This document shows positions 1 through 64,000 of a stretch of 64,000 bases of DNA, piece after piece. Location of the stretch: NCBI GenBank assembly GCA_002269645.1, contig NIVC01000903.1, forward strand, positions 334,459 through 398,458. The letters are read 5' to 3'. How positions within the stretch are numbered: position 1 is the first letter of the stretch; every line of letters begins with the position of its first letter. A model generated the notes under the pieces. It saw nothing but the letters and a program-made list of their open reading frames with translations, was not told the origin of the DNA and made no database searches. The position numbers and the translations under genes are program-made. This DNA comes from Macrostomum lignano. Taxonomy: Eukaryota.

Positions 1-200
1 AACTCACTCATGAACTCACTCATGAGCTCACTCATGAACTCACTCATAAACTCACTCATGAGCTCACTCGTGAACTCACACATAAACTCACTCATGAACT
101 CCTCATATACTCACCCATGAACTCGCTCATGAACTCGCTCATGAACTCACTCATGAACTCACTCATGAACTCACTCATGAACTCACTCATGAACTCACTG
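1..200. repeat. 12-bp minisatellite (AACTCACTCATG)n, continuing from before the window
   Basis: Tandem unit visible directly; ORF 92..283 (SEFM repeats) is its translation. Confidence 0.95.
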
Positions 201-844
201 ATGACGCACAATTCAAACCGAAAATTTTTATTATTCCTGGTCACCTGTGTACTCATCACCTCACTCTCCAGCAATCTAACCATTTAGTTTCTGGCAGAAG
301 TACTTTTATTGTTTCAACGTGGCCTACTGGCATTCAGATTGTCTGAACGTTTCTGTTTTTTTTCTCAGCTCTCACACCGGCCGCGCCACACCGGCTCTGC
401 GGGGGAGCCCATGGCAACAGCCAGCTAATTTGCCCTATTAACCGAACCAATGAAAGCCCTTGCAATCACTCTCAACCAGACCCATGTGGGTCGCATTGGT
501 AATTGCAGCATTATGATGTCGCTGAAGTGTGGGATCTAAGCTACCAGTATAGACTGTACAGCTAGGCAAACTGTGTGCTAAGCCAGCTGCTGGTGGTCGC
601 ATCTTTAGCCGACAGTGAGAGCGTTGGAAGTGGGAAAAGAGATGCCTGCTTTGTTGGGAAACTCAACTAGAAAAAGTAGGCAAAAATGTGTTTCAAAAAT
701 TGAGTAGAAAAAATTTACGTGAATGCAATGAAAGAACATTCTGCATCGATGTGTTGAAATGCTGCAAGCCGTACTGTGAATTTTAACTGCATGAAATATT
801 GTGGAATATCCACATCATAAATCAACTTTCAATTCCCTTTCTCA

Positions 845-2222
845 ACCCCAGATCCCTATCCCAGATCCCTATCCCAGATCCCTATCCCAGATCCCTATCC
901 CAGATCCCTATCCCAGATCCCTATCCCAGATCCCTATCCCAGATCCCTATCCCAGATCCCTATCCCAGATCCCTATCCCAGATCCCTATCCCAGATCCCT
1001 ATCCCAGATCCCAATCCCAAATCCCAATCCCAGATCCCTATCCCAGATCCCTATCCCAGATCCCTATCTCAGATCCCTATCCCAGATCCCTATCTCAGAT
1101 CCCCATCCCAGATCCCTATCTCAGATCCCCATCCCAGATCCCTATCCCAGATCCCCATCCCAGATCCCTATCCCAGATCCCCATCCCAGATCCCTATCCC
1201 AGATCCCTATCCCAGATCCCTATCTCAGATCCCCATCCCAGATCCTATCTCAGATCCCCATCCCAGATCCCTATCCCAGATCCCCATCCCAGATCCCTAT
1301 CCCAGATCCCTATCCCAGATCCCTATCTCAGATCCCCATCCCAGATCCCTATCTCAGATCCCCATCCCAGATCCCTATCTCAGATCCCCATCCCAGATCC
1401 CTATCCCAGATCTCCATCCCAGATCTATTCCTAGATCCACATCCCAGATCCACATCCCAGATCCACATCCCAGATCCATTCCTAGATCCACATTCCAGAT
1501 CCACATCCCAGATCCACATCCCAGATCCATTCCTAGATCCACATTCCAGATCCCTATCTCAGATCCCCATCCCAGATCCCTATCCCAGATCCCCATCCCG
1601 GATCCACATCCCAGATCCACATCCCAGATCCATTCCTAGATCCCCATCCCAGATCCCTATCTCAGATCCCCATCCCAGATCCCTATCCCAGATCTCCATC
1701 CCAGATCTATTCCTAGATCCACATCCCAGATCCCCATCCCAGATCCCCATCCCAGATCCACATCCCAGATCCACATCCCAGATCCATTCCTAGATCCCCA
1801 TCCCAGATCCCTATCTCAGATCCCCATCCCAGATCCCTATCCCAGATCTCCATCCCAGATCTATTCCTAGACCCACATCCCAGATCCCCATCCCAGATCC
1901 CTATCCCAGATCCCCATCCCGGATCCACATCCCAGATCCACATCCCAGATCCATTCCTAGATCCACATTCCAGATCCACATCCCAGATCCACATCCCAGA
2001 TCCACATCCCAGATCCACATCCCAGATCCATTCCTAGATCCCCATCCCAGATCCCTATCTCAGATCCCCATCCCAGATCCCTATCCCAGATCTCCATCCC
2101 AGATCTATTCCTAGACCCACATCCCAGATCCCCATCCCAGATCCCTATCCCAGATCCCCATCCCGGATCCACATCCCAGATCCACATCCCAGATCCATTC
2201 CTAGATCCACATTCCAGATCCC
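845..2222. repeat. 13-bp minisatellite (CAGATCCCTATCC)n with variant units and a ~244-bp higher-order block in the distal half
   Basis: Tandem unit visible. The variant CTATTCCTAGACCCAC recurs at 1861 and 2105. Confidence 0.95.
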
Positions 2223-2651
2223 TGCTACGGTTGCAGCTTCAGCCTATCCCAGTCTATTAGATATCGAACTCACCCTTGAGCATAGCAAGATTCGTGAGCG
2301 TGACAGATCAAAACGACCGGTTTCCTTTCAGCCTCGAGCCCGGCTAGCATAGAACATCGGGTAGTTACGGCGGCCTGCACGAGAGCCCCTGGCAACGGCT
2401 GCTGCTCATGTCAGTTGCTTCCGGACTTGAAGGTCCGACATTTTCGGCCTCGGGGGATATTTTTATATCGCCAGTTGATTGTGGGCCACGTCTCCAGAGT
2501 GATACCGATTTGCACTTTCCAGAGCATAAAAAAAGAAAGAGACTGGCTCTGAAACTCGAAAAGTTCTGAGCCTGTGTGGCCTCTGCAGCAAGATTGAAGT
2601 GCCTTCAGGTACAAGGGACCATGGACTGGGTCAGTCATGCAGCTTAGCACT

Positions 2652-3111
<460 letters not shown>

Positions 3112-4424
3112 GTGAGATGAGAAGTGCATAAGCGGTGGAAGAGTGCCCAGCAAGAGCTGAAGAGAATGCATAGATAGAGCAGGGAAGGGCATCAGCTGGA
3201 GCCTGGGGGGGGGGACGACAAAAGCAGTGTGTTTTACAACCCATCATTTGTTTTCTCGCAGCCGATACCTAAAAGCAGAACGGAGTGAAGCGACGACAGA
3301 GAAGTATGATAAAAAGCCACAGATGGTTTTCGCTTCGAAGAAGCAGTCACAGGGGGGAGTGAGACAGCTGAGATGGGGTCGATGGGGAAAGAGGGAAGAT
3401 TGTCTGGATAAGCCACTGATTATTTCCTGAGGGGAAGGTTGCACAAGCGCCACTGTGTATTTTTGATACACACATTGGCACTGAAGCACCTTTGCACTGC
3501 TGGCGCCTTAGCAGAATTCACTGAGTCACCGCTCCCCCCATGAGAGTATTCACAGCCTATACAGAAGCTCCAGCGACCCGTGAGGAAGGTGCATTAGTTT
3601 AAAATTTTGGTTCGGCAAGATAAAAAAGCCAGAACGCATTGAAAATAAACAGGTGAAAATTCATAATTGAATCGGAGAGAGAAAGAGAGAGAGAGAGCAT
3701 ATTTCAGTGAATTGTGAGTGGATGAGAGTTGAACCGATTGAACTCATTGAATGGATCAGGAATCCAGTACTTCACAGGCTGTATGCAATAATTTGTTCCC
3801 AGTGGAATAGTAAGCAGTATATTCTAATCATATCCGCCAAACCTGTCCGATCCTAGCTCGCATTTCATGAATACAGCTTATAAAGATTTCTTAGATAGCT
3901 GAGGTTAACAAAAAAGTATGCCTTAGGGCTGGACTATAAGAAGTTCAGGTAAGACACGGTAGAGCATTAGCTCATTAAATATTAATTATCCCGTTGTTTC
4001 GTCTGCATAAGAAACGTTTCAGGGCGGCATGAGGTAAGCCAACAATCCAGCATTAGCGTTCTAAAGTCCTTGGGCTCAGGCTGCAGGTGGAGACCAGTAA
4101 TTATCATAATTTATTCAGCTCTTGAGACAGCTCGAGTCTGAGGCAATTAAAAGCGGCCGTCAGGTTCCCCTCCCCCCCCTGCTATTCAGAACTCCCCTCC
4201 TAGTTCTGTTTTTTTTTCAGGTGGGCTTTTAGTGTTGCAGCACTGGGACACGAGTTGGTGAGAAGTTTTGCTGCATAAGTACAGCTTGAGACAGACAGGC
4301 CGGCTTCAACTGGGAGGCTCTGTTTTACCTGGGCCTCTTCTGCTCCATGTGCAATTATAGATACTAAAATGGGATACTTTCCATAAAATTACAATACAGC
4401 TCAGCATATCAGCTTCAGTACTCA

Positions 4425-5203
4425 ATACTCTTCAGTACTCAACTCACTTCAGTACTCAACTCACTTCAGTACTCAACTCACTTCAGTAATAAACTCACTT
4501 CAGTACTCAACTCACTTCAGTAATAAATTCACTTCAGTACTCAACTCACTTCAGTACTCAACTCACTTCAGTACTCAACTCACTTCAGTACTCAACTCTC
4601 TTCAGTACTCAACTTACTTCAGTACTCAACACTCTTCAGTACTCAACTCACTTCAGTAATCAACTCACTTCAGTACTCAACTCACTTCAGTACTCAACTC
4701 ACTTCAGTACTCAACTCACTTCAGTGCTCAACTCACTTCAGTGCTCAACTCACTTCAGTACTCAACTCACTTCAGTGCTCAACTCACTTCAGTACTCAAC
4801 TCACTTCAGTACTCAACTCACTTCAGTACTCAACTCTCTTCAGTACTCAACTCTTCAGTACTCAACTCACTTCAGTGCTCAACTCACTTCAGTGCTCAAC
4901 TCACTTCAGTACTCAACTCACTTCAGTGCTCAACTCACTTCAGTACTCAACTCACTTCAGTGCTCAACTCACTTCAGTACTCAACTCACTTCAGTGCTCA
5001 ACTCACTTCAGTACTCAACTCACTTCAGTACTCAACATTCTTCAGTACTCAACTCACTTCAGTACTCAACTCACTTCAGTACTCAACTCACTTCAGTAAT
5101 CAACTCACTTCAGTACTCAACTCTTCAGTACTCAACTCACTTCAGTACTCAACATTCTTCAGTACTCAACTCACTTCAATACTCAACTGACTTCAGTACT
5201 CAA
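4425..5203. repeat. 17-bp minisatellite (CAGTACTCAACTCACTT)n
   Basis: Tandem unit visible. Confidence 0.95.
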
Positions 5204-5472
5204 GGATTTTATCCGGAACAGTTTTGAGAGGGAATATTGCACACAAGCCTGTCTCAAAGCAAGTTCTGCGAGCCAGTGCGAAGTAAATTAACGACATGAG
5301 GCCAATGCCAGAACACGAGTTCCACCCCGATTGCTGGTCTGAGGGAGCCTGCATCTTCTCCATCATCTTTCACGCCCTCTCAAGCCTGTCTGGCTTATGC
5401 AGGCGCATGGCCAACCTTCAGCCAGCAACTCTTTTTCGAGAAAAAGTCGGACAGGGAAAAGTGTAGGGAGAG

Positions 5473-5630
5473 ATGAGTGAATTGTGTTTCCTTGCGGTTT
5501 GCATTGGAACTTTTTTCATTCTTTGCGCGTGTGACGGAGAGTGCAATATAGGAATATATATTATAATTGAGCCCTCTCTGTCAATTCAACAGCAGTGCGG
5601 ACACCTGCTGCAGCTGCGAGGGTTAAGTCG
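5473..5630 (+). CDS. Possible first exon(s) encoding a signal peptide (MSELCFLAVCIGTFFILCACDG...) of the downstream PPxY membrane protein
   Basis: ATG followed by a hydrophobic stretch, and a donor-like G|GTTAAG at ~5631 just before a minisatellite. The exact splicing to 6746 is not resolved. Confidence 0.3.
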
Positions 5631-5636
5631 CTGGTG

Positions 5637-5978
5637 CAGGCGCCCCTGGTGCTGGCGCCCCTGGTGCTGGCGCCCCTGGTGCTGGCGCCCCTGTTGCTGG
5701 CGCCCCTGGTGCTGGCGCCCCTGGTGCTGGCGCCCCTGGTGCTAAAGCCCCTGGTGCTAAAGCCCCTGGTGCTGGCGCCCCTGGTGCTAAAGCCCTTGGT
5801 GCTAAAGCCCCTGGTGCTAAAGCCCCTGGTGCTAAAGCCCCTGGTGCTAAAGCCCCTGGTGCTAAAGCCCTTGGTGCTAAAGCCCCTGGTGCTAAAGCCC
5901 TTGGTGCTAAAGCCCCTGGTGCTAAAGCCCCTGGTGCTAAAGCCCCTGGTGCTAAAACCCCTGGTGCTAAAGCCCCTG
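5637..5978. repeat. 15-bp minisatellite (GCCCCTGGTGCTGGC changing to GCCCCTGGTGCTAAA)
   Basis: Tandem unit with a directional variant switch along the array. Confidence 0.95.
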
Positions 5979-6244
5979 TTTTCGATGCTATTTTACTGCA
6001 CTTTATTCTCCGCTTCTCTGTATGAAATCCCTCGTGTGCCAGCTGAGCACATCGTGAAAGACAAAGCGATCTTATTTTGCCTAGCTGCATAATTTCTCAA
6101 CTGGACCGTGTCAGCGCGCGCTGAGCTCCTGAACTAACAGGGGGGAGCCATAAAATACTATCATTATTCTACTGGCCACAAAATGCTACTATTAGTAATA
6201 AAAACAAACAGAGATTTAGGTATAAGAGAAATAAATATTCCTAT

Positions 6245-6365
6245 TGCGCGGCGCCTGTGGCGACATCGTCCCACAACCAGCAGATATTGTACGCAATCGC
6301 GCTCACACAGGGTGCACAGCTGCCCTTCACCGCGCACGGAATCGAACCAGGGATCGTGGCTCCAC
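6245..6365 (-). mobile_element. Fragment of a tRNA-derived SINE-like repeat
   Basis: Shares ACGGAATCGAACCAGGGA (6336-6353; reverse complement contains the B-box GGTTCGATTCC) and GGCGACATCG with the copy at 15140-15405. Confidence 0.45.
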
Positions 6366-6745
6366 TTTTCTCTGGAGAAATATCTGGGCGCTCATATTGA
6401 GAATTTGAGCATAGGACATTTAGCTTGTAAAAAAGGCGAAAGAAAAAATATACGCCAGACTCCGAGAGAGTACGCAGTACAGTGTAAACAATCTCTAGGT
6501 AAACGGCCGTATTGTGCCATTGCTCAAGCAGAGACGGGTTAGAGAGATGGAGCAGCACAGAGTCCAATGAGATTTCTTTAAGCCCATATTTGCTATGCTT
6601 TACTTAACCCAACACACCATATTCAGCATGCTGAGAGTACAGATGAGTGGCGCAGGCTCTCGGGGTATATGACACTGGCTCAATTGCTCTGAGCTCATCC
6701 ACTAAGCCTGTTGCTACCGAGTTAGTTTCTATCCATCCAAACCAG

Positions 6746-8107
6746 CTGAATCTGCCTTCTCTGAGCATGGAGACTTGGGCGTAAGTTTAAAATTTATATC
6801 TCTGCTATGAGTACTTTCATTAGAGAAATCTTTGGGGAAATGTGATGGAGACGTACTAGTCATGCTAGAAGCAGGAGTGACCTAGACGGTGACCTATAGT
6901 CATGCTGGATAGGAAACAGGAGGGACCTAGATGGTTACCTACAGTCATGCTGGATAGGAAACAGGAGTGACCTAGACGGTTACCTACAGTCATGCTGGAT
7001 AGGAAACAGGAGGGACCTAGATGGTTACCTATAGTCATGCTGGATAGGAAACAGGAGGGACCTAGACGGTTACCTATAGTCATGCTGGATAGGAAACAGG
7101 AGGGACCTAGACGGTGACCTGTAGTCATGCTGGATACGAAACAGGAGTGACCTTGACTGAGATCTGTGGAGTGAAAATTTCTGAGACTCATATCAGGCGT
7201 CTAAGTGCATAATTTGCAATAAGTACAATATTTACCATTATGAGTGCAATCAATCGCTCCCATGTGTCAACTCCCAAACCCGCTGGCACCCAGCATCGCG
7301 GTCATAGTGGTTGGCTCTGTGTTCGGCTTACCTCTGCTGTTCGTTCTGGTCATGGGGGTGATCGCATGTTGCATCGGCTGCGTCGAGTGCAAGAAGGCGT
7401 TCTGCGGCGGCGGGAAGCCTCAGAACAGGCGGCGAGGCGCCGTGGCGCCAACGGGTAAGCGGCCTAGAATATCTAGCCAATTATAGCGATAAGAGACCGG
7501 TTTAGATAAGAAAACAGTCAGCCAAGCTACCCAATTTCTATTGGTCCTAATTACAGCCAATCAGCAATGAGAGAGTAATAGATAAGAGAGAAAACAGTCA
7601 GCCAAGCTACCCAATTTCTATTGGTCCTAATTACAGCCAATCAGCGATGAGAGAGTAATAGATAAGAGAGAAAACAGTCAGCCAAGCTACCCAATTTCTA
7701 TTGGTCCTAATTACAGCCAATCAGCGATGAGAGAGTAATAGATAAGAGAGAAAACAGTCAGCCAAGCTACCCAATTTCTATTGGTCGGAATTGCAGCCAA
7801 TCAGCAATGAGAGAATGGAAGAAAATGTATGCTGTATATTAAAGGTAACCAATAATATTCAGTTAGGCAAATCAATAGCCAATCAGAACGAAGAATCGCA
7901 GTTTCCTCTGCAAAAATCATTCTAGGCCAGTTTGCTATGCAGCCGCCGAGCTACTCGGAGTCTAACCCGCAGCGCCAGCGCGGCCCCTACCCGCAGGCGC
8001 CTACCGCCGACTTCATGATGTCGAACACGGCGTATCCGCCGCCGCCGCCATACGAGCCTCCGACCTCCGGTCAAGGAGCAACGGCTACAGAGCAACCGCG
8101 TTACTAA
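6746..8107 (+). CDS. Small single-pass membrane protein with a Cys-rich juxtamembrane cluster and PPSY/PPPY motifs (WBP1/VOPP1/Shisa-like architecture). Exons 6746-6780, 7294-7454, 7926-8107; 5' end incomplete
   Basis: Canonical AG/GT sites with matching phases give LNLPSLSMETWAIAVIVVGSVFGLPLLFVLVMGVIACCIGCVECKKAFC...GQFAMQPPSYSESNPQ...AYPPPPPYEPP...QPRY*. AATAAA at ~8117. Confidence 0.8.
6855..7150. repeat. 45-bp intronic minisatellite, ~6 copies
   Basis: Unit AGTCATGCTGGATAGGAAACAGGAGGGACCTAGATGGTTACCTAC. Confidence 0.95.
7505..7812. repeat. 80-bp intronic tandem repeat, ~4 copies, rich in CCAAT boxes
   Basis: GATAAGAGAG recurs at 7581, 7661 and 7741. Each unit has CCAATTTCTATTGG and AGCCAATCAG. 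Confidence 0.95.
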
Positions 8108-8469
8108 TGGGATGTTAAATAAAACTCGACTGCTCTCTTTAATCCAACAGATTTGTCTTGAAAACTATTTTTCACAGAATTTTTACAAGCATGGCAGTCA
8201 TACCCGTTCCGCTGATCCCTGAGCATGCACACGGATTATTAATATTGTTAGCTTCTGAATGCTCAAAAGCGGATTTTTTAGAATCCGGTTACTTACAGCA
8301 ATCAATGCTTTCTGTACAAATTTCGGCAATCTTAAAACCGCCTGGCTACTTTTAGTAGTCAAGAATCTAAATTTATCGATAAATTGTATCAATAAGCTAT
8401 ATATTAATAATAGATGACACTATTGACTTCCAAATAGATCATTTCAGAATGAGAAGACACACTTGTGAA

Positions 8470-9638
8470 TACACAAGTGTGACACAATGCTGTGATACAC
8501 AAGTGTGACACAATGCTGTGATACACAAGTGTGACACAATGCTGTGATACACAAGTGTGACACAATGCTGTGATACACAAGTGTGACACAATGCTGTGAT
8601 ACACAAGTGTGACACAATGCTGTGATACACAAGTGTGACACAATGCTGTGATACACAAGTGTGACACAATGCTGTGATACACAAGTGTGACACAATGCTG
8701 TGATACACAAGTGTGAAACAATGCTGTGATACACAAGTGTGACACAATGCTGTGATACACAAGTGTGAAACAATGCTGTGATACACAAGTGTGACACAAT
8801 GCTGTGATACACAAGTGTGACACAATGCTGTGATACACAAGTGTGACACAATGCTGTGATACACAAGTGTGACACAATGCTGTGATACACAAGTGTGACA
8901 CAATGCCATGATACACAAGTGTGACACAATGCTGTGATACACAAATGTGACACAATGCTGTGATACACAAATGTGACACAATGCCATGATACACAAGTGT
9001 GACACAATGCTGTGATACACAAATGTGACACAATGCTGTGATACACAAATGTGACACAATGCTGTGATACACAAGTGTGACACAATGCTGTGATACACAA
9101 GTGTGACACAATGCTGTGATACACAAATGTGACACAATGCCATGATACACAAGTGTGACACAATGCTGTGATACACAAGTGTGACACAATGCTGTGATAC
9201 ACAAGTGTGACACAATGCTGTGATACACAAGTGTGACACAATGCTGTGATACACAAATGTGACACAATGCTGTGATACACAAGTGTGACACAATGCTGTG
9301 ATACACAAGTGTGACACAATGCTGTGATACACAAGTGTGACACAATGCTGTGATACACAAGTGTGACACAATGCTGTGATACACAAGTGTGACACAATGC
9401 TGTGATACACAAATGTGACACAATGCTGTGATACACAAGTGTGACACAATGCTGTGATACACAAGTGTGACACAATGCTGTGATACACAAGTGTGACACA
9501 ATGCTGTGATACACAAATGTGACACAATGCTGTGATACACAAGTGTGACACAATGCTGTGATACACAAGTGTGACACAATGCTGTGATACACAAGTGTGA
9601 CACAACGCTGTGATACACAAATGTGACACAATGCTGTA
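8470..9638. repeat. 26-bp minisatellite (GTGACACAATGCTGTGATACACAAGT)n made of two related 13-bp halves
   Basis: Tandem unit visible; it explains the three 400-aa minus-strand ORFs. Confidence 0.97.
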
Positions 9639-11100
9639 GATGAGTTGAAATTGAACATATATTCAAAATTTTCTCCATCTGTTTTTCCAAAATATTAGCA
9701 TTTTGCATTAAAAATTTTGCATTCCTACTACTAGTAAGCGTGTGAAGATATTTTCATTCTCTTGGATCGGAAAATGCCAAACTGTAGCCAAATATTTCAA
9801 TACTATAGAAGAGTATGGAGACTCCGACAGCACAAAAAAAGTGTGTTCGAGCTTCGAGTCCAGAGGAAAAGCAGGGATGAAGCGCAATGAGGCGCGCCGG
9901 GAGCCTGGGATACTCCCGAATAGGATTCTCCGAGCTTTGGGGGGGGGGGAGCTTGCGGGTGTTAACTGGCCATCAATAACAGAGCGCTTTGCATAGCAAA
10001 TGAGGGCCCCGGCCTGAGCTCCGGTCCTGGGGGTTTTGTTGCCGGACCTCAAGTCGTCTGTCGGGTCTGCTCGGAGACGGAAGGAATCCCGGGAAGTCAG
10101 AGGGTTGAGGGCAGCAGCAGCAAAGGCATCGGCGAAGCATTTGCAATTTAAATTTACGACACATCTCTCCTCCCCTGAGCGAGCGGCGGCGGCGGCCGCT
10201 GCGGCACACACAACACACGCGCGCGCGCAACACACCGATTTTGGCATTCGCGAAACTGTTGAACAGATTGCCGCGGGCTCTGTTTGACAAATGCCCAAGG
10301 TGGCCCAGCATCTCCCATGAGCTCAGGGCGCAGAATATTTCCCTCCTCTATTCTATCTCTCCGCGATCGCCGCTACCCCCCCCCCCACGGGAGAGGCCGG
10401 GGGTCACAGCGCTGGGGATTTGGGCTGAGCCGAGTTTTGTGCGACTGGGGAAATGGGATTTCTCGGGGATAAGATGGGATAGATTACCAGGGGGGGGGAC
10501 AGTCGGGGTTAGACGTTGGGGATGGAGAAATTGAGAGAGGGAAAAAAGCTGAACAGTCATGATGGGATAACAACGTCCAGGATTTATCCTCCTTCTCAGC
10601 GCGCTTGCTGGAATTTCTTCCGAATCCCCCTTTTTCTGTCTGTCTGTCTGTCTGTCTAAATACGAAAAATAAAGCAGCCAGTGGTGCCGGCTGTGCCCTC
10701 CATCTCCTATCTCAGATCCCCAGCTCCAGCTCCCTTGGCCGGCGCTAAGAGTTTGCGGTGCCCCCCCCCCCCAAGGCGAAGGCCTGATCGAAATTGGCAC
10801 TTTGGCTCATTCTCCATGGGAGGCCCATACAGAATCTTCTAGCGTGTCCCCGCCCCAGCCGCCGCCTGACTTTTCATCAGCTCCGCTCCTAACTCAATCA
10901 CCTGCTGCCCCGTCGCGCCACTGCGGCCTCCCGCCCAGCTTCCTGATGCAATTATTTCCCGATAACACCCGGAGGGCGGCCGGCAATCTTCTAATTATCC
11001 GCAAATCTGTCTGAGCAGCGCTGGCAGGATTTCGACTCCCAATTTCTGGATCTTCTGCGGCGCCGCCTTCCACCCTCTTAACACCCTGGTGACTTGATTT

Positions 11101-11172
<72 letters not shown>
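11101..11172. repeat. (CT)n microsatellite
   Basis: Direct observation. Confidence 0.99.
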
Positions 11173-11174
<2 letters not shown>

Positions 11175-11734
11175 TTTGGAGTGACTCCCCCCTCACGAGG
11201 CGGGAGATAAGCAAGACTGGATGAGAAGTCGAAAGATGAATAATGAGAAGAAGATTGATAAAAATGGGGAGAGCCGAAGCGGCAGCAGCAGCGACAGTTT
11301 TTGCCTTGAATGAAATCTTCTGCTTTTGCGACGAGGTTAATTCCTTCTGCCGCCCAGTCCAGATTTCGGTTCACGCGCCCCTGGGGGGGGGATGACGAGC
11401 CCAAAGGAAAATTGGTTGACGGCAAAGCAAAAGCACTGAAAGAGAGGTGGCGACGAGAGAAAAGGTAGTGGCTGGGCGGGCGAGTCAAAGGCTTAGCGAC
11501 CTGAGCCTACGCAACATTGAAAGCGGCGCTGCGAAGGGCCGATTTAAGGCGAAGCCTCTTCAAAGGGGAATCGGCTATCGGAAATGAGCGAGGAAAGTAG
11601 GGGCTTATTAAGGCATTAGCGGCCACTGATTCTCTGCCTTTTGTGTGCTCACAGGCAGCTCTGCAGATGGGAACAGGGTGGGATCTTTGAGATTCTCAGT
11701 AGATACAGCGCGATCCATGAGATTCCCAACGATT

Positions 11735-12830
11735 TATGAGATCCTCAACAATCCATGAGATTCTCAACACCATCCATGAGATTCTCAACACCATCCATGA
11801 GATTCTCAACACAATCCATGAGATTCTCAACACCGTCCATGAGATTCTCAACACCATCCATGAGATTCTCAACACCATCCATGAGATTCTCAACACCATC
11901 CATGAGATTCTCAACACCATCCATGAGATTCTCAACACCATCCATGAGATTCTCAACACCATCATGAGATTCTCAACACCATCCATGAGATTCTCAACAC
12001 CATCCATGAGATTCTCAACACCATCCATGAGATTGTCAACACAATCCATGAGATTCTCAACACCATCCATGAGATTCTCAACACCATCCATGAGATTCTC
12101 AACACCATCCATGAGATTCTCAACACCATCCATTAGATTCTCAACCATCCATGAGATCCTCAACAATCCATGAGATTCTCAACACCATCCGTGAGACTCT
12201 CAACCATCCATGAGATTCTCAATACCATCTATGAGATACTTAATGCCATCCATGAGATTCTCAACACCATCCATGAGATTCTGAACAATCCATGAGATTC
12301 TCAACACCATCATGAGATTCTCAATACCGTCCATGAGATTCTCAACACCATCATGAGATTCTCAATACCATCCATGAGATTCTCAACACAATCCATGAGA
12401 TTCTCAACACAATCCATGAGATCCTCAACAATCCATGAGATTCTCAACAATCCATGAGATTCTCAACACCATCCATGAGATTTTCAACACAATCCATGAG
12501 ATTCTCAACTCCATCCATGAGATTCTCAACACCATCCATGAGATTCTCAATACCATCCATGCGATTCTCAACACCATCCATGAGATTCTCAACAATCCAT
12601 GAGATTCTCAACAATCCATGAGATTCTCAACACCATCCATGAGATACTTAACACCATCCATGAGATTCTCAACAATCCATGAGATTCTCAATACCATCCA
12701 TGAAATACTTAACACCATCCGTGAGATTCTCAACAATCCAGATTCTCAACACCATCCATGAGATCCTCAACACCATCCATGAGATTCTCAACACCATCCA
12801 TGAGATTCTCAACACCATCCATGAGATTCT
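11735..12830. repeat. 21-bp minisatellite (CCATCCATGAGATTCTCAACA)n
   Basis: Tandem unit with indel variants. Confidence 0.95.
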
Positions 12831-13318
12831 CAAATATTATAAGAGTCTCATGAGTATGATCCACAGATGACGGACTTCTCAAACGCCAAGCTAAACTTCA
12901 TCATTGGCCCTAAACTGGTCTATTGAGTCTCTAAAGTGGCTTTATTCTCTTGATCATCCCCCAGTCTCTCAGTCCCTGATGAGGCCTTCCAGCCTCCGTT
13001 ATCCACTGTTGCATCTAGCGATAAGACAGAGAGAAAGGGGCCAGGGTGTGGTGTGCTCAACTTTAGAAGAAACTGCCCAGCGGAAATCAGTGAGCCGAAG
13101 CAGCAACAGCAGCATTCCCATCCCCAGAACTGGACACTTAATTTCGAATTCCGAGATCCGCTCTGAGATACGCTGAGACCAACAGCCTCCACTCCCCCTG
13201 GCTCGTCTAGGCATTGTGCAGCTCAACTCAGCGTTCTCTTGCCGTCAGTTTCTTTTTGCTGAGGAATCTCGACACAAATTTAAACAACGCTTAAAACAGT
13301 TTCTTGTAAACTCAACTA

Positions 13319-14294
13319 TAGAAATTGCGGCCGGAAAAAGTAGCATATGCACTCGTACCTAATCCCAATCCTAACCTAGTCCCGAATCCTAACCTAATCC
13401 CGAATCCTAACCTAATCCCAAATCCTAACCTAATCCCGAATCCTAACCTAATCCCAAATCCTAACCTAATCCCGAATCCTAACCTAATCCCAAATCCTAA
13501 CCTAATCCCGAATCCTAACCTAATCCCGAATCCTAACCTAATCCCAAATCCTAACCTAATCCCGAATCCTAACCTAATCCCAAATCCTAACTTAATCCCA
13601 AATCCTAACATAATCTCAAATGCTAACCTAATCCTAACCTTAGGTATATACACCTATTGCTGTTCTTTGTCTACGGCCAAAATTGGAGGTCCGTAGCCCT
13701 GCGGTCCAGGCTCGATTCCAAGTGCAAGTGAAGTCCAAGTGATTAGGTTAGAATTTGCGATTAGGCTACGATTTGCGATTAGGTTAGGATTTGGGATTAG
13801 ATGAGGATTTGGGATTAGATGAGGATTTGGGATTAGGTTAGGATTTGGGATTAGATGAGGATTTGGAATTAGGTTAGGATTTGGATTAGATGAGGATTTG
13901 AGATTAGGTTAGGATTTGGGATTAGGTTAGGATTTGGGATTAGATGAGGATTTGGGATTAGGCCAGGATTTGGGATTAGGTTAGGATGTGGGATTAAGTT
14001 AGGATTTAGGACTAGGCCAGGATTTGGGATTAGGTTAGGATGTGGGATTAAGTTAGGATTTAGGACTAGGCCAGGATTTGGGATTAGGTTAGGATGTGGG
14101 ATTAAGTTAGGATTTAGGACTAGGCCAGGATTTGGGATTAGGTTAGGATTTGCGATTAGGTTAGGTTTCGGAATTACATGTAGGCTAGGATTTGGGATTA
14201 ATTTACGTTTAGGGTTTAGGCTTGGGTTGCAGTATCGCAGAACCTGTAACGACTGTTTCTGCTTTTACATGCTTCCGACGCTGCGAAATTTCTA
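13319..14294. mobile_element. Foldback/MITE-like element with inverted telomere-like 18-bp arrays
   Basis: Left array (CCTAACCTAATCCCAAAT)n at 13360-13640; the right array at 13740-14220 is its reverse complement. Ends TAGAAATT...AATTTCTA are imperfect TIRs, with a possible TA TSD. Confidence 0.65.
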
Positions 14295-15139
14295 GCATTC
14301 CAGGTTCCAACACCGACTGCATTAAGCACTGGAGAAAGAAGATCTTCACAGATTCCAGGGCAGCCGCTTCTATAATCAAATCATTTATACGCAATTTCGA
14401 CCGCGACGGATCTTCAGCTTAAAGAGCTGTCCAAACTTTTCTCGAACTTAATCCGTTTCTCTCTCTCTCTCTGTCTCTCGTGATTTCACGGGTCTTCTGC
14501 TAGTAGCAGCACAGCACAGAGGAGTGACGTCACAAACGGGACACACGACCGCTCTAATCCCAGAGGAGTAGGGGGAGGTATGTGGCAAGAGGGGTTGGGC
14601 GATTTATAGGGTAAGAGAGAAGGGCCGCTCGCAAGTGCTCGCTGAGGCGTGCGAGCGGGTTGAATGGCACCTCGGTTGGCTGGTCACTCTCCTCGTGCAG
14701 GACCTGACAGACGTGGACAGAGACACACAACACACCCACACTCAGCAGATCTTGGAGCATTTTTATCTTCAAATTCTTTTCTTCTAAGCCAAAGCAGGCA
14801 GGGCTTGTGCTCCGCTCGGCTGTGCACACCACCAGCTCCCCGGGGGCTGTCTGGGGAGTGGGAAGTCGAGTGCACCACTCGGTCCATCTGTGACCTTTCT
14901 AATATTCTGAATATCGGGTCAGTGAGGCGGAAGGATTTGGGTGCTGGGAGCTGGCAGACAATAGGGAGGGAGGGTGGGTTCGGGCGGTGGCAGCAGGTGC
15001 GATGATTATCTAATATCAGAAACTGTCTCAACCGATATGTTGCGTATGAATAAATATCTGCAGTTAATCTGGGTATGATTGAAGGGGAGGTCAAGGGGGT
15101 CAGCTGCCCCACCCACATGAATCATGCGGGGTCATGTTC

Positions 15140-15408
15140 ACCCTGGCGCAACGCCTTCGGCGACATCGCTGTACACTGACTTTCTCACTCTCTAACTTTC
15201 GTCAAACATGACACAAATGACTGAAATCGACTCAGGAATTGAGAGAGGAAAGGAGAGGTGGCTCTCACCTAGTGAGCTAGAACTCAATAAGCATGTACAC
15301 CTTCTGTGCCCCAGGAGTTGGCCCTCATGGTCCTAAATCGCACTACGGAATCGAACCAGGGACCTTGGCGCGAGAGTCAAACGAGTTCACCGCTGAGCTG
15401 CGTTGCAG
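15140..15408 (-). mobile_element. tRNA-derived SINE-like element (Pol III A/B boxes)
   Basis: Minus strand reads GCAACGCAGCTCAGCGG (A-box-like)...GGTCCCTGGTTCGATTCC (B-box). The body resembles 6245-6365 and ~18235-18260. Confidence 0.6.
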
Positions 15409-17052
15409 CTGGGACTCTACAGGTGGCCACTTCAACTGCTGTCATAAAAATATAAGGCACCCTCTGTTCCGTCTCCTGTGATCCTCATTTTTTGTGGAAT
15501 TATTATCCGCTCCTGTTTTATCCCTTCTTTTCTTTAATCTCCTCTATTTTCCGCTCGGTGGCGGACTTCGGCGGAGCCCCCCGATGCGACGATCCTTTCT
15601 TTCGCTTCTTTGTGTGTGTTTGTATTTTTTGGTATAGGTTTGCTGGAAATCATCTCTTTCGCATTGCGCTGACTGGCTAGAGCTGGGGGGGGGGAGTCTG
15701 CAGGCAGAGCGGCGGCATCCCTCGGTGAGCAGAAACTGGGATTACACGCGCATTATGAGAGCAGTGCCGCGAGAAGCTCGAGGATTTAGACGGGGTGTGC
15801 TCGGGGCCCGAGTCCTCACTCACAGCTCAGCTGAGCGGGGCCTCTCGCATCCCAGGGGAGAAGGACGGAGAAAGGATTATCCTGAGGTTGGGCGGCGGCT
15901 CGCTTGGTCGGGAAATCCCCCGGCGCAGAAGAATCCCAAATCCTCATTCCGACCCTTTGCCCAGAGTCCGGCCAGCTTTTGTCTAGTTTTTGTTTCGGAC
16001 CGGCCTCATTATTTTTCTTCAAGGATTCTGCTGGAAAAATTCTGTATTTTTCCCCAGCCCTGATTTACCTCCTCAGCTCTAAGTGTGGGGAGTCAATCAG
16101 CGCGTAAAGCAGAAAAATCCGATGGCGCTGACGCGTTGGTTTTGCTTTTTTTCTTCTTTTAACTCCCCCAGCAAGCGATTATGAATTCAGAGAAGTTTTC
16201 CTGTAATTTTGGCGCAGTTTTCAACCAACTATAAGCGTCTTCACCTGGCGGACCCACTCGACTGCATCCTCTTCAAATCTGGAGAAGATTCTATGAAACT
16301 TTCATAAACAGCCGGCAGCCTCCTGAATAATAGGAGCTGAGCTTACAGGTGCAGGCGGGCACACTGATTTCAGCCCAGCAGCTAAGAAATCCCCGAGAGC
16401 TGAAGAAGCTTGGGAGCGGCGGCTTGTTGAGGCCAACTGCTGCTCCCAAAGAAGCAACTGCTTGCTTTTTTCTCTATAAGGTGCGACTGCATTATTTTTG
16501 TTTCAAAGCTTGGCCTCTCTGTTCCGCTGCCGCGCTCTTCTTTCATTCTCTAGGGTTGGCCTCTTCAAAAATGGGGAATTAATTGAGAAATAGCCTAAGC
16601 GAGAAAAGTTTGTACACGCGGCTCTGGCACTGGCGACAGATCTGCATGGCTTCGGATTTCACTGCAGCTCTATGGGGACTGTGCCGCGGGAATCCAGCCT
16701 CGCTTTCGTCACGAATAGCCCCCCCCCCCCTGTGTTTGCCCAGAGCGAGCTGAGAAGATCTCAGTGTGGGATTTGTCTTGCTTCTTATAGCTCTGGAGAG
16801 AGAGAGAGAGAGAACCAGAACAGGATGGAGCCGAAACCACCAAGAGAACAGCAGCTCAGCTCCGCTCGGCTCAAAACTCTCGAGATCCTATCGGCCAGAG
16901 TTGAGCGTCGGAATCTCCTTCGAGCTACAAACAGACTCAAATTCCCCCCTCCCTCTCTCACTATTCCTTATCACTTTTGCTGCTTCTGCTGCCGCTGCCA
17001 GCTTTCCCTTGGCTCTCATTGCTTTGAGCCACCAGACCGATGGCCGGGACAG

Positions 17053-17131
<79 letters not shown>

Positions 17132-18294
17132 ATCGAGCTGTCGGCACGCAAGATTCATTCATTCACCTCTTCTATACTTCCTTAGCAGCTGCAACGGTGC
17201 CAGACTGTGAGAAGGCGCCCAGCTGCCGATGAAGCATGCAGGGCAGGGGGGCTGGTAGGGAATGGGGGATGGCTCACTCTGGGATGAAGAGATGAGAGCG
17301 AGGAAAGGTGGGGAACAGAGTCTGCAGCAGCTGCAGTTGCCAGCCCAAACAGAAGCCACTGTCTTTAAACGCACTGCGCTGCGCCCGGTTATATAAAAAT
17401 GTGAACGAAGCTTTTGCCTGGGAAAGTTTTTCTCCTGGCTCTGGTTTTTTTCTCGGAATTTAATCCGACCCCAGCTCAGGTGAGTAGCGAGCGCAGCGGG
17501 CGGTCTCAATAATTCAAAGCGTCAACACTGAGCAGTCGGGACCCAGGGCATGCAGAGTTTGGGAGACTCCTTGACCAAGGAGTTTGAGTGCAGAGTTCTA
17601 TCCCTGGTTTCTGTCTGCCTCGGGCGCACCTGACGGGGATTGCATCCAATTTTCCTCACCTTCTTTACCTTTAAGTTTGGGGGGGGGGTTTAGAAGAGTC
17701 GCTGCCATGCGAAAATGCTAAAACTGAAACCGGGCTGACCCATTGCGCATTCTGCTAGAGTTTGTTCTCTCCTCAATACTCCATGCTAAACTGCCAGCCA
17801 AGAACAGCTGAAGAAGTCAGACTTTCGCTTCGAAGCCAAGCTCAAACATCCTGCTGCTCGCCGGTGATGGAGGGAGGCGGCCGCCAAACTCTTAGAGTTT
17901 GCAAACAATTGAGGGGTCGGTCGGTCGGCTGGGACGCGCGACGGGCGCCAGATTTTAGGGCTGGGGATGGGGGGGGTGGCGTTTGCATTCTGCCTGGTCT
18001 TCTAGGAGAGTCTGGAGTTCCGATATGGCCTCAGCTTCCTGCTTGCCTCATCTGCCTGGCACTTCTCCCTTCCTCTTTTGCCCTCTTCCTGCTGGAGAGG
18101 TCGCCTTGAGCTTACACTTTGCGCGCGGTAAACAGAGGGACTGAGCGTGGAGCAGCATTTGAGCGTCTTTGTTTATTTAGCGGTAACTTTTTTAAAAAGC
18201 AAGCAGCCAATCTGTCAGCTGAATTTGGAATTTCTTTGGACCATGAGGCTCGACACCTGGTGTAGTCAGCCGTAATTTCTCAAACTTTGTGCTC

Positions 18295-18590
18295 GGTGTT
18301 CTCACTGAGACATCAGAGAGCCTCAGTGTTCTCACTGAGACATCAGAGAGCCTCAGTGTTCTCACTGAGACATCAGAGAGCCTCAGTGTTCTCACTGAGA
18401 CATCAGAGAGCCTCGGTGTTCTCACTGAGACATCAGAGAGCCTCGGTGTTCTCACTGAGACATCAGAGAGCCTCGGTGTTCTCACTGAGACATCAGAGAC
18501 CCTCAGTGTTCTCACTGAGACATCAGAGAGCCTCAGTGTTCTCACTGAGACATCAGAGAGCCTCGGTGTTCTCACTGAGACATCAGAGAG
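18295..18590. repeat. 30-bp minisatellite, ~10 copies
   Basis: Unit GTGTTCTCACTGAGACATCAGAGAGCCTC(A/G). Confidence 0.97.
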
Positions 18591-19159
18591 CGTCGCTAGT
18601 CCTAAAGCCCCTGAACTCTTCCACAAAATTCACGCATTCCAGCGGTTATTTAGCCAAATCAATTGAGCCAACTTCCATGACAAATGCAAAGAAATTTGTG
18701 TCACATGAATGTGTCTGTGTTTGCAGTGCACGATTGAAGAGCTCACAAATTAAAAGTTCGGTTTTGTATTTGTATATTTTTATATTTATAGCAAGCGCGC
18801 TAGCGGCGCAACGTAGTGATTGAAACTATGTTATTGAATATATATGTAACTATTTGGATAGGCATATATGCTTCAAATGTGTGACAACTTTGAACAGGAG
18901 GACAAACCAACAAACAAGCCGAAGGGACTGAAATTTAAGAGAACAACAAAACTTTCCTAATAAAGAGTTTTTGCAATTGCAGTTAAGTGTAATTTGACAT
19001 CATTTTTTCATAGAAAAGAGAGAAAAAACATGATGAGATTGCGCTGGGGTGTGGGAGGGTGCTCAAACACAAGCTGTTGTGCAACAATCATTTAGCGATA
19101 AGGATCAAAGAACTCGCGCAGACTGAGGTAGTATGTAACCGCTGACCCCGCCAGGTCGT

Positions 19160-19616
19160 GCTGATTGGTCAGTGCTACCCCTGCACCAATGCGTCTCTAG
19201 GCCTGTGATTGGTCAGTGCTACCCCTGCACCAATGTGTCTCTAGGCCTGTGATTGGTCAGTGCTACCACTGCACCAATGTGTCTCTAGGCCAGTGACTGG
19301 TCAGTGCTACCCTTGCTCCAGTGTGTCTCTAGGCCAGTGACTGGTCAGTGCTACCCTTGCACCAATGTGTCTCTAGGCCAGTGATTGGTCAGTGCTACCC
19401 CTGCACCAGTGTGTCTCTAGGCCAGTGACTGGTCAGTGCTACCCCTGCACCAGTGTGTCTCTAGGCCAGTGACTGGTCAGTGCTACCCTTGCACCAATGT
19501 GTCTCTAGGCCTGTGATTGGTCAGTGCTACCCCTGCACCAATGTGTCTCTAGGCCTGTGATTGGTCAGTGCTACCCCTGCACCAATGTGTCTCTAGGCCT
19601 GTGATTGGTCAGTGCC
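19160..19616. repeat. 44-bp minisatellite, ~10 copies, downstream of Lhx1/5
   Basis: GATTGGTCAG recurs at 19163 and 19207. Confidence 0.95.
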
Positions 19617-20134
19617 CAGATATCATGAGTTAGTGTTTTTTTTTCAAACTAATCTTCAAGCCAATTACCAGTAAATGTGGCGACAAAATAATGACTCATT
19701 GACAGGAGAAAAAGCCAATCTCATCAAGCAGACTGGAAAATTCTGGGAAAGGTCAACTCAGGTCCAACCAGACAGCAACAGTTCCAGCCATGTCGAGATT
19801 TGCACAGTGCCAAAGACGAAGCGTACAAATAAATCCAATGCTACTACTAAGTTTAAGTAGAAATTAGCGGATTTACTAATTCAATTCCCGATTGCCGCAA
19901 GCCCGCAGAGCAATGAAGATGTCAAACAGATGAATATTGCGTGGCAGGTGCTGTCTATAGGAGTTGGGAGGGACAGCATGCTCCGGTGCTTCTGCACTGC
20001 GAGTCTGCTAAATAGAATATCACGACAGTTCAGTAACAATCTAGGCAAAATTTTCCAAAGGATTCGCTCGGCAGCAAAGGCGGTGGTCCTGTCCGCAGAG
20101 GGCCTGTCTGTGAGAGGGTGCAGGGGGCCCCGGA

Positions 20135-23100
20135 TCACCAGGACTCGGACGCAGCCGCCGATGATGTCGCCGCAACTGTCGCGACTGACGATGGCGGTGG
20201 CGGCGGCGGCGGCGGTGGCGGCGGCGGTGGTGGAGGCGCCGCGGGAGGCAGTCCGGAGCTGGGGCCAGCGCCCGAGGCCGGGTGGTCCATCGAAGGCGGC
20301 GGAGGCGGCGGCAGAGGCTGCAGATACGAATGCGGCGGCGGCGGCGGCGGCGGCAGGCCCGGCGGAAAGTCGGGATGGCCAAAGAACTGCGGCCCGTCTG
20401 CGTGGGCGGAGTGTTGGCGGTTTTGTGCGTCAAAAAAAAGATGAAGAGGAGCCGCTCTAAGACAAAACTGCGGGCCCCTGGTACATGCGCTTCTTCATCC
20501 AGTCTGATGTTTTCTTTTAAAAGTGAGAAACAGCGCAAGCAGCAGGCGGCATTGGGCGGCCGTTTTGGCACCCCGGGTGTGGTGAGTTTGCATTCTAGAG
20601 CGCCGGAAACACTTCATACAGTATAGAGATCGCTTCTGGGAATCACTTCCCCATCTTAGCGGGGCGTCCAGGCTGGCGGAATTAGGATCTGGGAGATTCC
20701 TTTTGGCGCGGACTGTCTCCGAGGGGGGAGGGGAATGGGCGATAAGCATCTGCCTACCTACCCAGGAATTGACAGGACGGGGGGGGCTCGAGGCAAAGAA
20801 AAGGTTCGAAATCTCGTGCCCCAAAGTGTGGCCAAGGCGCTTCCCCTTTCGCCCGCTCCCCCCACCCCCTGTTGCGCGCGTGTTGCAACAACACAGAGAG
20901 GTGTCTGCTAGAGGGAGGCGGATTGCGGGCGTCGCAGAGAGCGCAGGTGACAGCGATTTGTCACCTCGGCCAGGCGGCCGGACAACTAATATTTGTCCTG
21001 CGCTGACACGGAAAGCAAAGGGAACAGATTGTCCGGCGGGTGAGGGAGGGAGCTATAGCTTTGACAATGGTGAGACAGAAGATATATTGAGAGAGGGGGG
21101 GGGCAGCGAGAGGCTGAGAAATTGTCGCCAACTGTCGCGGTTCGCTTGTCTCTCCTGGGGGGGGGGGAGTTCCTTAAGAAGCCCACTGTTGCAAAGTCTC
21201 TGTGGCGCGCGGTTTAGCCTCGACTGTAGTTCAGTTTTTCAGCTTCTAATCTCCTCCCATCATCAACTGTTGCTACGGACTCCGTTGGGCAGGGGTGGGG
21301 GGGGAATTTCAGCTAGCGCGGACGAACCTGCGGCACGCGTCACCTCCTTCTCAGCAGGGGGAGGCCGTCAGCCCGCTGCTGACAAAGTTGCATCCCAAAG
21401 TAGAGAGACAGCCAACTAAATCCCCCCCAGAAAACCGAAGGGCGTGTTGTATAGGGACACACGCGCTCGCTGCCGCCACTTGCCCATGGAAGCGGCCAAG
21501 CAGAAGGACTCCGATCTGGAGGGGTCGAGGCGATCGCCTCAAGCTCCTCTCGTCTGTCCCAGCCTCCCCCCTCCCACCCGGACTTGGGACGAGCTTCTTT
21601 TCAAGTGAGAAAGACCGGCACCCCCGCCCGGCCAGCCAGCCAGCCATCGAATTGCCCAGGCAAGTTGCAGGCAGAGTCGGACAACTCTGTATGTGTGTGT
21701 TGTGTCTGTGTCTGGGCGAGTCTGTGTGTGTGCACCCAGGCTCCCGTCCCCCGAGACGGACTCCATCATCTGATGTAATCAAGCGGAAGGCCGACTGCCC
21801 CAGCACCGCCGCGCTCTCTCACACACACACGCACACACACACAGCTCCATCGTGTCGCATACATAGATGGAGCATTGTGTACAATCGAATTCCGCTTCGA
21901 ATCCCTTATTATTCGAGTAGTCCTTGGCCACCCCCCTCCTTACTTCTTATCGTGGTTGCTGCCGCAGGCTGAAATCCCGAACGGAGCTATTGACACTGCC
22001 CGGCATTATACTTTCTCCGTGCCCTCTCCTCCCCCTTGGGGTCAGGTCTACGCGAGAACTGGGCAAAGCAGCTTTGCAGTGCGATAGACAATAGCAACAG
22101 AATATTTCTAGAATAAAAGAAAGAATCAAGACCTCCTCCAAGGCAAATCTTTTAGCTTTATACACTTGTAGATAGGGCTTGACTCGACAGCCAGTCAGTC
22201 AGAGAGCAGGCAAGCTGCTGTTGGGGGGTGGAGTCGGGTAGACAAACCCTGAGCTAAAGCCAGGTGCCACTGACTATCTATAGGTCCCCGAGCTCCTGTC
22301 CCTCCTCCTCGATTGCGCCTATTCAAAGCCCACTTATGAGCTTTGCCGCTAAACCCTCACCACCCCACCCCAATAGTGATTGATTAGCAGTGTGTGGGCC
22401 AACACCTTGGCCGGGAGCAGTGGGATTGGCAAAAAATTTTAGGGAAATATGGGATTTAATTGCTTTGATAGAAATATAAATCACTAATAAAGTACAGATT
22501 AGAGCATCCAGAATATGCGTAGGTACTCACCGCCGTGCATGCCGGGCTCCATTGGGGTCCTTGAACGCCTGGCGGCAACGGAAAATGCGGTTGAGCACCC
22601 GGATGGAAAAAGTGTTCGCCAGGGTGATAAACCGGCGAGTAGCCGTTGTAGAATTCAGCATTTTCTGCAAGGTTGCGTAGGCGATTATGTCTGTGGTAGC
22701 TATTGCCATGCTGTCTATGGTAGCTATTCCCATTCTGTCTATGGTAATTCCCATTCTGTCTATGGTAGCTATTCCCATACTGTCTATGGTAATTCCCATT
22801 CTGTCTATGGTAGCTATTCCCATTCTGTCTATGGTAGCTATTCTCATTCTGTCTATGGTAGCTATTACCATGCTGTCTATGGTAGCGATTCCCATGCTGT
22901 CTATGGTAGCTATTCCCATGCTCTCTATGGTAGCTATTCTCATTCTGTCTATGGTAGCTATTACCATGCTGTCTATGGTAGCTATTACCATGCTGTCTAT
23001 GGTAGCGATTCCCACGCTGTCTATGGTAGCTATTCCCATGCTGTCTATGGTAGCTATTCCCATCATATCTATGGTAGCTATTCCCACCATGTCTATGGTA

Positions 23101-26100
23101 GCTATTCCCACCATGTCTTTGGTAGCTATTCCCATCATGTCTATGGTAGCTATTCCCATCATGTCTATGGTAGCTTTTCCCATCATGTCTATGGTAGCTA
23201 TTTCCATCATGTCTATGGTAGCTATTCCCACCATGTCTATGGTAGCTATTCCCATCATGTCTATGGTAGCTATTCCCATCATGTCTATGGTAGCTATTCC
23301 CATCATGTCTATGGTAGCTATTCCCACCATGTCTATGGTAGCTATTCCCACCATGTCTATGGTAGCTGTTCCCATCATGTCTATCGTAGCTATTCCCACC
23401 ATGTCTATGGTAGCTATTCCCATGCTGTCTATGGTAGCGATTCCCAAGCTGTCTATGGTAGCTATTCCCATGCTGTCTATTGTAGCTATTCTCATTCTGT
23501 CTATGGTAGCTATTCCCATGCTGTCTATGGTAGCTATTCCCATGCTGTCTATGGTAGCTATTCCCATGCTGTCTATGGTAGCTATTCCCATGCTGTCTAT
23601 GGTAGCTATTTCCATGCTGTCTATGGTAGCTATTCCCATCATGTCTATGGTAGCTATTCCCATGCTGTCTATGGTAGCGATTCCCAAGCTGTCTATGGTA
23701 GCTATTCCCATCATGTCTATGGTAGCTATTCCCATACTATCTAAGGTAGCTATTCTCACCCTATCCGACACTATTCCCGAACTAGCTCGAGCTCTTACCG
23801 AAGTAGCTGAAAGCCAGCAGTTCGCCGCTGTCGCCCATATCGTCAGGGCCCATGCCGGCTCGCAGCGCTCGCATTCGTCGGGGATTGCGAAAGAATCCGC
23901 GCCTGGCGCCCATGGCGCTTAACTGTTTCATGCGGCGCTCTTTGCTGCGCCGGTTTTGAAACCAAACCTGTGGCGAAAATACATGTAATAAAGTACAAAA
24001 CTCAGTTGCGAATGTATAGAGCTATCACCCATACTAAATGGAGTGTGTGTGTGTGCGTGTGTGTGTTGGTGTGTGTGGTACAACACACACACTGGGAGAG
24101 GTCACCAGCCCGTGTCAGATTTCGGAGCCCTCAAGTGGACCCTCCTCAACCATACTTAAGCGCGACTCGCCTAGATGGTAGCGGGTATTGGTCTCAGACC
24201 CTGCATGAGGACCCCCAAGGATTTAGGGAAGAGAGGAAGAGATAGGAAGAGAGTGAAAGCAGTCTTGAGCAGCTGGACTGGACAGGCGCTGTCGTCGGCA
24301 CTCCCGTGTGACAGGCTGGGGGGGGGGTGCTGTTTGTCGAGGACTTGGCACACTCACCGCGGGAAGGCAGGACAAGACAACGCGGATAGAGCGAGAGAGG
24401 AGAGGTGGAGAATAAATCTGACATCCTGCAGCCTCTCTCATCTCCATCTTGCAGGGCTCAGCGTCCCTAGGAATTCCGGGGTAATTTCCGAGCTAAACGC
24501 TGCTGCCAGTCCCCCCCCGTTTTTTCTTTGTTAAATTTAACCGGAACAAATTTTTTGAATGGAAAAGGAAATGGAAAATTTGGAATAATAATAGTCGAAT
24601 TGAAGGAAACCGCTCTTGACCCCCTGGACTTAGAAATTTCCCCTATAGTCCCGTTCCTGTGCAGCTTCCAGCGTTGAAAAACCTGCAGTGGGGAGACTTT
24701 CCCCCCGGTTCCTTCCGCTCTTCTCTCTCTCTCTCTCTCTGCTCAGCGGGACCGCCTCTCGAGGCTGCCCGAGTTCAGCCCGAGGGGAGGTGCCGCATCA
24801 GCGACTCATCTATAAGCTCCTGCCGCTGTCGGTGGCTCCCACACCTCTGGCCGGCTTCTCAACCTCGCGACTCCCCTGGGAATCCCCTGGGAGACGAGAG
24901 AGAGCGGGGGGAGAACTACAGTTAGAGCCTTGATATCTTCGGCAAGACTTGAGATGAGAGCGCTGCTACTTCCTCGCCAGGCCTGTCTGAAGGTTCGTCA
25001 CCTCCCGCCTCAGCAGATGCAAGCTCGTATACAATATAGATATTTGAGCACGCAGCTGGCTAGACTCATTCCCTACCTGGATGACGCGCATGTTCAGCCC
25101 GGTCTCCTGGGCGAGCTGCTCCCGGATGTGTCGCGTCGGCTTTGGCGTAGCCGCGAAGGCCGCTTTGAGCGTCTCCAGCTGCTTGGCTTTGATGGTCGTG
25201 CGCGGCCCGCGCCGTTTGCTGCCAGCCGCCTGCGGGCCGCCGCCTCCGCCGCCGCTGCCGCCGCCGCCACCGCCAGCGCCGCCGTTGCAGCTGCCGCTGC
25301 CGAGTTTTCCATCGCCGATGCCGTCGCCGGCGGAGCCCTGCGTGGATTCGTCGCCGGAGGCTGCCTCATCGTCGTCGCCAACGTCGTCGTCGTCCTCGCC
25401 GGACGCCTTCGGATCTACGAGATCGTCGAGGTTCAGGTCCAGCTCGCTCTCCTTGCTGCCGTAGTTGCCACCGAGGCCGCCGCCGCAGCCACCAGCGCCG
25501 CCGCCGCCGCCGCCGCCGCTGCCACCGACTCCGCTCATGCCGACGAGGCCGAAGCCGCTGTTGGCTCCAGCGACTGCCGCGGCTGCGGAAGCGGCGGCGG
25601 CAGCTGCGGCGGCAGCGGCAGACGAGGAGGCCACCGCGCAGCCGTCCAGTCCATCGCAAGGCTCCGAGGAGTTGGGCGACGGCACGCCGACCGAGCTGGC
25701 CGAGTTATTGTTGTTGCTAAGCAGCTCCTCCTTCGGGCTGGTGGAGGCGGCGGCGGCGGCAGCTGCCATTGAGGACAGTGCGGGAGAGCCGCCGACCACA
25801 GCGGGCAGACAGGCGGGATCAAATGCCGCCTCATCGGAGTCTGGCAGCGGAAGGAAATTGGGATTGAAGCTTGCAAAAATGAACGGGATTGTTTCAGTGC
25901 TGCTTGTTGCATTTCCTGCACCTTCGGAAAGAAAATCAGAGCAGCAATCTGGCTACAGGAAGAAGCCGCTTGCTCGGCCCGATTAGCTCATTAGCATATT
26001 CATGAGAGAGATTTAACGGCTCCTGCCTTTTGCCGATACAGTTCGCCTTCTCTCTCCTCCCCCCCCCCCCTGTTTTAAGGTCGATTTTTTGCTGTCACCG

Positions 26101-29100
26101 TAATGCGCCCGACCTCATTAGCATAATGCACGGGCCTCATTTGCCTGTTTTGAGTCGGGAAAATCTGCAACCAAGAATCGAAATTCCGCGCACCGCCTGT
26201 CAAAGGCGCTCGCATATGAAATTCAATAATGCAAGTTTTTTTCACTCGCACTAACCCTGGGCCCTATAGAGCCAGCATAGCAACTAAAACTGCGGTGATG
26301 CAATTGCGTTAGAAACCAGTCGGCTGCTTCAAACCTCTTGAATTATTATACAATCTGGAGAGCTATAATGCGGTAACAAACTTTACTCTGCGGCAGGCAT
26401 TCCAGCTATGGGAATCTGGCGGCTGCTCTCTCCAGGTGATGCGCGGGAGAGATAGGAGGGAAGGGACAAGAGAGATAAACAGAGAGAGAGGTAGAGAGAG
26501 AGAGAGAGAGTCTCCTGAAAACCCAGAGGCTCCCGGGCCACCCGGAACGGGAGCAGCAGCAGCCGCAGATTGAGAATCAAGCGGACACACACGCACACAC
26601 ACACTAATCTCGCCAAGCCAGACCCCTCACCTCGATACCCTAAGCTATACATGGGAAATCGATGCTCAAAGTGTGAGCTTCTGTCTGCGACTGGACCCTT
26701 CAATCTCTCCCTCTCTCTCCTCACTCTCTCTCTCGCGCGCGCTGCAGCTCAATCGTTATCGGACCGGGACCAGAGTTTCCCACCCCAGCTGGTTGGCCAC
26801 CGCATGCGGTATATATTATCTTTAGCTAAGGGAAATTTCTGCCTTTTGGTTGGAAGCGCGCGTGTGCACGGTTGGACTGGCCCTGACTTGCTCGGCAATC
26901 CGGGCCCCGAGGCCCAGCAGCTGGTCCAGGCCGACTGCTCGCGCTTCAGTCGCCAATTATCGTTGTTGGTGCAACCTGCAATCTAAAACTATAGGGATGA
27001 AGGAGTAGAGAGGGAAAGGGGAAGAGGGCAACACAGATTTTCTTCTCGACTTGCTCCTGTCGGCGCGTTGCCAGAGCCTTTGCGCACACTTTCCCTATAT
27101 TTATTGGACGTCAAGATCTGTCATCGCAACACTTGACTTGACAACCGTCTGGAGGGAGATGGCGGATTGAGATGGCGAAGTGACGTCAGCTGAAATATTT
27201 AGACGGCCAAGAAACCAATGGGTCCGATGCTTAGCAAAACTAATTAGAATTAATCTGCAGGCAAGGCAAAAGCGCAGTGTGGCAGCCGAATCGACTTTAC
27301 GGCTCGTACTATAAAGAAAACCAGTATGCTACAATCTGCTTTTTTATGCCCCAAGCGAGAGGAGTGCTTGTTACTGTATAGTTTTCCGCCACCGCTGTGC
27401 GCCTTGCAATTTCCTTTTATTCACTGTTTTTCTTCTTCCTTCTTCTAGGAGCAGAGTTTTTTCTTAAAAAAAAGTTAGAGAAGTCGCGCGACTCGCGGGC
27501 CTGAGACTCCAGTCATTTATGATCTCTCACGGGTTGGAATGAAAGCAGCTTAGGTAATTAATTCCATCACCTGCTGCTGGTCATAAATACATGAAAGTGA
27601 AAGCTGATACAGCCGCCCCGCCTCCTGCCGCACTCCTCTCTGCCTCTGCCTACTGTTGGAATCCAGAAACACAGCGGCAAAGGCGACACAAAATAAAACT
27701 GAGCAGCTCCTCCCATTTCAGTCGATCGCGTGGCACACAGCAAGTGGCGACAACGCGGATTTTAAACTGGATGCTTGACTTTGGGAAAATTTTAGAAAAG
27801 ATCATTTTTAGGATATAGGACTGGTAGTTGGTAATGCTATTAGTCCCTAGATAGGTCTGTTGAGTTGTCTCTCGGAACCTCTCCAGATCTTTCTGTAGAT
27901 GCATGGATTTCTCTCTAGATATTTCTCTAGACATATCTCAAGTCCTGTATCTATATCTATAGATGTCTAACTAGATCTCTATATATTTACCTAGGTATCT
28001 AGATGTCTGTCTACCTATATGTCAAGATGTCTACCATATTTCTAGTTGCCTACCTACATCTCTAGATGTCTACCTAGATCTCTGGATATCTACCTACATC
28101 TCTAGATGCGTACCTAGGTGTCTAGATATGTACCTACCCAGAATACCTCTAAAATTCTAGCCAGCTCTTTTAGAGGACTACCTATATCTCTAGATGTCTA
28201 CCTAGATCTCTGGATATCCCTTTCTCTAGATTTCTACTCAGATCTTTTATATGATTTTTTATGAGTACCTATGTCTCTGAGTGTGTAGATATTCCACTAG
28301 ATATCGCCCTAGAGTTCTTCTAGATCTCCAAAACTTTATAAATCGACAACAAAAGTTGCACGAGTTCGAAAAACGCCTCAAAGAGAAGGTTGTGAGGAAT
28401 TATCTGGGCTGCGAACAGTCGAGCAGACGGGCGGCACATCAGGCTTTCATGTCAGGCCGTCCCTTCTGCCTTCCCAATCCATCATGCCTCTATGAAACAC
28501 AGGGAGAAAAGGGGGGGGGGCTTCGGGACAAAGTCTATAGCAAGGGGGTTGGGGATTTTCGGGAAGCGACACTATATATAGCTGCTAGCGCGCATACGCT
28601 AGCTGACACCTGGAGATAAGGAGGAATAAGGCGGGCAGGGCTTTATGCTGTAGAGGACAAAGTCACTCTTGGCGATAGGGAGGGGGGTGGCCCGTTAGCT
28701 GGTGGTGGTCGCCCAGTTCCCCTCATATTTCATTTTTTATCGCTTTCTAGAAGACGGAGCGAGCGAATAGCGGCTTCTGGCTTTCTTTTTGACTTGGATT
28801 TCTTGGCCGCTTGTGTCTTTAATAGCATGCGCGACACCATTGGCGTTAATAGCCGCGGGTCCAGCGGGTCCAGCGCTGTTCTCTGCTTGTCAGCTCGCGG
28901 ACGACCAAATATTTGACTTGGCAGTAAATGCCACAAATCGGGACTGCATTCCAAATTTTTGTCATTATTTTTTGTATTAATGTCCTATGAATAAAGACAG
29001 AAACCATAGTTCTTGCGGCAATATCAGTTCGCGCTTATCGACATCTCCATCGTCCACTCCTGTCCGTGTATTCTTCCCCTTCTGTCTGTGTATTCTTCCC

Positions 29101-32100
29101 CTTCTGTCTGTGTATTCTTCCCCTTCTGTCTGTGTATTCTTCCCCTTCTGTCTGTGTATTCTTCCCATCCTGTCTGCGTATTTTTCCCATCCTGTCCGTC
29201 TATCCGTTCTATCCCTTCTCCCATTGTATTGATATTCCATCTCTTCAATATCAAGCCGAGACACAATAGGCTGTCACGTGGCCAAAGCAGGCAGGCACTC
29301 ATGAAGGCCAGCAAGAAAAATAAGAAGCAGAAGAAGAAGCAGAAAAGTTTTCTTTCCCAATTTTATTGAGCGAAATGGTGGGAGGAGCAGCTCAAGCAAA
29401 TCTGCTCTGCTCCTAAAAGCTCTCAAGGCTTGTTATGCGCTTTTTAGCTCTTATATTAAGCATAAGACTCATTAGGAATTTATATACTAAAAACAATTTT
29501 TCTCAGCCTATGCAACTTCTCTGCACTTCAGTTCCGCGTACTACACTTACCTGGGCACATAGCAATGTAATCTGCAGGCTATATAGCTCAATGTAACTTG
29601 TTTCATGCAAAACATTTGAATGGGTTGCGCAAATTTTAGACCAACTGAAGACAGAAAAACGCCCCCAGGCTCTGTTCTGCATATCCCAGAATCCCTCGCC
29701 TCATCCTATTGTTTTTCCTTCTAATTTCCTTTTTTGGCTCTAAATTAGGAAAAGTCAGTCGAGCATTGAAATTGCCCGTGTGTGTGTGTTGTTTACTCCT
29801 CAATGGTTTTTGCCTAAATATTTTCTCAAGCAGAAATTTTCAGCGCCTGCAAAAGCAAAATTGAATATAGAATAAGAAATTACTGCTCATATCTGTCTGC
29901 ATGCACTGTGTGTGGCCTGCGTGCTTCTATACTCAAAATCCTTAGAAGACTTAAGGCTCAGCAGGGTGCATGAAGTCACAGCCAGCGCAGCACTGCCTGC
30001 AGCATAGGCACAAAAAGAGCAACTGCCGAGTAACAGAAGAAAAGAAAAAAGTGTCAGTTTTGCGTTTCTTCATCTTTTCTCTGTCTATAATATCTCAACC
30101 GTTGGCTAATACTTGAGCACGTCCCTCTGACAGAGAATAAGATACAGATTTCAGAGACTGTCTGCTATATGCATCGCGATGGGACACTATATGGCACTGT
30201 CAGCTGCAAAGTATATAGCAAGCGTGATACCTGTGCCTTAAGAGTGTATATAGAGATATATATAAAGTCTGACGGGCCATTTCAGGTGTGAAGAGAACTG
30301 CCTGTCTGCCATGCAGTAACTTAGAAAGTGAAGCTCAGCAGGGGGTTTCGGTGGCTGCTGCCAGGCCACTTAGAGGGTCCCTGGTCGGGTCTCAGCAGTT
30401 TCTATATATCTACTCGTATCTTCGTATCCCTTCTCACCCACTCTCACTCGCCTATATGATCGTCTCATCCAGCCATCTGTCCATGAATGCATCCAAGCGG
30501 CTATGCTCTACGCACTTGCATTTATTTATCAACGACAAGTTCTCCTAGCAGAAGTGACGTCACATCTCCGGGGGAGGGGGGGACGGGGTTCCTGCTCGAC
30601 AACATGGCGGCAACAGCTCACTCTCAAGTCTAATTTTAATCTTGCGATCTCCTCCCGTGCGTAAACTGACAGACTGGGCGGTGGTGAGTGCAAATTTGCA
30701 TAAATTTAGCATCGAACAGCATCGATATTCGAGTAGCCATGGTCGGGGGACCATTTTTTGTTGTTTGGGCGGGTTTAAAAAATAAATTTAGATTACTAAC
30801 AGATCGGAACGGATTTCCATCAGATGAGGGGCGGATTTCCATCAGATAAGGGGCGGATTTCCATCAGATGAGGGGCGGATTTCCATCAAATGAGGGGCGG
30901 ATTTCCATCAGATGAGGGGCGGATTTCCATCAGATGAGGGGCGGATTTCCATCAGATGAAGGGCGGATTTCCATCAGATGAGGGGCGGATTTCTATCAAA
31001 TGAGGGGCGGATTTCCATCAGATGAAGGGCGGATTTCCATCAAATGAGGGGCGGATTTCCATCAGATAAGTTCCATCAGATGAGGGGCGGATTTCCATCA
31101 GATGAAGGGCGGATTTCCATCAGATGAGGGGCGGATTCCCACCATTTCAGAAGCGGTTTTGCATTAGATGAAGGGCGGATTTTCATTAGATGAGGGGCGG
31201 ATTTCCATTAAATAAGGGGCGGATTTCGGGAAGTTAAATTATGGAGTCAATGCAGACTGAATCCAAAGCTCACCAGTCCTGCCTCCTCGGCCAGTTTTGT
31301 GCGCCATCTGCTGGTGATGAAGCTGCCCAGCCGCTGCCTGCTGCTGCTGCTGCTGCTGCAGGAAGTCCTGCCTGAGCATGGGGCCGCACCTGCTGCTGAC
31401 GTAGTCCTGCTTGCAGACAAATTTGTTCTCGTCGAACACGACCAGCTCCTCGCCCGTGATGAGCTGCTTTCGGCACACCATGCAGGTGAAGCAGCCCAGG
31501 TGGAACACTTTGTTGCGCGCCTTTCGAACCAGATCGTTCGGCGAGATGCCCTCCGAGCAACCGGCGCATTTTGTGCCAAATCGCCTGCGAGGGAAGGCGA
31601 GGAATGAGGGGGGGGGGGGGGTAAATGAGACTGGGCGTGTGCTCCTGGCTTTGATGAGTTGAAGTTTTGTAAAAGATAAGATAGGGATAAACTGAACGAA
31701 AAGAGTTTAAAAGAAGAAGAGAGGAAGCGAGAATTAGGGAGAGAAGAGAGGCAGAGAGGAGAGAGTAGATTAGAAGTAGAGACTCGAAAGGTATAGAAGT
31801 AGAGAGGTGAGGTAGAGAGGTGAGGTAGAGAGGTGAGGTAGAGAAGTGAGGTAGAGAGGTGAGGTAGAGAAGTGAGGTAGAGAGGTAGAGAGGTAGAGGT
31901 AGAGGTAGAGAGAGGTAGAGAGAGGTAGAGAGGTAGAGAGGTAGAAGTAGAGAGGTAGAGAGAGGTAGAGAGGTAGAGAGGTAGAGAGGTAGAGGTAGAA
32001 GTAGAGAGGTAGAGAGGTAGAGGTAGAGAGGTAGAGAGGAGAGAGGAGGGAGGAGAGAGGCAAGCAAAGGAAAGATAAAGAGAACACAGGTAGACAGAAG

Positions 32101-32443
32101 AGACTCGAGACAGACGGACAGACAGAAGTAGAGAGAGGCAGAGAGAGGGTAGAGGGAGATGCAGTTGCAGACATATACAAGAAAGCACAAGGGGAGAATG
32201 CCCAAGCCTCGAGTGTTGGAGTGGAAAGCAGAAGAACTGAAACACGGGTCTCAAACGCAAGCTCAGTGCTGACCTGAAGAAGTCGGCTCGGCAGTAGAGG
32301 CGGCCATCTCTGCTGAAGCATTTGTCGCTGAGCTCCTGACCGCAGTCGCTGCACTGCAGGCAGGCCGCGTGCCAGGACTGGTCCAGCACGCTCAGCAGGT
32401 ACTGGTCGAATATCTGCCGGTTGCACCCGGCACAGATCACCAT
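20135..32443 (-). CDS. lhx1/5: LIM-homeobox transcription factor, Lhx1/5 (Lim1/lin-11) class. Exons 32443-32274, 31584-31274, 25840-25077, 23967-23799, 22664-22531, and 20397 (or 20386)-20135
   Basis: LIM1 [28 protein letters not shown]...; LIM2 RFGTKCAGC...[16 protein letters not shown]; homeodomain [47 protein letters not shown]|[18 protein letters not shown], characteristic of Lhx1/5. Splice phases 2,1,0,1 are consistent. The last junction is ambiguous. Confidence 0.95.
22690..23765. repeat. 24-bp intronic minisatellite (GTCTATGGTAGCTATTCCCATCAT)n in Lhx1/5 intron 4
   Basis: Tandem unit visible; it generates the 409-414-aa pseudo-ORFs. Confidence 0.97.
27880..28330. repeat. Degenerate tandem repeat rich in TCTAGA/CTACCTAGAT
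   Basis: Recurrent CTAGATGTCTACCTAGATCTCT-like units. Confidence 0.6.
29060..29210. repeat. 22-bp pyrimidine-rich minisatellite
   Basis: Unit GTGTATTCTTCCCCTTCTGTCT. Confidence 0.9.
30805..31232. repeat. 22-bp intronic minisatellite (CAGATGAGGGGCGGATTTCCAT)n with a GC-box in most units
   Basis: Period 22 (30821, 30843); begins ~40 nt after the Lhx1/5 exon 2 donor. Confidence 0.95.
31790..32065. repeat. Purine-rich simple repeat (AGAGGTAG variants) in Lhx1/5 intron 1
   Basis: Direct observation. Confidence 0.9.
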
Positions 32444-32924
32444 GGCTTTGCTGGTTGCTATGCAGGCGGTGTTAGCTTGGAAGCCAGCCGGATAACTTTC
32501 CCTTTTCTTATAAGCTCGTGCGAAGCACTTGCGTCTCTAATTCTGTCTCAACTCTCTGCCCCTCTGCCAGGCGTTTTTAGAGTTGGCCCAAGCCCGGTAA
32601 AGTCTTGAGTGGCCGGAGCTAAGGGCCACTATGGGGCCAAATATTGCTTGCACTGGACTGGGCCGGTCGCTTCATTGGCGGGCGCGGGCCTGGGAGGCTG
32701 GGTTGGCGCTGGCCCGGATTGGCCTGGCCGGAGCTGGGCTTCCCCGCCTCTCGCTCCCCAGCCAGCCAACTCTTATTGCGATTCTTCCCTAGCTGGTGGA
32801 ACAGGATGGGGGCAGCTGCCCCCTCTCAAATGATGCTTAACTGCTATGGGGGGGTGACCCATCTAGGGGAGATCAAGGTGGTCAAAGACCCCTGCAGGAC
32901 AAAACACAAATACATGCGTTTAAT

Positions 32925-33832
32925 ATGGCACATAATTGGCGCTAGAATCCCGTCTATGGCGCTTAATTGGCGCTAGAATCCCGTCTATGGCGCTTAATTG
33001 GCGCTAGAACCCCGTCTATGGCGCTTAATTGGCGCTAGAATCCCGTCTATGGCACATAATTGGCGCTAGAATCTCGTCTATGGCACATAATTGGCGCTAG
33101 AATCCCGTCTATGGCACATAATTGGCGCTAGAATCCCGTCTATGGCACATAATTGGCGCTAGAATCTCGTCTATGGCACATAATTGGCGCTAGAATCCCA
33201 TCTATGGCGCTTAATTGGCGCTAGAATCCCGTCTATGGCGCTTAATTGACGCTAGAATCCCATCTATGGCGCTTAATTGGCGCTAGAATCCCGTCTATGG
33301 CACATAATTGGCGCTAGAATCCCGTCTATGGCGCTTAATTGGCGCTAGAATCCCGTCTATGGCGCTTAATTGGCGCTAGAATCCCGTCTATGGCACATAA
33401 TTGGCGCTAGAATCCCGTCTATGGCGCTTAATTGACGCTAGAATCCCATCTATGGCGCTTAATTGGCGCTAGAATCCCGTCTATGGCACATAATTGGCGC
33501 TAGAATCCCGTCTATGGCGCTTAATTGGCGCTAGAATCCCCTCTAGTGCGCTTAATTGGCGCTAGAATCCCGTCTATGGCACATAATTGGCGCTAGAATC
33601 CCGTCTAGTGCGCTTAATTGGCGCTAGAATCCCGTCTATGGCGCTTAATTGGCGCTAGAAACCCGTCTATGGTGCTTAATTGACACTAGAATTCCGTCTA
33701 GTGCACTTAATTGGCGCTAGAATCCCGTCTATGGCGCTTAATTGGCGCTAGAATCACGTCTATGGCGCTTAATTGGCGCTAGAATCCCCTCTAGTGCACT
33801 TAATTGGCGCTAGAATCCCGTCTAGTGCGCTT
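32925..33832. repeat. 31-bp minisatellite (TAATTGGCGCTAGAATCCCGTCTATGGCGCT)n, ~29 copies, upstream of Lhx1/5
   Basis: Period 31 (32933, 32964). Confidence 0.97.
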
Positions 33833-34709
33833 GAACATAGATGATTAAAATGAATTGCAGCAAAGGAAAGTTATCCCAAATTGAGTGAGAAGATGCTGTG
33901 TCTATCTTTTTGTGTATAAAAAATAATGGATTACAGACAAAACATGAGGAAAATTTGGGATGGGGCAGCCCCATGCAGTGTCCTGCAGGTAAGCGAAGCG
34001 AACAAAGAGGCTTCCAGGCATAAATATAAAGTTTATATTTGTCTTTTCAAGCATACACCATAGGTGGCCAATGCGTGGCCTTTTCTGCATATGCAAAGTG
34101 AACAAGTTGAGCAGTTTTACGACGTCAGAGAAAAATATAATATAATAATGTGATGCTGAAGCAATACCCGACAACAATATAGACTTGCAGCCGTCAGAGA
34201 CTGCATTGTGAGCTCTGTGCGTCATGTGAAACCGAAGCACAGGGGGTACACATGTACAAGGTGCAGTGCGATTCAAACGATGCCAAAGAACTAGTGTCAT
34301 AAAAACTGGCTGCCCTTAGTAGTTGCTCCAGCCCCTGCACACAGCAACACTTCTGAGCGGCACCTCTGTTATGCATTGGCTTCAATATGCCTGCAATATT
34401 GACCAATCTTTTTGCTCAATATGAGATTTAAAAAGAGCTCGTATGGCTATTGTACTCAGAAACTGCAGTCTCTTTTTATTTGACACCTGAATTTACACCT
34501 CAAACCCCTCAAGATGCAGAGCCTCACAACTGACTGAAGCTTTAGCTCGTACACGGGTGACGTTCGAAAAATTGGTTAAAATAAACAATGAAAAGTTTGC
34601 TGAAAGCGCGAGAACTTACATTTCTACTAACAGTAGAGAAGTTGAGATTTTTCCCATTAAAATGGGGTGTACAACAATGCGTATATTTTTTCGTATATTT
34701 TTTGCCTTA

Positions 34710-34757
<48 letters not shown>

Positions 34758-37540
34758 AATACGCGTCTCAGCATGCAAGGTTAGAGCAGGGTGCGTCAGA
34801 TGGCGCGTCGCAGTCAGTAGCCCTCTTTCCGGATCACGTGACCCACCAGTTGAAGTCGCCGCCGGCGTAGGATAATGGACGCGCGCTGCAGCTTGGCCCG
34901 ATCGTATAAGGTCTCGGTCCCGATTCTCTCATTAGCTCGAAAGGCCGCACGGAGCAGCCCTGAGTGCGCCGAGTCTAGCTGCCCCTCCAGCGTAGCCGTC
35001 AGCGTCCACGTCTCGGCGTTGTAGAGCAGGACGGTTTCGACCACCGCCTTCCACAGCCGAGCAGGAGGACGGCTCGGATCGAAGGAAAGGCCGCCCAGGC
35101 AAGTCCTCTGCGCCGCCGGAGGTCTTCTCCACGTGAGGCACCAGACCGCCGAAGTAGGTGAACCGCTGGCAGCATGCGAGCCTGGTCGTCTGCCCGTCTG
35201 CGCCGCGGCACGTCAGGTCTGCTGGGATGTCGGCCGGCACAGTCGGTACCTCAGTCTTCAGCATGTTGACAACCAGACCGACGCTCGATGCCACTTCGAC
35301 CAGCCTGTCGATCTGGCGCTGGGCGCCTTCAATGGACGAGGACAGGAGGGCGAGGTCCTCGGTATCGCCAAGCACGCCCAGGCGCTTTTCGCCGTGGCGC
35401 CGACCGATGCGTCTGGGCAGCGGGAAGCCGTCGACAGTCGAGGGGAGTGGGGTCCGAAGCACCCAGTCCAGCAGCAGCACGAAGAGGAACGGCGCTAGCG
35501 TGTCGCCCAGCAGAACTCCTGATGAAGTGTCTAACAGGCCGTCTGCCGTCACCACAGCAGTTTGAGTATCGCAATAAAGCGCCATGACAGCGTCGATTAG
35601 CTGCTGGGGTATCCGGTAGGCTCGAAGGACAAAGGGAAGCGCGGCCCTCAACACCGAGTCAAACGCCTTTCGAAAGTCAACGAAGACAATGATCAGCGTA
35701 GACTGGCGGATGCGCGCCTCCTCGATGACACGGCGGAGTGCGAGGATCCGTGTCACTGTACCGCGTTGCGGCTGGAATCCGTTCTGATCGTACCGCAGGT
35801 ACGGGTCCAGCACCGACTGCAGACGATCGAGCAGCAGCCGGTTGAAGAGCTTTGCGGTGCAGGACATTAGCGAGATCCCGCGGTGGTCTTCTTTCCGCGT
35901 TGTCCCTGCCTTCTTCGGGATCGGCACGATGTGCGCGACGGTCCACTCGGTGGGCGCAGGAGCGCCGGCGAGCACGCGGTTCATGACGCCTGTGACCTGG
36001 GAGGCCACACAGCGGAGCCGCAGCGCTTCGACCGGGACTTCGTCGGGGTCGAGCACCTTGCCGCCAAGTGATTTTCGAGCGAACAGCACAACGTCCTCCG
36101 TGGTGAGTCCTTCTCAGCTGGGAGCGGCGTGTCCAGTGGGAGCGCAAAGCTGGCGTGCAGCGGCGAGCGGGCGCGTTTACAACAACACAACAACAAAAAA
36201 TACATTGTCAGCCAGTCAAGCTTGGGACAATGTCACATGGCACATTTCAAGGCCTGGGCGCGAACGTCGGTCGCACCGCTGGCAGTGTCCGGGGCGCCGG
36301 CATCAGCCAGCGGGCAGCGCGTTCACGATGCTGGCGAAGAAGTCGCGCAATTCATTCTTGCGCTCCTCCGGGGTGTCGCCGGCCAGGTTCAGCGCCACGC
36401 GCTTTTGCGCCCCGTCAGAGTCCGGACGGCCGTCCACACTGCGCGGCTCTTCGAGTCGGGGCCGGCTGAAGTGATGGTCCGGACGGCGTCGTCGACAGCA
36501 ACCTGCTGCCGCTTGTCTAGAAGGTGCTCAAACGCGTCTTCAGCGTCGCCCGTAGGCCGCCGATTTCTGCTGAGTCGCTCGATGTTGAGCCGCGCTTGCC
36601 TGATGGTCGGGTCGCTCTGTTAGACTGGCAGCGATTTCTGCGCTGGCCGCATCAGCGAGACCGTCTGCTCCGCAGCGGCTCTAACGGCGGTGCTGATGTC
36701 GGAATACTCCGCCTCGCGCTGGTCTCCAAGCGCGCCGACGAAGGCGCCCGCGAACTGACGCTTGACGCGGGTGTCCAACAGAGCGCGATAGTAGCGCCGT
36801 GGCCGCTGCTTTGGCGGTCGGTAGAGCTGGTCGCGGAGCCGCAAGTCGCAGAGCAGGAGTCGGTGGTCTGACCGGAGAGCCAGCGGAGCCATGGCGGCGC
36901 TCGCGAGTGCGAACCAGCGCATGATCGAGTTGCGCCAGTCTCCTCGTGGCGTTCCGCCCGCGTGCGTCCCGCCGCCTTCTCTTGCAGCCAGCAAAGGTGA
37001 CCAGGCGGGCAGGGGCTTGCGGAACTGGGTGTTCGCGGACACCAGGGTCACAGCCGGTCAAGCAGGTCCTCCAGTGCATCGGTGTTGGCGCTCTCGCGTC
37101 CCGCAACAAAGGGCGAGCGCTCTGACCTTTGCGGGACTGCGTTCAGGTCTCCGAGCACCGCCAGCGTGTTGCGGTTTGGCACCTCTTCCAGCTGCCCAGC
37201 CAGGAAGTCGAAGAAGGCGCGAGCCTCCTCGGGGTGAGCAGCGGTAGGTGCATACGCGCAGAACAGCCGAATGCAGTAGGCGCGCAGTCGCAGGTCGACC
37301 CGCATCAGTCGCAGGAACAGCGAAGTGCAATGCACGCGCTGCTGAAGGCGCGGTCCAATCAGTACGCCGACACCGCCCCGGCCGCGGTCGTCTGCCGACG
37401 TGTACAGGAGGCTCCAGCCGGCTCCGAGGTCCTCAGAGTGGAGCCCCGGCTAAGCCACGATAGAAACCCCCTGCAGCAAGATGAGGTCCAGCTGGACGAG
37501 AATGATGCGACGCCAGGGGGCCTTCAGAGTACGGCTGTTC
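34710..37540 (-). mobile_element. Decayed RTE-type non-LTR retrotransposon (APE endonuclease + RT) with a (TTG)n 3' tail
   Basis: APE fragments RLGTMNSRTL, FCAYAPT, LGDLNA; RT HRGISLMSCTAKLFN, QNGF, DFRKAFDS; C-terminal RRRLQLVGHVIR. Fragments lie in several frames, and QG and YADD are mutated (LLGDTLAP, GDTEDL). Confidence 0.9.
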
Positions 37541-37549
37541 ATTGTGCCG

Positions 37550-37925
37550 AGTCTGAGGCGCGGCCACCTGACTTTTAACTCATTTCATTACCCTCAACTC
37601 ATGGCCTTTCAGCTTATTTCATTACCCTCAACTCATGGCCTTTCAGCTTATTTCATTACCCTCAACTCATTGCCTTACAACTCATTTCATTACCCTCAAC
37701 TCATTGCCTTTCAGCTCATTTCATTACCCTCAACTCATTGCCTTTTAACTAATTTCATTAACCTCAACTCATGGCCTTACAACTCATTTCATTACCCTCA
37801 ACTCATTGCCTTACAACTCATTTCATTACCCTCAACTCATGGCCTTTCAGCTGATTTCATTACCCTCAACTCATAGCCTTACAACTCATTTCATTACCCT
37901 CAACTCATTGCCTTTCAAGTCAACT
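37550..37925. repeat. 34-bp minisatellite abutting the 5' end of the RTE element
   Basis: TTCATTACCCTCAACTC recurs with period 34. Confidence 0.93.
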
Positions 37926-38255
37926 CATTGCTTTCAGCAGAGTTCTTTGAATGGAAAATATGTCAGTAGCTTCACCCTTTCTCTTCAAGGCAAAAAGTTT
38001 GAATTGCATATACTAAGGTAGATAAGCCTCAACGCAATCAGTCACACAGGCAGAACTCTCCAACGCACATAACGGCCAACAGTCGCCATAAATTACAAAT
38101 CTATTAATTGGCACAGATAAAATTGTCATTAAGACAGACGGGGTGCACGTGTCCAGCGATTTCTAGCGTATGTCATAACCAACCGGGACCAATTTTTTTG
38201 TCTATGGCAGAACCCCATTCAGCGCTGTGCGAACCCCATGCCGACTGCAGTTCTT

Positions 38256-38290
<35 letters not shown>

Positions 38291-38856
38291 TTCGCCCACC
38301 TCTCGTCCAATCAAACCAATTTTAAAATTGTGAAAATAATGGCCGCTCAAAAGTGGTGTGCTGGGTAAAAATTCTATACTGCATTTTAGCCATTGACTCT
38401 GAAGCTAATTTCGATAAAAGTGAGAGACAAGCCAGATCTCCTATGGTGCTCAAGCCTATAAGCTAGAGTAGACGATTGGGGGGTGGGGCTTGGGTGCTGT
38501 ACGCGCACGGGCGCAGCCGCGCGTTGCAAGCACCCCCCCTTTCTAAAACAAACATGGGCGATGAGCACAGCATAGAAAGTGCAGCATAGAATGCTCACAG
38601 AAGTTTGTCAAACTCATTTTCAGTGACATAAAATACCACTGATACTAAAAACCACACTATCTCATAGTCATCATGGAATTCGCATGGAGTCTTTAAATAG
38701 GGGGGGGGGTTCGGCCAAGTGTTGTTCTTCCAATCGTCTGGCTCCAGCAGTCCTTGGCCTGGCAACGGGTGAGATTAAGTGTCTACCCGAGTGGACCAAT
38801 GATAGGCACGGGAGAGAGAGAGAGAGAGAAACGACTCTCCAGACTGAGAGGCCGCG

Positions 38857-38892
38857 TATAAATACGACTAAGGCTCAGTGAAGAGCCAGTTA
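38857..38892 (+). promoter_or_regulatory. Candidate TATA box and initiator of the amidase gene
   Basis: TATAAAT at 38857; Inr-like CCAGTT with A at 38888 (31 nt downstream); ATG at 38950. Confidence 0.4.
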
Positions 38893-38949
38893 ATTAATTT
38901 AAATCTGTTGAGTCGACACTGTAATCAACCAACGAAAGCAAACTGCAAG

Positions 38950-41900
38950 ATGCGGACTCTGATGCTGCCGATGCTGCTACTGCTGGCTGCCTGCTGGGTG
39001 CTGCCAGCGTCTGGCTCCATCGACGGTCGCAAAGCGGCAGCCGGCCTGCTGGCCAACGCCAGCATCTCTGGGATTCTGTCGGGCATCCGCGACGGCCGGT
39101 TCACCTGCGAGGATTTGATCAGTGAGCAGCTTCGCCGAATCGATGCCTACAATGCCAGCCTGGCCGCTTTCATCTCCGTCGATAAGGAGGCTGCGATGGC
39201 GGCGGCGAAGGCCAAGGACAGCCAGGGCGGGCTGAGCGGAGCGCTGCACTGCGTGCCAGTGGCCGTGAAGGACAACGCGGATGTCAAAGGGGTGCCGACC
39301 ACCAGCGGAGCGCCCGCCCTGCGGACTATGACAGCGGCTAGCGACAGCGCCGTGGTGGCTCGCATCAGGGCGGCTGGCGGTGAGCCGGGATGAGATATGG
39401 ATGGACTTCATGGGGGCATGAGAGGGAGACTTCATAGGGGCATGAGAGGGAGACTGCATGGGGGCATGAGAGGGAGACTGCATGGGGGTGTGAGAGGGAG
39501 ACTGAGAGGGAGACTGCATGGGGGCATGAGAGGGAGACTGCATGGGGGTGTGAGAGGGAGACTGCATGGGGGCATGAGAGGGAGACTGCATGAAGGCATG
39601 AGAGGGAGACTGCATGGGGGTGTGAGAGGGAGACTGCATGAAAGCATGAGAGGGAGACTGCATGGGGGCATGAGAGGGAGACTGAGAGGGAGACTGCATG
39701 GGGAATGAGAACGAGACTGGGAGCATGTGAGGAGATGCTAGCATGAGAGGGAAAAGTACTGCAAGGATCAGAGAGGAAGAACACAAGCACAAACCCGGGT
39801 CCAACAGGCATAGTGATAGGCAAGGCCAACATGGCGGAGATGTCGGACTCCGGCACCAGCTCAGTCAGCACCCTTGGCGGAGTCTGCGCCAACCCGTGGG
39901 ACAAGCGGCGAAGCTGCCTCGGCAGTTCTGGCGGGTCAGGCGCCGCGGTGGCCGCCGGCCTGGCCGTCCTTGGCGTCGGCACGGACACTGAGGGCTCCGT
40001 GATCGGGCCCTGTACAGCATCCGGTCTCGTCTGCATCAGGCCGACTCAGAACGCGCAATTCGAAGCCATGCGGGAGGGCGTCTACCCGGCCTTCCAGCGA
40101 CAGGACCTGGTCGGCTTGATGGCTCGCAGCAGGGGCGACTACCTCACTGCTCACGATGCCGTCTACGGTATGTTGTGCGGCAGTGCCCTCCGTCACTGTC
40201 CCGCACACCCTCCGTCACTGTCCCGCACACCCTCCGTCACTGTCCCGCACACCCTCCGTCACTGTCCCGCACACCCTCCGTCACTGTCCCGCACACCCTC
40301 CGTCACTGTCCCGCACACCCTCCGTCACTGTCCCGCACACCCTCCGTCACTGTCCCGCACACCCTCCGTCACTGTCCCGCACACCCTCCGTCACTGTCCC
40401 GCACACCCTCCGTCACTGTCCCGCACACCCTCCGTCACTGTCCCGCACACCCTCCGTCACTGTCCCGCACACCCTCCGTCACTGTCCCGCACACCCTCCG
40501 TCACTGTCCCGCACACCCTCCGTCACTGTCCCGCACACCCTCCGTCACTGTCCCGCACACCCTCCGTCACTGTCCCGCACACCCTCCGTCACTGTCCCGC
40601 ACACCCTCCGTCACTGTCCCGCACACTCTCCGTCACTGTCCCGCACACTCTCCGTCACTGTCCCGCACACCCTCCGTCACTGTCCCGCACACCCTCCGTC
40701 ACTGTCCCGCACACCGTCCGTCAAATAACTTATCAGACGCGCTCACATCCCGGCAAAATGATTCAAACCGAAACAGGCAGCAACTTCAGCCAGACAATAT
40801 CCGGGGTAACTCAGCTCAACAAGATGACAATCCGATTCCTGGATAATTTCTACGAAAGTTTCCCAATCTCAGCAACCGAGTCCTACTCACCCGACCCGGA
40901 AATGGTCCGCCTGCACAACCGCGCCGCCGAACGCTTGGCCGAACTGGGCGCCACAATTCAGCGCTACAGGACGAATGGCACCGATCTGGGCGCCAAGCTC
41001 GGTGTGATATTCCAGGCCACCAGCACCAAGCCGCGGTGCAGCAACAGCTGCATGAAGAAGAGCCTCAACGATTACTTAAGGCGGTGAGTCCAATTATTTT
41101 TAAATTCTGGAGTCCTTGAGTTCCATCTTGCCGATGCTGAATATCCCGGAGTCCTTGAGTTCCATCTTGCCGATGCTGAATATCCCGGAGTCCTTGAGTT
41201 CCATCTTGCCGATGCTGAATATCCCGGAGTCCTTGAGTTCCATCTTGCCGATGCTGAATATCCCAGAGTCCTTGAGTTCCATCTTGCCGATGCTGAATAT
41301 CCCGGAGTCCTTGAGTTCCATCATGCCGATGCTGAATATCCCGGAGTCCTTGAGTTCCATCTTGCCGATGCTGAATATCCCGGAGTCCTTGAGTTCCATC
41401 TTGCCGATGCTGAATATCCCGGAGTCCTTGAGTTCCATCATGCCGATGCTGAATATCCCGGAGTACTTTGCCTCCCTCCCGCAATCTTACCACCAGTGTC
41501 TCAAACCCACACGCCATCCTCGTACAAAAATCCGTCCAGCTACTCGGCAACCGGGCCGTTTCGAAACGCCAGCGACCTGCAGCGCGTGTTCTCGGGCTTC
41601 CCGATCTCCTACCAGGAGAAGCTGAACTTCACCATCAGCCAGCCGGACGATCAAGTGTGCGGCGCGGCCGCCTGCGACCCCTACAACATCGGCCGGTCGA
41701 ACGTCACTGACATCATGCGCGAGCTGCTGGGCGACGCTGATGTCTTGGCGGTGCCGTTCACCGCCAAGCTGCCGCAGTTGAACTCCGTGCAGCCGGGTCT
41801 CGCCGACCAGATCTCGCCGGCCTTGAACCCGTACACAGGCTGGCCCAGCCTGGCCCTGCCTGTGGGATTCTCCGCCTCCGACGGGCAGGACCAGCCGCAG

Positions 41901-42113
41901 GGTCTGCCGGTGTCCGCGGTGCTGCTGGCCGAGACCGACAACGAGCGACTGCTGCTCAACGTTGCCAACGCCTACCTGGCCAGCTATCCGGACATTCGCG
42001 TACCGGACTTGGCGCCCGAACTCGAAGTCAAAGCGGCTGGCAAGGTTGGCGGAGTGCCGGCTCTGCTGCTGATCTTGGCCGGTGTACTAGTGCTATGCTG
42101 TCGAAGTCTCTGA
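38950..42113 (+). CDS. Amidase-signature family enzyme, 556 aa, with N-terminal signal peptide and C-terminal hydrophobic tail. Exons 38950-39379, 39808-40167, 40777-41083, 41540-42113
   Basis: LHCVPVAVKDN (catalytic Lys), GKANMAE, GSSGGSGAAVAAG (cis-Ser), GTDTEGS (nucleophile Ser), WPSLALPVGF...GLPVS. Phases 1,1,2 join without stops. Confidence 0.92.
39405..39705. repeat. 24-bp intronic minisatellite (amidase intron 1)
   Basis: Unit GAGAGGGAGACTGCATGGGGGCAT. Confidence 0.93.
40186..40718. repeat. 22-bp intronic minisatellite (amidase intron 2)
   Basis: Unit CCCTCCGTCACTGTCCCGCACA, nearly perfect. Confidence 0.97.
41108..41465. repeat. 39-bp intronic minisatellite (amidase intron 3)
   Basis: Unit GGAGTCCTTGAGTTCCATCTTGCCGATGCTGAATATCCC. 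Confidence 0.97.
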
Positions 42114-42254
42114 TCAGTCCATGAGATTTCTCATGACGCCTATGGATTTTTGACCAACATTTGACTCACGTTCCAAAGCTTACAGCCCGAAGTACATAAG
42201 GAACTTTGTCTTACATTTTTATTTCCATGACAATTGACTGCCACGAATTGACTA

Positions 42255-42790
42255 CCCTAGCCTAAACACAAACCCTAGCCTAAACACAAGCCCTAGCCTA
42301 AACACAACCCCTAACCTAAACACAAGCCCTAACCTAAACACAAGCCCTAACCTAAACACAAGCCCTAGCCTAAACACAAACCCTAGCCTAAACACAAGCC
42401 CTAGCCTAAACACAAACCCTAACCTAAACACAAGCCCTAACCTAAACACAACCCCTAACCTAAACACAAACCCTAACCTAAACACAACCCCTAACCTAAA
42501 CACAAGCCCTAACTTAAACACAACCCCTAACCTAAACACAAGCCCTAACTTAAACACAAACTCCAACCTAAACACAACCCCTAACCTAAACACTAACCCT
42601 AACCTAAACACAAGCCCTAACTTAAACACAAACTCCAACCTAAACACAAACCTTAAGCTAAACACAAACCCTAACCTAAACACAAACTCCAACCTAAACA
42701 CAAACCTTAAGCTAAACACAAACCCTAACCTAAACACAAACCTTAAGCTAAACGCAAACCCTAGACCTAGCCTAAGCCCTATCCTAACTA
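42255..42790. repeat. 18-bp telomere-like minisatellite (CCCTAACCTAAACACAAA)n
   Basis: CCCTAA core in many units. Confidence 0.93.
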
Positions 42791-43321
42791 AACCCCAAAC
42801 ATAAATTCCTTTTGAAAGCCTAATTCTTATACACTACCCCTCTCCTGAACCGTGGCAGTTAGTTAATTCTGCTTCTAATTTTTATACAGCAACCAATATT
42901 TACGCAAGATTTCCCAGTCACCGTGTCCTAACTTAAAAACTCTGCCGGACTCGAGATTAAATAGATTAAACCTTGACATTCGAGAGTTATTTTACTCCAG
43001 AAGCATGTAACGGTTATAGTTAAGCAATGTCAACAATGCGACTGTAGATTCGCTTTGGCCTGAGCGATAAGACTCAAACTGAGCCCAAGAGTTGCATGGA
43101 CTCGTTGCTCCCTATTTGCATTATTGAATAGATATTGAAATAATGAACAGATAAGAGCCATTACCAAAAACAGATTGGCACAGAATATGAACTTTCGGGA
43201 GATAAACCATGGTTGACATAGATTAGCGGAGCGTTGCTAACTTTATTAACTGGATAGGAAAAATCAGAGTTACCATAGCTTCAGTGGTTAATTACACTTA
43301 TGACTCGCCATTCATAGTTTA

Positions 43322-43885
43322 TGACCGAGTACCAAGTGTGAGTACACAATGACTCATCAGTACATGACCGATTACCAAGTGTGAGTACACAGTGACTCAT
43401 CAGTACATGACCGAGTACCAAGTGTGAGTACACAGTGACTCATCAGTACATGACCGAGTACCAAGTGTGAGTACACAATGACTCATCAGTACATGACCGA
43501 GTACCAAGTGTGAGTACACAATGACTCATCAGTACATGACCGAGTACCAAGTGTGAGTACACAATGACTCATCAGTACATGACCGATTACCAAGTGTGAG
43601 TACACAGTGACTCATCAGTACATGACCGAGTACCAAGTGTGAGTACACAATGACTCATCAGTACATGACCGAGTACCAAGTGTGAGTACACAATGACTCA
43701 TCAGTACATGACCGAGTACCAAGTGTGAGTACACAATGACTCATCAGTACATGACCGAGTACCAAGTGTGAGTACACAGTGACTCATCAGTACATGACCG
43801 AGTACCAAGTGTGAGTACACAATGACTCATCAGTACATGACCGAGTACCAAGTGTGAGTACACAGTGACTCATCGGTCTATGACC
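43322..43885. repeat. 43-bp minisatellite, ~13 copies, each with TGACTCA
   Basis: Period 43 (43321, 43364). Confidence 0.97.
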
Positions 43886-44680
43886 CAGTTCCAATATGTA
43901 CAGCCGATGACACAATGAGTTCAAAATTTCTGTTTGATAAGTGACGCTAACTAAAAAAAATGTAATTACAGGCACAAAATTTTAGTCATCAGGAAATTTT
44001 TAAATATTTATAACTACACAGTCAATGATAATAATTATATATTTAATAATTATGAATTTAAGCAATTGTGCCAAAAGGGCAACAGTAGTATAGCAAGCAG
44101 CCGATACTCAGCACGGATAAAAACATAAATTAAGAATGAGAGCCTCCAATGACAGCAATACTGCTATATTGCATAGTTACAAACAAACAATTAACAATGT
44201 TCACAACTTTCACAACTGTCTACTAATAGTAAGAGAGCCGTACAAGATGATAGTAGCATGACATGAATTATTTAACTATGTGCTATGAAATCTAGGGGTT
44301 GAGGTTTGTAAGAGTTCAGTAAGTTATTGAATTTAAGTCTCCACGATGAGCAATAGGCCTATTGTAGCCGGAGCCGTTGGTTCGAATCTATAACAAAAAT
44401 AGGCTCCGTTGAGTATAGCTCCACAATTTGATGACTTCGAATATCCCAAAAATGCGGGGAGCAAACGCAAAACTGCTCTTATAGTCACTTCACCGTATCA
44501 ATAAAATATCGAATCATAAAATAAACGGGTTGAACAGATCGATGAAGAGATTACTGCGGGTTTATTTTGAGCACTTTAGCAAGCAGACTGTAGGGGTATA
44601 AGGCGGGAGTAAATATAGCTGCAATTTCATAGTTTGATGCCTCGTCATCTAATTAGTTACAATGCAATCTTCCCGGTCCC

Positions 44681-46430
44681 TTACTGCGACTGGATCAGCT
44701 TTCTCTTCACCTTCTGCCTGACCCGGCGCCGCTCCGCCGCGCTAACTCCGCGCGCCCCTAATCGGCGCAGCACAACGCCGGCTGCCGCGGCCATCCGCGG
44801 GGCCACAGCGCGCAGGCCGGCAGTGTCCAGGCCGGCGATAGCGGCGGCCAAGCCCGGGTCGGCTCTGGCGGCAATAGCGTCGCCAATGAGCAGCCGGCGA
44901 GTCCTGTGGAAGAACAGGCGCTCAGCGGCGGCGTACAGTCGGGCGTCAAGGCTCGTGGCGGACTCGGCGATGGCCAGGTCGGCCCGGCTGGTGTTCAGCT
45001 GGCTGGCCACGGTTTCATCGTGCTGCCAGAACAGCCGGTTGAACAGCAGGCCGAGGCCGCGGGTGAGCTGGTACTGGTTGAGCACCTGTAGGTGACCGGT
45101 GGGAGCGAGTGAGCTTAAAATTCTTAGACAATCGAAATATTGAACATTATACAGTTCACCGAGTTTACAACCTACTAGCTCAAAGTTCACCGAGTTTACA
45201 ATCTACTAGCTCAGAGTTCACCGAGTTCACAATCTACTAGCTCAAAGTTCACAATCTACTAGCTCAGAGTTCACCGAGTTCACAATCTACTAGTTCAAAG
45301 TTCACCGAGTTCACAATCTACTAGCTCAAAGTTCACAATCTACTAGCTCAGAGTTCACCGAGTTAACAATCTACTAGCTCAGAGTTCACCGAGTTCACAA
45401 TCTACTAGCTCAAAGTTCACCGAGTTCACAATCTACTAGCTCAAAGTTCACAATCTACTAGCTCAGAGTTCACCGAGTTAACAATCTACTAGCCTCAAAG
45501 TTCACCGAGTTCACAATCTACTAGCTCAAAGTTCATTGAGTTCACAATCTACTAGCTCAAAGTTCACCGAGTTCACAATCTACTAACTCAAAGTTCACAA
45601 TCTACTAACTTAAAAACTACAACCATAGCTACCTGGTACTCGGTGAGGCCAACAAAAATCATTCGTCTCAGATTGGCCAGCGCCCCGGCCAGCATCTCCT
45701 TGCCGCCCAGGCACTCCCGGCCGGTCAGGTTGGCCAGCATGCGGCTCTGCCTATTAATAGCCGGATTGGTGGCGCAGCCGGCAAACTCGGCCAGCCCAAC
45801 GCCGTGCCAGTCGTCGCCACGGTAGCACAGCTCCGGCTGCGGGTCCATCGGTTTGCCGTCGCAAAACCGACGCGCCGCCTCCCAGGTAGCGCCGCGCCTT
45901 ACGTGACGCCACTCGGAAAAGAATCGGTCAACAGGCCGGCGCAGCACCGTCATGTAGTGCAGCCGGACGCCCGGGCGGAACCGATGCCAATTGGGCACGC
46001 AAGCCTGCAAAGCGGCCAGGCTGGCGTGGAGTCCGCAGCGCCAGCCGACGCTGCCGCGGCTGAACAGCCAATCGGTGTCGGCCGAATTCAAGCACAGGCA
46101 GCGCTTCCGACCGCGCCGACAGCGGCAGGGCAGGCCGCGCACGCCGGCCCGGACGAACTGACGATTAAGCGAGGAGCCGCCGGTTTTCTGAATGTGCACC
46201 AGCACCAGGGCGCTGCCGCCCTGCATTAGATCCGGCGGCGGCCGCGGCGGCCAGTCGAGATCGTCAGGGTCGGTGTCGACGTTGGCAGACGAGAGCCAGC
46301 GGCGATTGAAGAGGCCGGCAACGAGGTGACGGCTGCCACCATGGCGCCGAGACAGCAGGAGGAAGCAGCAGACGAGCAGGACGACAGCAAAGGCCGCCAA
46401 GCATAGCCGGTTGCGGCTGATGGCAGTCAT
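44681..46430 (-). CDS. hs6st: Heparan-sulfate 6-O-sulfotransferase-like type II membrane protein. Exons 46430-45633, 45085-44681
   Basis: N-terminal TM; PAPS 5'-site LVHIQKTGGS; WLFSRGSVGWRCGLHA; 3'-site YMTVLRRPVDRFFSEWRHVRRGATW; NPAINRQSRML; FVGLTEYQ|; phase-0 intron. Confidence 0.93.
45165..45612. repeat. 31-bp intronic minisatellite with shorter variants (HS6ST intron)
   Basis: Unit TCAAAGTTCACCGAGTTCACAATCTACTAGC. Confidence 0.95.
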
Positions 46431-48669
46431 CCAAGGCGGAGCTGCTCAACTGAGCTGTGCCAGCTTACAGCTTGCAGTGCCATCGGTGCTGCATAGCGAA
46501 CTTGGCAAATGGGCTGAGCTGAAGTCATTGTTGCAATCAAATATAATCAAGTTTGTAATAGTACTAATTAGATGACGAGGCATTTAGCCTCAATAAGACA
46601 CTCATAGTTACTCCTGCTATTTACTTAAAATTGTGTTAATTTTTCTGAAGGGTTTCTTTTACAGGTAAGTCGCATTTTGGTCAAAAAGTTGCATGCCGAG
46701 TGTAAATCAGGGGGGGGGGTTGCGCATGTTCCATCTTATTTTTTGCTTGCTTTGTTTGCATTAGTAGTATTGCATTAATTTATAAGAATAAAAATGAAAA
46801 CTTTAGACAAACTAAGGTTAATAGACTAAGTTTATGCCCTAAGGATTAAGTTTCTGCCTACAATCCAAAATTTTAGGCCATAGACTATGGGTAGCAGTTG
46901 CCTTGAGTATAGCATTTTACCACTTTGGATTAAGTTAACTGCTCCTAAGCTCAAACTGACTGCAAAATGCTATAGAAGCTAAAGCCTAATTTTTGTTTTA
47001 TAGAAACAATTTTGATATATTTTAATTAAAAAAGTTGTCAATATATTGGTAAACAAAAAGGCACTATTTAGAATATATAATTTTCTATTGACAAAAATTG
47101 TATCATTTTTTGTCCTATGCTATATTCTACTAATTTTTCCCCTTGCATGCTATTTTTCTAGAATATGCTAGTGTTAATGCATATTCAACCCTTTTTTGTG
47201 ATAAAATTTTCTAGAAAATACTTTCTTCCTGACTATGGTTACTAGCTACTTTTGACTATCAGTTAGGTATGCCCAATATTATACTAACTGCTCTTTCTTA
47301 TATTGATTATTTCTCTTTAATTAATATATCATATCTTTTTGTTTTATCTATATGACCAAACAATTAACATTAGTTTTTAAAAGTCTTTAAAAGTTTTATA
47401 GAAACAAAGTTTTTAAAAGTTTAAAAGTAAAACTCCCTATATGCTCTAAGTTATTTATTTTTTAAATATTTTAACTAGCTAGGATGTAGGTCTTAGTCAA
47501 TCAGCCCAAATATAAAATTATGCATATATAGAGGTTATTAGTTTATATGATATTATTGACTTTCTAAAAATAAATAATTCTTCAACCAAAAGTGTATCAT
47601 TGTTAGCAACAAGCATTTTAGCAAGGTCACAAACATCACAATGAGAAAGGAGCACAATATCTTTATGTTATTTCTATGATTATTTGGATTTGATATTGGA
47701 TAATAGATATACAATATTTTGTCTATTTTTTTTTCTATTGGCAAACAAAAAACTTTTTCTATGGGTCCTAGTTCTACAGTCTTAGGCCCAAGCCCGATTA
47801 GCTACCTAGGATTAAGTCATTAAGATTAGAAAGAATATTATAAATTGAAATATTTTTGTATTTAAGGCCATAAGGCCGACTCTTTGCTTAATAAATTTAT
47901 TATTTAATTATATTAAATCAACAAGAGTCAATGATTTTAAAATCAAAAAGAGGATTCAGAACCAGACATAAGGTGATTCAGTGATTTAGAATCACTTTAT
48001 GATGATTTCCTTTTGGTGATTTAGAAGGTAAAGTTAGTCAAGGTAGGGCAAGCAAAAGGACTTAGAATTTACATTGTAAAGACAAAGTGAACAGATAAGG
48101 TGATACAATATTACAAGAATTTGAAAACAAAAATAGTAGATAAAATAAAAAAATAATTAAATTCTAATTTAATTATTAAATGGAAAATAAACCATAGAGT
48201 ATCTAAAACAATAAATGATCAAAGAAACATAGTAGTAGTAAGTTGGCTCAGGCAAGAAGCCTGTTTGGCCAATATATTTTTGTGTATATAAGATTACTTC
48301 AGGAATAGGAGACAATATTTTAGCAATAGTTATTTAATTAATGATTAGTACAAGTTTTGCAATATGGTATTTGAAAGAATGCGGAAATGTTATTAACAAA
48401 ACTTGGACGACTAATGAAGCGAAAGAAAAAGCAAGGAGTTAAAAAAGTATTGCGTGAAATTTATGTATGTAGTTGGCGGTATTGCACAAAACAGCTTAGT
48501 CCTTATGTTATAAAAGTAAATTCTATAGATATTAATTAGATGACAACAAAATTGTATAAAATATAAAATTTGAAAGAGTGCATAGGGTTTTTTTGTGGTT
48601 TTTACGGATAGACTAAAAACAGGTACCATATGGCTTTGATGCAAACAACGGTTCATCCAAAATGCAATA

Positions 48670-49455
48670 GGCTCATTCCATATAAGCATGGTCGTAACAT
48701 GACAGGTTATTTTTACTTATAAAATGAAATCTAATAATAGAATATACTAAACCAATATTTTAAATGAAAGATTATTTTGTCTAAAATATATTTATAGAGT
48801 TTCATATAGATATCATCATTAGTATAGATGCTATTAAACCTTAAATGACACTTATGGTCGTAACGACAGGATTTTTGACATATAGAAACTAAAAGGTAAA
48901 AGTCTTATAACATTTTTCATTTTTGATATTTTGCAATACATTTTTAAAATTTGACTAAAAATATCTTTAGAAATCATACTCTTTTATTAGAATATATAAA
49001 CTCTAAAGGCAACAAAGATACAAAAGAAAAGGCAGCCTTATGGTTGTAACATTATGGTTGTAACATATTTTTTTCTGTCAATTCAGTAACTTTGAGGTAC
49101 TAATACATTAAAAATATAATAGATTATTTGGTCACCAATGCTTTTATCTGATGATGCAAGTACTATACTTTTATCTATAGTTTGTTTCAACCTTCAAAAG
49201 CTTTCTATTTGTTTTTAAAAGGTACAAAATCTTAATGATGTCTTTTGCTTCGAAAAATGTCCAAATTTTTACAAAAATGACTTTTTGCCAATTGATAACA
49301 TACTAATCCAACATTTTACCATTCCTTTATTCTTAGATTGTATATATTGCACAATATAAACATTTGGTAAAAAAATAGGCTAATTAGGCAATGGCAAGCA
49401 AAAATATTGACTTTTTTCTATTTTCCAAATATGTCTATCTTATATGGAATGAGCC
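48670..49455. mobile_element. MITE-like element, 786 bp, with perfect 17-bp TIRs and a 4-bp AATA TSD
   Basis: GGCTCATTCCATATAAG (48670-48686) / CTTATATGGAATGAGCC (49439-49455); AATA on both flanks; internal GGT(C/T)GTAAC repeats. Confidence 0.75.
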
Positions 49456-50643
49456 AATAGATTGTATGCATTAATCTGTCAATGAAGAATATCGAGTATA
49501 AGGATTGCTCATAATATTTGGCGATCATTGTATACATGTTAAATATTCTGTTTGAAGGCCTTAAAAACCATCTAACGACTTATGGTCATTAAATAGAATT
49601 TTTTTCTATAGAAATAGAAACTTCTCTGCAGAAATGTGCCAAGGAACTGTTCCAAGGACGTGCATAGTGATGGTGGGAATAAGAATATGCGGACTCAGTA
49701 CTTTACTGCTATACATGTATATAAAACATGCTGAATATTTCAGGTTAAAAAATTTAACTGTACATGACATCATAAATTTTAGCAGCTCCAGAGAGCTCTT
49801 TTCTGAGTCTTTTTTCATTCATTTGTGGCATACCCTATTTTATGTATCTGTGTGGCATCTAGAAGGTATTGGGGGAAGTATTTTTTCCTAATTTCTAGTG
49901 TTTGTGGGCACTCACTTAGGTAGTGAAGGATATCGGCTCTTTTTCTTGCTCCACAGAGTCCACGGCTTCCTGAGAGAATGCCTTTGGCGTGAGTTCGCAT
50001 TTTAGTTTCCGAGAAAGTTCGCATTTACGTTTCCGAGAAAATGACAACGTTAAATTTTCTCTTAATAGCATAATAACAATTTTTCCTTAATGCTTGGCAA
50101 ATAAGTGCACTATGTATCCAAAATGAAACACTTTATATTAAAATCGTTCTTAGGTTTTTTTAAACTTGCGAATAATAAAAAGATAATAAAGAATGCTTTT
50201 AGAATCTATTTTTGAAATACACGAATGAGCTCATTTCAGACTCGCAAGCAGTAGAATTGTTATCAAGCGATGGTAAAGCATACGTACATTAAGTAGTTAA
50301 CCTTCTTTGAAGTCAACGTACCATTTTAATAAAAGGATAATAATTCATTTACTATGTGGTAAAATATGATTTGATCTAGTTTTATTAATCCAGCTCCACC
50401 AGACATAATCGCAGAACTGACCTGAGATAGGCCTACACTTTTTTACAGTCACTGTTTACAGCAATAAGAATCACTGAAAAAGAAGTGCCGTCGTCTGCTT
50501 AATAGGGGCCTAATAGTAATACTTTTTATGTCGATAGGCTATCCTGCTAATTTGTAATTTTACAATCCATTATTTTAGCTTGCATTTAATTTTAAAATAT
50601 TTTTGAAAAGCAAAACCCTTTTAATCTTAGACTTAGGCCTACA

Positions 50644-50742
50644 ATGTCAAAGAGTGTATCTAAGTCTGTGAAGCCCATTAAAATAGTTGTAATTGGAAGT
50701 GGAGGTGTTGGCAAAAGTGCACTTACACTTCAGTTTTCAAAA
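50644..50742 (+). CDS. First exon of a Ras-family small GTPase (Ral/Rap/Ras-like G1 box); the rest was not found in the window
   Basis: MSKSVSKSVKPIKIVVIGSGGVGKSALTLQFSK followed by a canonical donor GTAAGT. Too short for the ORF track. Confidence 0.8.
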
Positions 50743-50799
50743 GTAAGTTATTTAAATACTTAATTTCTATATTGATCACAACAGTTGTTAAATCTTCTT

Positions 50800-52194
50800 G
50801 GCAGTTGTTATTTGTCTGGTGACCGGACGAATAGCGACATGGTTATTCGTCCGGTTACTGGACAAATAACCATTTCACTATTTGTCCGGTTATTTTACCG
50901 GACAAATAGCCATTTTGTTATTCGTCCGGTTATATATATATTACTAGTACTATCTACTTGTTGTAGGGAATATGTCTGGTTTTTAATGGCTTCTTTACTC
51001 ATATCTTGATCAATATATTGTTATACTAGTGTATGACTACACACGCGATTAGTTTCACTTAAAATTTAGCTTGCAGGCACGTTTGTCTTTGCACGACTGT
51101 TGAAACTGCTCAATGCTTATCTAGCATTTAGATTAGATAGTAATATCTATCTCAAAGGTATATGCATATCTCATCTATATTGCATACTGTATCGATGCAG
51201 ATGCCACGATAGTACTCTAATGGCGGTAGCTTTATGGTGTATCGTAGAAAACCAATTGGTATATTAATGATAAGTGCAACGTGCAGAATAATTGATCGAA
51301 AAGGGTAGGCACATGCGCATGTACCATGTGCATGTTGGAACGAGGAGGGAATGTAAGAGATTACAGATTACATGTGATGTACATGTACAGTCTGAACGTA
51401 TTTTAATGCTCGACTGGTCGGTTTTTTTATATTCCTAGTTGGCTCCTTTATAGTTACGATTTAGCAATTCATTGGAACAAAGAAATGCAGAAATTTTATT
51501 ACTAAAACAGTCGCAGATTACAGACTGTTATTTACATATCTTATAATGCCTAATGGAAGCAAATATGCAGTATAGACTTGGCTTTATTAAAAAAAAGCTA
51601 TTGTCATGTGTCTGTGGTAATAAATTTAACCAAGTAACTACTTTTTGAGTGTTGAATAAAGCCAATTTAATATACCAATTGGTTTTCTACGATACACCAT
51701 AAAGCTACCGCCATTAGAGTACTATCGTGGCATCTGCATCGATACAGTATGCAATATAGATGAGATATGCATATACCTTTGAGATAGATATTACTATCTA
51801 ATCTAAATGCTAGATAAGCATTGAGCGGTTTCAACAGTCGTGCAAAGACAAACGTGCCTGCAAGCAAAATTTTAAGTGAAACTAATCGCGCGTGTAGTCA
51901 TACACTAGTATAACAATATATTAATCAAGATATGAGTAAAGAAGCCGTTAAAAACCAGACATATTCCCTACAACAAGTAGATAGTACTAGTAATATATAT
52001 ATAACCGGACGAATAACAAAATGGCTATTTGTCCGGTAAAATAACTGGACGAATAGTGAAATGGCTATTTGTCCGGACCGGTGTTGACTACCATAGCAAC
52101 AGTTGCCAGGAGCCAATGAAGAGCTACGTGTACGTTTAACCGGACAAATAACCGTGTCGCTATTCGTCCGGTCACCGGACAAATAACAACTGCC
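50800..52194. mobile_element. Non-autonomous MULE/foldback-type DNA transposon, ~470-bp TIRs, 9-bp TSD
   Basis: Arms 50800-~51268 and ~51666-52194 are reverse complements (GGCAG...CTGCC); AATCTTCTT flanks both ends (50791-50799, 52195-52203). Confidence 0.88.
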
Positions 52195-52324
52195 AATCTT
52201 CTTTGCTTAGCTTTTAATACAGTTTTGTGACTTATATTATAAATTTTAAGAATAGATTAGGCTAGGCGCTAGGCCTAGAATAGAATTTTTAATTAATTAC
52301 TAATATATAAAATATATATAGAAA

Positions 52325-54215
52325 AAAAGTGTTTATCCCCATGGCTATGGTCCTATGCTAATAATTCCAATTTTATATACATCCGTTTGATAATTTCCAG
52401 CTTATTCTCATGGCAGCTTATTGAAATAGCTGCCACCATTCAAGTCTATAAGCCATGTCAATAATTCTAATTTTATCTACATGGATCCATGTCAATAATT
52501 TTCAGCTTATTCTCATAGCGAAGATTATGCAATTGTTTGTGTTTAGTTTATGTACTGACATAAAATTTTGCTACTATATTAGTTTTTTATTGTAGCATAT
52601 ATTGAATAGCTTTAAATAATAATTATTATAATGTTATGTGATTTTCCATTGAAGTCATAGTATAACAATGTCATTTAACTATATTGCTAATTGCTCTATC
52701 CAAAATTAATATTGTCATTATTATTATAGTATTATTAGCATTATTATTACATATTAAAATTTGAATTTTGTAAGCCTTGTTTACCTTGATCTTAGGGTTG
52801 TTTAGTCATTCTAAGCAAAGCTAGTAGCTAAGCAAATATTTAAAATTAACATTTTTAATGATGGAAAGTGAGGTGGGGGTGGAGAAGAACTTTCTTGGAA
52901 ATGGTTGCCTTTTTTTAAATTTGCTGACACTAGTGAGGTGGGGCAGATTCCTTGTTTGAATTGCCGCCGGTGTTGAGTTTGCACGAATAAAACCAGAAAT
53001 TGCGCAGACGAATCACAACAAAATTTCTTCTCCTGTTTTACTCCGACAGCTGGGTTCTGAAGTCCGGGGGAGGGTAGTCGTAATCGTAGCGGAGCGGTCG
53101 TTAGTGGCACGGTCGTTCAAAGCAGAGAAACACCGGAGATTTCTGACTCCAAAAATTAATGCGTCAATTATCTGAACTCATTACTTTCAGTAGGGTAGTT
53201 GCTGCCACCACCATAATTTACGTATTACGGAATGAATAAGTCTCAGAGCCTTCTTTGAGATGAGAACTTTGGTTATTTTATGCCCCACGGGCAAATGACT
53301 CAAGAAGAAAAACTATGGCTTTGGATTAGTGAATAAATATAGTTAATTATTGGAATTTATTAAGTTTTAGTGAGCAGGCTAAATTATTAAATGTTACTAA
53401 AGACTCAACTCAGACAAAAATGGGGCCGAGGCCGAAAATAGAAGGTATTAACTGTCTTATGCTAGCAAACGGAGCACTGAATTAATGAATAAATCAATAA
53501 ATAGGGAAAACACTAAAAGCTGACCAACAATAAACAAAATGAGGGGAAGAGAGTGAGAGAAAAACAAAAAGAGGAAGAGGAGGGTTAAAAAATAGTCATG
53601 AAAAATTCATTGCATTATATACAGAGGAATACATGGATATGCTGCGGGGACTCAGGATGGACATGCACTGGGGAAAGAAAATACACGCAAGAAGACATAA
53701 TGCAAGGTGGCATGGAATACATAAGCATAACAAAATGGATAAGCAAATCCCGTTGCGTGTGAATATACGCATGAAACGGGTTATAGACAGATCCCACCAC
53801 AGAAGTGACGTCACCCCAAAAATTGGGAATCACCACATGCATCATGCAAAATGTTCAAATGCCAAATTCAAGTGTTATCCATGGCAACCCGCCTGCCACA
53901 AAAGTTTTAACAAAGTACTTAATACTATTCAGTATTCAGTAGTTTATTTAAAAGATTTGTAAAATAGTGAAAACAAAAAGATAAGATTCATTTTAAGGTT
54001 TTTTAGTCTAATAAGCTGCCATGAGGATAAGCTGAAAATTATCAATATTGACACGGATCCATGTGGATAAAATTTGAATTTTTGACATGGCCTATAGACT
54101 TGAATGGTGGCAGCTATTTCAATAAGCTGCTATGGGGATAAGCTAGAAATTATTGACATGGATCCATGTGGATAAAATTGGGATTAGCGACATAGGACTA
54201 TGTGGATAAGTACTT
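52325..54215. mobile_element. Putative long-TIR element: ~200-bp degenerate inverted repeats around a ~1.5-kb core
   Basis: 52325-52520 is the approximate reverse complement of 54005-54215 (GCAGCTTATTGAAATAGCTGCCACCATTCAAGTCTATA). No TSD was recognised. Confidence 0.6.
53804..53888. promoter_or_regulatory. CRE palindrome (GTGACGTCAC) plus RFX X-box-like GTTATCCATGGCAAC
   Basis: Motif matches only; no linked transcript is known. Confidence 0.3.
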
Positions 54216-56232
54216 CAATATAGAAATGTATAGTATTTAGACTGCATATAGTCTAAATTAATAAGTAAACTACCTTATTAATGAATAGTTTTAATAGTAA
54301 TAACTAAAATTATATATAATATAATTGATTGATGCAAAGCAACTAAAGTCTTCGAGCCATAGCAATAGCAATAATATCTTTGATTAAGATCTGTCGCAAG
54401 GGATGTTTCCTTCTTAATAATATCCCACTGCTGTTACCAAAAGCTGTCCCAGGGCTCTTATTTATTCTTTGTTTAGCCTTACTTGCTGCCACCAAAGTTA
54501 TTACAGGGCTAAACTTTCTGTCTTTCTACCTAATGTACTTTTACATAAGTGTACTATTATTACTGGTAGTGTCTACTTATATTAATTGGTAGCATGTACT
54601 TCTGTACTTTTATTAGTAGCTTATATACTTTTATTGTACTTTCTGGTCTGAGCTGTCTTTTAGGCACTGTCTATCCTATCCCTATACTCCTCTAAAGATA
54701 TTATTATCAGTCCTGGGCGTTCCCGGGATCAGAGGGTCACAGCACACTTTGCTGGGTATTCTGCCCTGAGGCAGGTTTCTCAGACTCTAAGCCTGGATTT
54801 TTCTACCCTGTGGTAGGAAGTCTGCCTTCTAAAGGTGGGTTACTAGACTCCTAAGTCTAGGATTTCTCATTCTCTGAGAATGGACTGAACTCCCAATCTT
54901 GGGGCAACTCCTATGTCACTATCCACTACTTGAAATAAGTAACACGAGTGATCACGAGCCCAAGGCTGATTTAAAGCTTGGTCAATGTTCGAAACAATGG
55001 TACAAGACCAACAAACAAGAAAAGGTTCACAAGGTTGTTTATTTTTGCTCCCAGCTGACTCTTATTTATAGTAAAATTTTCCTAGTATTTAAAACAAAGT
55101 ATTAATACATAGAATATTCAGAATATTTTGCATATAAGAAATATTTTTAATATTCGCATAGTATAACAACAGTAGTACGTTTTTGGAAATGCAACTTTTT
55201 CTAAGAAATTGTTATAAAACTGGAGGCCTATTATAGATCCTTAATTTCTTTTGTATATCTAGTGTTGGACATGCACTAAAATGCAGAAGCCGATGTAGAA
55301 GTAGATGTAGAATATTTAATCTAAATTGCATAGATAGCTATTAGATAAGCTCACAAGCAATGATTTATAACCCTAAAAATATTGAAAACCACACCTTTAT
55401 ATTTTTTGACTACAAGTATGGCAAAATCATATTACAAAAATCCTACAAGTATGAATTCTAAATGGTTCAAACCGTTGAAAATTAGAACAGCTAGACTATT
55501 GGCAAACTTTGAATTAAAAAAATGGAGAAGTTCAAAATAGATTCAAAGAAAAATTTAACTTGCTGTAACTGCGTAAATACTAACTAATGCAATTTTAATG
55601 GCTGAGCTGTAAAATGAAGAACTTACTATAAATACTACCCCTTGCAATTTGAATGCTGTAAAATAAAGGACTTCACCTATCAATCTGATGAATATGTAAT
55701 ATTTATATACGATAAAATGCTGACAGAAAAGAGATATTTGGCAAAAATGAACCAAACTAAAGCTTTAACCAGCTTTAAAATTTAGAACACAAGTCAATTT
55801 GGCTTCAAAGTGGTGTAGCAGCTAAGATAAAGAGAAAACATAGAACAGTTTCAATTGACCAGCATATAAAAGTACTTTGCTGAAAAATGCAGAAATTCTG
55901 CAACAGACAGGGGTCGTAGAACGAATCGCACAATGTTAAACAATTGGTGGTAAATAAGTAGCTTAAGAAAAAGCAAACAGTTTCAAGGTATCGTATTCAA
56001 AGCCATTAAAGCATAGTAGTATGCCAAACAAAGTGCTAATAAAATGACCATAGAAAATCAGCACAATAGTCTTAAAGCACACTGAATGCCCTAAATGTCA
56101 TCCCAGCAATTTGAATGTCTGAGCTGTAAAATGAAGGACTTGCTATAAATGCCAATACCAACCCTGCTATTTAGAATGCCTGCTGTAAAATGAAGAACAG
56201 AACCAACAATATCAAGGGCAATTCGTAGTCTT

Positions 56233-58421
56233 TCACTTTGACTGCCGACTGCCGCCGGCTGTTTCGGCCTGGCGTTTCTTCGCTGCAGCCGACTGTCGAC
56301 TCTTTGCTGGATTCGCTTGATCGGCGGCTGTTTCAGCGGGACGTTCCTTCGCTGCAGCCGCCTGTCGACTCTTCGTTGGGTTTGCTTTCGCTTGATCGAC
56401 GGCTGTTTCAGCCTTGCGTTTCTTTGCTGCAGCCGCCTGTCGAGTCTTCGCTGGGTTTGCTTTCGCTTGATCGACGGCTGTTTCAGCCTTGCGTTTCTTT
56501 GCTGCAGCCGCCTGTCGACTCTTCGCTGGGTTCGCTTTCGCTTGATCAACGGCTGTTTCAGCCTTGCGTTTCTTTGCTGCAGCCGCCTGTCGACTCTTCG
56601 CTGGATTCACTGTGTTTGACTTGTGAGATGCTGCCGCTGGACCTCGGACAAAAGCAAGGAATGCCCCCGGTCCAATGATGTCCGGTTGCTGCATGTTGGC
56701 CAGACCAGAAATGATGCCACCAATCGCAAATCGTGCAGCCATGCTCATTGACTTCATTGTAGCTTGGTACAACTGGCGTGCAACATTGGGTTTGTGGCAC
56801 AGTCGGATCGATACTGCCTTTTGTTGATTTTCATCTAGGTACATTGCGGAGTACGTTTCAATGAATTTCCGATAGGCTGTATTAGTCACATGCTCGATTT
56901 TCGAATTCTTTGCTCGCTCCCTTGTCCATACCCTCGCAAAGCCACCCGTGCCAAGTGGGAAGAGCCTGTCAGTTGGTGAGGCCGTCTTTGCTCTCTCTTG
57001 AATGTAATTCGCGAGAATTTCGGCAACGCTGTCGACCGCAACTCTACAGGCGCCATACATGTTGGACGTCTTGTGCTCTTTAACGAAAAATTCGCTCTTC
57101 TGATCAGTCAGCCACTCAAGGCCTTCCTTAATGGTTGCATTAGTCGGAATGTCCGGCCTACTGGCGTTGCCATTCGAGAAGCACATTGAAGTGGTGATGC
57201 CAACAATGACGTCGTTGGACAAAATGTTTGATTCTGCAGCTGATTCTGCTCTAGTAATTAAGGAATGCACATGCGAGTACAAACTTTCGACTTCTTCTGG
57301 CTTCAGTAATTCCTTATCGAGAACGTTCCGCAATCTGGCATCATTTGGCCGACGAACCTTAAGTCCATACGCCTTGGTTAGGCGCTTTAGACGCTCTTCG
57401 AACTCCAGAAGGTAGCATTTCAGGCCTAGATTCCGTAGTTCAACAAAACGGCGTGCTCGGAAAAACGAAACTAAATGCGTTAACGCGTTGATGTATGATT
57501 GATCGGCTGATTTATTTCGCTTCGAGTCCTCCTCAACGAACGCGCTAACTTTATCACGAAACTCTTCAGTCAAAATCGAAAGAAGGTCCGTCAGCCCACA
57601 AGCTTTAGCTAATCGAGACAGAGCATCAGTGTTCTTCCGAATCGACGATGCCTTAAGTCCGCCTCCTTCCCACTTTGGTAGCCACTTGGCCAAGTCTGAG
57701 AGCTCGACCTCCAGCAAAGTCGCCTCCTTTTTGGCATCAATGGACTTTTTAAGCGCATCAAATTTTTCCTGGGCTTTCTTGGCAGCAGCTTCTGCAGGCT
57801 TGTAGTAATGAAACCGCACACGATGGGCAGTCATTGAGCGCTTCTCAAACAGAACATCACAATCTGGGCACTTCACCTTTCTGGAAGAGTCATCTTCAAC
57901 CTCTTGCTGATTAAATACTTTGATCTCTGCAACCAGATTGTCTATATTCTTCGAGCCAAGAATATCTTTGTGGCTTTTGTGTAGATGTTGACGGATCCGG
58001 GAATGGAAAATTCCATGTTGTTGTCCCTCGGATTCCGATGGCTTCTTGAACGGGCAAATATAATTCACACCTCGCTGCTTCGATGAATTTTCCTTACCGG
58101 AAAAGGCTGCATTAGAAGAACCAGCATCAGCGGCATCGGCATCAAGATCAACAGCGGCATTGGCATCAAGATTGACAACGGCAACATGACAACCAGCGGC
58201 GAGAATGGCATTTAAGTCTTCCTCGGAAATAGGGACCAGATGGTAATTGCCGTCCTGAAGAGTTCCATTTAGATGTTCAGGCACAACGAACTCTTGCTGC
58301 TGCTGCTGCTCAGGTGGCAACGATGGTAGAGTTGGCGGGTTGCCAGAAACTGGGTCACTTGTCCTGCTGTCCGAGCCAACACTGGCAGGAGTTGCATTGT
58401 CCTTGGACATTTTCTTATCGC
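56233..58421 (-). CDS. Terminal exon of a C2H2-zinc-finger plus tyrosine-recombinase-like protein with C-terminal 25-aa basic repeats
   Basis: CPDC-x11-H-x4-H finger; integrase-like motifs in order ASRP, HKT, TAYRK, LCHK, ARQLY; repeats of NPAKSRQAAAAKKRKAETAVDQAKA (75-bp period); acceptor ATGCAG|GC at 58421. Confidence 0.7.
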
Positions 58422-58714
58422 CTGCATCGAGGTTAGGATGAAGGTAAGATAAAATGTAATGAACATGATAGTCAGTGACTGCTAGCTATGAAAATATTTT
58501 CTTAAATAATAAATTTACATTACAGGGTATGCTTATGAAGCAATAGGATAATATATAGGTAAAGTAACCTTCCATCAGCCATTTCTGCAATTTAACAGCC
58601 AACTGTGATTTGAAGTATCAGATCTGCAATTTAATGTCCCCTCCCTGCTGTGATTTGAGTCCTACTTAATCAGTCAACCTGCAAATATACTTTGAATTAC
58701 AAAAATGTATTTAC

Positions 58715-61700
58715 CTGGAGAAGCAGTCAATTGCTCTCTCTCTCTCTCTCTCTCTCTCTGCACCGCACGTCTCGATGTCAGCTGAGCTGCAAGAGACGGG
58801 GGCGCTAGATGCGCCCCAGCCTGCGAAGAAGGTTGATGGTGAGGCTCGCGTCAACCAGGAGTGCGTCTTGTTCGCCGGGGCGGGCCGCGAACCCACGTGG
58901 GCAGTCGAAAAGAATGTGCTGCTCGGTGTCGCGAGCTCCGCAGTCCGGGCACACGTCGGAGTCGGACAGGCCGAGTCGGAGTCTAGTGGCGGCGGCAAGG
59001 TTGCTGCAGCCGGCGCGGAGCTGGTTGACCAGGACCTCAAATTTCCTCGGCAAGGTTGGGAGTCTTGGCCATGGCGCCTTACGGCCCCAAAGCTCGAGGT
59101 CTAGATCACGTCTTTCCCGGCAGAGGTAAGCGCTGGCTGCCATGATGGGGACACCATGGTCGCTCTGATCTGCGGTCGCCAGTCTTGCCGCCCTATCTGC
59201 GCGTTCGTTCATGGGGATGCCGCAGTGAGCCGGTATCCAGGTGATGCGGATGGAGTGATCGCTACTCTGGTTCCAAATTTCGGAGACGATTCTGCTGTTG
59301 CTGCGCTGGCTCGCCATGATGTTGTAAATGGCCGCCTGGGAGTCAGTGAAGATGTCGATACATTGATGCTCTCTGGTATTCTGGATGGCAAGCAGTATGG
59401 CTTGAAGTTCCGCCTGGGTGCTGCTGCAGATGTTCCCTGCAGCGCTGGTGACGACCCGACCCCAGCATGGGGTGATGATCACCGCTGCGCTGGTGCCGTC
59501 TGATGTGCCGCCGGCGGCCGAGCCGTCAGTCCAAACGCTGACCGGGTGGGAGCCGCGCTCCTCGAGGTACCTCAGTGCAGTATCGCTGCGGAGGCTCTGG
59601 GGCTGGCTGCGGCTGCACTGCGTAGCCAAACTGAGGTCGAAGGTGATCGCTTCGTGGGCCGTCCACGGCGGCTGGAGCTGCGGAGCGGGCTCCCTGGTGG
59701 GGCCGTTGAGCAGCCCCTGTCTGTCGAGCTCTTGGCTAACGCGGCGCCAGCAACCACGGTGTTCTCGCTGGTAGTCGTGGAGGACGGTGACGATGTCCTT
59801 TGGGTCTCTCGGTGTTCTCTGGTGGCTCTCAAAGGCTCGATTCTTCAGTCGTGGTCGGGTGTCCATTTTGGCGACCTGAAGTGCTGGAGTGTCCTGCGGG
59901 AGACGTAGGATTCTTTCTCTGAGCGTCGCACTACATTGTAGCACCAGGTGGCTGAAGGGCGACAGGTTCGCCACCGCAAGCAGGTCCCGGATGTGAGTAA
60001 GTTGGAGGCACCCAGTGATGATCCGCGCACAGCTGTGCTGTTGGCGGTCGATCAGCAGCTTAGAGCTGGCTGCAGTGAAAGACCCCCAGACCCCGCACGC
60101 GTAGTCGGCAGCAGAGCGAACGGTGGCGATGTAAGCCATGCGGAGGATCTGACTGTCCGCACCGGCCGATCTGGTAGCGAGGGCAGTGAGAGGTCTTCTG
60201 CGGGCAGCCATCTTTTTACGGATCTTTGATGCATGGTGGCTGAAACTTAGGCTGTCGTCAAGAGTGAGTCCCAGGAAGGTCGGTGTTGGATCGAAGGCAA
60301 GCTTGTCGCCGTTGATCTGGAGGTTCACTCTCCGTTTGCCGTTGTTTTCATTTGCCGCTAGAGTGAAGGTGGAGTAGCAGCATTTCCCAGTGCTAATGGA
60401 GACTTTCCAATCTCGGCACCAGTCGGCCACTGCATCCAGGGCTGGTTGGAGTTCTCTGGCACAGATGTCGAGTGTGCGAGCGGTCGCCAGTAAGGCCGAG
60501 TCATCGGCGTAGAGACTGAGGCTAACCAAAGGGTTCGCCTCGGCGACTGCTTGGGCTAAATCGTTGACATAGATATTCCACAGCGTGGGCGCTAGCACAC
60601 TGCCCTGTGGCAGACCTTCGCGGAAGACTCTGTTGCGGCTCGTGGCGTTAACCCAGCGGACTGCGTTGTGACGGTCCAACAGGAAGCCGCGGATCCAGCG
60701 GATGATGCGCTTGGGGATGCCCATGCGGTGCATTTTGGCATACAGGGCCAGGCGCCAGACTCTGTCATACGCTCGGCAGAAGTCGAGGAGGCAGAGGATG
60801 CTGCGTAGCGCCGGTAGACTCTCGAGGCCGTCAAAGATGGCTTGGCAGACTCGCGCGAGCTGTTCCTCGGTGCTACGACCGCGACGAAAACCAGCTTGAG
60901 TGGGCGTGAGGCCGCCACGGCTCTCCAGATCATAATTAAGACGAGCCAGAACCATGCGCTCCGCGCACTTGGCGATGCAGCTGGTAAGTGCGACGGGGCG
61001 GTAGTTATCCGGTGATGCGGCGTCTTTCCCTTTTTTCTGGATCGGTATAATAGTGCCAATTCGCCAGCTGGTTGGTGTTTTGCCCTCCCGCCAGGTGCGG
61101 TTGATGAGGCTGAGTAAGGCTTTGTCAGCGGCCGGCGGGAGGCGTTTAAGCATCTCGTTGGAGACACCGTCGGTTCCCACAGCCTTCCCTGATTTGAGAC
61201 ATCGGATAGCGGCGCGGAGCTCGTCGATCTCGAAAGGGGCGTCCGGGCCGTCTGTTTGGGGGTCACCCATAGGCGTGGTGGCCTCGTTCGCTTCGTATCT
61301 GATGGCCGAGTCATTTTTCCGTCTGGGGACTCGGCTAACTTCGGCGTAGAGTTGGCAAAAGAGTTCGGCCTTCTCTTTGTTAGTGCGGGCGGTGCGCTCC
61401 GGCGAGTCTGGGGAGGCGGCCCTGACGATGGCAGCCGGGTCCGGAGTTTTAAAACCATCGCCTCTCAGTGCGCGGAGTAAGCCAAAAATGTCCGAGTCCT
61501 GGCTGAAATTTGCCGCTTTGTCGAACAGGAAGGCTTTTTTCTCCCTCCGGAGACAGCCTGAGGCGTTGTGGCGGGCTCTGTTTGCGGCAATAATATTTTC
61601 TGGTGTCGGTTCTTTTTCTGCGGATTGTCTCGCGGAACGTGTAGCTTTGGAGGCCTCTTCGCAGGCGTCGTTCCAGAACGGCAGGCGTCTCGTCTCTTTC

Positions 61701-64000
61701 CTGGAGCTGCGCGGGATGGCAAGTCTTGCTGCGTTCAGGATGGCTTCGGCAAGGCGTGTGGCCTCTGTGTTTAAGGTGGTGTCGTTGCTTTCGGATTCTG
61801 CCCAGGTATTTAGCGACTCCCTGAAGGCTCCCCAGTCTGCCTTCTTATAGATCCAGCATTTTTGCCCGCAGTGACGGGTCTTTCCGGTGTTAGAGGCTGG
61901 GAGGCCGAAAACGATCGGCAGGTGATCGCTTCCCCAGTCTGGTAGCGTCTTCCAGGAGTCCGTGATGGATCCGGCAATGGTGCTACTACAGATGGTCACG
62001 TCTGGGCTACTGAGGCGGCCAGTACTGGGGCAGGTGCGTGTGTGGCAGGTGGTATTGCAGATGACGAGCCCATTGCGGGCGACCCACTCGTCGACAGTCT
62101 GGCCTCTGAGATCTTCATCAATGTGGCGTTCCCAGCTTCCGTGTGCATTGTAGTCGCCTCCGAGGATGACTCTACCAGTAGTTGGGAGATTGGTGAAGCT
62201 GGGTTGCCAGGTGTTATCGGGACGTTGGCAGCTGGATGGTGGTGCATAGATAGATGCTATCACGATCGGCTGCTGTCCTTTGAGGCGGATGCGGCAGGTG
62301 GCAACGTCCAGGAGGTCGTGTTCTCTATCGACTTTGAGTCTGTCGTACTGGACGTCATCGCGGACGAGCACCATAGTACCTCCCCGTCCTGTAATTTTTT
62401 TGTTGGTTTTTGGGATAGTGGACTGGGCTGGCGGTGGCGTGCTGGTGGTTTCTCGTCCGGATGCACTGGTTTGAACAGATTGGTTGTCTGCGCCATGCCA
62501 TGGTGTGAAACGGACGCTGCAGGCGGTACGGCCGCTGCGACATCCGGCGCACCAGTTTTCGCGGAGTCCTGGGAATCTCAGCCGGCAGCGCGGGTTGGTA
62601 CGGCGTCGTGTCCCGGCGGTGCCTGTACCGTCAGTGTCGGGTGGCCGATTTGGGTGAGCAGGTGTCACGACAGCGCGGTCATCGGGGCCGGCGTTATGCA
62701 CTCCGACTTCCCTGGAGGCCACCACGTATCCCCGCGGCGGGTTATAATCTTCTTCTTTCTTAAGCTTGGTTTCCTGAAGGAGTATAGCGGCGGGGCGCAG
62801 GGAGGCCAGCCTGTGGGCCAGCTTCGTATTACGGCTTTTGATGCCATTGCAGTTAAACTGCACGAGGAGCTCTTGGACCGGCTCGGCTTTGCGCGACGCT
62901 GCTCTCCTGTGTCTCCTGTTGCCGCCGCGGAGTCGCATGACGGATAGAAGGTTTTCGGAGTTCGACGCGTTCTCTTGGTCTTCTTCGCAGGCTCGGTGGT
63001 GGTACGGTCCGTTAGTTAAGAACAGGGGCACCTCTTGAAGGTCGGCCGTAGGCCCCCCAGTCAATTGCTGCTGTGGCTGCTGCTGCTCAGGTGGCAACGA
63101 TGGTAGAGTTGGCGGGTTGCCAGAAACTGGGTCACTTGTCCTGCTGTCCGAGCCAACACTGGCAGGAGTTGCATTGTCCTTGGACATTTTCTTATGGCCT
63201 GCATCGAGGTTAGGATGAAGGTAAGATAAAATGTAATGAACATGATAGTCAGTGACTGCTAGCTATGAAAATATTTTCCTAAATAATAAATTTACATTAC
63301 AGGGTATGCTTATGAAGCAATAGGATAATATATAGGTAAAGTAACCTTCCATCAGCCATTTCTGCAATTTAACAGCCAACTGTGATTTGAAGTATCAGAT
63401 CTGCAATTTAATGTCCCCTCCCTGCTGTGATTTGAGTCCTACTTAATCAGTCAACCTGCAAATATACTTTGAATTACAAAAAATGTATTTACCTGGAGAA
63501 GCAGTCAATTGCTGCTGTGGCTGCTGCTGCTCAGGTGGCAACGATGGTAGAGTTGGTGGGTTGCCAGAAACTGGGTCACTTGTCCTGCTGTCCGAGCCAA
63601 CACTGGCAGGAGTTGCATTGTCCTTGGACATTTTCTTATGGCCTGCATCGAGGTTAGGATGAAGGTAAGATAAAATGTAATGAACATGATAGTCAGTGAC
63701 TGCTAGCTATGAAAATATTTTCCTAAATAATAAATTTACATTACAGGGTATGCTTATGAAGCAATAGGATAATATATAGGTAAAGTAACCTTCCATCAGC
63801 CATTTCTGCAATTTAACAGCCAACTGTGATTTGAAGTATCAGATCTGCAATTTAATGTCCCCTCCCTGCTGTGATTTGAGTCCTACTTAATCAGTCAACC
63901 TGCAAATATACTTTGAATTACAAAAAAATGTATTTACCTGGAGAAGCAGTCAATTGCTGCTGCTGCTGCTGCTGCTCAGGTGGCAACGATGGTAGAGTTG
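58715..64000 (-). CDS. Tandem 150-nt phase-1/1 upstream exons of the recombinase-like gene: >64000-63938, 63642-63493, and 63198-63058 + 58723-58715 (split by the LINE)
   Basis: ~444-bp unit = exon (GHKKMSKDNATP...QQQLTASP) + ~293-nt intron, with CAG|GTAAAT donors and GATGCAG| acceptors. Confidence 0.75.
58736..63057 (-). mobile_element. Intact single-ORF non-LTR retrotransposon (APE-RT-RNase H-CCHC; I-group, Ingi-like), (GA)n tail, 12-bp TSD
   Basis: Uninterrupted ORF: LVQFNCNGI, LLQETK, GGDYNAH, SDHLP; QAGFR, GLPQGSVLAP, YADD; WTDGS, QAEL, TDS, WIPAHCG; CPDC...H...C. TSD CAGTCAATTGCT at 58724-58735 and 63058-63069. Confidence 0.95.

Follow-up and report, generated by a model that had tools for sequence, protein, structure and literature searches.

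The DNA analysed here, referred to as the window, is a stretch of 64,000 nucleotides from Macrostomum lignano (contig NIVC01000903.1), and coordinates are given in window positions unless a copy is named. Its minus strand carries at 56233..58410 a single uninterrupted frame of 725 amino acids, p725, with the stop codon at 56233-56235. It encodes a zinc-finger and tyrosine-recombinase-like protein that is 98% identical to the M. lignano models BOX15_Mlig028483 g1-g3. The frame is thus intact, as the initial annotation had read it. The gene had also been called intron-containing, which is true of its upstream part only: no intron lies within 56233-58421, and the introns belong to a tandem exon-intron array further upstream. 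The frame occupies the last exon, whose first 11 nt (58411..58421, minus strand) stand 5' of the ATG; position 58421 is the first base past the splice acceptor, with ..gatgcag before the cut and g after it. GenBank models of three reference copies elsewhere in the assembly splice the upstream 150-nt exons to this last exon, joining ..LTASPG to HKKMSKD...

From its N-terminus, p725 consists of a CHHC-like zinc finger (YICP..H..SRIRQHLHKSH, aa 119-147, 57970..58056), a C2H2 finger with C181, C184, H196 and H201 (57808..57870), a helical core-binding-like domain (aa 232-327, 57430..57717, helices H113-208 of the AF2 model of a 491-aa segment) and a catalytic-domain-like region (aa 367-572, 56695..57312), with an AF2 domain model whose Foldseek neighbours are tyrosine recombinases (YRs) and type IB topoisomerases. 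All of these are encoded on the minus strand. A 75-bp tandem array on the same strand (56312-56604, 3.9 copies, 94% matches) encodes C-terminal 25-aa Ala/Lys-rich repeats with KKRK. The first finger gave weak zf-U11-48K Pfam matches in three members of the protein family described below; for the second, the family profile matched C2H2 fingers among PDB sequences at E 0.02-0.07. Weak but concordant matches to SAM-like N-domains were obtained for the helical domain with Pfam and hhalign. The C2H2 finger, the helical region and the basic repeats had all been described previously and are recovered here, the helical region through the AF2 helices and a 491-aa model that aligns to IntI4 over both domains; the CHHC-like finger lies further upstream.

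The gene belongs to a mobile element, of which the window holds a fourth copy. Downstream of the frame, a 3' non-coding part is retained at 55454..56232 (minus strand). Homology to the reference copies ends at 55454, so that roughly the last 460 bp of those copies lack a counterpart here, and the missing terminus was not found anywhere in the 64-kb window. Upstream on the minus strand follow the intron of the last 444-bp exon-intron unit (58422..58714, GTAAATAC...GATGCAG) and the 3' rest of a unit exon (58715..58733), which is split by a non-LTR retrotransposon (LINE) at 58734..63057 (minus strand; APE-RT-RNase H by Pfam). The LINE has an (AG)13 tail and a 10-bp target site duplication (TSD), with its first copy at 63058-63067 and its second, CAATTGACTG, at 58724-58733. 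Beyond it, 2.1 tandem 444-bp units (150-nt exon plus ~294-nt intron; 63058..64000, minus strand) are cut by the window edge. The LINE is missing from all three reference copies; it is a secondary, window-specific insertion, separate from the recombinase element. The N-terminus of the LINE ORF shares similarity with that of p725; common ancestry or a shared 5' module was considered as an explanation and rejected, since the similarity stops at the unit exon and the LINE has its own TSD and tail.

The window copy is therefore a LINE-interrupted, 3'-truncated relic and not an intact element. Because the LINE lies in the repeated 5' exons and the 3' terminus is lost, this copy cannot move alone; its frame, still open, could act in trans. 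Of the 20 changes in the frame, 13 are nonsynonymous and 7 synonymous; 19 are G:C>A:T, and the pattern appears roughly neutral.

Copies and ends of the element

The reference copies, L001 (8481-16903), L004 (7692-15640) and L005 (4399-11902), are 7.5-8.4 kb long and 99.2-99.8% identical, and share identical, sharp boundaries, past which their flanks are mutually unrelated. The host genes differ between copies: insertions lie within introns of UQ_con and TRAM_LAG1_CLN8 genes and close to Miff. Copy number, which the initial annotation had named as a check, comes to four among the copies examined, three reference copies and the window copy, in an assembly known to be redundant (PMC5730564).

The reference copies are built, 5' to 3', of two short 5' exons, 5-7 tandem 444-bp units, each a 150-nt exon plus an intron, and the large last exon with p725, followed by about 1.2 kb of non-coding DNA. 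The 444-bp units are bounded by the (CAG)nCAA tracts of two adjacent exons, which suggests unequal crossing-over. Two other identities for the units, LINE 5' monomers and a spliced-leader-type gene array, were rejected because the units are present in LINE-free copies, are (CAG)nCAA-bounded and are spliced as exons. In the ORF survey of L005 (4399-11902), p725 was the sole ORF of at least 90 aa apart from antisense artefacts, and no reverse transcriptase was found in the element.

The 5' end starts with CCATACTTTCC... (in longer form CCATACTTTCCAAATCGTTACAG...) and carries a cluster of TTACAG(G/A) motifs, TTACAG occurring five times within the first 300 nt; the 3' end reads ...CCTGTAATGGAAAAGCC. 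The element lacks LTRs, split direct repeats and long terminal inverted repeats (TIRs), and has only the subterminal TTACAG motifs. Terminal inverted similarity in the window family was not significant (reached in 185 of 2000 shuffles). L004 and L005 show CCAT direct repeats, one at the 5' end of the element and one in the 3' flank. At the right junction of L001, ..AAAAG[CCAT]GG, the motif is offset by 2 bp and there are two C's fewer than in the other two copies. A random 3' flank opens with CCAT with a chance of 1 in 256, and this was seen in two of the three copies.

A sister family, P0011/P0022, is represented by L002 and L009, which are 99% identical and have unrelated flanks. Its termini join to GTCATAAACGTGCC-CCTATA-GGCACGTTTATGAC, so that the reconstructed circle junction has a perfect 14-6-14 lox-like layout of 34 bp and would read GTCATAAACGTGCCCCTATAGGCACGTTTATGAC. 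The 14-bp terminal inverted repeat was reached in none of 2000 shuffles. A metagenome contig that carries a further family member, L003, yielded no informative terminal structure.

These copies bear on the second option of the initial annotation, that p725 is a domesticated recombinase-derived host gene, under which the duplicated M. lignano karyotype would explain the copies as homeologues or as redundancy in the assembly. Such an origin would agree with the 180 Mb of Mlig_3_7 that lie in blocks of at least 95% identity (PMC5730564), with the annotation of the gene as an expressed 'hypothetical protein' that is not repeat-masked, and with a frame that is intact even in the decayed window copy. 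The GenBank gene models of M. lignano were built from RNA-seq data, leaving out any transcript that overlapped an annotated repeat (PMC5730564). Homeologues and assembly redundancy were, however, rejected on account of the unrelated flanks past identical sharp boundaries; the insertions into introns of different host genes and the roughly neutral changes of the window copy also speak against a host gene. An element present in several copies, whose flanks are unrelated and whose ends are sharp and marked by 4-bp direct repeats, argues against domestication, which we regard as decidedly unlikely. The element family is unannotated and looks recently active.

Relationship of p725 to tyrosine recombinases

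Sequence searches did not connect p725 with any known recombinase family. Pfam PF00589, DUF3504 and DUF3435 were absent from all 21 family members at E<=1, and the scan of p725 and its sub-regions gave no YR family match (E<=1-10); across p725 and the family, Phage_int_SAM_1 was the lone match, non-significant at E 0.58. DUF3435 (PF11917) is the marker of the Starship 'Captain' YRs. NCBIfam and PHROGs scans of whole p725 and its sub-regions found no YR family, and searches of PDB sequences with the single protein and two family profiles gave weak C2H2 matches and noise, with no YR among them. When the family profile was aligned to XerD and Cre with hhalign, the matches were insignificant, the best local ones falling in equivalent helices of the N-terminal domain. 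On these sequence comparisons our verdict is that the p725 lineage appears to lie outside PF00589, DUF3504 and DUF3435.

Relatives were recovered by an exhaustive phmmer search of 1.84 billion representative proteins, which returned 21 proteins, family members being only 22-39% identical to p725. A word-indexed homologue search returned the M. lignano copy alone with p725 as query, and that copy or nothing with family alignments. The alignment of the family is shallow (17-21 sequences).

The initial annotation had proposed that catalytic residues occur in the order R-K-xxxR-H-Y, and this order stands, with canonical spacing and 93-100% conservation across the family. The candidates, all encoded on the minus strand, are R418 as Arg I (GNASRPD, 57157..57159, conserved in 13 of 14 members), K447 as the beta-hairpin Lys (HKT, 57070..57072, 14 of 14), R514 as Arg II (TNTAYRK, 56869..56871, 15 of 15), H539 as His/Trp III (RLCH, 56794..56796, 10 of 10) and Y548 as the nucleophile, nine residues past H539 (ARQLY, 56767..56769, 10 of 10). 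The codons previously given for R418, K447 and Y548 are exact. The usual His of HxxR had been described as replaced, and Thr511 indeed stands three residues before R514; most family members have Thr or Ser at this position, which leaves the classical R-H-R-Y tetrad incomplete in p725. The family alignment was not in view when the five residues were first picked.

The R/K/R/H/Y spacing of p725 is 29/67/25/9, that of XerD 24/75/23/9, of Cre 28/91/23/9 and of lambda Int 23/76/22/9. The spacing of p725 is close to that of all three, and its H-to-Y distance is identical to theirs. The motif alone does not go beyond chance, because the relaxed pattern R-x20-32-K-x55-95-R-x20-27-[HW]-x8-Y arises in 322 of 3000 shuffles of p725 (11%). 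It is raised above chance by the matches of the predicted fold and by the family alignment, in which all five residues are among the 26 columns, out of 361 aligned, that are at least 90% conserved.

The AF2 model of the 491-aa segment has a pLDDT of 82.3, and its only non-noise Foldseek match in the PDB is the integron integrase 2a3v_B (prob 0.84, TM 0.50), aligned over both domains. For the catalytic-domain model (aa 367-572; pLDDT 82.3, pTM 0.80), the best PDB matches are the integrase 3nkh, variola and vaccinia topo IB, the Xer protein 4a8e, MrpR, YopR and Brujita Int. In the BFVD search, nearly all of about 43 best matches are YRs, headed by the Musca hytrovirus Tyr recombinase (E 0.016, prob 1.00, TMq 0.51) and followed by phage integrases and VLF-1. 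All Foldseek E-values are at least 0.016, none being <=0.001, with TM values of 0.42-0.51, and Y548 falls in a low-confidence loop of the models (pLDDT below 50). The initial annotation had let its claim stand or fall with a YR fold in AlphaFold and Foldseek; YR and topo IB neighbours came out on top, with weak E-values. The predicted fold of the catalytic domain may accordingly be described, within those E-values, as that of integrases and topo IB.

A chance motif in a protein unrelated to YRs, with the YR-like fold as a modelling artefact of an all-helical protein, would account for the frequency of the pattern in shuffles, for the lack of a Foldseek match at E<=0.001 and for results drawn from so shallow an alignment. 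Yet YR and topo IB proteins rank at the top in three independent Foldseek searches with two different models, the best BFVD matches are almost uniformly YRs, residues picked blind all fall in the most conserved columns, and H and Y are exactly 9 apart. We hold such a coincidence to be very improbable.

Topo IB enzymes are recognised by an R-K-R-H-Y pentad in which the HxxR His is lacking. As p725 has this pentad, and variola, vaccinia, Leishmania and human topo I are among its PDB neighbours, it might be a type IB topoisomerase-like enzyme and not a recombinase. This is extremely improbable in our judgement: the residue spacing matches YRs, for the two-domain model the best alignment is with an integrase, integrases and VLF-1 dominate the BFVD list, and the gene lies within a mobile element with att-like ends.

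It is also conceivable that p725 is a non-catalytic, YR-derived or YR-like zinc-finger protein with a DNA-binding or regulatory role, the element being mobilised by another enzyme with CCAT as its TSD or preference. Sequence profiles that match no YR, the missing HxxR His, the weak Foldseek E-values and the presence of the non-catalytic YR-like regulators MrpR, YopR and SroF among the structural neighbours would fit such a protein. However, the family has kept all five of R, K, R, H and Y in spite of its low identity to p725, unlike inactive or domesticated YR derivatives such as DUF3504, which have lost these residues (PMC3212892). Furthermore, the element has no other long ORF, the same CCAT stands at both junctions of independent copies, and the sister family has its 14-6-14 lox-like junction. 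A non-catalytic role is, on this evidence, unlikely.

A probable Crypton-like transposon in M. lignano

In our view p725 is probably a very divergent YR and acts as recombinase for a Crypton-like DNA transposon, about 7.5-8.4 kb long, in M. lignano, the class being assigned by the published Crypton definition and by the absence of PF00589, DUF3504 and DUF3435. A Crypton-like transposase was the other option of the initial annotation, and it is favoured by a predicted fold whose nearest neighbours are YRs, the conserved R-K-R-H-Y residues, the sole-ORF multi-copy element, its sharp ends and the 4-bp terminal direct repeats.

The catalysis, the circular intermediate and the pairing of protein parts with DNA motifs that we infer would take the following course. 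The zinc fingers and the helical core-binding domain would bind the element ends, and the catalytic domain, with R418, K447, R514, H539 and the nucleophile Y548, would cleave and rejoin DNA via a 3'-phosphotyrosyl intermediate. Recombination between the direct repeats that carry CCAT at either end would release a circle, and the circle junction (...GGAAAAGCC-CCAT-ACTTTCC...) would recombine with CCAT-containing targets. For the window family this junction is expected as ...GGAAAAGCC(CC)ATACTTTCC...

Crypton DNA transposons are the subject of Goodwin et al. 2003 and of Kojima & Jurka 2011 (PMC3212892). They are defined by a YR only, no LTR or TIR, and 4-6-bp terminal direct repeats as recombination substrates (PMC3212892, PMC13465315). 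The M. lignano element resembles them, especially CryptonS and CryptonF with their 4-6-bp terminal direct repeats, in having a YR only, no RT, no LTRs or long TIRs, and short direct repeats, and a circular intermediate has been proposed for Cryptons as is inferred here. The CryptonS termini, TATGG as described in the text of PMC3212892, are the reverse complement of the CCATA start of the element, a likeness taken from that description only. In contrast to animal CryptonA, which is marked by DUF3504, p725 has no Pfam DUF3504 match. Animal Cryptons were listed by Kojima & Jurka (2011) from six phyla, Platyhelminthes not among them, and were without terminal repeats or extra domains (PMC3212892), whereas p725 carries a pair of zinc fingers at its N-terminus and basic repeats at its C-terminus. 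It further differs from Cryptons in its tandemly amplified exon-intron array and in the Thr at the HxxR His, and the sister family does carry 14-bp TIRs.

With Cre/loxP and Xer, p725 has in common two domains, helical core-binding and catalytic, and the order and spacing R...K...R...H/W-x8-Y. The layout of loxP is 13-8-13, and the 34-bp sister junction follows the same plan, while the inverted arms of the window family are short and imperfect. Unlike Cre and Xer, p725 has extra zinc fingers and low-complexity tails, is encoded by a eukaryotic, intron-bearing gene and has no detectable sequence similarity to them. The best structural neighbours of the p725 models, VchIntI4 (PDB 2a3v), the hytrosavirus Tyr recombinase and baculovirus/nudivirus VLF-1, are distant (TM 0.35-0.51, 10-14% identity, E at least 0.016) and different in biology. 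In DIRS, Ngaro, PAT and VIPER a YR likewise sits in a eukaryotic mobile element, but one with RT/RNase H and with terminal repeats that are split or inverted; PF00589 recognises the YRs of these elements. Compared with DIRS and Ngaro, the M. lignano element has no RT/RNase H of its own, no ITR+ICR and no split direct repeats, and the nearby RT is that of the independent LINE.

Cryptons, the YR-only transposons of eukaryotes, are uncommon and ill-defined, with termini and a mechanism known for the most part by inference. The M. lignano element has near-identical copies, base-precise ends and CCAT junction repeats, and its sister family a textbook 34-bp site. Given such copies, ends and sister junction, excision, circle formation and target choice are directly testable. 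Neither Pfam nor HMMER detects the recombinase, which in genome annotations appears unmasked, as a 'hypothetical protein'. More tentatively, and with slightly less than even confidence, we suggest that these elements may form a deep lineage of YR DNA transposons in eukaryotes that has so far gone unrecognised and stands apart from CryptonA/I/F/S, DIRS-like and Starship YRs, with zinc-finger N-termini and simple Cre/lox-like sites, and very recently active in a transgenesis-ready metazoan. If active, the element would offer a novel recombinase together with its site, from an animal in which transgenesis is established; were the deep lineage true, this would be a native animal recombinase/site pair, directly testable.

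The p725 protein and its recombinase-like domain

The minus strand of the window carries an uninterrupted ORF of 725 aa at 56233-58410, in keeping with the intact frame described in the initial annotation. That annotation had also called the interval 56233-58421 intron-containing, which does not hold for the interval itself; it is intron-free, and 58421 is the first base past a splice acceptor. The protein, p725, starts with low complexity, followed by zinc fingers, a helical region, a motif-bearing region and C-terminal repeats. The C2H2 finger reported initially is present (C181, C184, H196, H201), with a CHHC-like finger besides (aa 119-147), and the basic 25-aa repeats are Ala/Lys-rich 25-mers with KKRK, encoded by 3.9 tandem 75-bp copies at 56312-56604. 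The candidate catalytic residues of a tyrosine recombinase (YR) are encoded on the minus strand at 57157-57159 (R418), 57070-57072 (K447), 56869-56871 (R514), 56794-56796 (H539) and 56767-56769 (Y548); the codons first proposed for R418, K447 and Y548 were exact, and the HxxR position, where the usual His had been noted as replaced, is Thr511. The sole named close relative is the M. lignano hypothetical protein BOX15_Mlig028483 (GenBank models g1-g3), with 98% identity over the ORF and 98.8% at the DNA level, which assigns the window to M. lignano or to one of its closest relatives.

Searches with p725 gave zero matches in Pfam, NCBIfam and PHROGs, including the known YR families PF00589, DUF3504 and DUF3435; no YR was found among PDB sequences using p725 and its family profiles as queries, and hhalign against XerD and Cre was insignificant. 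The bare motif pattern recurs in 11% of p725 shuffles and is therefore no evidence on its own. An exhaustive phmmer search over 1.84 billion representative proteins yielded a family of 21 proteins, 22-39% identical to p725 and mostly from Logan or ENA contigs, the rest being a paralogue from M. lignano, with P0011 as its representative (P0022 is a near-identical second copy in the same cluster) and a weak tunicate match. All five residues, which had been chosen blind without a family alignment, fall within the 26 of 361 alignment columns with conservation of 90% or more (R418 13/14, K447 14/14, R514 15/15, H539 10/10, Y548 10/10). Their R-K-R-H-Y spacing is 29/67/25/9, compared with 24/75/23/9 in XerD, 28/91/23/9 in Cre and 23/76/22/9 in lambda Int, as taken from the actual genes, and local strings are alike (lambda EQSKTG and p725 EHKTS; LLGHKSDTMASQY and RLCHKPNVARQLY).

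Confident AlphaFold2 models were obtained for a 491-aa segment (pLDDT 82.3) and a 223-aa domain (pLDDT 82.3, pTM 0.80), with Y548 in a low-confidence loop. For the two-domain model, the integron integrase 2a3v_B was the only PDB neighbour above noise (prob 0.84, TM 0.50); the PDB list for the domain model was headed by S. aureus integrase, poxvirus topo IB, archaeal Xer, MrpR and YopR. In BFVD, almost all of its ~43 top matches were tyrosine recombinases, led by a Musca hytrovirus Tyr recombinase (E 0.016, prob 1.00, TMq 0.51), then phage integrases and VLF-1. The structural comparison proposed initially thus placed YR and topo IB neighbours on top, at E values of at least 0.016 and TM ~0.45-0.5, and no match in PDB or BFVD reached a Foldseek E-value of 0.001 or below. 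Three independent lines, namely family conservation, spacing and predicted fold, support p725 as a putative tyrosine recombinase, and we infer its catalysis.

Reference copies and gene structure

Three reference copies of the element in M. lignano (L001 8481-16903, L004 7692-15640 and L005 4399-11902) share 99.2-99.8% pairwise identity, and no flank of one is related to those of the others or to the window. They lie in an intron of a UQ_con gene, in an intron of a TRAM_LAG1_CLN8 gene and upstream of Miff. The boundaries are base-precise, the element opening with CCATACTTTCCAAATCGTTACAG and closing with CCTGTAATGGAAAAGCC. The 3' flank of L004 and of L005 opens with CCAT, a repeat of the element's first four bases, and the bases ahead of the 5' end (ggc, ggcc) mirror its last bases (GCC), so that both junctions read G(C)CCCAT; the right junction of L001 is AAAAG[CCAT]GG. 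For this family, terminal inverted similarity was not significant when formally tested. The first 300 nt hold five TTACAG(G/A) motifs, and the motif is also found inverted near the 3' end. The only long ORF is p725, and RT is absent from the element.

The 3' non-coding region holds four occurrences of TTCATTTTACAGC(TCAG) (window 55589-55633, 56106-56150 and neighbours), which contains the TTACAG core of the 5' subterminal repeats and is reminiscent of splice or trans-splice acceptors. The 5' non-coding region of L001 contains a 57-nt inverted repeat (8912-8968 and 9119-9175; 93% complementary, 150-nt spacer), a candidate nested MITE or structural hairpin.

The ATG-initiated first exon (L001 9899-10093) lies upstream of a tandem array of 444-bp units; its product, MAHRHKTRVLVYWQDQTEGECHYVFKEDLQIIPGSENESRKIKKGAFVMYNDENGKSWIGCVGK, has no Pfam match and is by eye similar to a small beta-barrel of the Tudor or chromo kind. 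The second exon of the reference copies, whose end reads (CAG)n-CAATTGACTGCTTCTCCAG, precedes the units. Each unit comprises a frame-preserving 150-nt exon of 50 codons (GCCATAAGAAAATG...CTCCAG), encoding HKKMSKDNATPASVGSDSRTSDPVSGNPPTLPSLPPEQQQPQQQLTASPG, and an intron of ~294 nt. The reference copies carry 5-7 units (L001 10448-13602, L004 9660-12335, L005 6366-8597), the last running into p725; in the window the units are at 63058-64000 and 58299-58735. The edges of the units fall on (CAG)nCAA tracts of two neighbouring exons; this suggests that unequal crossing-over produced the array. In the GenBank models ..LTASPG is joined to HKKMSKD.., and translation could start at the upstream ATG or at that of the last unit (58410). 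These models derive from genome-guided RNA-seq assembly in which transcripts overlapping annotated repeats were left out (PMC5730564); the gene therefore has transcripts and escaped recognition as a transposon.

The decayed copy in the window

The window copy is a fourth, decayed copy. Its 5' end falls outside the window, and homology to the reference copies stops at 55454, ~460 bp short of their 3' terminus, which was found nowhere in the window. A full-length-looking 4.3-kb non-LTR retrotransposon with APE-RT-RNase H domains (Pfam) sits within a unit exon at 58734-63057 on the minus strand, with a 10-bp TSD, CAATTGACTG, at 63058-63067 and 58724-58733, an extra 5' GGGGG and a 3' (AG)13 tail. 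Its 1460-aa ORF (58805-63187, minus strand) is in frame with the ATG of the unit exon, and the p725 and LINE ORFs consequently share 37 N-terminal residues; the first Met of its own is residue 84, so a fusion protein is formally possible. Kinship of the two large ORFs was ruled out, as they are unrelated past the junction. Relative to the three reference copies, the window ORF has 20 substituted codons (13 nonsynonymous, 7 synonymous); the changes are strongly directional, 19/20 being G:C>A:T and many at CpG. This pattern fits an immobile copy that is decaying neutrally with its frame still open.

Positions 1-46000 of the window are packed with minisatellite arrays of 12-115-bp period, many over 1 kb (e.g., 847-2223, 8464-9637, 11713-12833, 22688-23755), which yield long spurious ORFs on both strands. 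Between them lie host-gene fragments of a LIM domain (31247-32443, minus), an amidase (39813-41087, plus) and a sulfotransferase (45588-46430, minus). A second RT fragment is at 34932-36089 (minus).

Relation to Cryptons and the sister family

By published definition, Cryptons encode only a YR, lack LTRs and TIRs, and end in direct repeats of 4-6 bp that are seen as recombination substrates (PMC3212892, PMC13465315); the p725 element matches this definition. Of the two readings offered initially, a Crypton-like transposase is supported over a domesticated recombinase by the multiple copies (three in the reference and the decayed one in the window), unrelated flanks, precise ends and a YR as the only long ORF. 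Compared with Cryptons, the element adds zinc-finger N-termini, basic C-terminal repeats and an amplified 5' exon array, and its protein also stands apart in matching none of PF00589, DUF3504 and DUF3435. A 2011 survey found no terminal direct repeats in animal Cryptons, whereas this element has them, and did not list its host phylum (PMC3212892). We class the element as Crypton-like in structure and mechanism, with a putative circular intermediate and target rule.

The paralogues P0011 and P0022 (1090-1109 aa) belong to a sister element with two copies of ~99% identity and unrelated flanks (L002 7203-16586, NIVC01000359.1; L009 7187-17691, NIVC01001526.1). Many subterminal GTCAT/ATGAC motifs are seen in it, and long tandem arrays, 80-bp and ~190-bp, follow the gene. 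Its termini, CCCCTATAGGCACGTTTATGAC... and ...GTCATAAACGTGCCCC, would join as a circle, with one CCCC shared, to give GTCATAAACGTGCC-CCTATA-GGCACGTTTATGAC. This reconstructed junction is a perfect 14-6-14 site, the same layout as loxP, and the terminal inverted-repeat score was reached by 0/2000 shuffles. The sister termini give strong circumstantial support to the view that the p725 protein family would act on simple YR-type sites via circular intermediates.

Follow-up and report, generated by a model that had tools for sequence, protein, structure and literature searches.

A LINE within a tandem coding exon of a Crypton-like recombinase element of Macrostomum lignano

Results

The window, a 64,000-nucleotide stretch of Macrostomum lignano contig NIVC01000903.1, was analysed, and the features described here lie on its minus strand (Table 1). 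The segment 58715-63198 corresponds exactly to one exon expanded by a LINE, with the acceptor …TGCAG before 63198 and the donor GT after 58715. This exon belongs to a tandem array whose unit of 444 bp is made up of a 150-nt exon (63642→63493) and a 294-nt GT..AG intron. The array comprises 5-7 or more units and runs past the window edge at 64000. An exact look-up of two ORFs of the window in public assemblies found neither of them.

Table 1 Features of the locus in window coordinates
Feature	Coordinates	Strand	Basis or remark
Cut tandem exon copy (3' end)	63938..64000	-	444/445-bp periodicity; ends …CTTCTCCAG then GT
Intron copy, GT..AG, AT-rich	63643..63937	-	
Intact 150-nt tandem exon (GCCATAAGAAAATG…CTTCTCCAG), ATG 63631, with an unoccupied target copy inside	63493..63642	-	
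Intron copy, 294 nt	63199..63492	-	
Interrupted exon, 5' 141 nt; ATG 63187 starts the 1,460-aa fusion ORF	63058..63198	-	
Non-LTR retrotransposon of full length (4,322 bp) with a single ORF, 59.6% GC	58736..63057	-	Missing from L001-L003
LINE leader, 119 nt, starts GGGGGCCTACGG…	62939..63057	-	First LINE ATG is 62938
APE endonuclease domain	61910..62863	-	aa 109-426 of fusion ORF; Pfam
Reverse transcriptase domain	60338..61042	-	aa 716-950, YADD at 893; Pfam
RNase H domain	59177..59542	-	aa 1216-1337; Pfam
C-terminal CCHC motif CPDCGARDTEQHILFDC	58901..58951	-	
LINE stop TAG (58807-58805), 45-nt 3' UTR, (AG)12 tail (58759-58736)	58736..58807	-	
Interrupted exon, 3' 21 nt, with downstream TSD copy (58735-58724)	58715..58735	-	Donor GT 58714-58713
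Last intron, 293 nt	58422..58714	-	
Final exon; ATG 58410 starts the 725-aa recombinase protein	56233..58421	-	
Host element 3' non-coding part, common to L001-L003	55454..56232	-	Homology ends at 55454

A fusion ORF of 1,460 aa (63187→58805, minus strand) is present, in which the LINE follows the host exon in the same orientation and reading frame, as the original prediction had stated. The further claim that the LINE is intact was borne out by its APE, RT and RNase H domains and catalytic motifs. Pfam matches were obtained with Exo_endo_phos/Exo_endo_phos_2 (E = 3e-14 for the latter), RVT_1 (E = 1e-32) and RNase_H, and the motifs QET138, GDYNAH344, GSDH419, YADD893, DGS1221 and CPDC…HILFDC (1413-1429) were all present. 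The APE domain lies N-terminal to the RT within one ORF, as it is expected for an APE-type non-LTR retrotransposon. Terminal repeats are lacking, and the target-site duplication (TSD) and the (AG)12 simple-repeat tail provide the structure of a LINE. The APE domain contains a low-complexity insert of ~100 aa, which is common to the proteins P0002 and P0003. The single ORF, the RNase H and the C-terminal CCHC motif suggest, at the level of sequence, an affiliation to the RNase-H-bearing I/Ingi/Nimb/Tad1-like group; the closest database relatives are just 30% identical. An ORF1 is missing from the LINE, and its 45-nt 3' UTR contains no AATAAA.

The leader of the LINE is stop-free only in the ORF frame, an openness that arises in 27% of shuffles, and it folds more weakly than shuffled sequences (MFE z +1.6). 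An Rfam scan of 58000-64000 (E ≤ 10) detected no ribozyme and a single chance-level lncRNA match, bearing in mind that divergent HDV-like folds can escape covariance models. The NPGP motif of 2A peptides was absent throughout the 1,460-aa ORF. The leader peptide …DLQEVPLFLTNGPY was considered as a degenerate 2A and ruled out, as it lacks NPGP.

The sole other close copy of the LINE that was found is P0002, which follows an upstream peptide (…SLKKLKSLYTQRG) unrelated to the host exon. The starts of the two copies coincide almost to the nucleotide (G[P/L]TADLQEV…). P0002 is annotated as an in-frame fusion to an upstream ORF; since this annotation is a gene prediction (UniParc UPI0007A11279), it was dropped as proof of recurrent in-frame fusion. 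A homologue search with the LINE leader and N-terminus for other host::LINE fusions was empty and missed P0002 too, probably owing to a word-index limit. The LINE family is presumably active in M. lignano.

The TSD AGCAATTGACTG was located at 63069-63058 and 58735-58724. It is a perfect 12-bp duplication, with the insertion inside a single 150-nt exon as predicted, and its length is given as 10-12 bp because the first AG may belong to the LINE tail. Three host-element copies in the M. lignano Mlig_3_7 assembly (L001, L002 and L003), 98.8-99.5% identical, are empty at exactly the LINE site. The window flanks align contiguously on these copies and overlap by the 12 bp (e.g. L001 13158-13169), so that the insertion is proven. 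The microhomology between tail and target amounts to 2 nt. A target search confirmed that the identical target is present in each tandem unit, and over the four element copies ~19 identical sites are empty and one is occupied.

The 150-nt exon is phase-symmetric, and the frame remains open over the exon-exon junctions (…LTASP/GHKKMSKDN…). The LTASP/GHKK junction occurs in the GenBank models P0045 and P0001. In the models of the sister copies the tandem exons are serially spliced in PAA87763 and skipped in PAA91811 (P0045 is serial and P0001 skipping). The exon is thus a real one, as proposed, and its tandem copies are annotated both as included and as skipped. The GenBank gene models of the M. 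lignano assembly are RNA-seq based, and 38.8% of the M. lignano genes are SL trans-spliced (PMC5730564).

The host element is ~8 kb long (7.5-8.4 kb in the sister copies). Its copies at these unrelated loci are 99.2-99.8% identical and have identical ends in three unrelated contexts, within or beside TRAM_LAG1, UQ_con and Miff genes. The direct repeat CCCAT (CCAT in L001) was observed at both termini in three copies with unrelated flanks; short direct repeats of 4-6 bp at the termini are a criterion for Cryptons (PMC3212892). The inferred circle junction displays inverted GGAAAAG/CTTTCC arms and TTACAG motifs 18-21 nt apart. The sister copies encode only the recombinase gene and contain no RT, TIRs, LTRs or LINE. 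In the window, the copy is devoid of the last 460 bp of the element. The 5' and 3' terminal sequences of the host were sought in the window and neither was found, the copy being 3'-truncated and its 5' end lying outside. Judged from its sequence, the host is a Crypton-like transposon and not a cellular gene. A full-text literature search for Macrostomum plus Crypton gave no description of this element, which is apparently undescribed as yet.

Two zinc-finger-like motifs are present at aa 117-201 of the 725-aa host protein, its predicted tyrosine-recombinase catalytic region is encoded at window positions 57171-56764, and 25-aa repeats lie at its C-terminus. R418, K447, R514, H539 and Y548 are conserved across the family with spacings of 29, 25 and 9, while the position of the first His is occupied by Thr511. 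The spacings of the catalytic residues in Cre and XerD are comparable. Pfam and PDB sequence searches with the protein, using both the single sequence and a 14-sequence profile, gave no recombinase match, and for that reason a comparison of folds was needed. An AF2 model built from one sequence was of no use (pLDDT 40.6); the model obtained with a 14-sequence MSA reached a mean pLDDT of 77.7. In Foldseek, XerA was the best PDB match (prob 1.0, E 4e-3); IntI and pox topoisomerase IB ranked lower, and the best 12 BFVD matches were all integrases, tyrosine recombinases or VLF-1. The E-values of the Foldseek matches were modest and the TM scores ranged from 0.22 to 0.50. By its predicted structure, the host protein adopts the fold of tyrosine recombinases, in line with the YR identity originally assigned to it and with the spacing of its candidate catalytic residues. 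The protein family is represented by 22 cluster representatives in 1.84 billion proteins.

Discussion

The original prediction held as an observation, that is, for the LINE, the TSD, the exon and the recombinase; its interpretation in terms of a switch and of targeting was not supported. The supposed 'YR gene' was no host gene. Because it appears, from its sequence, to be a multicopy Crypton-like transposon, which in the window has lost its 3' end, the case is one of a transposon within a transposon and not of a gene co-opting a LINE.

The locus most likely arose when one transposon recently, and incidentally, inserted into another in M. lignano or a very closely related species. The 150-nt 5' coding exon and the 294-nt intron would have been amplified in tandem through unequal exchange involving the (CAG)n tracts of two adjacent exons. 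A LINE of full length, with APE, RT and RNase H in its single ORF, would have integrated into the last internal exon copy, leaving the 12-bp duplication and a (GA)n tail. We infer target-primed reverse transcription (TPRT) as the mechanism, this origin of the array, and that the insertion was recent and neutral. Three circumstances would have made it tolerable: the redundancy of the exon, a separate ATG for the recombinase ORF in the final exon downstream, and the multicopy nature of the element. The shared sense and frame would be a coincidence of one in six (orientation 1/2 × frame 1/3, given a 119-nt leader open in the ORF frame), visible through this stop-free leader. Fusion transcripts may be expressed from the window copy; if it is transcribed, read-through fusions would be an expected by-product and no evolved switch. 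Against an incidental insertion, the annotation of P0002 leaves room for a LINE family that often rides on host transcripts, and the N-terminal 2A peptides of its distant relatives P0005 and P0008 point in the same direction.

The original prediction had proposed a switch based on alternative splicing, in which the LINE would use the promoter of the recombinase element, exon inclusion yielding the APE-RT-RNaseH fusion and skipping the recombinase. The upstream ATG 63187 is indeed in frame and shares its context with the recombinase ATG. The exon is phase-symmetric, and tandem exons are both included and skipped in the models of the sister copies. The short flanking introns (293-294 nt) could allow intron-defined splicing around the long exon, the LINE has neither ORF1 nor AATAAA in its 3' UTR, and the annotation of P0002 likewise joins it to an upstream ORF. 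A regulated switch is nevertheless improbable, the arrangement being the 1/6 outcome of a random exonic insertion. Nor is there support for skipping as a precondition of a restored recombinase, whose own ATG (58410) follows the LINE, in the last exon and 11 nt past an acceptor, in a species with SL trans-splicing of 38.8% of its genes. The shared 5' start of the two LINE copies implies a 5' end of their own, and hence an internal promoter or precise processing. With the stop codon of the LINE 90 nt before the last exon junction, the inclusion isoform would likely be subject to NMD. Moreover, the host copy in the window is without its 3' terminus and the three sister copies work without the LINE. 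A broader version, in which a promoter-poor LINE family persists via in-frame copies in redundant expressed exons of other mobile elements, the array serving as a buffer and inclusion or skipping giving RT or recombinase, is highly unlikely.

The suggestion of sequence-specific targeting fared no better. A site-specific LINE recognising AGCAATTGACTG/CTTCTCC would find a safe multicopy haven in the tandem exon array, where its target recurs in every unit; the Xenopus Tx1L/Tx1D pair is a precedent for a LINE in the tandem unit of a DNA transposon, and simple-repeat tails are typical of several site-specific clades. The occupancy of one site against ~19 identical empty ones, the unrelated sequence upstream of P0002 (with only two LINE copies compared) and the mere 2 nt of microhomology make this very doubtful. 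It is scarcely credible that a chimeric join of the LINE with the array was created during assembly. The M. lignano genome is very rich in repeats and difficult to assemble (PMC5730564), and the host copy of the window ends abnormally at 55454, but both junctions are base-precise, the tail and the 5' end are canonical, and the perfect 12-bp duplication matches a single-copy sequence of the empty sites, whereas misassembly would create no TSD.

An incidental insertion resembles nested TEs and exonic L1 'gene-breaking' insertions, in which TPRT leaves a TSD and a simple tail, a chimeric ORF is formed and the host transcript is split. The host here is instead a transposon, the exon is redundant in tandem and the fusion frame is open for 1,460 aa. 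LINEs that recurrently occupy the same site are exemplified by Tx1L in Xenopus Tx1D and by R1/R2 in rDNA. They likewise lie within the tandem-repeat unit of a multicopy sequence, but in the present case the LINE fills only 1 of ~20 identical sites, and a further copy of it lies elsewhere.

Crypton DNA transposons were reportedly described by Goodwin in 2003. The host shares with them a recombinase as the sole recognisable enzyme, the lack of TIRs and LTRs, terminal direct repeats of 5 bp, near-identical copies at unrelated loci and inverted arms around the inferred crossover site (PMC3212892). It differs in having no Pfam Phage_integrase or DUF3504 match and a family-conserved Thr in place of the first catalytic His. 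It also carries N-terminal CHHC/C2H2-like zinc fingers, a serially spliced tandem 5' coding exon and C-terminal 25-aa repeats.

Single-ORF APE LINEs bearing 2A peptides include L1Tc/Ingi, Rex1, CR1, L2 and Crack (PMC3708506), and the LINE described here resembles them in its one long ORF without ORF1. In contrast to these elements, the fusion would remain fused, because the NPGP motif is lacking. The 2A peptide is a device that releases an ORF from upstream translation. The distant LINE relatives P0005 and P0008 carry N-terminal …GDIESNPGP and …GIEANPGP, showing that the wider group makes use of translation from upstream-fused ORFs.

DIRS, Ngaro and VIPER elements also have RT, RNase H and tyrosine recombinase co-oriented in one unit (PMC6681497). 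Here, however, the RT is of the LINE type and comes with an APE and a TSD of its own, the parts are separable, as the sister copies are without the LINE, and split or inverted long repeats are absent from the composite. If the LINE family did persist as a promoter-poor passenger, the composite, with RT, RNase H and tyrosine recombinase in one orientation under one promoter, would exemplify in an extant genome the kind of fusion from which DIRS-like elements have been proposed to originate.

The insertion event itself is routine, as LINEs commonly nest in other repeats. More than half of the M. lignano genome consists of repeats. The follow-up revealed the host, an apparently undescribed Crypton-like tyrosine-recombinase transposon with a tandem, serially spliced 5' coding exon; its ends are defined, it carries a candidate recombination site, and it is a tractable animal recombinase element. 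If fusion transcripts are abundant, the locus would be a natural test of a promoter-poor LINE exploiting host transcription. With three empty sister copies, it offers a clean and dated instance of a LINE family, presumably active, in an organism used as a model of regeneration, and the insertion is usable as a presence/absence marker.

Insertion of the LINE and empty sites

The LINE nested in the recombinase exon probably represents a recent incidental insertion into a decaying copy of a Crypton-like transposon, where it hit one of several redundant tandem exons. The same sequence without the LINE was found at three loci of the M. lignano assembly Mlig_3_7, GCA_002269645.1, namely L001 (NIVC01000073), L002 (NIVC01000033) and L003 (NIVC01000217). 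Positions 64000-63058 and 58735-55454 of the window align to these sister copies at 98.8-99.5% identity, and the two alignments abut with an overlap of 12 bp, the target-site duplication (TSD), for example at L001 13158-13169. Neither LINE terminus was found in the three loci. The insertion into the host exon is therefore proven. The original prediction, which placed the element inside a single 150-nt exon with a 12-bp TSD and proposed a search for empty alleles, was thus confirmed, the LINE-free copies lying at sister loci.

The exon is interrupted at 63057 after …AGCAATTGACTG. The insert (4,322 bp, 59.6% GC) starts with GGGGGCCTACGG and closes with (AG)12 at 58736, and the exon continues 3' of it with AGCAATTGACTG-CTTCTCCAG, followed at the exon border by GT. 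The interval first proposed, 58715-63198, corresponds exactly to the exon as expanded by the LINE. As had been claimed, the inserted LINE is intact: Pfam recognised its APE, RVT_1 and RNase H domains, and the motifs QET, GDYNAH, GSDH, YADD, DGS…E…D…D and C-terminal CPDC…H…C were all present, while ORF1 is absent from the insert. The predicted same-orientation, in-frame fusion ORF of 1,460 aa was also recovered, starting at 63187. Its first 43 aa derive from the host exon and the next 40 aa from a 119-nt LINE leader, which is stop-free in the ORF frame only; the first ATG of the LINE itself is at 62938. A low-complexity insert of ~100 aa, rich in Pro, Arg and Thr, separates conserved blocks of the APE domain. 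It is common to P0002, another close copy of the LINE, and in part to the relative P0003, and is therefore a family feature and not damage.

Coordinates of the features described, in the window unless a sister copy or the fusion ORF is named
Feature	Position	Strand	Remark
Array unit		minus	150-nt exon GCCATAAGAAA-ATG…CTTCTCCAG, then 294-nt AT-rich GT…AG intron
Tandem array	63058-64000	minus	from the window edge
Tandem array, L001	10448-13602
Tandem array, L002	6366-8597
Tandem array, L003	9660-12335
Last intron		minus	293 nt, followed by the final exon
Final exon	from 58421	minus	ATG 58410 opens the 725-aa ORF
725-aa ORF	56233..58410	minus
C-terminal tandem repeat of recombinase	56253-56608	minus	75 nt (25 aa), NPAKSRQAAAAKKRKAETAVDQAKA
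APE	aa 109-426 of fusion ORF	minus	Pfam
APE low-complexity insert	~62700-62360		aa ~160-275
RVT_1	aa 716-950 of fusion ORF	minus	Pfam
RNase H	aa 1216-1337 of fusion ORF	minus	Pfam
Host element, L001	8481-16903
Host element, L002	4398-11906
Host element, L003	7691-15644		7,954 bp
Inverted repeat, 408 nt	50860-51267 / 51667-52074		AT-rich region
RT-like fragment	35466-36065	minus	tblastn E 6e-13
Minisatellite arrays	700-45700		many sites

Tandem exon array and its splicing

The array has a period of 444 bp and comprises seven units in L001, five in L002 and six in L003. Its exon is chimeric, the 5' 120 nt corresponding to the start of the final exon and the last ~30 nt to the end of upstream exon B. 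The switch point lies inside (CAG)n tracts common to both neighbouring exons, which points to unequal exchange between two CAG runs as the origin of the array. Units end in CTCTAG/CTCCGG in L001 and in CTCCAG in the window, showing that the arrays are distinct per locus, and diagnostic SNPs between the window copy and its sisters are few (e.g. GCGATAAG at 58421 vs GCCATAAG elsewhere).

GenBank models of this assembly come from RNA-seq-guided transcript assembly (PMC5730564). In PAA87763, …PQQQLTASP/GHKKMSKDN… (slash, exon junction) occurs twice ahead of the main ORF; this model covers two adjacent tandem exons (L003 10001-10144 and 10436-10588), passes over three units and continues with the final exon. 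In PAA91811, the upstream exon ending in …QQQQLTASP is joined straight to the final exon and six units are skipped. The models of the sister copies thus show both in-frame serial splicing of the tandem exons and their skipping. The junctions themselves are not in doubt, while the identity of the unit used is uncertain, since identical units may be confused during assembly. In annotated transcripts, this serial splicing yields an N-terminal protein repeat of 50 aa.

Host element and its recombinase

The host is a mobile element rather than a cellular gene, and its identification is the most useful by-product of the analysis. A discrete segment of 7.5-8.4 kb is common to the three reference copies, which are 99.2-99.8% identical to one another and are flanked by unrelated sequence: one sits in antisense orientation inside a TRAM_LAG1_CLN8 gene, another likewise inside a UQ_con gene, and the third lies upstream of a Miff gene. 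CCCAT (CCAT in L001) stands at the start and end of each. When the ends are joined, the sequence reads …CCTGTAATGGAAAAGC[CCCAT]ACTTTCCAAATCGTTACAG…, with the crossover flanked by inverted GGAAAAG/CTTTCC arms, and the circular junction would be …GGAAAAGC-CCCAT-ACTTTCC…. Subterminal TTACAG/CTGTAA motifs spaced by 18-21 nt were also found, five at the 5' end and two, inverted, at the 3' end. The signature of Cryptons, short direct repeats at the termini in the absence of TIRs (PMC3212892), is shared by the element, and the "recombinase gene" is a Crypton-like transposon.

The 725-aa protein had no match in Pfam or among PDB sequences, and its family is small (22 representatives among 1.84 billion proteins), with conserved blocks GNAxRPD, HKT, TNTxxRxxxET and RLxHxxxVAxQxY. 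An AF2 model built on the family alignment (mean pLDDT 77.7) had XerA recombinase as best PDB match, with an integron integrase and poxvirus topoisomerase IB lower in the list; the twelve best BFVD matches were all phage integrases, tyrosine recombinases or VLF-1. The candidate catalytic residues R418, K447, R514, H539 and Y548 are spaced in a Cre/XerD-like manner, with Thr511 at the position of the first catalytic His. Fold matches and spacing bear out the earlier "YR" label, and the protein, a predicted tyrosine recombinase, is better named a Crypton-like transposon recombinase. In its C-terminal 25-aa repeats, the window copy has one more than the GenBank paralogues.

In the window copy, homology to all three sisters ends at 55454, 460 bp short of the 3' terminus, and neither terminal sequence of the host was found anywhere in the window. 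It follows that this copy is either 3'-truncated or rearranged, with its 5' part situated past position 64000. The abnormal stop could stem from deletion, rearrangement or assembly. The AT-rich region that abuts the copy below 55454 (46000-55454, 29-35% GC) bears no relation to the sequences that flank the sisters.

Fusion ORF and target site

The original prediction saw in the fusion ORF a potential splice switch, in which skipping of the LINE exon would restore the recombinase. The recombinase ATG lies within the last exon, 11 nt past the acceptor and downstream of the LINE, and skipping does not appear to be required. Since 38.8% of M. lignano genes are SL trans-spliced (PMC5730564), the last-exon acceptor could receive a spliced leader too. 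If the LINE exon were included, the ORF would end at 58805, 90 nt ahead of the last junction; the recombinase would then not be made from this mRNA, which might be subject to NMD. An in-frame, same-sense exonic hit is expected by chance in 1/6 of cases (orientation 1/2 x frame 1/3), and a stop-free leader was seen in 27% of shuffles of matched composition. The analysis detected no means by which the LINE could use upstream translation or co-transcription: the 2A motif NPGP is missing from the 1,460-aa ORF, the Rfam scan gave no ribozyme, and the predicted fold of the leader is less stable than those of its shuffles (z = +1.6). The proposed switch is thus unsupported. P0002 is 94% identical to the nested LINE, lacks the RT region, and its LINE part shares the starting point G[L/P]TADLQEV, which speaks for a native 5' end at a defined position. 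In its annotation an upstream ORF runs on into the LINE part; as this is a UniParc gene prediction, the fusion cannot be weighed.

2A peptides have been described in LINEs (PMC3708506). Two distant relatives of the nested LINE, P0005 and P0008 (~30% identity), carry canonical 2A-like N-termini, …LLLRAGDIESNPGP and …LLIRAGIEANPGP, with a Cys-rich region between this peptide and the APE domain; both share the 2A-PHD-APE layout of Crack/CR1-type LINEs.

Sequence-specific targeting had been suggested from the presence of the identical target in every tandem unit. The target does recur: the 18-mer across the insertion site is intact seven, five and five times in the sister copies, and three times in the window including the regenerated site. 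However, only one target is occupied vs about 19 empty, whereas Tx1L and R1/R2 show recurrent site specificity. The proposed comparison with other LINE copies pointed the same way, the upstream peptide of P0002 being unrelated, and tail and target overlap by 2 nt. Specificity of that type is therefore not supported by the two LINE copies examined, and is partly contradicted.

Source genome and composition of the window

The 725-aa ORF is 94% identical overall to PAA91811 ("hypothetical protein BOX15_Mlig028483g3", Macrostomum lignano), and ~98% once the difference in repeat number is set aside, which places the origin of the DNA in M. lignano or one of its very close relatives. Minisatellites densely fill the window, with periods of 8, 13, 15, 17, 18, 21, 22, 24, 31, 34, 39, 43 and 44 nt. 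This load agrees with the repeat content of the M. lignano genome, more than half of which is repetitive, with 15% simple or tandem repeats (PMC5730564). Several minisatellites give long spurious ORFs on both strands (e.g. 8404-9708 and 22515-23922). The RT-like fragment is 28% identical to the RT region of the nested LINE and presumably is a degenerate copy from an unrelated LINE family. The arms of the inverted repeat, 98% complementary and 399 nt apart, may represent a foldback or MITE-like element.
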